DNA of 17,812 nucleotides from Promethearchaeota archaeon. GTDB lineage: Archaea > Asgardarchaeota > Thorarchaeia > Thorarchaeales > Thorarchaeaceae. Under the pieces are notes generated by a model. That model was not told the origin of the DNA, searched no databases, and saw only the letters and a list, made by a program, of their open reading frames with translations. Each line of letters begins with the position of its first letter. Within the stretch, counting starts at the first letter, position 1. The stretch covers positions 1,982 through 19,793 of the forward strand of contig JALVPN010000025.1 of the NCBI GenBank assembly GCA_027031765.1, in the 5' to 3' direction. Position numbers and translations under genes: made by a program. Below are positions 1 to 17,812 of this stretch, piece by piece.

Positions 1-506
1 GGTTGGGGGACAATGGCGAAGAGCAGCGTCAGGGATGGGATGAACAGGACACCGTAGACGAGGAAGAGCACCTGTTGCCGGCGTGTCACCTGTGAGGCCC
101 CAGCAACGGAGGCAGCCATTGTGAATGGAACAAATACGAGGGAAAAACATGAAACGATAGTGCGGTTGCGCTCACGGTCTGCAAGGGGGAACACACCCAC
201 GAAGGCCTCATTGGTGACCAGATAGAACAGCGATACCACAATCACACCAACGGACAGGGCCATCATTGTCAGGTCGCGGAGGTGGTGTTCCTGACGGTAG
301 TGGATGGAAGAGTAGGTCGCAATGCTACCGGATGCCCATAACATCACTGCAACGAGGAGCAAGAGGGCAAGGGCGAGGTGTCCGTGGGGGAGGACCACCC
401 ACGCGATGCCAGTTATCGTGGCAGAGAACACCACAAGGATGTGCACCATAACGAGGGACACAAGCACGCGGCCCGGGTGGGCAAGGAGAGTAGAGAGAGA
501 GGACAT
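1..506 (-). CDS. Polytopic membrane protein, truncated at the window edge (N-terminal 168 codons only); function unknown
   Basis: Manual translation: ATG at 506 with an in-frame TAA at 512-510 just upstream, open to position 1. MSSLSTLLAHPGRVLVSLVMVHILVVFSATITGIAWVVLPHGHLALALLLLVAVMLWASGSIATYSSIHYRQEHHLRDLTMMALSVGVIVVSLFYLVT... has about 5 hydrophobic segments. Absent from the ORF track because it has no stop in the window. Confidence 0.75.
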   Translation of the reverse strand, partial: MSSLSTLLAHPGRVLVSLVMVHILVVFSATITGIAWVVLPHGHLALALLLLVAVMLWASGSIATYSSIHYRQEHHLRDLTMMALSVGVIVVSLFYLVTNEAFVGVFPLADRERNRTIVSCFSLVFVPFTMAASVAGASQVTRRQQVLFLVYGVLFIPSLTLLFAIVPQ

Positions 507-554
507 CAGTTACGCATCGCACCGAGACCGTGGACAGTGTTCATGGGACGCCGG

Positions 555-569
555 ACAATAAAAGATTCG
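555..569 (-). promoter_or_regulatory. Candidate archaeal BRE/TATA promoter of the membrane-protein gene
   Basis: Minus strand CGAATCTTTTATTGT, an AT island about 50 nt upstream of ATG 506. Confidence 0.45.
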
Positions 570-880
570 TGGTATCTCTGATAGCGCAAGACAGGCCCAT
601 CGTTGGCCCCGCAGGCCCATATGGCCGCAGGGACCGGTCAGAGGAGAAACGGACAGACGGACGGACGTGACCCCCGACATAACGGGCACCAGCGCACTCA
701 GGAGAGGAGAGGATTGGCGCGGCGGGGGGGGGTCAGACAGTGCCAGCTCGCACACCAGGCACCAGTCAGCGGCCCTCGCTGCCGTGGTCGCTGACAGTAA
801 GACCGTGTCATGACGGGTATGGGCGGCCATACTCAGCCCTCAGTCCCGGAGGGACGCACTACACCAAGGGTCTGGCTGGG

Positions 881-2278
881 TCACAGTACCGGCCACTGGG
901 GCCGGACATCAATGCCAGCCCGTGCGAGCAGCTGTTCGCTGTGTCTGGCTGCGCGTTCACGGATCTGCTCCTCGTCGAGCGTCAGCAGCCGCTTCCCACG
1001 CATCAGGGGCCGCCCATTCACAATCACCGTGTCAACGTAGTGGCCGCAACCGGCATAGACGAGGTTGGACACGGGGTTTGTATTGGGCATCAGGCCGGTC
1101 TGGTCCATGTCGACCAGGACCACATCAGCGAGTTTGCCGGGCTCCAGTGACCCGATGCGGTTGTCAAGACCGAGGGCCCGGGCCCCGCCAAGGGCCGCCA
1201 TTTCGAGCACGGTCTGTGCGTCCATGACGCGCGGGTCGCCTGAGACCGGCTTGTGGATGAGCGCAGCGAGTCGCATCTCGCGCACCACGTCGTAGGTATT
1301 GTTGCTCGGCCCACCATCACACCCCAGAGATACCGGGACGCCGAGCTTGAGCATCAGCGGGACCTTCGCAAAGCCGGAGGCCAGTTTCATGTTGCTGGCG
1401 GGACAGTGCGAGATATTGGTCTGGGTGTCGGCGAGGACTTGCAGCTCTGCATCTTCGAAGTGGACACCATGTGCGAAGACCATGTCCGGACCGAGGAGGC
1501 CCATTTGTTGTGCGAAACCAGTGAGTGACATGCCGTAGTTCTCCCGGACATACCTCACGTCATCGACGACTTCTCCGAGGTGCATTGTCATGCGTGTACC
1601 CCTCGACCGGGCCTCGTGGACCACTGTCCTGAACAGCTCGGGCGTGACCGCACCAAGAGAACGCAGGCCGTACCATACTTGGAGGCGTCCGTCAGCCCTG
1701 TCGTGCCACCTCCGGAACATTGTGTCGGTCTCGCGCAGGCAGGCGTCGGCGTCCTCCACCATGCCCGGGTACATGATGTCAGGACTGTCAGCATAGCCTG
1801 TTGAGTCCATTATGATCTTTGACAGTGCTGCGCGCATGCCCGCCCGTTCCGCTGCCTCTGCGATGCCGTTGAAACCGTACCGTGTGTGTACCATGCACTC
1901 GATGAACGCTGTGGTGCCAGTCCGGATCATCTCGGCCATGCACAGTTCTGCCGACGCCCGGCCATCAGCAGCAGTGAAGTTGCCCTGCAGTACCCAGACG
2001 TAGTCCTTGAGCCAGTCTACGAGGGAGACGTCGTCCGCACAGCTCCGGATCAGTGCTTGCGCCAGGTGGACATGGGCGTCGACCAGACCGGGTATGACGA
2101 GCATGTGGTGGGCATCGATAACGAGCTCTGCACCCCGGTGTACCATGTCCTGACTCCTGGCCACCTCGACAATCTCGGGCCCTTCAATGAACACCGAGCC
2201 GTCTGCAATTATTTCGCGCCTAGGGTTCATGGTCACTACGTAGCCGTTCTTGATGAGTATGGACTCGGGGGTACTCAT
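881..2278 (-). CDS. Metal-dependent amidohydrolase, deaminase type (AtzA/TrzA/SsnA/MTA-SAH deaminase family), 465 aa
   Basis: Motifs IPGLVDAHVH (HxH), MHLGE (HxxE), FAHGVH, HCPASN, LGCDGGPSNN (Asp ligand), GSLEPGKLAD. Start moved from 2401 to ATG 2278 (MSTPESILIKNGYVV), which has GAGGT upstream; the 41-aa extension in the ORF track does not look like part of the family. Confidence 0.92.
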   Translation of the reverse strand: MSTPESILIKNGYVVTMNPRREIIADGSVFIEGPEIVEVARSQDMVHRGAELVIDAHHMLVIPGLVDAHVHLAQALIRSCADDVSLVDWLKDYVWVLQGNFTAADGRASAELCMAEMIRTGTTAFIECMVHTRYGFNGIAEAAERAGMRAALSKIIMDSTGYADSPDIMYPGMVEDADACLRETDTMFRRWHDRADGRLQVWYGLRSLGAVTPELFRTVVHEARSRGTRMTMHLGEVVDDVRYVRENYGMSLTGFAQQMGLLGPDMVFAHGVHFEDAELQVLADTQTNISHCPASNMKLASGFAKVPLMLKLGVPVSLGCDGGPSNNTYDVVREMRLAALIHKPVSGDPRVMDAQTVLEMAALGGARALGLDNRIGSLEPGKLADVVLVDMDQTGLMPNTNPVSNLVYAGCGHYVDTVIVNGRPLMRGKRLLTLDEEQIRERAARHSEQLLARAGIDVRPQWPVL

Positions 2279-2328
2279 CCGCAGGTACCTCTGACAGTTG
2301 CAATGAGAGGGCACCTGCCGCAGGCGTG

Positions 2329-2342
2329 AGATAATGGTTGCG
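2329..2342 (-). promoter_or_regulatory. Weak candidate BRE/TATA for the amidohydrolase gene
   Basis: Minus strand CGCAACCATTATCT about 50 nt upstream of ATG 2278; poor TATA match. Confidence 0.3.
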
Positions 2343-2462
2343 GTACACCGGCACCCGCACCGTACACACTGACAGCCCACACCCAGTCTGGGGCAGCGCA
2401 CTGCCCGGACGCACCGGACAGGACTACACCAGGTGCTCTACCTATACAGTAGGCGACACCGT

Positions 2463-4304
2463 TCAATGGTCATCAGGTGGCGGGACAGTATTGAAGATGA
2501 GTCGGAATGTCAGACCGGACGAGGGGTCGTCACGGATACGGTGGTCAACGTGCAGGGAAACGCCGTACTTGTCAGCCAGGGTGCGGACGATGTGGAGGCC
2601 GACACCACCGAAACGGCGGCCCGTGCTGAACAGGCCCTTGAGGGCCTCACCAGACAGTCCCGGGCCGTTGTCGGAGACCGTGAGCTCGAACAGGCCATCT
2701 TTCACCACACCGTGCACCCAGACGGTGGGGTCGTCACGGGGGTTGTGACGCACCGCATTCTCAAGGATGTTCCAGAGCATCTGGCTGAGGGCGCTGTCGG
2801 CCATGACCCAGACAGTGGGTGCACCGTCATACTTGACGTCCACATCGTACATCTGTCTGATAAGCGAGACCTCGGACTCAAGGACTTCTGTGAGGTTGAC
2901 GGGCTGCATGGGAACTCCCTTGGCCTGCTCGATTGAGCGCACCTTGGCAATCAGGTCGATGCACTTCTGTGCGCCACTACGGACGTACTGCTGGGACGAA
3001 CGGATTGTCTTCTCTGGTGCGTCAGGGTCACACAGGTCGACGCCGGCCATGATGAGCTGGAGCTGGTTACCAATATCGTGTAGCAGGAGGTCCAGCAGGA
3101 ACCGCGCCTCGGCCTCGGCCTGACGGAGCTCGGACACATCTGTGAATATGGCGAAACTGCCCTTGTACCTGTGGTGTGCATCGAACAGTGGTGCTGCACT
3201 GACAACGACCGGGATGAGCCGGCCAGACCTGTGTACGAGCTGGGCGCTGTACCGTTCAGTGATCCCGGCCCTGCGGGCAGCCTGCCGTGCCTGTGACTGT
3301 TCCTCAGTGATGCCGTAGATAATCTCCGTGTCGTGTTTGCTAATCAGGTCGTCGGTAGACGAGTAGCCGAGCATGCGGACAAGGGCGTTGTTGGCATACA
3401 CGAGGGCCCCGTCCTCATCATCGATTGCCAAGCCATCGACCATGGTCTCTACGAGGGACCTGAACTTGTACTCGCTATCTTCTAGGGCACGCTTGCTCTC
3501 TACGGTCTCGGTAATGTCGAGTATCTGCGCAACACTCTTGACCTTACCATCGGAAGTGCGGAGGACTGTGCTGTGGACCTGCACGTAACGTGGCTCACCA
3601 CTACTGTGCATCACGCGGAACTCGTAGACCCGGGGCACCTCCTCACCACGCTGTCGACGCCGGTAGCGGTCTGCAACGAGGGGCACATCATCGGGGTGGA
3701 GGAACTCGCGGAAGTCGTGGCCCAGTACTTCGCGGTGCGTGCGGCCGAGGATATCACAGAAGCGGCTGTTCACGAACTCGAACCGGTAGTCATCGTCCAC
3801 GACTACTATCCCGACATGCGAGTGCTCCACAATCAGCTGGAGGATGTCCGACTTCGCACGCATGCGTTCCTCGACTACCTCACGGCGCGACATGTCCAAC
3901 AAATAGACCATGAAACCCGCCTCAGTACCATGTCCGTCGGGAATCAGCGATGCAAATGCCTCGACGGGCACCTGGACACCGTCGACACGAACAATACGGA
4001 TGGACACCGAGGAGGGGGGCAACCCATCGACGAGGCGGGCAATGCCCGTCCGGACGAAAGACAGGTGTTCTTGAGCAATCAGGCGGTCAAGGGGGACACC
4101 CTTCAGAGAATCGAAGTTGTCGGCACCCAGCAGGTCTAGGGCGGCACTGTTAGCATAGGTGAGGTTCAGGTCCGTATCAAACCCGACCACTGGAAGTGTC
4201 ATCTTGTCAACAACACTCCTTACGGCAAGAAGATTCGGGGGTTCTGGCGCCTCATGTCTATCTGTCATCTCGCTGACCCTGTGTGAGAAGTGGTACAGAT
4301 GCAC
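2463..4304 (-). CDS. Soluble sensor histidine kinase with three PAS domains (start GTG 4304 or ATG 4268)
   Basis: Three PAS-like repeats (YANSAALDLLG, FVNSRFCDILG, YANNALVRMLG) each followed by a PAC-like segment. H-box LLLHDIGNQL, N-box WNILENAVRH, G1 VSDNGPG, G2 GGVGLHIV. No hydrophobic segment and no receiver domain. Confidence 0.92.
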   Translation of the reverse strand: MHLYHFSHRVSEMTDRHEAPEPPNLLAVRSVVDKMTLPVVGFDTDLNLTYANSAALDLLGADNFDSLKGVPLDRLIAQEHLSFVRTGIARLVDGLPPSSVSIRIVRVDGVQVPVEAFASLIPDGHGTEAGFMVYLLDMSRREVVEERMRAKSDILQLIVEHSHVGIVVVDDDYRFEFVNSRFCDILGRTHREVLGHDFREFLHPDDVPLVADRYRRRQRGEEVPRVYEFRVMHSSGEPRYVQVHSTVLRTSDGKVKSVAQILDITETVESKRALEDSEYKFRSLVETMVDGLAIDDEDGALVYANNALVRMLGYSSTDDLISKHDTEIIYGITEEQSQARQAARRAGITERYSAQLVHRSGRLIPVVVSAAPLFDAHHRYKGSFAIFTDVSELRQAEAEARFLLDLLLHDIGNQLQLIMAGVDLCDPDAPEKTIRSSQQYVRSGAQKCIDLIAKVRSIEQAKGVPMQPVNLTEVLESEVSLIRQMYDVDVKYDGAPTVWVMADSALSQMLWNILENAVRHNPRDDPTVWVHGVVKDGLFELTVSDNGPGLSGEALKGLFSTGRRFGGVGLHIVRTLADKYGVSLHVDHRIRDDPSSGLTFRLIFNTVPPPDDH

Positions 4305-4333
4305 TCACACTGCCACTTGAGATTCGGTATACA

Positions 4334-4348
4334 CCTTAATATGTTTTC
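4334..4348 (-). promoter_or_regulatory. BRE/TATA promoter of the histidine kinase gene
   Basis: Minus strand GAAAAC-A-TATTAAGG, 30 nt upstream of GTG 4304. Confidence 0.6.
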
Positions 4349-4435
4349 ATAGCACCACGTATCCCAGATGCGGGTGTGTGGGCACGTCGACTGGGAGCCT
4401 GCAGTGTACCTAGGCAGTACGTATCGGCCGCGTCG

Positions 4436-4450
4436 ACAAGAGATTAAAGG
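4436..4450 (+). promoter_or_regulatory. BRE/TATA promoter of the AOR-1 operon
   Basis: ACAAG-AG-ATTAAAGG about 52 nt upstream of TTG 4503; AGGAG at 4487-4491. Confidence 0.55.
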
Positions 4451-4502
4451 GGGGTGACGTACAGACCATAGTTCTCAGCACGGACAAGGAGTTTCATACA
4501 CA

Positions 4503-4994
4503 TTGGAGCAGGTGATTGTGGTCAGGGCAGAGCTATGTACCGGTTGTCGGGACTGCGAACTGGCGTGTTCGGTCCGACAGACCGGCACATTCAACCCCAG
4601 CAGGTCGAGGGTGCAGGTCATGAAGGACGAGACCACCGGCACCGTCCTGCCAGTACTGTGCCTACAGTGCGATGTCCCACTGTGTCGTCAAGCATGTCCC
4701 GTGGGGGCACTGGTGGAGGGGCCGGGTGGCGCGCTTACCGTGAGGGAGGACAGGTGCATCGGCTGTGGCTCTTGTGTTACAGCGTGTGTATATGGTGGGA
4801 TTGAGCTGGACCCAAAGACACGGCTCGCTGTCAAGTGTGACCTGTGTGGTGACGGCCCACCGGCATGCGTGGCCGCCTGTGAGTATGGGGCCCTCGAGCT
4901 ACAGGAGCGGGACAGGGGGCTTGTCGGACGACTTGACGGCGTCCGCACGGTCATGCGGGCGTACGGTGTTGGAGAGGAGGCGGTACGCAATTGA
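4503..4994 (+). CDS. 4x[4Fe-4S] electron-transfer protein (DmsB/CooF-like; probable AOR small subunit), 163 aa
   Basis: Four Cys groups: CTGCRDCELAC, CLQCDVPLCRQACP, CIGCGSCVTAC, CDLC..CVAAC. TTG start is the first start after an in-frame TGA at 4455. Its stop overlaps the AOR-1 start (TTGA). Confidence 0.93.
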   Translation: MEQVIVVRAELCTGCRDCELACSVRQTGTFNPSRSRVQVMKDETTGTVLPVLCLQCDVPLCRQACPVGALVEGPGGALTVREDRCIGCGSCVTACVYGGIELDPKTRLAVKCDLCGDGPPACVAACEYGALELQERDRGLVGRLDGVRTVMRAYGVGEEAVRN

Positions 4995-6940
4995 CGTTCC
5001 CATACAAGGGGTATGCAGGGAGGTACGTCGAGGTAGACCTGGGCTCACAGGACGTGAGCATAAAGGAGATGCGGAAGGACTGGGCACTGTACTACCTTGG
5101 CGGGACGGGCGTTGCAGCAAGGGTGTTGTGGGACAGGACGGGCCCCGACACTGCACCGCTCTCGCCTGACAGCGTGCTGGTCGTTGGGACAGGACCGCTC
5201 ACCGGGGTGATGTTCTCACCAGCAGGCCGGATGATGTTCGCTGCGAGGAGCCCGCTCACCGGGGTGTGGGGCGAGAGCCATGTCGGTGGGTTCTTTGGCC
5301 CCGAGATGAAGTTTGCCGGTTTCGACATGGTCGTGATAACCGGCCGGGCGGAGCACCCGGTCTACCTCCTGTTGCGGGACGGACACGCTGAGCTCCGTGA
5401 TGCCCGGCACCTGTGGGGCCGTGAGACCGACACGGTGACGTACATGCTCAGGGAGGAGCTCGGTGACCCGACCGTTGAGACCGCCGTGATTGGGCCTGCC
5501 GGGGAGAACCTTGTGGCATACGGTGCTGTGATAGTGGACATGTACCGTGCGGCAGGCCGCACCGGGATGGGCACGGTAATGGGCTCCAAGAACCTGAAGG
5601 CGGTGGTGGCCAGTGGCAGCCTGGGCCTTGAGGCACATGACATGGACGCTTACCTCAGGGCGAATGAGGTGGAGCTGCAGAGGCTCCGGGACCCACTGTG
5701 GGAGGCGTCCCTGGGCTCGCTCCGCAAGTACGGCACTACCGACCTCGTGGCGATAATCAATGAGATTGGACGGCTGCCGACGAAGAACCACTGGACCGGT
5801 TACTTTGAACGTGCCGACGAGATAGGGCCCGAGGCGATAGCGGAGAGGTACCGGCTGGCACAGGAGGCCTGTTTTGGCTGTCTGATAGGGTGCAAGTACG
5901 TGTACCGTATTGATAGTGGACGGTACCGCAGTGGGCCTGCTGGCGGGCCGGAGTACGAGACCCTGATGGCCTTTGGGTCGAACTGTCTGAACGCAGACCT
6001 CGAGTCCGTGATCTATCTGGGCCACAGGTGCGACCTGCTGGGGATGGACACCATTTCGTGTGGCAAGACAATCGGGTTCGCGATGGAGCTCTGGGAGAAG
6101 GGACTCCTGACGGCGGAGGACACCGGGGGCCTCGACCTCTCGTGGGGCAACACGGAGACGATGGCGGAACTTGTGGAACTGATTGCAAGGCGTGAGGGTA
6201 TTGGCGACCTGCTCGCGCGTGGTGTGAGGGAGGCTGCCGAGACTGTTGGTGGTGATGCGTGGAAGTACGCAGTCCACGTCAAGGGCCTTGAGGCATCCGG
6301 GCAGGACCCCAGGGCCCACCAGTCGATTGGACTCACCTATGCCACCAATGTCCGCGGTGCTGACCACCTGCGCAGTCTGTCAAGCCTTGAGGAGCTCGGG
6401 TACCCGGAGATTGTCATCCAGCGCTTCGGCAAGGAGAAGGCGGACGGGATCCTCGACATCATGTCACCACTGTACAAGGGCGAGCTGATAAAGGACGTTG
6501 AAGACCTGTACGCGCTCGTGGACTCGGCGGTGATATGCAAGTATGGTACCATGTGGCCGCCCGTATACTACTTCGACACGTTCACCAACATCATCCCGCC
6601 ACTGACCGGTATGACGGAGTGGGGCGACATGGCCTTCGTCCGCAGCGCTGCAGAGAGGACCTGTCACCTGCGACGCGCATACAACCACAGGCTGGGCCTG
6701 ACACGGGAGCACGAGACCCTGCCGAAGAGGCTGTTGGAGGAGCCAATGCCCACCGGGCCGGCCAAGGGTGGCCTGCCAGACCTCGACGTGATGCTTGACG
6801 AGTACTACCAGTACAGGGGTTGCGACAGGACGACAGGCCTCCCACTCCGCGGCACACTGGAACGGCTCGGCCTCTCAGACATTGCTGACGACCTTGAGAG
6901 GAGGGGCGTGCTCGCAGGCGGGCCGTCAGATACCTCATGA
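4991..6940 (+). CDS. aor: Tungstopterin aldehyde:ferredoxin oxidoreductase family protein (AOR-1), 649 aa
   Basis: RSPLTGVWGESHVGG, GRTGMGTVMGSKNLKAV, Fe-S motif CFGCLIGC plus distal Cys (VICKYG), GPEYET, CDLLGMDTIS, DPR, RGADH. Substrate not assignable. Confidence 0.95.
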   Translation: MTFPYKGYAGRYVEVDLGSQDVSIKEMRKDWALYYLGGTGVAARVLWDRTGPDTAPLSPDSVLVVGTGPLTGVMFSPAGRMMFAARSPLTGVWGESHVGGFFGPEMKFAGFDMVVITGRAEHPVYLLLRDGHAELRDARHLWGRETDTVTYMLREELGDPTVETAVIGPAGENLVAYGAVIVDMYRAAGRTGMGTVMGSKNLKAVVASGSLGLEAHDMDAYLRANEVELQRLRDPLWEASLGSLRKYGTTDLVAIINEIGRLPTKNHWTGYFERADEIGPEAIAERYRLAQEACFGCLIGCKYVYRIDSGRYRSGPAGGPEYETLMAFGSNCLNADLESVIYLGHRCDLLGMDTISCGKTIGFAMELWEKGLLTAEDTGGLDLSWGNTETMAELVELIARREGIGDLLARGVREAAETVGGDAWKYAVHVKGLEASGQDPRAHQSIGLTYATNVRGADHLRSLSSLEELGYPEIVIQRFGKEKADGILDIMSPLYKGELIKDVEDLYALVDSAVICKYGTMWPPVYYFDTFTNIIPPLTGMTEWGDMAFVRSAAERTCHLRRAYNHRLGLTREHETLPKRLLEEPMPTGPAKGGLPDLDVMLDEYYQYRGCDRTTGLPLRGTLERLGLSDIADDLERRGVLAGGPSDTS

Positions 6941-6950
6941 GGGGGGCACC

Positions 6951-8069
6951 GTGGCAGACCTCAGCGTTACCGTTGCTGGCCTGACGTTCAGGAACCCCGT
7001 GCTCACGGCGGCCGGCCCCACTTCAAGGGACGGCGCGACACTCATGAGGGCGGCCGCTGGGGGCGCTGGCGGTCTCGTCACCAAGACCGTGAGCACCCGG
7101 CCTGCAGAGGTACCAAGACCGAACATGGCGGCCCTTGAGCCCGGTGCGGGGGGCCTCAGGAAGGGGCTGCTCAACGCAGAGCTGTGGAGCGAGCTCCCTG
7201 TGGAGAGGTGGCTGGAGTCCGAGTATAGGGCGGCCCTGAGCACCGGGCTGACCGTAGTCGCGAGCATCGGGTACACCCCCGAAGAGGTCACAGCGCTCGC
7301 GCCCAGGGTGGTGGAGACCGGCGTCCATGCACTTGAGTTCAGCACGCACTATGTGGGCGGACATGCTGAGATAGCACGGGCACTCAGGGACGCCGTGGAT
7401 GTGCCCATCTTTGCAAAGCTCAGTCCGCATGTGGACGTCGTTGCCACTGCGCGTGCGGTGGAGGAGTATGTGGACGGCATCGTTGCGGTCAACACCTACG
7501 GGCCATGTCTTAGGATTGACATCGAGACGGCAACGCCAGTCCTCGGTGGGCCGGGGGGGCGCGGGTGGATGAGCGGGTCCGCACTACGACCAATCGCGCT
7601 CAGGTGTGTGGCTGACATAGCGCTGGCTGTGGACATCCCGGTGGTCGGTGTGGGCGGTGTCACCACTGGTGAGGATGCCATCGAGTTCTTCATGGCTGGT
7701 GCGTCAGCAGTACAGGTGTGTACGGCAGCGGTCACGTACGGGGACGGGGTCTACGGCCGCATTGCACAGCAGATCAGTGACTGGCTCGACAGTCACGGCT
7801 ACGACTCTGTTGACGACATCCGCGGGGCAGCACTGGAACACCTCGACCGTGGTGTGACGCTCAGCCCGCCACCAAGGGTGGACATGGAGCTGTGCACTCT
7901 GTGCGGTCTGTGTGCTAGGACATGTGTGTACGGCGCCGTCCTCGTCGACAGGGAGGCGCACGAGCTGCGCATAGACCCCGGGCGCTGTCAGGCATGTGGC
8001 ATGTGCATATCGGTCTGTCCCCACAGGGCACTGGGTGGCGTCACCATGGCCACACATGAGGACAGGTGA
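6951..8069 (+). CDS. PreA/dihydropyrimidine dehydrogenase- or DHODH-like FMN TIM barrel with a C-terminal 2x[4Fe-4S] domain and an atypical active-site loop, 372 aa
   Basis: FRNPVLTAAGP, GGLVTKT, LNAEL, FAKLSP, DGIVAVNT, MSGSALRPIALR, GVGGVTTGEDAIEFFMAGASAVQV; C-terminal CTLCGLCARTC and CQACGMCISVCP. Start set at GTG 6951, after GAGGGGGG and 10 nt past the AOR-1 stop. Confidence 0.88.
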   Translation: MADLSVTVAGLTFRNPVLTAAGPTSRDGATLMRAAAGGAGGLVTKTVSTRPAEVPRPNMAALEPGAGGLRKGLLNAELWSELPVERWLESEYRAALSTGLTVVASIGYTPEEVTALAPRVVETGVHALEFSTHYVGGHAEIARALRDAVDVPIFAKLSPHVDVVATARAVEEYVDGIVAVNTYGPCLRIDIETATPVLGGPGGRGWMSGSALRPIALRCVADIALAVDIPVVGVGGVTTGEDAIEFFMAGASAVQVCTAAVTYGDGVYGRIAQQISDWLDSHGYDSVDDIRGAALEHLDRGVTLSPPPRVDMELCTLCGLCARTCVYGAVLVDREAHELRIDPGRCQACGMCISVCPHRALGGVTMATHEDR

Positions 8070-8208
8070 CCAGCACCGGGTACCGACCGTACCGGCAGGA
8101 CACAGGGCAGCAGGCCATCAGGTTGGTTGTACAGACGCGGCAGCCCACTCTGGGTCCATGTGCGGCCTGCTATCTGTCGGTGTGTCCGTGGGCACCTGTG
8201 GCGGGCCC

Positions 8209-9393
8209 CTATACGAACTGGACATCGTCGAGGCCGCTGGTGAGCCTCTCTGCACGCCTCCCGCTTACCACATAGTCGTTCTCAATCCTGACACCGCCGA
8301 CCTGACGCAGGTAGACCCCCGGCTCCACAGCCAGGACATGACCACGCTCCAGGCGGTCCGAGTACCTGTAGAAGGTCGGGAGCTCGTGGACGAACAGGCC
8401 GATGCCGTGGCCCAGGCTGTGGGTCATGCCCTCCTCGGCACGCGGGTTCAGGCGTGTTGAGTCGAAACCGTATCGTCTGAGGGTGTCATAGCAGGCCATA
8501 TTGACCTCATCCATAAGTGCGCCCTCGGAGAGTGCGTCGGCAGCGGCACTGTGTGCCTCACTGACCGCATCGAACATCCTGCGGAGCTCAGGGGGGACAC
8601 TACCACGGACAACAGTCCGTGTGACATCAGCCACGTATCGTTCCAGCTTCAGGCGCGGGAACACATCTATTATGATGGGCACCTCTGCGTGGAGTCTGTC
8701 ATCAGGCGAGCCGAGGTAGTGCCAGTCGAAGCCGAGGCGGCCGACAGCAACTATTGTGTCCTCTGCGGTCTCGGCACGGCGGTCGAGCAGGAAGTGGTCG
8801 AGGGCACTCTTGATGTCACCAACAGTGAGTGGCTGGCCGTCGCGCAGCAGGACCTTGTTGGGGCCGACGGTCGTCTCGGCAATCAGGTCGATGACATGCT
8901 GGACCGCCCCGATGGTCGCCCTGCCCGCCTTCCGGATCATCTCGACCTCGCGCGGTGACTTTGTGGCGCGGGCCTCTGTGAGCAGGTAGGGCACCACCTT
9001 GACCTTATAGCCGAGGTCCTGGAGCGCAACAAGGATGTGGGCCGGCAGGTGCGTGGGGACACCTATCACATCACCTGAGAAGAGCTCTTTCAGCACACTA
9101 CCAAAGACGGCAGCAGGGTCGTCCATCAGGCGTTTGTTCTCGGCTATCAGCTGCAGCATTATCTCGCTGGTGTCAAAGGTCCTGCGGACAGTGCTCTCTT
9201 TTCGGACCCTCTCAAGAGTGTTGAAGCCCGCTGCCACGACCGTGTCCTCGCCACGGTTGCGCAGGACTATGACCTCGTCGCTTGAACGGAAGCCCGTGAG
9301 CCAGAACACGTCAGGTGTCGTAAAGGCGTTCCCGTACATGAGGACAGCGTCAATGCCCGCCTCCTCCATGAGCCTGTCCAGGTCTTCAATCAC
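8209..9393 (-). CDS. M24B metallopeptidase (Xaa-Pro aminopeptidase/prolidase family), about 394 aa
   Basis: Metal ligands D (IIDVFP), D (YVADVTRT), H (HSLGHGIG), E (AVEPG), E (VRIEND), with an N-terminal creatinase-N-like domain. Start chosen at GTG 9393 (GGTGGA upstream, TATA-like element at 9442-9435) rather than 9483. Confidence 0.9.
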   Translation of the reverse strand: MIEDLDRLMEEAGIDAVLMYGNAFTTPDVFWLTGFRSSDEVIVLRNRGEDTVVAAGFNTLERVRKESTVRRTFDTSEIMLQLIAENKRLMDDPAAVFGSVLKELFSGDVIGVPTHLPAHILVALQDLGYKVKVVPYLLTEARATKSPREVEMIRKAGRATIGAVQHVIDLIAETTVGPNKVLLRDGQPLTVGDIKSALDHFLLDRRAETAEDTIVAVGRLGFDWHYLGSPDDRLHAEVPIIIDVFPRLKLERYVADVTRTVVRGSVPPELRRMFDAVSEAHSAAADALSEGALMDEVNMACYDTLRRYGFDSTRLNPRAEEGMTHSLGHGIGLFVHELPTFYRYSDRLERGHVLAVEPGVYLRQVGGVRIENDYVVSGRRAERLTSGLDDVQFV

Positions 9394-9434
9394 AGTGTCC
9401 ACCACAGCAGGTTGCGGCCACCCAGACCGGGGGG

Positions 9435-9449
9435 TATCAAAAGTGTTTC
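9435..9449 (-). promoter_or_regulatory. Candidate BRE/TATA for the M24 peptidase gene
   Basis: Minus strand GAAAC-AC-TTTTGATA about 42 nt upstream of GTG 9393. Confidence 0.4.
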
Positions 9450-9525
9450 TCTCGGGGCCTGAAAAGGCCACATACAGCATCACCCCATAGGACGAAACCT
9501 TCTCCCAGTCGGCCCTGACGGGCAG

Positions 9526-10413
9526 TCACAGGTAGGGGGCCATGCGTTGCTCGACATCATCACGTGATGGCACCACATACGGGCCGACCGTTTCAAGGTT
9601 GAAGGAGGCACAGGTCGCGCCGAAGAGGGCGGCCCGCCAGAGGTCATGGGTCATGGAGTACTCGACCAGCAGGCCGACCATATAGGTATCACCGCAGCCT
9701 GTGGCATCGACCACACGACGTGGGGGCACTGCCGGGATGTCCAGCCTCTCGTCGGCAGTGAACAGAGTGGAGCCCCTACGCTCTCTTGTCACGACAATGA
9801 TAGAGGGGCCAAGAGAGAGCAGGTACTCGACAGCTCCCGACTCGGAGCCACAGCCGGTGGAGAGCAGCAGTTCGTCCTCGTCAGCCTTCACCACGTCGAC
9901 GAGCGGCAGGTACTCCTCACGGTGCGGCCATTGGCCGTACACCACAGACCTGCCGTGGGCCGTACGGACGAAGCCCTGCACATCAAGGGAAACGAGGGCT
10001 CCGGAGCGACGCGCGCGTCTCAGACATGTGACACTGACCTCGTGGGCAGTGATGGGACAGAAGTGGACGCAGCTGGCGGAGAGGTGTCTGTCGGTCAGGT
10101 CTGTGGGGCGGACTGGGGGCGCCACTGCTTCGAGGCGCTGTAATCTCCTGCCAGAGGCATCGTACTCGTTCACGAAACGGGTGGTGTGGGGGCCCTCTAT
10201 GGTCATGCCACTGAGGTCGAGGCCGGAGGAACGCAGGGCGCGGGTGTACTCCTCCTCGAAGTCCAAGCCGACCTTGGTGACCACGGCCGTACCGGAGGTA
10301 CCGACCGCAGGGCCGAGCATGGCATAGGCGGGCCCGCCGCCGAGGACCTCGCGACGGAAGGTGGGTGTGATGACGAGGTCACGGCTCAGGTGTCCTACGA
10401 CGGTCAGGTCCAT
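9526..10413 (-). CDS. PfkB/ribokinase-family carbohydrate or nucleoside kinase, 295 aa
   Basis: N-terminal VVGHLSRD, LGGGPAY, VKADEDE, and the C-terminal anion-hole signature VDATGCGDTY. Confidence 0.92.
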   Translation of the reverse strand: MDLTVVGHLSRDLVITPTFRREVLGGGPAYAMLGPAVGTSGTAVVTKVGLDFEEEYTRALRSSGLDLSGMTIEGPHTTRFVNEYDASGRRLQRLEAVAPPVRPTDLTDRHLSASCVHFCPITAHEVSVTCLRRARRSGALVSLDVQGFVRTAHGRSVVYGQWPHREEYLPLVDVVKADEDELLLSTGCGSESGAVEYLLSLGPSIIVVTRERRGSTLFTADERLDIPAVPPRRVVDATGCGDTYMVGLLVEYSMTHDLWRAALFGATCASFNLETVGPYVVPSRDDVEQRMAPYL

Positions 10414-10455
10414 GGTAGTGCCCCGGTGTGGTGCAGGTGGGAGTACGGGGCGCTA

Positions 10456-10473
10456 CCAAGCGTTTTAATATCT
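10456..10473. promoter_or_regulatory. TATA island between the divergent pfkB-like and moaD genes, possibly bidirectional
   Basis: Plus strand CCAAG-CG-TTTTAATA; minus strand GAGATATTAAAACG. It is the only AT tract in the 92-bp gap. Confidence 0.55.
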
Positions 10474-10505
10474 CGGTCAGCAATGGGATGGGAGGTGACC
10501 GTCTG

Positions 10506-10787
10506 TTGGCCCGTGTCAGAGTCAAGTTCTTTGCCTCCGTGAGGGAGGCTGTCGGTGAGAAGAGCACCGAAGTCGACGCCCATGACATAAGGGGCCTGCT
10601 CCAGTCGCTCCGGGAGCGCTATGGTGACAGGTTCGCCGACAACGTCCTCGACCCCGAGACCGGCGAGCTCAGGCGGTTCTACTCGTGCATGGTGAACGGG
10701 AAACGCATCGAGCTGCTGGACGGGTACAACACGACACTGGAGGACGACGACGTGGTCGCACTGTTCCCACCGGTCGGTGGGGGCTAG
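10506..10787 (+). CDS. moaD: MoaD/ThiS/SAMP-family ubiquitin-like sulfur carrier, 93 aa
   Basis: MARVRVKFFASVRE...MVNG...DDDVVALFPPVGGG with C-terminal Gly-Gly. TTG start 7 nt after GGAGGTGA (10491-10498). Confidence 0.93.
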   Translation: MARVRVKFFASVREAVGEKSTEVDAHDIRGLLQSLRERYGDRFADNVLDPETGELRRFYSCMVNGKRIELLDGYNTTLEDDDVVALFPPVGGG

Positions 10788-10823
10788 ACTGCAGGCCGCA
10801 CGCAGGCAGAGGAGGACTGTACT

Positions 10824-12212
10824 ATGAAGGGGCATGTCGACCTGGTGGTCAGGGATGCAAGGCTCCTGCTCGAGTCGGGACTGGTACGGGGGGGCGTTGC
10901 CGTCATGGACGGGAGGATATGCGCGGTCGCCACAGACGAGCACCTGCCGCCGGCGGACACCACCGTTGATGGACGCGGACGCATCCTGATGCCGGGCCTG
11001 ATTGACGCACACGCACACATCCACGACCCCGCAGCCCTTGACCACGAAGACTTCACCACCGGCTCAAGGGCGGCCGCTGCCGGCGGGGTGACCACGGTAA
11101 TAGACATGCCACTGACAAGCCAGCTCGACACTGTTGAGGCCCTCGAACAGCGCGTCAGGACAGGCGAGGAGATGTCCATTGTAGACTTTGGGCTCTACGC
11201 CGGGATGATGAGGCACGACAACGTGGCCATCATACCGCAGATGCTCGGACACGGAGTGGGCGGCTTCAAGGCGTTCACGTGCGAGCCGTACCGGGTAGAC
11301 TCGGGGGTCATCATGCGCCTGCTGAGTGAGGTCTCTGAGCACGGCGGACACCTCACTGTCCACGCTGAGGACCAGGGCGTGCTCGATGAGTTCGGTAGGG
11401 ACATGGACGGCGAGTGGGACGCACCGGTGAGCCATGCCCTCTCAAGGCCCGAGATAGCAGAACAGCTGGCAGTGCACGGGGTCATTGCCATTGCGAGGGC
11501 CACGGGCGGTCATGTCCACATAGCCCACGTGACCACACGTGGTGGCCTCCGCGAGGTGGAGCTGGGGCGGCTGCATGGGGTCAGGGTGACGACCGAGGTC
11601 TGTCCGCACCACCTTGTGTTCGACCGTGACCAGATGAACCGTTTCGGGCCGGTCAGCAAGATGACCCCACCGCTGAGGTCCAGGGAGGACAGGGCAGCGC
11701 TGTGGTCGGGCCTCCTCATGGGCTCGGTCAACATTGTAGTGAGCGACCACGCACCCTGCCCCCCTGACGAGAAGGAGGCCGGTCGGGACGACATCCGGGA
11801 GGCGTGGGCCGGTGTTGACGGTGTCCAGATGATACTGCGCGTCCTGCTGTCAGAGGGCATCAACAGGGGACGGTTGTCATTTGGGAGGCTGCTGCGTGCC
11901 ACTACACGTGACCCGGCCCGGCTCTTTGGCCTGTACCCGAAGAAGGGTGCCATCCGTGTCGGTGCAGATGCAGACCTTGTGCTCGTCGACCCCACGCTGG
12001 AACAGAAGGTCACGGCGGACATGATGTTCTCCAAGTGTGGCTGGACACTGTACGAGGGGCTGGTGATGAAGGGGGCGCCCGTGATGACATTTGTCCGTGG
12101 AGTCCCTGTCTTCGAGGACGACCGTACGACCGTAGCCCCAGGACACGGGCGCTTCCAGCCTGCGGGGTCGGGACTGACACGCGCCATGGGCCAGCCGGAT
12201 GTCCACCCGTGA
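10824..12212 (+). CDS. Cyclic amidohydrolase (allantoinase/hydantoinase/dihydroorotase family), 462 aa
   Basis: PGLIDAHAH, AAAGGVTTVIDMP, carbamylated-Lys strand GFKAF, HAED, HIAH, EVCPHHL, PPLR, SDHAP, GAIRVGADADLV; GAGGAGG upstream of the ATG. Confidence 0.93.
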   Translation: MKGHVDLVVRDARLLLESGLVRGGVAVMDGRICAVATDEHLPPADTTVDGRGRILMPGLIDAHAHIHDPAALDHEDFTTGSRAAAAGGVTTVIDMPLTSQLDTVEALEQRVRTGEEMSIVDFGLYAGMMRHDNVAIIPQMLGHGVGGFKAFTCEPYRVDSGVIMRLLSEVSEHGGHLTVHAEDQGVLDEFGRDMDGEWDAPVSHALSRPEIAEQLAVHGVIAIARATGGHVHIAHVTTRGGLREVELGRLHGVRVTTEVCPHHLVFDRDQMNRFGPVSKMTPPLRSREDRAALWSGLLMGSVNIVVSDHAPCPPDEKEAGRDDIREAWAGVDGVQMILRVLLSEGINRGRLSFGRLLRATTRDPARLFGLYPKKGAIRVGADADLVLVDPTLEQKVTADMMFSKCGWTLYEGLVMKGAPVMTFVRGVPVFEDDRTTVAPGHGRFQPAGSGLTRAMGQPDVHP

Positions 12213-12226
12213 GACCGTGGCCAAAT

Positions 12227-12251
12227 GTCTAGTCCAGTCTGGTCTGGTCTA
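12227..12251. repeat. Degenerate pentanucleotide tandem repeat (GTCYR)x5
   Basis: GTCTA GTCCA GTCTG GTCTG GTCTA, 14 nt after the amidohydrolase stop. Confidence 0.7.
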
Positions 12252-12366
12252 CGCCGGCAGTAGGACAGGGGTACAGTGGCAGCCGGTGTCCAACAGAGGG
12301 GGCGGTGGCCGGCCCGCACACAGGCATAGGCCATTGCGGGCCCCCGTAGGGGACGTACAGGGGCCC

Positions 12367-14013
12367 CTAGACCGCAATCGGCTCGACCGTGATGCCCAGT
12401 GACCGGAGCCTTGTGGCCTCGTCGATGGGCTGACCAGTGTCAGGGTCGATTGCACGGCATGCGCCATCTATCATCCGTGTCCTGAGCTCACCGCGGGCAA
12501 CAGGGTTGTCACGCAAGTGCGGTGCATCGAGCACACCGGTCTCCACAGCACGGACGTAGGTGCGTGGGTCGGTCAGTGGGTCACGGGCGTCCTCTGGTGC
12601 GAGCGACGCGATTGCCCTGATGAGGACGCGTGCCTCCCGGACGAGCTCGTCCTTCCGCGCCCTGACAACCGGGTCGTGCAACGGGTCAGGCAGTCCCTGC
12701 AGGCAGTCATGGATCACACGGCGGGCAATCCGGCAGCTCTCGATGACCTCCTCGGCCGTGGCAGCATGGTCGGCTTCACAGAAGCCCACCACATGGACTA
12801 TGTGTGGTCGGAGCATCATGCCCGTGTGGACCGAGGCGGCGAGCTGGCCCTTGCCCATGTCAAGGTCTGGCGGGTACGAGAACAGGCCCGGCCGGATCTG
12901 GCGCACCGATGTGAAGGTGTGGTCGTGGAGGGACTCCACAAGCTCGATCTTGGCCAGCATCTTTGCCAGGTCCATCTGGGGTGAGGTGCCCAGAGGTGTA
13001 TTGAGCATGTACTGGGCCACGTAGTGCCTGACGCCAGCGGCCTTTGCATTGTATGCTGAGAGGTATGCCATTGCCACTGCAATGGTGTCATGGGCGCTCC
13101 GCAGGCTCCAGTGGTGCGGCTCGTTGAACTCCACGGGGATGCCGTGACGTGCGTGCCAGCGGTGGTTCTCCTGGTTCTCAGTGATGGCGTCGAGGAGTGG
13201 ACGGTCGCTGCGGCCGTCGAGGACGCTGTACCACATCAGTGGCGTTGCACACCACGCATTGTTGATGGTCTCCTTGAGCATCCTGGCCCACTTCAGCAGG
13301 TCCCGGGTGCCACTGTAGCACCTGAGGAGCGGGTAGTTTCCACGTCGTGACACCTCGTAGATGCGCCTCAGGTCTTCAGGGCTCCGTATGGGCACGCCGC
13401 CGTCGCCCTCGAGGTAGGGCCTCATCTCGTCAGGCCTGAAGAACGACGCCTGGGCGTTCTGGTCGGGGCCGAGGGAGATCACATCGAGGACTCCGCTCTC
13501 AGCAATCTTCGCCACACCCTCGACCGTTTCCTCAAGGGACGGCAGGCCGAAGTGGTGGCGCAGGACGGGCACGGGGCTCTTGACGACAATCCGGGTCATG
13601 AGGTCCTGCGGGTTGCGCTCTTCAGCAGGCATCGATGTCCTGCCACGCAGGTAGTCGACCACATCCTCGCGTGTCGAGAAGCCGGTGAATATCTGTTCGA
13701 ACAGCCCGGTCTTCTCGGCGACTGGTCTTATGGGGGCCGTGCAGCCCAGCACCCAGCGCTTGTGTTGTAGGCCCGCCTCTTCCACAGCGCTCTTGAGCTC
13801 TCTTAGCAGGCGCTCCGCACTCTCGACCGTCAGCCGATAGCTCACACCCACAACATCGGGGTCGTGTTCCTTGACCGCCTCGATGAGCCTCTCGATGGGT
13901 GTTGCTGGGCCCAGGAATATGGTCTCATGACCCTCCTGTTCCGCGAGGTCGAGGAACCCCAGCACTCCAGCGACATGCACACAGTTCCCGATTGCTGCAC
14001 CCAGGTACTTCAT
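12367..14013 (-). CDS. Cobalamin-dependent protein: N-terminal B12-binding domain fused to a glutamate-mutase-epsilon-like TIM barrel, 548 aa; substrate unknown
   Basis: N-terminus LGAAIGNCVHVAG...DVVGVSYRL...EAGL..WVLG has the base-off/His-on B12 pattern. The rest matches GlmE blocks by eye (RAVETGVLDAP vs KAFETGVMDIP; VHVVGFCEA vs VIVKTPHEA; YSGTRD vs RHGTPD). B12 binding is well supported; the mutase call is inference. Confidence 0.8.
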   Translation of the reverse strand: MKYLGAAIGNCVHVAGVLGFLDLAEQEGHETIFLGPATPIERLIEAVKEHDPDVVGVSYRLTVESAERLLRELKSAVEEAGLQHKRWVLGCTAPIRPVAEKTGLFEQIFTGFSTREDVVDYLRGRTSMPAEERNPQDLMTRIVVKSPVPVLRHHFGLPSLEETVEGVAKIAESGVLDVISLGPDQNAQASFFRPDEMRPYLEGDGGVPIRSPEDLRRIYEVSRRGNYPLLRCYSGTRDLLKWARMLKETINNAWCATPLMWYSVLDGRSDRPLLDAITENQENHRWHARHGIPVEFNEPHHWSLRSAHDTIAVAMAYLSAYNAKAAGVRHYVAQYMLNTPLGTSPQMDLAKMLAKIELVESLHDHTFTSVRQIRPGLFSYPPDLDMGKGQLAASVHTGMMLRPHIVHVVGFCEADHAATAEEVIESCRIARRVIHDCLQGLPDPLHDPVVRARKDELVREARVLIRAIASLAPEDARDPLTDPRTYVRAVETGVLDAPHLRDNPVARGELRTRMIDGACRAIDPDTGQPIDEATRLRSLGITVEPIAV

Positions 14014-15194
14014 GTCATGTCCACCTCCAGGTCGAAGGGCTCCCAGACTTCTGGCAACAGCACCTCCTCCTCCAGACGCATACCTGTCTGTACATATTCC
14101 ATCACGGCCTCCGGGGACATGCCGTGCAGGCCCATGCGTTCCAGTGTCCTGCCACTCATCCAGAAGGAGCGCTCGTACAGGTGGCAGGCCAAGTTCACCA
14201 CTGCTCTGATTGTCGGGGTGTCCACACCCACCAGCCTACCGAGATATGCGATTGGGACCAGGCCGGTGGGCACATCCTCAAGGACATAACGGTGTTCAAG
14301 AGACGACGGGCTGCCGATGTTGTTATAGACATCAGTGCTGCGGATGCACTCGTAGAGCGTTTTCCCACGGGCGTTGTAGGCCTCTCTGAACCAGTCTAGG
14401 AGCGAGGTCGCATGTACACCAAAGGCACGGGCCACCTCAACACGCTCTGCGTCCATCCGTTCGATGAGACGCCCCACAGTGGGGGATATCGCGTCATGGT
14501 AGTGGTTATACCCACCACCCCATGATTCCAGGAGACCAGCGTTCAGTATTGTCGGCGCAGGGTGTAGCATCGCACCCATGTTGTCTAGGCCGGTTTCCAT
14601 GACATCGTCTGCCGCACACAGTTTCAGTGGGACACCATCGAGCCGCCTGAGCATCTCGCGGGTGTCTGTTGCAGGGACAGCGCTGACACGTACCCTGCGC
14701 TTGACCTTTGACACACGCACTGAGTGGGGGCCTGTCGTCCGGGACACGAAGCAGTACGTCTGGGCCTCACCGACAATGACATCGTCAGGCGCCCTGTGAC
14801 GCGCGAGCACCTCTACGAACTCGAGTGCACCGCCGGTCCGGCCCGGCATCAGCAGCACCACCTGTCCGGGCTGGAGGTGCGGTGCGACCACGCGCGCCAT
14901 GAACGGGTGTCCCGTGGCGGGGACGGCCACGATGATGATGTCGCGACCCGCAATCGCCTCCTGTAGGTCGCCGGTGACCACTGAGAGCCTCGCATGGCCG
15001 TTGATGACACCCTCCACATCGAGGCCCCCATGTCTCGCGATGTCCCTGATGTTGTTGAACGTACGGTTGTAGAGCGACACATCAAGGCCCTGCAGTGCCA
15101 AGTAGCCTGCAAGTCCACGACCAGCATGACCACCACCGAGTACTGCCACCTTGCAGTCGCCGGTCTGTACTCTACGTCTACCCAGTCCGAACAC
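14010..15194 (-). CDS. NAD(P)-dependent opine (octopine/nopaline) dehydrogenase family protein, about 394 aa
   Basis: Rossmann motif VAVLGGGHAG, YNRT, PGRTGGALE, NMGAMLHPAPTILNAG, DAERVEVA, HRYVLEDVPTGLVP. Start set at GTG 15194, 9 nt after AGGAGGT. Its stop overlaps the B12 gene start (ATGA). Confidence 0.92.
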   Translation of the reverse strand: MFGLGRRRVQTGDCKVAVLGGGHAGRGLAGYLALQGLDVSLYNRTFNNIRDIARHGGLDVEGVINGHARLSVVTGDLQEAIAGRDIIIVAVPATGHPFMARVVAPHLQPGQVVLLMPGRTGGALEFVEVLARHRAPDDVIVGEAQTYCFVSRTTGPHSVRVSKVKRRVRVSAVPATDTREMLRRLDGVPLKLCAADDVMETGLDNMGAMLHPAPTILNAGLLESWGGGYNHYHDAISPTVGRLIERMDAERVEVARAFGVHATSLLDWFREAYNARGKTLYECIRSTDVYNNIGSPSSLEHRYVLEDVPTGLVPIAYLGRLVGVDTPTIRAVVNLACHLYERSFWMSGRTLERMGLHGMSPEAVMEYVQTGMRLEEEVLLPEVWEPFDLEVDMT

Positions 15195-15258
15195 GCTGTA
15201 GATACCTCCTCTCTGACTGTCCAAGACGTAGCCCCCGCCTGTGGCCACATGGTAGTCC

Positions 15259-15273
15259 ACATATAGAGTACTG
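15259..15273 (-). promoter_or_regulatory. Weak candidate TATA for the opine dehydrogenase-B12 protein operon
   Basis: Minus strand CAGTACT-CTATATGT about 65 nt upstream of GTG 15194. Confidence 0.3.
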
Positions 15274-15571
15274 GTCACACTCAACCGGGGGCCAGTGGAC
15301 GTAGGTTCGTTGCTCGCCAATGCCACGCCATCACACAGGGGCGTGGTGGACTGTCTGTGCTACTCTCTCTTGCTCGCTTGCGACACTCATACTACATTCT
15401 CGTGCTGTCCTTATGAGTATTGCGAAGGGCTTGCTGGGGCACATTGGGCAGGCCTGGACAAGGACAACACCACCCGGTAGAGGTGTGATGTGGCGTCCAA
15501 CACTGGAGGACACCACGCAGCCCCACCGCTGACCAAGGGCACAGACCCTGGCAGGACAGTCCTCCGGAGCC

Positions 15572-15586
15572 ACAAGCTTCTATAGG
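15572..15586 (+). promoter_or_regulatory. Candidate BRE/TATA of the AOR-2 operon
   Basis: ACAAG-CT-TCTATAGG, same spacing as the AOR-1 promoter. Confidence 0.45.
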
Positions 15587-15644
15587 GAGGGTGCCCAGAG
15601 GGCTGGGTCTACCTACAGTGACCCACAGAGTGGATGAGCACGAG

Positions 15645-16136
15645 ATGACAGGACTGCCCTTTGTGTTTGGCGACCCCCACGTGTGTACAGGTTGCATGAT
15701 CTGTGTCAGTGTCTGCAGCATGCACTACTACAGGGTGATAAGTCCGGAGCGCTCGCGGGTCAGAGTGGTCAGACTGGAAGGGGGCCTTGACTTCCCGCTG
15801 TTCTGTCGCAACTGTGAGGACGCCCCGTGTATCGAGGCATGCCCCGAGGACGCACTGGCCAGGACATCGAAAGGGGTGATAGTGGTGAACAGCCGCAGGT
15901 GTACAGGCTGTGGCAGTTGCGTCAGTGCATGTCCGTACTATGCTATCAGGGTCAACCCTGACACTGGGAAGGCCTTCAAGTGCATCCAGTGTGGCGAGTG
16001 CACGGCATGGTGTCCTGTAGGTGCGATATGGATGACCACAGGTGCAGACCTTGAGAAACGCGACCCCGATGGTAGGCTCCGTGGACTGTACGAGCTCCAC
16101 GCCAGTGAGATATACGACAAGGGGGAGGTACAGTGA
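15645..16136 (+). CDS. 4x[4Fe-4S] electron-transfer protein (probable AOR small subunit), about 163 aa
   Basis: CTGCMICVSVC, CRNCEDAPCIEACP, CTGCGSCVSACP, CIQCGECTAWCP. Start ATG 15645 (GTG 15630 is an alternative). Its stop overlaps the AOR-2 start (GTGA). Confidence 0.93.
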   Translation: MTGLPFVFGDPHVCTGCMICVSVCSMHYYRVISPERSRVRVVRLEGGLDFPLFCRNCEDAPCIEACPEDALARTSKGVIVVNSRRCTGCGSCVSACPYYAIRVNPDTGKAFKCIQCGECTAWCPVGAIWMTTGADLEKRDPDGRLRGLYELHASEIYDKGEVQ

Positions 16137-17812
16137 AGGGTGTCGGTGGCACAGTACTGTGGGTCGACCTGACCCGGCGAGAGATAGAGCGGCGCCCACT
16201 GGACGAGGGTATTGTCCGGGAATACCTGCTCGGTGCAGGGTACCTGTCCCGACTGTTGTACGACCTCATCCCAGAGGACACGGACCCCCTGTCCCCACGG
16301 AACGTGCTCGGCATTGCCACCGGGCTCCTCACAGGCTCGATGTTCCCACAGTCATCAAGGCATGTGGTCGCAGCACTGTCACCGCTGACAGACATATGGG
16401 GCGAGAGCCATGCGGCTGGGTTCTGGGGCGCAGAGCTCAAGCTCGCCGGGTACGATGCCATACTGTTCACAGGCGCGGCGTCGGGGCCGGTGTACCTGGA
16501 CATCCATGACGATGATGTTGCGCTGCTGGACGCCTCAGACCTGTGGGGCTGCGATGTCTTCGAGACCGACAGGCGCCTGCGCAGGCGTCACGGCAGGGCG
16601 TGCAGGGTCCTTGCTATCGGACAGGCGGGCGAGAACCTTGTGAGGTTCGCTGCAATAATGAACGACAGGGACAGGGCCTCTGCCAGATCCGGGCTTGGTG
16701 CCGTGATGGGGTCGAAGCGCCTGAAGGCGGTCTGTGTGCGGGGCACCGGCAAGATCGAGGTCGCCGAGCCGGAGGACTATCTCAGGCACATGTGGGGTCT
16801 CCACAGGCGGATGCTGGCGAACCCGTTCACGGCCGGCCGTGCAGAGTATGGGACGACAGGCCTCATCGAGCTGATGCAGCATATCGGGAGGCTCCCCAGC
16901 TACAACATGCGCCAGGGCGTGTTCGAGGGCGCTGACAGGATAGGTGGCCACGCCATCAACGAGAAGTACCTCGTCAAGCCGCGGGCCGACTGGTGCTGCC
17001 TGCAGAGGTGTGGCAGGTACACGGCCGTCCGGGAGGGGCCCTACAGGTACGAGGGCGGCTCCCCAGAGTTCGAGTCCCAGTCGTCACTTGGCTCCCGTTG
17101 TGGCAACGACAACCTCGAGTCGATACTCTATGCCCACCACCTTGCCAACATGTACGGCATGGACACGATTTCCCTTGGGGCGACAATATCGTGGGCGATG
17201 GAGGCGTGGGACGAGGGCCTGCTCACAGAGGAGGACACGGGTGGCCTCGACCTCTCATGGGGCAACCACGAGGTGATAGTCGGGCTGACCCGCATGATTG
17301 CGTTCCGTGAGGGCTTCGGCGACCTCCTTGCAGAGGGCAGCTACCGTGCGGCCCAGCGCATCGGCCGGGGCACAGAGAGGTTCGTGATGGCGGTCAAGAA
17401 GCAGGAAATCGCAGGTCAGGAACCAAGGGCACAGAAGTCGATGGGGCTGGCGGCAGTGACGGCAGCACGTGGGGCCGACCACCTCTATGGGTTCCCGGTC
17501 CTGGACGAGGTGGGCTTCGACGATGAGATAAAGGAGCGGTACGGGGAGGAGTACCTGCCCGAGATGGCAGACAGGCTGAGCCCACGCCACAAGGGGGTGA
17601 TGGTAGAGATGTCGGAGAACTTCATGGTGGTAGTGGAGAGCGTAGGCGTCTGCAAGTACGGCACGCAGATACCGCCGGAGTTCTACTATGACGACATCGC
17701 CCTGGCACTCAGGGTGCACAACGGGCTGCAGTTTACAGCGGAGGAGCTCGAGACCATTGGCAAGAGGATAGTGAACCTGAACCGGTTGTTCAACGTACGC
17801 AGGGGCGTACGA
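16133..17812 (+). CDS. aor: Tungstopterin aldehyde:ferredoxin oxidoreductase family protein (AOR-2), truncated at the window edge (560 codons seen)
   Basis: Manual translation open from GTG 16133 (GGAGGT upstream) to the window end: MKGVGGTVLWVDLT..., LSPLTDIWGESHAAG, RSGLGAVMGSKRLKAV, DWCCLQRC, SPEFES, NMYGMDTIS, EPR, RGADHL, GVCKYGT. Absent from the ORF track. Confidence 0.95.
   Translation, partial: MKGVGGTVLWVDLTRREIERRPLDEGIVREYLLGAGYLSRLLYDLIPEDTDPLSPRNVLGIATGLLTGSMFPQSSRHVVAALSPLTDIWGESHAAGFWGAELKLAGYDAILFTGAASGPVYLDIHDDDVALLDASDLWGCDVFETDRRLRRRHGRACRVLAIGQAGENLVRFAAIMNDRDRASARSGLGAVMGSKRLKAVCVRGTGKIEVAEPEDYLRHMWGLHRRMLANPFTAGRAEYGTTGLIELMQHIGRLPSYNMRQGVFEGADRIGGHAINEKYLVKPRADWCCLQRCGRYTAVREGPYRYEGGSPEFESQSSLGSRCGNDNLESILYAHHLANMYGMDTISLGATISWAMEAWDEGLLTEEDTGGLDLSWGNHEVIVGLTRMIAFREGFGDLLAEGSYRAAQRIGRGTERFVMAVKKQEIAGQEPRAQKSMGLAAVTAARGADHLYGFPVLDEVGFDDEIKERYGEEYLPEMADRLSPRHKGVMVEMSENFMVVVESVGVCKYGTQIPPEFYYDDIALALRVHNGLQFTAEELETIGKRIVNLNRLFNVRRGVR

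What the first reader, a model, noticed from the sequence alone, without database searches (positions are those of the whole stretch)
4503..8069. PreA-like subunit wired to a tungsten AOR instead of PreT/PyrK
Seen: the Fe-S protein overlaps AOR-1 (TTGA) and the PreA-like gene starts 10 nt after the AOR-1 stop. No NAD(P)H-binding GltD/PreT or PyrK gene is in the window. Established: bacterial PreA receives electrons from PreT. Inference: the three proteins may form a W-pterin to 4x[4Fe-4S] to 2x[4Fe-4S] to FMN wire that couples low-potential aldehyde oxidation to ring or C=C reduction, or runs in reverse.
Basis: inference. Interest (0 to 1): 0.6.

Follow-up and report, generated by a model that had tools for sequence, protein, structure and literature searches.

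The report
Tungsten enzyme paired with purine-ring reductase
In this Asgard archaeon a flavin ring-reducing enzyme of the type bacteria use to break down uric acid without oxygen is always encoded next to a tungsten enzyme and its iron-sulfur wire, where bacteria have a molybdenum xanthine dehydrogenase, so the tungsten enzyme may have a job not yet described.

Summary
A 4x[4Fe-4S] polyferredoxin (4503-4994) overlaps an AOR-family gene (4991-6940) by ATTGA. A DPD/PreA-like FMN + 2x[4Fe-4S] gene (6951-8069) starts 10 nt after the AOR stop. No PreT/PyrK is linked.

The order is conserved: 65 of 68 archaeal loci with enough flank (Asgard lineages, Bathyarchaeota, Korarchaeia-type Thermoproteota, Nitrososphaeria) have the AOR orthologue upstream on the same strand. 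The two genes co-occur across 201 Asgard genomes.

The interpretation needs correcting in three ways.
- The flavoprotein is not a PreA. It lacks the catalytic Cys loop (EFSTHY). It is 47% identical to bacterial proteins that sit between SsnA and a selenium-dependent xanthine dehydrogenase, the "UacX" position of the 2025 reductive uric-acid pathway.
- Ferredoxin-type input without PreT is already known (PydAc, UacX).
- AOR plus polyferredoxin stands where Xdh stands in bacteria. Xdh-family genes were found in 1 of 61 genomes of this family. The AOR has a changed second shell (Tyr427 to Gln).

Whether the three proteins form one physical complex, and what the tungsten site oxidises, is untested.

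This scan noted the same island earlier on other DNA (e1-5424345, e1-5448417).

The parts
4503..4994 (+). AorA/WorS-like polyferredoxin, 163 aa, 4x[4Fe-4S]. The start may be GTG 4512 or 4518.
   Evidence: Fer4 families. Best solved relatives are AorA 8c0z_C (E 3.6e-28), WorS 9mqx_E and the WOR5 small subunit. All 16 Cys are invariant in 29 orthologues. A C-terminal helix 136-153 is predicted only at low confidence.
4991..6940 (+). AOR-family tungstopterin subunit (AOR1), 649 aa. Its TTG start overlaps the stop of the polyferredoxin gene.
   Evidence: AFOR_N and AFOR_C. Best solved relatives are WorL 9mqx_D (1e-126), P. furiosus AOR 1aor (1e-125) and AorB 8c0z_A (1e-113). The cluster Cys CxxCxxxC...C, Thr243, Glu313 and His448 equivalents are kept. 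Tyr427 is Gln. GADHLRS and CKYGTMWPP motifs are conserved in about 65 orthologues.
6951..8069 (+). UacX-type (DPD domain IV+V-like) FMN + 2x[4Fe-4S] ring reductase, 372 aa, without the catalytic Cys loop.
   Evidence: DHO_dh plus Fer4. The PreA model scores 190.8, below the 335 cut-off. AF2 gives pLDDT 95 and Foldseek finds pig DPD at TMq 0.82. The loop reads EFSTHYVGGH against DPD ELNLSCPHGMG.... It is 47% identical to the protein between SsnA and Se-XDH in L134.
881..2401 (-). TRZ/ATZ-family amidohydrolase or deaminase, a conserved member of the island.
   Evidence: Amidohydro_1, with best NCBIfam hit 5'-deoxyadenosine deaminase at 412 bits, below the 522 cut-off. Present in 45 related loci.
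2463..4304 (-). PAS-domain histidine kinase, divergently placed upstream of the three-gene unit.
   Evidence: PAS plus HATPase_c. The position is conserved in Thorarchaeota loci.
8209..9483 (-). M24 (creatinase/prolidase-like) hydrolase, a conserved neighbour.
   Evidence: Peptidase_M24 plus Creatinase_N. Present in 50 related loci.
9526..10413 (-). PfkB-family kinase, a conserved neighbour.
   Evidence: PfkB. Present in 42 related loci.
10824..12212 (+). Cyclic amidohydrolase (allantoinase/hydantoinase/HyuA-like).
   Evidence: TIGR03178 scores 349.9 against a 357.85 cut-off. It is 31% identical to E. coli HyuA. Present in 35 related loci.
15591..16136 (+). Second polyferredoxin (FeS2), overlapping AOR2.
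   Evidence: Fer4 families. The FeS2-AOR2 pair follows the hydantoinase gene directly in other Thorarchaeota.
16133..17812 (+). Second AOR-family gene (AOR2), cut by the window end.
   Evidence: AOR model NF007354. Orthologues are 74-81% identical in the same island position. The first cluster Cys is Asp, and Gln stands at the Tyr427 position.

Best explanation
The three genes are the redox core of a conserved archaeal island for anaerobic, reductive breakdown of an oxopurine-type N-heterocycle.

The 'PreA-like' protein is a UacX-type reductase. An FMN TIM barrel reduces the ring and a C-terminal pair of [4Fe-4S] clusters receives single low-potential electrons. It has no NAD(P)H module.

The AorA-like polyferredoxin and the AOR-family tungsten subunit form an AorAB/WorSL-type pair. 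In archaea this pair occupies the place that the selenium/molybdenum xanthine dehydrogenase holds next to UacX in bacteria.

Most likely electrons leave the tungsten site through its own [4Fe-4S], run along the four clusters of the polyferredoxin, and enter the two clusters and the FMN of the reductase. The reductase would then act as the terminal 'cap' in place of AorC or BfuABC. The reduced ring is then opened by the SsnA-like and hydantoinase-like amidohydrolases of the island.

Shown: the cofactor-binding motifs, the folds, the conserved gene order and co-occurrence, the kinship with proteins in the UacX position, and the absence of PreT and Xdh.

Inferred: a physical complex, the direction of electron flow, and the identity of both substrates.
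For: Gene order. 65 of 68 loci with at least 2 kb upstream keep FeS-AOR1-reductase on one strand, and 28 have a gap of 40 nt or less. The junctions overlap in Hermod-, Nitrososphaeria- and Thermoproteota-type loci.

Co-occurrence in 201 Asgard genomes. Both genes are in f1 (41/43 each) and f12 (15/19 and 14/19). Neither is in f9 (0/40), f22 (0/10) and others.

Solved relatives. AorA, WorS, AorB and WorL are the nearest structures. In AorABC the polyferredoxin is known to wire the W subunit to a flavoprotein cap (PMC10413684), and in WorABCSL to BfuABC (PMC12318220).

Reductase. AF2 gives pLDDT 95 with DPD domains IV+V at TMq 0.82.

UacX kinship. Relatives at 41-53% identity with the same E-x-S-T-H-Y loop lie beside SsnA, Xdh, YgeW/X/Y, YqeA and HyuA. 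In L134 the order is YgeX, SsnA (684 bits), homologue (47% identical, 3e-124), Se-XDH (1410 bits). The tree places a 99* clade in which 23 of 29 rows are AOR-linked archaeal proteins as sister to a 98* Xdh/SsnA-linked clade.

Xdh and AOR. They never share a locus. MoCoBD_1 was found in 0 of 1 own genome and in 1 of 61 genomes of the family.

Island partners. SsnA-like, carbamoyltransferase and hydantoinase genes are adjacent in Hermod and Nitrososphaeria loci, and are present elsewhere in this genome.

Other input modules. No PreT is linked. The GltD-like genes belong to other modules.
Against: No complex was predicted or observed.

In many Thorarchaeota a ClC-CBS channel gene or other genes (0.5-4 kb) lie between AOR1 and the reductase. 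In a Baldrarchaeota locus AOR1 is on the other strand. Tight coupling is therefore not obligatory.

WOR5-type WorSL enzymes work with soluble ferredoxin, and UacX and PydAc accept ferredoxin or methyl viologen, so a soluble carrier would suffice.

No fused AOR- or AorA-reductase protein was found (weak evidence).

In this window no SsnA gene is adjacent. The SsnA-like gene is on another contig and scores below the family cut-off (330 against 455).

UacX itself (Q181U4) was not compared directly.

The tree is the quick version, because the careful search did not finish.
Confidence: 0.6

Rival explanations
1. Same pathway, but no dedicated wire. AorA-like/AOR1 and the UacX-type reductase are separate enzymes that each exchange electrons with the soluble ferredoxin pool. 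The gene linkage reflects co-regulation within the island only.
For: ClC-CBS or other genes are inserted between the two genes in many Thorarchaeota. AOR1 is on the opposite strand in Baldrarchaeota. PydAc and UacX work with ferredoxin or viologen in vitro (PMC7332683, PMC12507026). WOR5-type WorSL has no third subunit. No fusion proteins were found.
Against: The junctions overlap or are 0-5 nt in all non-Thorarchaeota lineages. In TACK-type loci the reductase is sandwiched between two FeS-AOR pairs. Phyletic co-occurrence is near perfect. In solved cases polyferredoxin subunits of this type connect the W subunit to a partner (PMC10413684, PMC12318220).
Confidence: 0.3
2. It is an ordinary PreA (uracil/thymine reductase) whose PreT partner is encoded elsewhere or was missed in the incomplete assembly.
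For: The best NCBIfam hit by E-value is PreA (3.4e-56). The genome is a 95%-complete MAG in 229 contigs. Two GltD-like genes exist.
Against: The PreA score is 190.8 against a 335 cut-off. The catalytic Cys loop and Asn668 equivalent are absent in the whole subfamily. Both GltD-like genes sit in other modules. No PreT is in any of 80 related loci. The Cys-loop PreA types form a separate 100* clade.
Confidence: 0.03
3. The chain runs in reverse. The flavoprotein oxidises a dihydro-heterocycle and the electrons drive acid-to-aldehyde reduction at the tungsten site.
For: AORs can reduce acids with low-potential donors (PMC9295118, PMC12096430). DHODH-family enzymes are reversible.
Against: From general knowledge, the acid/aldehyde couple (about -0.58 V) lies far below dihydro-pyrimidine-type couples, so this direction is strongly uphill. 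The island is catabolic, with ring-opening amidohydrolases and carbamoyltransferases. Bacterial relatives act as reductases (PMC12507026).
Confidence: 0.03

Closest known systems
UacX of Clostridioides difficile (UniProt Q181U4), the FAD-less PydA homologue that, with SsnA, reduces and opens 2,8-dioxopurine ('yanthine') (Li et al. 2025, PMC12507026; preprint 10.1101/2025.05.19.654654)
   Same: It has a DHO_dh FMN barrel with ferredoxin-type clusters and no FAD/NAD(P)H domain. It sits in an island with SsnA-type, HyuA-type and carbamoyltransferase genes. Metagenomic proteins in exactly the UacX position are 41-53% identical and share the Cys-less E-x-S-T-H-Y loop.
   Different: The archaeal clade is linked to polyferredoxin plus AOR-family tungsten enzymes instead of Xdh. 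In this window SsnA is not adjacent. Q181U4 itself was not aligned here. The substrate is untested.
AorABC of Aromatoleum aromaticum (PDB 8c0z; PMC10413684) and WorABCSL of Acetomicrobium mobile (PDB 9mqx; PMC12318220)
   Same: An AorA/WorS-type 4x[4Fe-4S] subunit plus an AorB/WorL-type W subunit are the nearest solved relatives. A flavoprotein gene follows in the operon.
   Different: The third gene is not AorC (FAD, NAD) or BfuABC but an FMN + 2x[4Fe-4S] ring reductase. The W subunit has Gln for Tyr427, Asp for Cys447 and a remodelled C-K-Y-G-T-M-W-P-P segment. It is archaeal, whereas the N and BF types are reported only from Bacteria (PMC12318220, section 5).
PydAc, ferredoxin-dependent dihydropyrimidine dehydrogenase of Clostridium chromiireducens (PMC7332683)
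   Same: An FMN domain with ferredoxin domains and no FAD/NADPH domains, taking low-potential one-electron donors.
   Different: PydAc is described as a uracil reductase of Pyd clusters. The protein here lacks the DPD catalytic loop and lies in a purine-type island. Its extra clusters are on a separate AorA-like subunit attached to a W enzyme.
PreA/PreT (E. coli) and mammalian DPD (PDB 1h7w, 1gte)
   Same: The fold of DPD domains IV and V (TMq 0.82). Lys574, Lys709, Asn609, Glu611, Asn736 and Thr737 equivalents are kept.
   Different: There is no PreT. The active-site loop is about 15 residues shorter, without Asn668 or Cys671. It scores below the PreA family cut-off.

Membership tests
PreA / dihydropyrimidine dehydrogenase (PydA) | FMN-binding DHO_dh TIM barrel followed by a 2x[4Fe-4S] domain | tested here: met
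   Pfam DHO_dh 2.2e-34 plus Fer4. 8 Cys are invariant. AF2 and Foldseek match DPD at TMq 0.82.
PreA / dihydropyrimidine dehydrogenase (PydA) | Active-site loop E-x-N-x-S-C-P with catalytic Cys (DPD Cys671) and Asn668 | tested here: not met
   The loop reads E-F-S-T-H-Y-V-G-G-H and is about 15 residues shorter. S-T-H-Y is invariant in the subfamily.
PreA / dihydropyrimidine dehydrogenase (PydA) | Curated family score (NF006183 PreA equivalog, cut-off 335 bits) | tested here: not met
   190.8 bits.
PreA / dihydropyrimidine dehydrogenase (PydA) | Adjacent or cognate PreT/GltD-type NAD(P)H-FAD subunit | tested here: not met
   None in the window or in 80 related loci. The genome's two Fer4_20 genes belong to other modules. 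The MAG is 95% complete.
UacX (FAD-less PydA homologue of the reductive uric-acid pathway) | PF01180 protein without a FAD/NAD(P)H domain | tested here: met
UacX (FAD-less PydA homologue of the reductive uric-acid pathway) | Sequence kinship with proteins encoded between SsnA and Xdh in uricolytic clusters | tested here: met
   47% identity (3e-124) to the L134 protein flanked by SsnA (684 bits against a 444 cut-off) and Se-XDH (1410 against 830). 12 Xdh-linked relatives are 35-50% identical, and 10 of them show the E-x-S-x-H-Y loop. Q181U4 itself was not compared.
UacX (FAD-less PydA homologue of the reductive uric-acid pathway) | Neighbourhood with SsnA, HyuA, YgeW/UacY, YgeY, YgeX | tested here: inconclusive
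   The window has a HyuA-like gene (31% identical) and a TRZ/ATZ hydrolase but no SsnA. The SsnA-like gene (330 bits, below the cut-off) and two carbamoyltransferases are on other contigs. In 15 archaeal loci an SsnA-like gene is adjacent.
UacX (FAD-less PydA homologue of the reductive uric-acid pathway) | Reduces 2,8-dioxopurine with a low-potential donor, coupled to SsnA | not testable with these tools
   This is a biochemical assay.
AorABC / WorSL-type multisubunit tungsten aldehyde oxidoreductase | W subunit with AFOR_N and AFOR_C, CxxCxxxC...C cluster ligands and pterin-binding D-x-x-G-x-D motifs | tested here: met
AorABC / WorSL-type multisubunit tungsten aldehyde oxidoreductase | Small polyferredoxin subunit with four [4Fe-4S] motifs encoded directly upstream | tested here: met
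   16 Cys are invariant. The best solved relatives are AorA and WorS. The stop and start overlap.
AorABC / WorSL-type multisubunit tungsten aldehyde oxidoreductase | [quoted passage not shown] | tested here: not met
   Thr, Glu and His are kept. Tyr427 is Gln in AOR1 and AOR2 and in all their orthologues examined.
AorABC / WorSL-type multisubunit tungsten aldehyde oxidoreductase | Third subunit AorC (FAD, NAD-binding) or BfuABC module | tested here: not met
   No such gene is in the island. The third gene is the FMN/Fe-S reductase.
AorABC / WorSL-type multisubunit tungsten aldehyde oxidoreductase | C-terminal helix of AorA that mediates filament formation | tested here: inconclusive
   A 25-30 residue tail is present in all orthologues. 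AF2 predicts helix 136-153, but the model is poor (pLDDT 62).
AorABC / WorSL-type multisubunit tungsten aldehyde oxidoreductase | Oxidises aldehydes | not testable with these tools
   This is a biochemical assay.

The most novel reading that the evidence does not exclude
AOR1 (and its island paralogues AOR2 and AOR3) may not be aldehyde oxidoreductases. They may be tungsten-dependent purine hydroxylases/dehydroxylases that replace the Se/Mo xanthine dehydrogenase (XdhD/DOPDH) in archaea. Their polyferredoxin subunits would join them electrically to the UacX-type reductase. Electrons released by hydroxylating one ring position would then be spent on dehydroxylation and ring reduction within one self-contained machine. 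This would be the first AOR-family enzyme acting on an N-heterocycle, and a tungsten route for anaerobic purine breakdown in Asgard and TACK archaea.
Probability: 0.3. Interest if true: 0.9.

Novelty: new variant of a known kind. Interest (0 to 1): 0.7.

Why it matters
If the module works as read, it matters in three ways.
- It adds a fifth subunit architecture to the AOR/WOR tungsten enzymes: a polyferredoxin nanowire capped by a substrate-reducing flavoprotein rather than by an NAD- or ferredoxin-reducing module.
- It extends the reductive purine pathway, described in 2025 in gut bacteria, to uncultured Asgard and TACK archaea of anoxic sediments.
- It raises a concrete, testable question. 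In genomes that have the ring reductase and the ring-opening hydrolases but no xanthine dehydrogenase family member, does a tungsten AOR-family enzyme take over purine hydroxylation or dehydroxylation?

Either answer is informative. One gives new tungsten chemistry. The other gives a direct enzymatic link between aldehyde oxidation and dearomatisation. It would also assign a role to two of the many unassigned AOR paralogues in Asgard genomes.

Tried and rejected
Contexts of distant relatives were taken from the genome search, the fetch from genomes and a metagenome scan instead.
- A search for longer, fused forms of the flavoprotein found nothing. This is weak evidence.
- E. coli YgfK was compared as a validated 2,8-dioxopurine reductase. 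It is only remotely similar (E 0.002) and says nothing about the loop.
- The supplement of Li et al. held no UacX sequence or alignment, so Q181U4 was not compared directly.
- The AF2 model of the polyferredoxin was poor (pLDDT 62) and cannot settle the filament helix.
- The careful ML tree did not finish in 300 s, so the quick tree is reported.
- More distant 'ELVSY'-loop relatives in an Asgard genome (L116, L118, L120) have no AOR nearby, so the AOR link is not a property of the whole Cys-less superfamily.
- Considered and rejected: a biosynthetic DHODH, because PyrD+PyrK+PyrB lie on C217.
- Considered and rejected: a PreT on another contig, because both GltD-like genes are committed to other modules.
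- Literature searches for AOR with DPD or DHODH partners found nothing.

Full report
**1. What is in the sequence**

- ORF 4503-4994 encodes 163 aa with four Cys motifs of the CxxCxxCxxxC kind (16 Cys). Its TGA lies inside ...AATTGA..., whose TTG (4991) starts the 649-aa AOR-family ORF.
- The AOR-family ORF ends at TGA 6938-6940.
- Ten bases later, after a G-rich run, a GTG at 6951 opens a 372-aa ORF ending at 8069.
- The longer TTG-6795 reading of that ORF overlaps the AOR gene. Homologues that all begin M-A/x-D-L-x-V argue against it.

Pfam gives Fer4 families, AFOR_N + AFOR_C, and DHO_dh + Fer4 respectively. The start of the first gene is uncertain by up to five codons (GTG 4512 or 4518).

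**2. No NAD(P)H module**

The window is part of a 19.8-kb contig of a 2.95-Mb MAG. The MAG has 229 contigs and is 95% complete.
- The genome has one more DHODH-family gene, a normal PyrD with PyrK and PyrB on C217.
- Two genes carry the PreT/GltD Fer4_20 domain.
- One follows a PyrK-like NfnA next to NuoF-like and FdhA/NuoG-like genes. The other is a 918-aa HdrA-like protein followed by HdrC/B-like genes, beside a divergent 733-aa AOR, a Bam-like set.
- Neither is a plausible PreT for this protein.

**3. The gene order is conserved**

A scan of one genome per species returned 80 loci encoding relatives at 51-68% identity. All are archaeal: Thor-, Hermod-, Baldr-, Odin- and Promethearchaeota, Bathyarchaeota, a Korarchaeia-type Thermoproteota, Nitrososphaeria and Geothermarchaeota.
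- Of 68 loci with at least 2 kb upstream, 65 have the AOR1 orthologue (51-75% identical) upstream on the same strand, preceded by the polyferredoxin.
- Two of the three exceptions have only 2.1-2.4 kb of flank. In the third (Baldrarchaeota) AOR1 is present but inverted.
- In 28 loci the gap is 40 nt or less. Outside Thorarchaeota the genes overlap or are 0-5 nt apart in all but two loci, and the reductase is often followed by a second FeS-AOR pair.
- In many Thorarchaeota 0.5-4 kb is inserted between AOR1 and the reductase. The insert is one or two ClC chloride-channel genes with CBS domains, or unrelated genes. It is never a PreT.
- Across 201 sampled Asgard genomes the two genes share the same phyletic pattern. 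Family f1 has 41/43 each, f12 has 15/19 and 14/19, and the large families f9, f22 and others have neither. Related genomes are not independent, so this describes a pattern and is not a statistical test.

**4. The tungsten pair**
- The nearest solved structures of the large subunit are WorL of A. mobile (9mqx, 1e-126), P. furiosus AOR (1e-125) and AorB (8c0z, 1e-113).
- The nearest for the small subunit are AorA (3.6e-28), WorS and the WOR5 small subunit.
- In AorABC the polyferredoxin forms a conducting chain from the W subunits to an FAD cap (PMC10413684). In WorABCSL it leads to a BfuABC 'plug' (PMC12318220).
- Neither that paper's typing of its clade (types BF, N, M, U) nor a 2025 review of AOR subtypes (PMC12096430, section 7) lists an FMN/DHODH-like partner.
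- AOR1 keeps the cluster Cys, the pterin motifs and the Thr243, Glu313 and His448 equivalents. It has Gln for Tyr427, which the review names as one of four conserved second-shell residues.
- It also has Asp for Cys447, Leu for AorB Tyr468, Tyr for Phe511, and a C-K-Y-G-T-M-W-P-P insertion. These changes are conserved in about 65 orthologues, and Gln is also conserved in AOR2.
- AOR1 is therefore a distinct orthologous group, not a generic AOR.

**5. The flavoprotein**
- It folds with high confidence (pLDDT 95) into DPD domains IV+V (TMq 0.82 to pig DPD).
- It keeps DPD Lys574, Asn609, Glu611, Lys709, Asn736 and Thr737.
- The mobile loop that carries Asn668 and the catalytic Cys671 is replaced by a short E-F-S-T-H-Y-V-G-G-H.
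- It scores 190.8 against the PreA cut-off of 335.
- A library-wide search shows a large family of such short-loop, Cys-less proteins. Classical N-x-S-C-P proteins appear only at about 35% identity.
- Family members are fused to GltD-like or to FrhB-like modules in some organisms, so the electron-input module is interchangeable.

**6. What the family does elsewhere**

Two 2025 papers describe an anaerobic purine pathway in bacteria (10.1101/2025.05.19.654654 = PMC12507026; 10.1101/2025.04.24.650524).
- An Xdh homologue makes 2,8-dioxopurine.
- A flavoenzyme (YgfK, or in C. difficile the FAD-less PydA homologue UacX) reduces the ring.
- SsnA and HyuA open the rings.
- YgeW, YgeY, YgeX and YqeA finish the pathway.

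Notes of this scan on other genomes had called the archaeal protein 'UacX-type', and I tested that. A metagenome scan seeded with non-Asgard members of the Cys-less family was probed with the E. coli uricolytic proteins taken from NC_000913.
- Relatives at 41-53% identity to the window protein, all with the E-(L/I/F)-S-(T/S/A)-H-Y loop, lie beside SsnA and Xdh and with YgeW, YgeX, YgeY, YqeA and HyuA.
- In L134 the order is xanthine permease, diaminopropionate ammonia-lyase (675 bits), SsnA (684, cut-off 444), the homologue (47% identical, 3e-124), selenium-dependent xanthine dehydrogenase (1410, cut-off 830). That is the UacX position.
- A quick ML tree puts 23 AOR-linked archaeal proteins in a clade of 29 rows (SH-aLRT 99). 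This clade is sister to the Xdh/SsnA-linked clade (98). Cys-loop proteins lie outside (100).

**7. AOR stands where Xdh stands**
- Xdh and AOR never occur in the same locus: 12 Xdh loci against 4 AOR loci in the metagenome set, and no Xdh in the 80 archaeal loci.
- The Xdh Mo-binding domain was not found in this genome. It was found in only 1 of 61 genomes of its family, as a marginal fragment. About 95% of those genomes carry the reductase.
- The rest of the pathway set is present. Hermod and Nitrososphaeria loci carry SsnA-like genes (380-396 bits), one or two carbamoyltransferases, a hydantoinase and, in Nitrososphaeria, a PALP-family enzyme in the same cluster.
- This genome has the hydantoinase in the window, an SsnA-like gene on C214 and two carbamoyltransferases on C199.
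- A second, paralogous adjacency exists in another Asgard genome: nucleoside-binding PnrA, amidohydrolase, a DHODH-like protein without the Fe-S domain, and an AOR.

**8. Reading**

The data support a conserved redox module in which an AorAB-type tungsten enzyme is functionally tied to a UacX-type ring reductase.

AorA-type subunits do exactly this in solved complexes. Dearomatisation of the purine is reported as unfavourable with NAD(P)H alone (PMC12507026).

Three points remain open.
- A physical complex is inferred, not shown. The Thorarchaeota insertions show that tight coupling is dispensable.
- The donor substrate is unknown.
- The replacement of Xdh, the two or three distinct AOR paralogues per island and the altered active-site shell allow the bolder reading that these AORs act on the purine itself. 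The kept catalytic Glu and His, and 45-50% identity to broad-range AORs, argue for ordinary aldehyde chemistry.

I put the functional coupling at about 0.8, a direct complex at about 0.5, and purine chemistry at the W site at about 0.3.

**9. Novelty**

Ferredoxin-type DPD relatives (PydAc, UacX) and AOR nanowires with exchangeable caps are known. Their combination was not found in the papers searched, nor was its archaeal distribution or the apparent substitution of Xdh. I class it as a new variant of a known kind. The same island was already noted by this scan on other DNA.

Noticed in passing
L021:5072-6943; L025:3120-4979 and 5124-6953 (relatives of window 6940-6951): In many Thorarchaeota one or two ClC chloride-channel genes with CBS domains are inserted, on the same strand, between the AOR1 and reductase genes. 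This window has none.
   Followed up: partly
window 12367-15326: The B12-mutase-like and opine-dehydrogenase gene pair is an insertion into the island in this genome. In other Thorarchaeota the hydantoinase gene is followed directly by FeS2-AOR2.
   Followed up: partly
window 16133-17812 and orthologues: AOR2 has Asp in place of the first [4Fe-4S] Cys (D-[WF]-x-C-L-Q-R-C). In most orthologues examined it has S-P-E-[FY]-E for G-P-E-Y-E. It has Gln at the Tyr427 position.
   Followed up: partly
G000:C109 (L101:1210-7795): A divergent 733-aa AOR-family gene faces a 918-aa HdrA/GltD-like flavoprotein followed by HdrC- and HdrB-like (CCG) genes. This layout resembles class II benzoyl-CoA reductase (Bam).
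   Followed up: no
L117 (G004:C38:11000-21391), 3694-9958: A paralogous module in another Asgard genome: PnrA/Bmp nucleoside-binding protein, amidohydrolase, a 316-aa DHODH-like protein without Fe-S domain, then an AOR 38-40% identical to AOR1 and AOR2.
   Followed up: partly
P0212, P0268 (library proteins): Relatives of the reductase are fused to F420-hydrogenase beta-subunit (FrhB) domains. This suggests F420-dependent versions of the same ring reductase.
   Followed up: no
P0138/P0314 (library proteins): A member of the Cys-less family (loop E-L-S-T-Q-H-L) is recorded from the eukaryote Tritrichomonas musculus, a gut parabasalid.
   Followed up: no
L088:885-14645: A Nitrososphaeria locus holds the fullest version of the island in one string: two carbamoyltransferases, a hydantoinase, FeS-AOR1-reductase-FeS-AOR3, a TRZ/ATZ hydrolase, a threonine-synthase-like PLP enzyme and an SsnA-like gene.
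   Followed up: partly

Follow-up and report, generated by a model that had tools for sequence, protein, structure and literature searches.

To our knowledge, very few AdoCbl isomerase reactions are known. The closest described relative of the protein analysed here is glutamate (methylaspartate) mutase GlmS/GlmE, the enzyme of EC 5.4.99.1, represented by the Clostridium cochlearium structures 1cb7, 1ccw, 1i9c and 6h9e and by ECs_0762-0764 of E. coli O157. Clostridial glutamate mutase consists of separate sigma and epsilon chains, with the glutamate held by Arg66, Arg100 and Arg149 together with Glu171, and with Glu330 contacting the adenosyl ribose. In glutamate mutase, the Asp of the DxHxxG motif is important for catalysis. 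Aminomutases of the KamDE/OraSE type carry their PLP lysine in the B12 domain, and in the fermentation of ornithine and lysine the aminomutase is followed by an NAD-dependent dehydrogenase that acts on a C-N bond (Ord, Kdd).

A new family of B12-dependent proteins was predicted by Zhang, Rodionov, Gelfand and Gladyshev (BMC Genomics 2009; PMC2667541). Its members had a distant B12-binding domain at the N-terminus and always adjoined a pfam02317 octopine/nopaline dehydrogenase, with genes for a D-Ala-D-Ala ligase and an asparagine synthase nearby in several organisms (PMC2667541). The family was given for 11 bacteria and no archaea, and neither was a GlmE-type barrel recognised nor a reaction assigned (PMC2667541). 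In the literature searched, we found no characterisation of any family member after that study. Judged by its B12-like domain and its adjacency to a pfam02317 gene, the protein described below belongs to this family; the B12 domain, the dehydrogenase adjacency and the ligase and asparagine synthase neighbours are all reproduced in our analysis. In comparison with the 2009 description, the family now extends to at least 590 species genomes, Asgard archaea included, and a GlmE-type barrel can be recognised in it.

The window, i.e. the whole stretch of 17,812 nucleotides of Asgard archaeal DNA that was analysed, contains the gene of a mutase-like protein (hereafter the mutase) with the following features:

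12367 to 14013, minus strand: gene of the 548-residue single-chain B12 mutase-like protein (P0001), stop codon counted; from the ORF list, translation, Pfam, the AF2 model and GlmE fold matches
12338 to 12366, minus strand: GC-rich 11-bp hairpin immediately 3' of the mutase stop codon; RNA fold of -28.4 kcal/mol, z -2.5
13639 to 14013, minus strand: predicted B12-binding Rossmann domain, residues 1-125, with no cap domain; from PF02310 and structural superposition
13966 to 13983, minus strand: lower-ligand loop C11-V-H13-V-A-G16, at the canonical motif DxHxxG; from the family alignment
12370 to 13569, minus strand: GlmE-like TIM barrel and C-terminal lid, residues 149-548; from VIA-align to 1cb7_B and hhalign
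13315 to 13317, minus strand: codon of Y233 at the position of GlmE Arg149, with the invariant R231 two residues earlier; from hhalign and conservation
12775 to 12777, minus strand: codon of E413, the equivalent of GlmE Glu330 (adenosyl ribose contact); from hhalign and conservation

No NCBIfam model describes this protein, and the names given to its relatives in databases ("B12-binding protein", "methionine synthase" or "MCM cobalamin-binding subunit") go no further than the B12-binding label at which, as had been foreseen from the sequence, automated annotation could stop. An AF2 model calculated with an alignment of 23 family members had a mean pLDDT of 92.5 and a pTM of 0.80, and was composed of a Rossmann domain (residues 1-125), a linker of lower confidence, and a beta/alpha barrel that carries a lid at its C-terminus.

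The assignment of residues 1-125 to a B12-binding domain was borne out by both sequence and structure. PF02310 matched residues 2-76 with an E-value of 5e-11 (42.9 bits versus a cut-off of 32.1), and residues 1-126 of the model superposed on the corrinoid Rossmann domains 4jgi_B (Z 16.5), 2yxb (Z 16.3, rmsd 1.9) and, at Z about 16, 1y80 and 7xcn_M. The domain starts at residue 2 of the protein; neither a helical cap domain nor any other N-terminal Pfam domain was found before it.

The remainder of the protein was most similar to GlmE. Among PDB structures, the best Foldseek matches of the model were the GlmE chains 1cb7_B and 6h9e_B (E 2.6e-16), followed by lysine 5,6-aminomutase, ornithine 4,5-aminomutase and then the acyl-CoA mutases. 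With VIA-align, residues 130-535 of the model superposed on residues 40-440 of 1cb7_B with 376 of 483 residues aligned (Z 32.1, rmsd 3.1 Å), while KamD, OraE and MCM gave Z-scores of 30.6, 27.2 and 22, respectively. Thus, superposition on the glutamate mutase structure, which had been suggested as a check of the proposed fold, came out in its favor, with GlmE ranked first.

At the level of sequence the relationship is distant. Identity to GlmE was 15-17%, PF06368 matched residues 311-524 only, with a score (22.2 bits) under the gathering threshold of 26.6 (a PF06368 search of the genome had the same outcome), and PDB sequence searches with the protein or with the family profile returned B12 domains only and never reached GlmE. 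With an HMM of 15 close GlmE sequences, no alignment reached significance. When the family together with its two sister subfamilies was compared with a GlmE alignment using hhalign, 403 columns were aligned in order (probability 78%, E 1.9e-5), and a simpler run was concordant over the C-terminal two thirds. The sequence-only reading had matched the barrel to GlmE block by block, and hhalign recovered those blocks in the same order: RCYSGTRD with RHGTPD, GIPVEFNEP with GIRINREP, VHVVGFCEA with VITKSPHEA, and AVETGVLDAP with AFEAGVLDVP. The proposal of sigma and epsilon parts joined in a single chain agrees with the Pfam match, the AF2 model and the fold matches, and the domain anatomy put forward earlier is correct, far beyond what chance would give. 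The mutase thus has in common with GlmS/GlmE the B12 Rossmann domain, the barrel and the order of the blocks, and differs from it in being one chain with the B12 domain N-terminal and in its low identity.

Since the barrels of KamD and OraE come nearly equal to that of GlmE and belong to the same clade of AdoCbl TIM barrels (1xrs, 8t0v, 3kow; Z 27-31), we considered whether the protein might shift an amino group in the manner of lysine 5,6- or ornithine 4,5-aminomutase, with the dehydrogenase then working on the C-N bond so formed. Ornithine and lysine fermentation do follow this logic, in which an NAD-dependent C-N dehydrogenase takes over from a mutase, and the NAD(P)-dependent dehydrogenase that comes next in the KamDE/OraSE pathways resembles the dehydrogenase pairing seen here. 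However, no invariant or nearly invariant Lys that could be the PLP lysine is present in residues 1-125 of the family alignment, no PLP-related gene is conserved nearby, fewer residues were aligned than with GlmE (333 versus 376), and the block-wise sequence matches are to GlmE. The domain order and subunit structure also differ from those of KamDE/OraSE, as does the partner, an opine dehydrogenase. An aminomutase of this type is therefore quite unlikely.

We next turn to the cofactor. The lower-ligand loop retains His13 and Gly16 of DxHxxG, with Cys11 at the position of the Asp, a further difference from GlmS/GlmE. Among 130 full-length members this column holds Cys in 115 (88% of core members) and Asp in three. 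In a sister subfamily of ~620 residues the Asp is retained in 14 of 17 sequences, and the ancestor therefore had a normal His-on motif. Given the replacement of Asp by Cys, the handling of the cofactor may differ from that in glutamate mutase.

Several relatives of the mutase are linked to GlmL, which they share with the GlmS/GlmE system. In loci L028, L056 and L076, only three of 80 orthologous loci, the mutase orthologue is directly followed by the gene of a GlmL homologue with 33-37% identity to E. coli GlmL, and GlmL is fused to the sister proteins P0152, P0158, P0159 and P0393. Among the longer fused forms, GlmL was the only fusion that turned up, with none to the dehydrogenase. The sequence-only reading saw no methylaspartate ammonia-lyase or GlmL-type gene in the window; both GlmL (PF13941) and methylaspartate ammonia-lyase (PF07476) were likewise not found in the window or in the 95%-complete host genome. 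The same genome encodes a CobA-type adenosyltransferase along with two MCM large subunits and one small B12 subunit, so that AdoCbl would be available to the protein; a PduO-type adenosyltransferase was not found in it. Taken together, the missing cap domain, the GlmL genes beside or fused to relatives and the CobA-type adenosyltransferase favor AdoCbl as the cofactor.

Names such as "methionine synthase" imply a different role, that of a corrinoid methyl carrier or methyltransferase. The best sequence-level matches of the B12 domain are in fact corrinoid proteins of methyltransferase systems (4jgi, 7xcn_M, MtgC and MtbC), and pterin-binding barrels superpose on the model at Z about 16. But AdoCbl mutase barrels superpose at Z 20-32, well above those of the methyltransferase type, the cap domain is absent, GlmL is linked to the mutase family, and no methyltransferase partner is conserved beside the mutase. 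We regard a methyl carrier as very improbable, in line with the earlier preference for AdoCbl radical chemistry over methyl transfer, which the retained E413, the absent cap and the GlmL linkage continue to favor.

For the residues of the active site, we used as reference the GlmE of the annotated E. coli O157 glm operon, with the numbering tied to C. cochlearium 6h9e_B. The equivalence of E413 with Glu330, proposed from the sequence, held in the hhalign alignment, and the column is Glu in 45 of the 47 sequences of the superfamily (26/27 in the core family, 16/17 in the long subfamily and 3/3 in the MutL-fused forms); this residue is thus shared with GlmS/GlmE. The position of Arg149 is taken by the invariant Y233 in two hhalign runs, that of Lys326 by V409, and that of Glu171 by C255 in a column occupied by C, A, G or S among core members, by H or Q among the long ones and by P where MutL is fused. 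A small residue at the Glu171 position would be consistent with space for an N-substituent. Only a global alignment of low confidence places Arg100 on Q188, the beta1-beta2 region as a whole being aligned with low confidence, and hhalign limited to the N-terminal half of the barrel gave no confident equivalents of Arg66 or Arg100. Of the claim that the three claw arginines read His, Gln and Tyr, the Tyr at Arg149 therefore stands and the Gln at Arg100 is weak, while no alignment confidently placed Arg66 on His154.

The pocket is predicted to be remodelled, but not free of arginine. The arginines R152 and R231 are invariant and precede the Arg66 and Arg149 positions by two residues, on the strands that hold these, while R268, R305 and R374 do not vary in any of the three subfamilies. 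With these five residues the site would still be strongly cationic. The set conserved in the three subfamilies comprises E413, R152, H154, Y233, R268, E295, R305, R374 and H407.

These residues bear on whether the protein is simply a highly diverged, fused glutamate mutase, which would convert glutamate to (2S,3S)-3-methylaspartate for condensation with a keto acid by the opine dehydrogenase. GlmE being the best structural match, the retained Glu330 equivalent and the GlmL genes beside some orthologues all speak for this, and R152 and R231 might re-form the claw. Against it stand the identity and PF06368 score already given, the change of Arg149 to Tyr and of Glu171 to a small variable residue, a set of conserved residues unlike that of GlmE, and a 95%-complete genome in which methylaspartase was not found. 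We consider this explanation unlikely. The earlier suggestion that glutamate is not the substrate remains plausible given the changes at Arg149 and Glu171 and the methylaspartase result, tempered by the invariant R152 and R231 that remain. The three rivals become progressively less likely in the order diverged glutamate mutase, PLP-dependent aminomutase and methyl carrier.

In place of the methylaspartase of the GlmS/GlmE system, the partner here is an opine dehydrogenase, whose gene precedes that of the mutase:

14010 to 15194, minus strand: gene of a CENDH-type opine dehydrogenase of 394 residues, with a GTG start at 15194, predicted to be co-transcribed with the mutase gene; from the 1bg6_A match, PF02317 and the catalytic triad
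14010 to 14028, minus strand: ATGA stop/start overlap (14010-14013) with a GGAGGTG ribosome-binding-like site (14022-14028); from the sequence

The dehydrogenase matched 1bg6_A over its full length (E 1.7e-74) and PF02317 with an E-value of 7e-44. The structure 1bg6 is that of the N-(1-D-carboxyethyl)-L-norvaline dehydrogenase (CENDH) of Arthrobacter sp. 1C, whose catalytic His202, Arg292 and Asp297 are present as H211, R302 and D307, invariant in 24 orthologues. With this triad intact, the partner gene is predicted to encode a true CENDH-type opine dehydrogenase. It differs from the Arthrobacter enzyme in its connection to a B12 enzyme: the ATGA overlap and the GGAGGTG site indicate translational coupling of the dehydrogenase and the mutase. 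A complex prediction for the two proteins scored 0.00 and gave no verdict either way.

The pairing is conserved. Of 76 loci taken from the species genomes of many anaerobic bacteria and archaea, 62 have the dehydrogenase gene immediately upstream of the mutase gene and on its strand, most operons consist of these two genes alone, and a sister protein 37% identical to the mutase has the same opine dehydrogenase neighbour. Of the remaining neighbours in the 76 loci, an AsnB-like gene was directly downstream in 22, a Ddl-like ATP-grasp ligase was nearby in 12, and a TldD/PmbA pair was nearby in a few; searches of the host genome gave no convincing copy of either the AsnB-like or the Ddl-like gene. 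Other genes of the window (an amidohydrolase, an M24 peptidase, a PfkB kinase and AORs) were considered as parts of the system and rejected, since they are not conserved beside the pair elsewhere. A conserved small carrier or precursor peptide was also rejected, as the 79-residue ORFs that follow the mutase in two loci are mutually unrelated; that of Caldanaerobacter is the N-terminal portion of the AsnB-like gene, split off from the rest.

The mutase family is large: at 90% identity it forms more than 7,900 clusters, and at 50% identity 814 representatives remain. Carriers include Thorarchaeota, Theionarchaea and Bathyarchaeia, Thermoanaerobacter, Caldanaerobacter and Tepidanaerobacter, as well as Tissierellia, Aminicenantes, Bacteroidales, Ignavibacteria and others. 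In the phylum of the window it is patchy, being present in 78 of 201 sampled genomes.

Some bacterial loci have a regulatory RNA in front of the pair. The c-di-AMP riboswitch of Rfam (RF00379) was found just 5' of the dehydrogenase gene in six of ten Firmicutes loci, with scores of 89-117 bits at a cut-off of 38. A leader model built from these riboswitches matched 23 of 82 loci, all of them bacterial, on the operon strand and at the same position. The window and seven archaeal loci yielded no such riboswitch. Riboswitches for c-di-AMP are OFF switches over genes of potassium uptake, osmolyte transport and the cell wall, and low c-di-AMP therefore probably induces the pair. The riboswitch link points to a role of the pair in potassium or osmotic homeostasis in bacteria.

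Building on the architecture, fold, conserved residues, gene pairing and riboswitch linkage described above, we propose a model for the cofactor form, reaction type, substrate class and physiological role. The protein would be a single-chain, His-on AdoCbl radical isomerase of the glutamate-mutase lineage that is paired with an opine dehydrogenase and acts on an acidic amino acid or opine, a reading to which we assign a probability of roughly 55%. The mutase and its translationally coupled CENDH-type partner would form an obligate two-enzyme unit. Homolysis of the Co-C bond would generate a 5'-deoxyadenosyl radical positioned by E413; the radical would then take a hydrogen from a polyanionic substrate of the amino acid type, held by Arg, His and Tyr residues that are invariant in the barrel, and a 1,2-rearrangement would follow. 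The substrate is probably not free glutamate; a likelier one is an acidic amino acid with an N-carboxyalkyl group (opine-type) or with some other modification, which the dehydrogenase would either make or consume. In bacteria, the pair would be switched on at low c-di-AMP, which probably links the product to potassium or osmotic balance, for instance as an anionic compatible solute; in the archaeon of the window, the pair stands by itself, without the RNA switch.

A more specific version of this model, which we hold to be doubtful, is that the substrate is not a free amino acid but an opine (an N-carboxyalkyl acidic amino acid), or the corresponding imine, supplied by the partner dehydrogenase, and that the product is a new anionic solute of bacteria at low c-di-AMP and of Asgard archaea. 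If true, the mutase would be the first known AdoCbl enzyme to rearrange a secondary-amine polycarboxylate.

Seventeen years after its first prediction, this large family still has no assigned reaction, and it ranges from Asgard archaea to Clostridia and Bacteroidota. Solving the reaction would mend thousands of misleading annotations, such as "methionine synthase" and "MCM cobalamin-binding subunit", and would extend the known B12 reactions by one and perhaps bring in a further class of solutes. The fixed pairing with the dehydrogenase and the c-di-AMP riboswitches suggest a small-molecule pathway linked to potassium or osmotic balance in anaerobes.

Full-length c-di-AMP riboswitch aptamers (RF00379) were found directly 5' of the opine dehydrogenase-mutase operon in six named loci from other genomes, listed here, and in 17 more.

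Aptamers upstream of the operon, by locus
L033:6651-6783, RF00379 aptamer
L029:6656-6787, RF00379 aptamer
L018:6595-6769, RF00379 aptamer
L027:6663-6809, RF00379 aptamer
L022:6598-6765, RF00379 aptamer
L072:6660-6787, RF00379 aptamer

The hosts of these riboswitch-led operons belong to Firmicutes, Armatimonadota and Limnochordales; in the archaeal loci (n = 7), an RF00379 aptamer was sought and none was found. The window itself carries the following further genes and elements.

4991-6940, +, first of two aldehyde:ferredoxin oxidoreductase genes (tungsten AOR family)
6795-8069, PreA/DHODH-like flavoprotein, its tail carrying 2x[4Fe-4S], after the first AOR gene
8209-9483, -, M24 creatinase/prolidase-like peptidase gene
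9526-10413, -, PfkB-family kinase gene
10824-12212, +, cyclic amidohydrolase gene, allantoinase/hydantoinase-like
12338-12366, -, GC-rich 11-bp hairpin (-28.4 kcal/mol, z -2.5) immediately 3' of the mutase stop codon
16133-17812, +, second AOR-family gene, continuing past the window end

The amidohydrolase scored slightly below the allantoinase cut-off, and in other genomes neither it nor the M24 peptidase or PfkB kinase is a conserved neighbour of the mutase pair.

A gene of the glutamate mutase accessory type (GlmL/MutL) immediately follows the mutase orthologue in three loci (L028, L056 and L076), and a GlmL/MutL-type part is fused within the sister proteins P0152, P0158, P0159 and P0393 (826-1266 aa); in P0133, the fusion partner is a glutathione-synthetase-type ATP-grasp domain instead. 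In Caldanaerobacter, an AsnB-like gene 3' of the mutase (L099:11727-13208) is apparently in two pieces, and since its 79-aa N-terminal piece opens with LAG at the position of the catalytic Cys of asparagine synthases, the sequence suggests a glutaminase-dead enzyme. Haloferax volcanii, a genetically tractable archaeon among the control genomes, gave sub-threshold matches to PF06368 (GlmE) and PF13941 (MutL) and may hold a distant relative.

A sister subfamily of ~620 aa (the P0164-P0266 set, e.g. L096:4898-6772) shares ~35% identity with the window protein, and its gene also has an Octopine_DH gene upstream. Its members retain the Asp of the canonical B12 lower-ligand motif DxHxxG and carry His or Gln at the position of GlmE Glu171, which binds the substrate amino group; the substrate specificity of this subfamily probably differs.

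Follow-up and report, generated by a model that had tools for sequence, protein, structure and literature searches.

An opine dehydrogenase (ODH) gene and the gene of a B12 protein are functionally coupled in a deep-sea Asgard archaeon and in a wide range of other archaea and bacteria. The reading favoured here, to which we give a probability of roughly 0.4, is that the pair acts as a conserved biosynthetic unit and yields an isomerised acidic opine serving osmotic or potassium homeostasis. In the window, the whole stretch of 17,812 nucleotides that was analysed, the ODH gene (14010-15194) precedes the B12 gene (12367-14013) on the minus strand. The features of the pair are the following:

14010..15194, minus strand: opine dehydrogenase gene, 394 aa from GTG 15194, matching Pfam Octopine_DH and PDB 1bg6
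15120..15137, minus strand: Rossmann motif GGGHAG of the dehydrogenase, residues 64-69 counted from 15326, read from the translation
14274..14840, minus strand: dehydrogenase active-site residues R163, G251, H255, R346 and D351, placed by alignment to 1bg6
14021..14028, minus strand: GGAGGTGG, a putative Shine-Dalgarno-like element, 7 nt before the B12 ATG
14010..14013, minus strand: ATGA stop/start overlap of both genes, read from the sequence
12367..14013, minus strand: single-chain B12 (adenosylcobalamin-type) mutase-like gene, 548 aa, recognised by Pfam B12-binding, an AlphaFold2 model and fold matches
13639..14013, minus strand: cobalamin-binding Rossmann domain, residues 1-125, five-stranded in the predicted model
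13966..13983, minus strand: lower-ligand loop C11-V-H13-V-A-G16 (CxHxxG), from the sequence and alignments A1 and A4
12400..13623, minus strand: barrel and C-terminal part of glutamate mutase E type, residues 131-538, from VIA-align and Foldseek

Both reading frames are open. The dehydrogenase stop TGA occupies positions 14012-14010 and the B12 start ATG positions 14013-14011, and the minus strand around the junction reads ...GGAGGTGG ACATGAC ATGA AG.... The B12 start fits the homologues, whose N-terminus is M-K/R-I-L-G-A-A-I-G. The dehydrogenase frame is open up to GTG 15326, and the homologue lengths together with alignment A3 favour GTG 15194, the Thorarchaeota homologues having 397 aa. The 3' neighbour of the pair is a convergent amidohydrolase gene (10824-12212, plus strand) and the 5' neighbours are divergent ferredoxin-like and AOR genes (15591 onward, plus strand), and the unit therefore consists of exactly two genes, each single-copy in the Promethearchaeota genome. 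Among the junctions of 65 related loci, 40 showed an overlap of the two genes (16 by 4 nt, 17 by 1 nt), 21 a gap of 0-30 nt and four a wider gap. Because an overlap or a short gap recurs across these loci, the coupling is not a matter of chance. The initial annotation had placed an ATGA overlap at 14013-14010 with GGAGGTGG upstream of it, and both coordinates and bases agree. Its view of a translationally coupled two-gene unit is borne out by the opposite-strand flanks and the overlaps in 40 of the 65 related loci, and its two family assignments also proved right (Octopine_DH; B12-binding together with adenosylcobalamin isomerase folds).

The linkage was traced in 80 loci of Thorarchaeota, Theionarchaea, Bathyarchaeia, Bacillota, Aminicenantes, Armatimonadota, Bacteroidota and Chloroflexota. 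The dehydrogenase gene was directly upstream of the B12 gene on the same strand in 71 of these and downstream in three more, and only one of the 80 loci had room on both sides and no dehydrogenase. Thus the two genes were linked in 74 of the 75 decidable loci, in archaea as well as in many bacterial phyla. Of the 201 Asgard genomes, 78 had the B12 gene and 80 the dehydrogenase; both were present in 75 of the 83 genomes that had either. The three with the B12 gene only all had it at contig ends, and the five others had only a weaker ODH paralogue. One Asgard clade has the reversed gene order, with the B12 gene first, and retains the adjacency. The neighbourhood survey proposed in the initial annotation therefore found conserved adjacency, with homologues that are usually linked and not usually unlinked (74/75 decidable loci; 75/83 Asgard genomes). 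Altogether the B12 family occurs in anaerobic archaea and bacteria, in no fewer than 589 species-level genomes, and most hosts of the pair are peptide-fermenting anaerobes.

The pairing had been noticed before. Zhang, Rodionov, Gelfand and Gladyshev (BMC Genomics 2009; PMC2667541) predicted a B12 family "always adjacent to" pfam02317, with a distant B12-binding domain at its N-terminus and with D-Ala-D-Ala ligase and asparagine synthase near it in several organisms. Their prediction covered 11 bacteria from four phyla and included no fold of the large domain, no regulation and no clue to the substrate (PMC2667541). By its B12-binding domain and its ODH adjacency that family is the same as the family of the B12 protein studied here, the ligase and synthase neighbours being optional in it. 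New in comparison to 2009 are the Asgard and other archaeal members, the glutamate-mutase-type barrel, the c-di-AMP control in bacteria and the acidic-substrate signature of the dehydrogenase. Searches of the literature on opine or octopine dehydrogenases together with a cobalamin enzyme or ydaO yielded only PMC2667541 and no later characterisation. Of the "undescribed two-enzyme pathway" of the initial annotation, it is thus the lack of characterisation that stands, not the novelty of the pairing, which was predicted in 2009 (PMC2667541).

The dehydrogenase matched Octopine_DH (Pfam PF02317) with 149.9 bits against a cut-off of 30, and N-(1-D-carboxyethyl)-L-norvaline dehydrogenase (PDB 1bg6) with E 2e-74. 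NAD-binding Pfam domains cover its residues 59-160. In the alignment, residues A111, N198, H202, R292 and D297 of 1bg6 correspond to R163, G251, H255, R346 and D351 of the dehydrogenase. The catalytic His, Arg and Asp (H255, R346, D351), common to both enzymes (~45% identity, by eye over the whole length), are retained in 68-69 of the 69 B12-linked homologues, and the acidic-substrate pair is equally constant among them (Arg at R163 in 69/69, Gly at G251 in 68/69). The Arthrobacter enzyme 1bg6, for which no B12 partner has been reported, differs in preferring NADH and hydrophobic amino acids. D34-I35 of this NADH-using enzyme are replaced by N87-R88 in the alignment; the cofactor site of the dehydrogenase is, judged from its residues, of the NADPH type.

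Mutagenesis of the 111/198 Arg/Gly pair made L-Asp the preferred substrate in place of hydrophobic amino acids (Telek et al. 2024; PMC10787698), and the hot-spring enzymes that carry the pair turn over L-Asp, L-Glu and cysteate with pyruvate, NADPH being preferred by most hot-spring mODHs (PMC10787698). The mODHs of that study have the Arg111/Gly198 pair and the NADPH-type site in common with the dehydrogenase and yield N-(1-carboxyethyl)-L-Asp and -L-Glu in vitro; their genomic context was not reported there. By its R163/G251 signature the dehydrogenase would belong to the mODH subgroup preferring acidic amino acids, and it is expected to condense an amino acid with a 2-oxo acid in an NAD(P)H-dependent reaction. 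The related mODHs are poor with L-Asp (kcat ~1 per s, Km 0.5-25 mM; PMC10787698), so that the native pair may be other than aspartate and pyruvate. Seven conserved peptides of mODH-48 (~16 aa each) were compared with the linked dehydrogenases; none of the 80 loci was seen to encode mODH-48, identity to its peptides reaching ~65% at best.

The B12 protein matched Pfam B12-binding with 42.9 bits (cut-off 32.1), while Met_asp_mut_E reached 22.2 bits, below its cut-off of 26.6, and covered residues 311-524 only. In the AlphaFold2 model (pLDDT 94) the B12 domain, residues 1-126, resembles the corrinoid proteins 1y80 and 4jgi and the MCM B12 domain 2yxb (VIA Z 16). The barrel was matched with residues 41-444 of glutamate mutase E (1cb7_B) at VIA-align Z 33.0 (rmsd 3.0, 376 residues; Foldseek E 3e-16), and other near folds were those of lysine 5,6-aminomutase (Z 31), ornithine 4,5-aminomutase (Z 28) and methylmalonyl-CoA mutase (Z 22). 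The nearest folds of the model are all adenosylcobalamin isomerases, and the cap domain before the B12 domain is absent. The fold thus points to a radical isomerase.

The canonical lower-ligand motif is DxHxxG, and we know of no other mutase in which its Asp is replaced by Cys. H13 and G16 are invariant in alignments A1 and A4 alike, whereas C11 is invariant in A1 and present in at least 90% of A4. The CxHxxG domain is predicted to bind cobalamin in the His-on mode. Altogether ~90 residues of the protein are invariant across archaea and bacteria (alignment A4). Invariant E413 aligns with E330 of glutamate mutase, the Glu of the adenosyl-ribose, in a weak profile alignment, and a local, weakly significant hhalign alignment (P 0.007) sets invariant Y233 against R149 of the arginine claw. 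The numbering of the claw (R66, R100, R149) was verified on the 483-aa GlmE. Over the N-terminal half of the barrel, the region of R66 and R100, hhalign was not significant and gave no residue mapping. When the family profile was run against PDB by sequence, only B12 domains and no GlmE chain were matched.

Glutamate mutase GlmS/GlmE (EC 5.4.99.1; 1cb7, 6h9e) and the B12 protein have in common the His-on Rossmann domain and a barrel of the same fold. The former, however, consists of two subunits with DxHxxG and R149, whereas the latter is one chain with CxHxxG, a Tyr aligned with R149 in the weak alignment, and 15% identity. The canonical loci (L097-L104) are arranged glmL-glmE-methylaspartase, while the locus of the pair has an opine dehydrogenase instead and lacks GlmL and methylaspartase. 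Distant B12 paralogues are fused to the MutL/GlmL family, which is thought to be the reactivase of glutamate mutase. The Promethearchaeota genome has a CobA-type adenosyltransferase and gave no match to the reactivase PF13941. Lysine 5,6- and ornithine 4,5-aminomutase (barrel Z 28-31) resemble the pair also in that a B12 isomerase goes together with an NAD(P) dehydrogenase whose target is a C-N bond. These aminomutases need PLP on a Lys of the Rossmann domain, a residue which in lysine 5,6-aminomutase we take to lie ~11 residues past the cobalt-ligating His, but the translation of the B12 protein has no Lys at that spacing, nor any between H13 and K48. Moreover, the dehydrogenases of the lysine and ornithine operons are of other families than ODH, and the operons themselves are catabolic.

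A c-di-AMP riboswitch (RF00379) was detected upstream on the same strand in 27 of the 66 bacterial loci, with scores of 80-118 bits and one borderline match, the operons preceded by it being those of Bacillota and Armatimonadota. This riboswitch class is an off-switch, with expression on at low c-di-AMP, and is tied to potassium and osmolyte uptake. The Rfam scan of the window gave no match, RF00379 included, as expected for an archaeon; for archaea the link to salt or potassium stress is thus carried over from bacteria. Recurrent partner genes were AsnB-like (18/80 loci) and Ddl-like ATP-grasp genes (14/80), and one B12 homologue carries a fused ATP-grasp domain. The window contains no D-Ala-D-Ala ligase or asparagine synthase gene. 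In the 95%-complete Promethearchaeota genome the search for an AsnB-like orthologue yielded no more than a 32% fragment, located at the end of a contig, and no Ddl-like (D-Ala-D-Ala-ligase-like) gene was found. Two other interpretations of neighbouring genes were rejected: beta-lactam synthetase for the Cys-less AsnB-like neighbours (E 9e-29 versus E 3e-62 for asparagine synthetase B), and a catabolic island with the amidohydrolase, PreA-like and AOR genes of the window, which are missing from related Thorarchaeota loci. A CorA-type channel gene adjoins the pair in some Thorarchaeota.

In the pathway that we propose, the NADPH-type ODH would first condense an aspartate- or glutamate-like L-amino acid with pyruvate, by analogy with its characterised relatives, to give a tricarboxylic secondary amine of the N-(1-D-carboxyethyl) amino acid type. 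The His-on cobalamin enzyme, a single chain, would then, as its fold suggests, isomerise this opine via an adenosylcobalamin radical, by a 1,2 shift of either the carbon skeleton or the nitrogen. In many other genomes, not in the Promethearchaeota one, an AsnB-like amidation or a D-Ala-D-Ala-ligase-like ligation of the product may follow, and in Bacillota and Armatimonadota the operon would be switched on at low c-di-AMP. Given the riboswitch control, the likeliest product is a compatible solute, anionic or amidated, or else a counter-ion for potassium. Among the three alternatives offered in the initial annotation, a modified opine metabolite fits best because of the NADPH-type site, the acidic signature, the amide-forming partners and the c-di-AMP riboswitch, while the metallophore named along with it found no support. 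More tentatively, and at odds well short of even, the B12 protein could be the first adenosylcobalamin isomerase to act on an opine, PLP-free and with a Cys-His ligand pair, and, with its dehydrogenase, could make a new class of such solutes or counter-ions, in a module whose range extends from Asgard archaea to Bacillota and which c-di-AMP controls in the bacteria.

To our knowledge very few kinds of adenosylcobalamin isomerases exist and new ones are rare, yet this family, present in at least 589 species-level genomes and with an obligatory ODH partner, is without a known reaction. Solving the pair would yield a new B12 reaction and a new output of c-di-AMP signalling, and would show how a Cys in place of the conserved Asp affects the cobalt ligand. 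It would also give a physiological role to many bacterial and archaeal opine dehydrogenases, so far known mainly as biocatalysts. The question is directly testable, because expression and assay of related ODHs are already established and cultures of several hosts exist (Thermoanaerobacter, Caldanaerobacter, Tepidanaerobacter).

The two steps might also run in the opposite order, which we consider unlikely: the B12 enzyme would first turn a free glutamate-like acid into a branched isomer (e.g. 3-methylaspartate), and ODH would then trap it with NADPH and pyruvate. Glutamate mutase E is the nearest fold of the B12 protein, and as the equilibrium of glutamate mutase favours glutamate, a reductive trap would be thermodynamically sensible. 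The poor Asp/Glu kinetics of the related ODHs would suit a branched native substrate, and the B12 gene comes first in one Asgard clade. Nevertheless, Met_asp_mut_E remained below its cut-off, the family profile found no GlmE chain, the single profile alignment available placed an invariant Tyr opposite R149 of the claw, and the canonical partners methylaspartase and GlmL are missing. A catabolic pair, in which the mutase rearranges an amino acid or an imported opine and ODH then cleaves it oxidatively, would agree with the peptide-fermenting life of most hosts. Such a scheme would resemble the fermentation of lysine and ornithine, in which a dehydrogenase acts after a B12 aminomutase, and the aminomutase folds (Z 28-31) come nearly to the level of glutamate mutase. 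Catabolism was among the alternatives of the initial annotation, but the NADPH-type cofactor site, a riboswitch that is an off-switch linked with potassium and osmolyte uptake and not with a nutrient, and recurrent partners that spend ATP on amide bonds make it decidedly improbable; furthermore, no transporter or downstream catabolic gene is conserved beside the pair.

An aminomutase reaction free of PLP, with the ODH imine standing in for the PLP aldimine and the B12 enzyme moving the nitrogen by one carbon from an alpha-alanine to a beta-alanine type, is very improbable. In its fold the B12 protein is nearly as close to the lysine and ornithine aminomutases, which depend on PLP, as it is to glutamate mutase, no Lys follows 11 residues after the cobalt-ligating His, so that another imine partner would be needed, and the translational coupling is conserved. 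However, the labile imine would need a complex or channelling, and we know of no precedent for PLP replacement by an ODH imine. The link to pyrimidine breakdown that the initial annotation had drawn from such a shift would depend on window neighbours which are not conserved even in Thorarchaeota with a B12 protein ~75% identical. Metallophore synthesis analogous to staphylopine and pseudopaline is still harder to accept. Metals would be chelated by a tricarboxylic secondary amine, opine dehydrogenases complete the pathways to the opine-type chelators staphylopine and pseudopaline, and the CorA-type channel lies beside the pair in some Thorarchaeota; yet the locus has no conserved nicotianamine-synthase-like gene, exporter or importer, no metal-related regulation was seen, and the riboswitch senses c-di-AMP. 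Finally, it is barely credible that the B12-domain protein is not a radical isomerase but a corrinoid methyl carrier or a regulator, in which case the pair may share no pathway. The Cys in place of the DxHxxG Asp and the NCBI annotation as methionine synthase or cobalamin-binding protein would allow for this, but the ~90 residues invariant across archaea and bacteria argue for a catalytic site, the high-Z matches of the barrel are adenosylcobalamin isomerases only, the cap domain is absent, and the linkage with the dehydrogenase is near-universal.

The two genes of the pair, coding for the opine dehydrogenase homologue (the dehydrogenase) and for the single-chain B12 mutase-like product (the B12 protein), overlap on the minus strand of the window:

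15326-14010, minus strand: open frame of the opine dehydrogenase homologue (open frame and Pfam)
14028-14021, minus strand: purine-rich element ahead of the B12 start (sequence)
14013-12367, minus strand: B12 gene, 548 aa, with an N-terminal B12-binding domain (open frame and Pfam)
14013-14011, minus strand: start codon ATG of the B12 gene (sequence)
14012-14010, minus strand: stop codon TGA of the dehydrogenase (sequence)

The junction reads GGAGGTGG-ACATGAC-ATGA, and in the alignment the B12 start agrees with the start in all homologues. The GTG at 15194, taken as the start in the initial annotation, is most likely where the dehydrogenase begins, since the homologues are 357-397 aa long and the alignment opens about 14 residues ahead of the Rossmann strand. 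The frame is open for 44 codons beyond this GTG (15195-15326, minus strand), so gene callers may annotate a 438-aa dehydrogenase with a spurious N-terminal extension; the residue numbers of the dehydrogenase below are counted from the frame top at 15326. The unit consists of two genes, because the downstream neighbour is a convergent amidohydrolase, and on the upstream side a ferredoxin-like gene and, after it, an aldehyde ferredoxin oxidoreductase (AOR) gene point away from the pair. Both genes of the pair are single-copy in this genome. The named sources of the best B12-protein matches are Thorarchaeota (75-83% identity), and the only run containing the stretch is a hydrothermal-vent metagenome.

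The scan of one genome per species identified relatives of the B12 protein in at least 589 species-level genomes. Among the 80 best loci of these, 71 have the dehydrogenase immediately upstream and three have it downstream, always on the strand of the B12 gene; five loci were undecidable because of contig ends. The adjacency from which the initial annotation had proposed a two-enzyme pathway recurs in 74 of the 75 decidable loci, and in one the dehydrogenase is absent despite room on both sides. Stop and start overlap at the junction in 40 of 65 loci and lie at most 30 nt apart in 21 more. The archaeal hosts include Thorarchaeota, Theionarchaea and Bathyarchaeia, and the other hosts Thermoanaerobacter, Caldanaerobacter, Tepidanaerobacter, Aminicenantes, Armatimonadota, Bacteroidales, Melioribacter and Chloroflexota. 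In the 201 Asgard genomes sampled, the B12 gene occurred in 78, a dehydrogenase match in 80 and both in 75; the three B12-only cases were all at contig ends, and the five dehydrogenase-only cases were weaker paralogues. One Asgard clade has the reversed order, B12 gene first, with adjacency retained. The functional coupling of the two genes is beyond reasonable doubt.

Two Asgard genomes carry additional copies: G104 has two complete pairs on one strand of contig C23, separated by about 8 kb (approximately 3208-5930 and 13931-16659), and G075 two B12 copies on separate contigs.

The flanks differ even in Thorarchaeota relatives with an approximately 75% identical B12 protein, and the other neighbours are not conserved; the amidohydrolases, the PreA-like gene and the AOR genes of the window are therefore probably unrelated to the pair. 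Around the pair lie two amidohydrolases, an M24 creatinase/prolidase-type peptidase and a PfkB kinase (881-2401 minus, 8209-9483 minus, 9526-10413 minus, 10824-12212 plus), none of which recurs beside the pair in related genomes. On the plus strand, a ferredoxin-like gene with an AOR gene behind it occurs as two separate units (4503-8069 and 15591-17812). After the first unit comes a flavoprotein of dihydroorotate/dihydropyrimidine-dehydrogenase-like type that has a 4Fe-4S domain at its C-terminus.

Pfam recognised the B12-binding domain of the B12 protein at 42.9 bits; the match to the glutamate mutase E chain, at 22.2 bits, fell short of the 26.6 threshold. The AlphaFold2 model, built from 36 sequences, was of high confidence (pLDDT 94, pTM 0.87), and both Foldseek (E 3e-16) and VIA-align placed glutamate mutase E as its top fold, model residues 131-538 aligning with E-chain residues 41-444 (Z 33.0, rmsd 3.0, 376 residues). 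The next folds were lysine 5,6-aminomutase (Z 31), ornithine 4,5-aminomutase (Z 28) and methylmalonyl-CoA mutase (Z 22). Every one of these is an adenosylcobalamin isomerase, and no methyltransferase barrel appeared near the top of the Foldseek or VIA-align matches. Residues 1-125 resemble corrinoid domains (Z 16), with no cap domain ahead. The lower-ligand loop reads C-V-H-V-A-G; in homologue alignments its His and Gly are invariant and the canonical Asp is replaced by Cys family-wide. A CobA-type adenosyltransferase is encoded in this genome.

For comparison, eight canonical glmE loci of Clostridia were used, all with the classical glmL-glmE-methylaspartase order. One 483-aa GlmE among them carries R66, R100, R149, E171, Y181, K326 and E330, in agreement with the numbering of the Clostridium cochlearium structure. 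A weak profile-profile alignment (P 0.007) matched R149 with the invariant Y233 of the B12 protein and the adenosyl-binding E330 with its invariant E413; no alignment of the N-terminal half of the barrel to GlmE was obtained by this approach. Glutamate mutase has GlmL and methylaspartase as partners, whereas the B12 protein is a single chain with both partners missing (GlmL was not found in this genome). On these grounds, together with the weak profile alignment, identity with glutamate mutase was rejected, and the B12 protein is a separate family within the same superfamily.

The dehydrogenase matched Pfam Octopine_DH (149.9 bits) and, over its full length, the Arthrobacter N-(1-D-carboxyethyl)-L-norvaline dehydrogenase 1bg6 (E 2e-74). 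The catalytic residues H202, R292 and D297 of 1bg6 align with H255, R346 and D351, and are kept in 68-69 of 69 B12-linked dehydrogenases. The second Rossmann strand ends in L-Y-N-R, versus W-D-I-D in the NADH-using Arthrobacter enzyme; such a change is the usual signature of NADPH use, suggesting an NADPH-type enzyme that would work in the reductive, biosynthetic direction. At the informative positions A111 and N198 of 1bg6 the dehydrogenase has R163 and G251, and among those encoded beside a B12 homologue Arg is present in 69/69 and Gly in 68/69. For six hot-spring opine dehydrogenases (Telek et al. 2024, PMC10787698), whose sequences have TPA accessions such as BK063526, L-Asp, L-Glu and cysteate were the preferred substrates with pyruvate, and most of the enzymes preferred NADPH; double mutants made in both directions showed that precisely the Arg111/Gly198 pair sets whether hydrophobic or acidic amino acids are favoured. 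With Asp, the kcat/Km of these related enzymes is roughly 1 per s per mM. Those enzymes share the Arg/Gly pair with this dehydrogenase; peptides of one of them, the characterised mODH-48, are up to about 65% identical to B12-linked dehydrogenases.

In 18 of the 80 best loci the pair is followed by an asparagine-synthetase-B-like (AsnB-like) gene, which resembles E. coli AsnB most (E 3e-62) and beta-lactam synthetase less. Most copies start M-A/G/S-G-I-A and thus lack the glutaminase Cys, which is kept in a few. A D-Ala-D-Ala-ligase-like (Ddl-like) ATP-grasp gene is present in 14 of the 80, one archaeon without murein being among the hosts. No clear orthologue of either partner was found in this genome, and the window has the minimal form of the module. 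Two orthologues of the B12 protein (P0134/P0140) differ in their additions, one being fused to a glutathione-synthetase/RimK-type ATP-grasp domain and the other matching an M15 domain (D-Ala-D-Ala peptidase type) only weakly, below the threshold. The fusion, the M15 match and the Ddl-like neighbours are hints of a D-alanine-like moiety in the product.

c-di-AMP riboswitches turn genes off at high c-di-AMP, and the genes under their control serve mainly the uptake of potassium and osmolytes. In the Rfam scan of 66 bacterial loci (threshold 38 bits), 27 had such a riboswitch ahead of the operon in the same orientation; 26 of these scored 68-118 bits and one was borderline. All these loci belong to Bacillota, Armatimonadota or unclassified bacteria, and in L058 the riboswitch precedes an ATP-grasp gene heading the operon. 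No cobalamin riboswitch was seen in the Rfam scans of the loci, and the window itself had no Rfam match. A fluoride riboswitch (RF01734, 50 bits; L074:3679-3740, plus strand) lies directly before the pair of one genome from Bacillota, in the place of the c-di-AMP riboswitch of other genomes. A Tepidanaerobacteraceae locus has a c-di-GMP-I-GGC riboswitch about 3.3 kb upstream of the pair (L085:234-317, plus strand) and also a c-di-AMP riboswitch directly ahead of it.

We favour a biosynthetic role for the pair, with a small, acidic or amidated metabolite required at low c-di-AMP as the product. This reading draws on the NADPH-type site and acidic-substrate signature of the dehydrogenase, on the ATP-dependent partners that form amide bonds and on the riboswitch, and all of these argue against a catabolic role, which we consider improbable. 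The dehydrogenase would first convert Asp or Glu into its N-(1-D-carboxyethyl) derivative, an opine that the B12 enzyme would then isomerise (probability roughly 0.4). We lean towards the dehydrogenase acting first because the barrel seems to have an altered substrate site and because a Ddl-like ligase could recognise a moiety resembling D-alanine; the opposite order, with the mutase first, is unlikely. An imine taking the place of PLP, as had been speculated from the sequence, is quite improbable, and metallophore synthesis by the pair more improbable still.

The pairing is known as a prediction: a single paragraph on a new B12-dependent protein in 11 bacteria placed the family invariably next to pfam02317 and noted D-Ala-D-Ala ligase and asparagine synthase in the vicinity (Zhang et al. 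2009, PMC2667541), and no later characterisation was found in the literature. The initial annotation called the pathway a candidate undescribed one; its pairing had already been predicted in 2009. New beyond the published description are the archaeal distribution, the fold assignment, the exclusion from glutamate mutase, the conserved Arg/Gly substrate signature and the extent of the riboswitch association.

The B12 protein also has distant paralogues of 600-1266 aa fused to the MutL/GlmL family, a putative reactivase family. Three of these (P0153, P0160 and P0159), with 34-39% identity in the barrel and the fusion at the C-terminus, would be self-repairing single-chain B12 isomerases.
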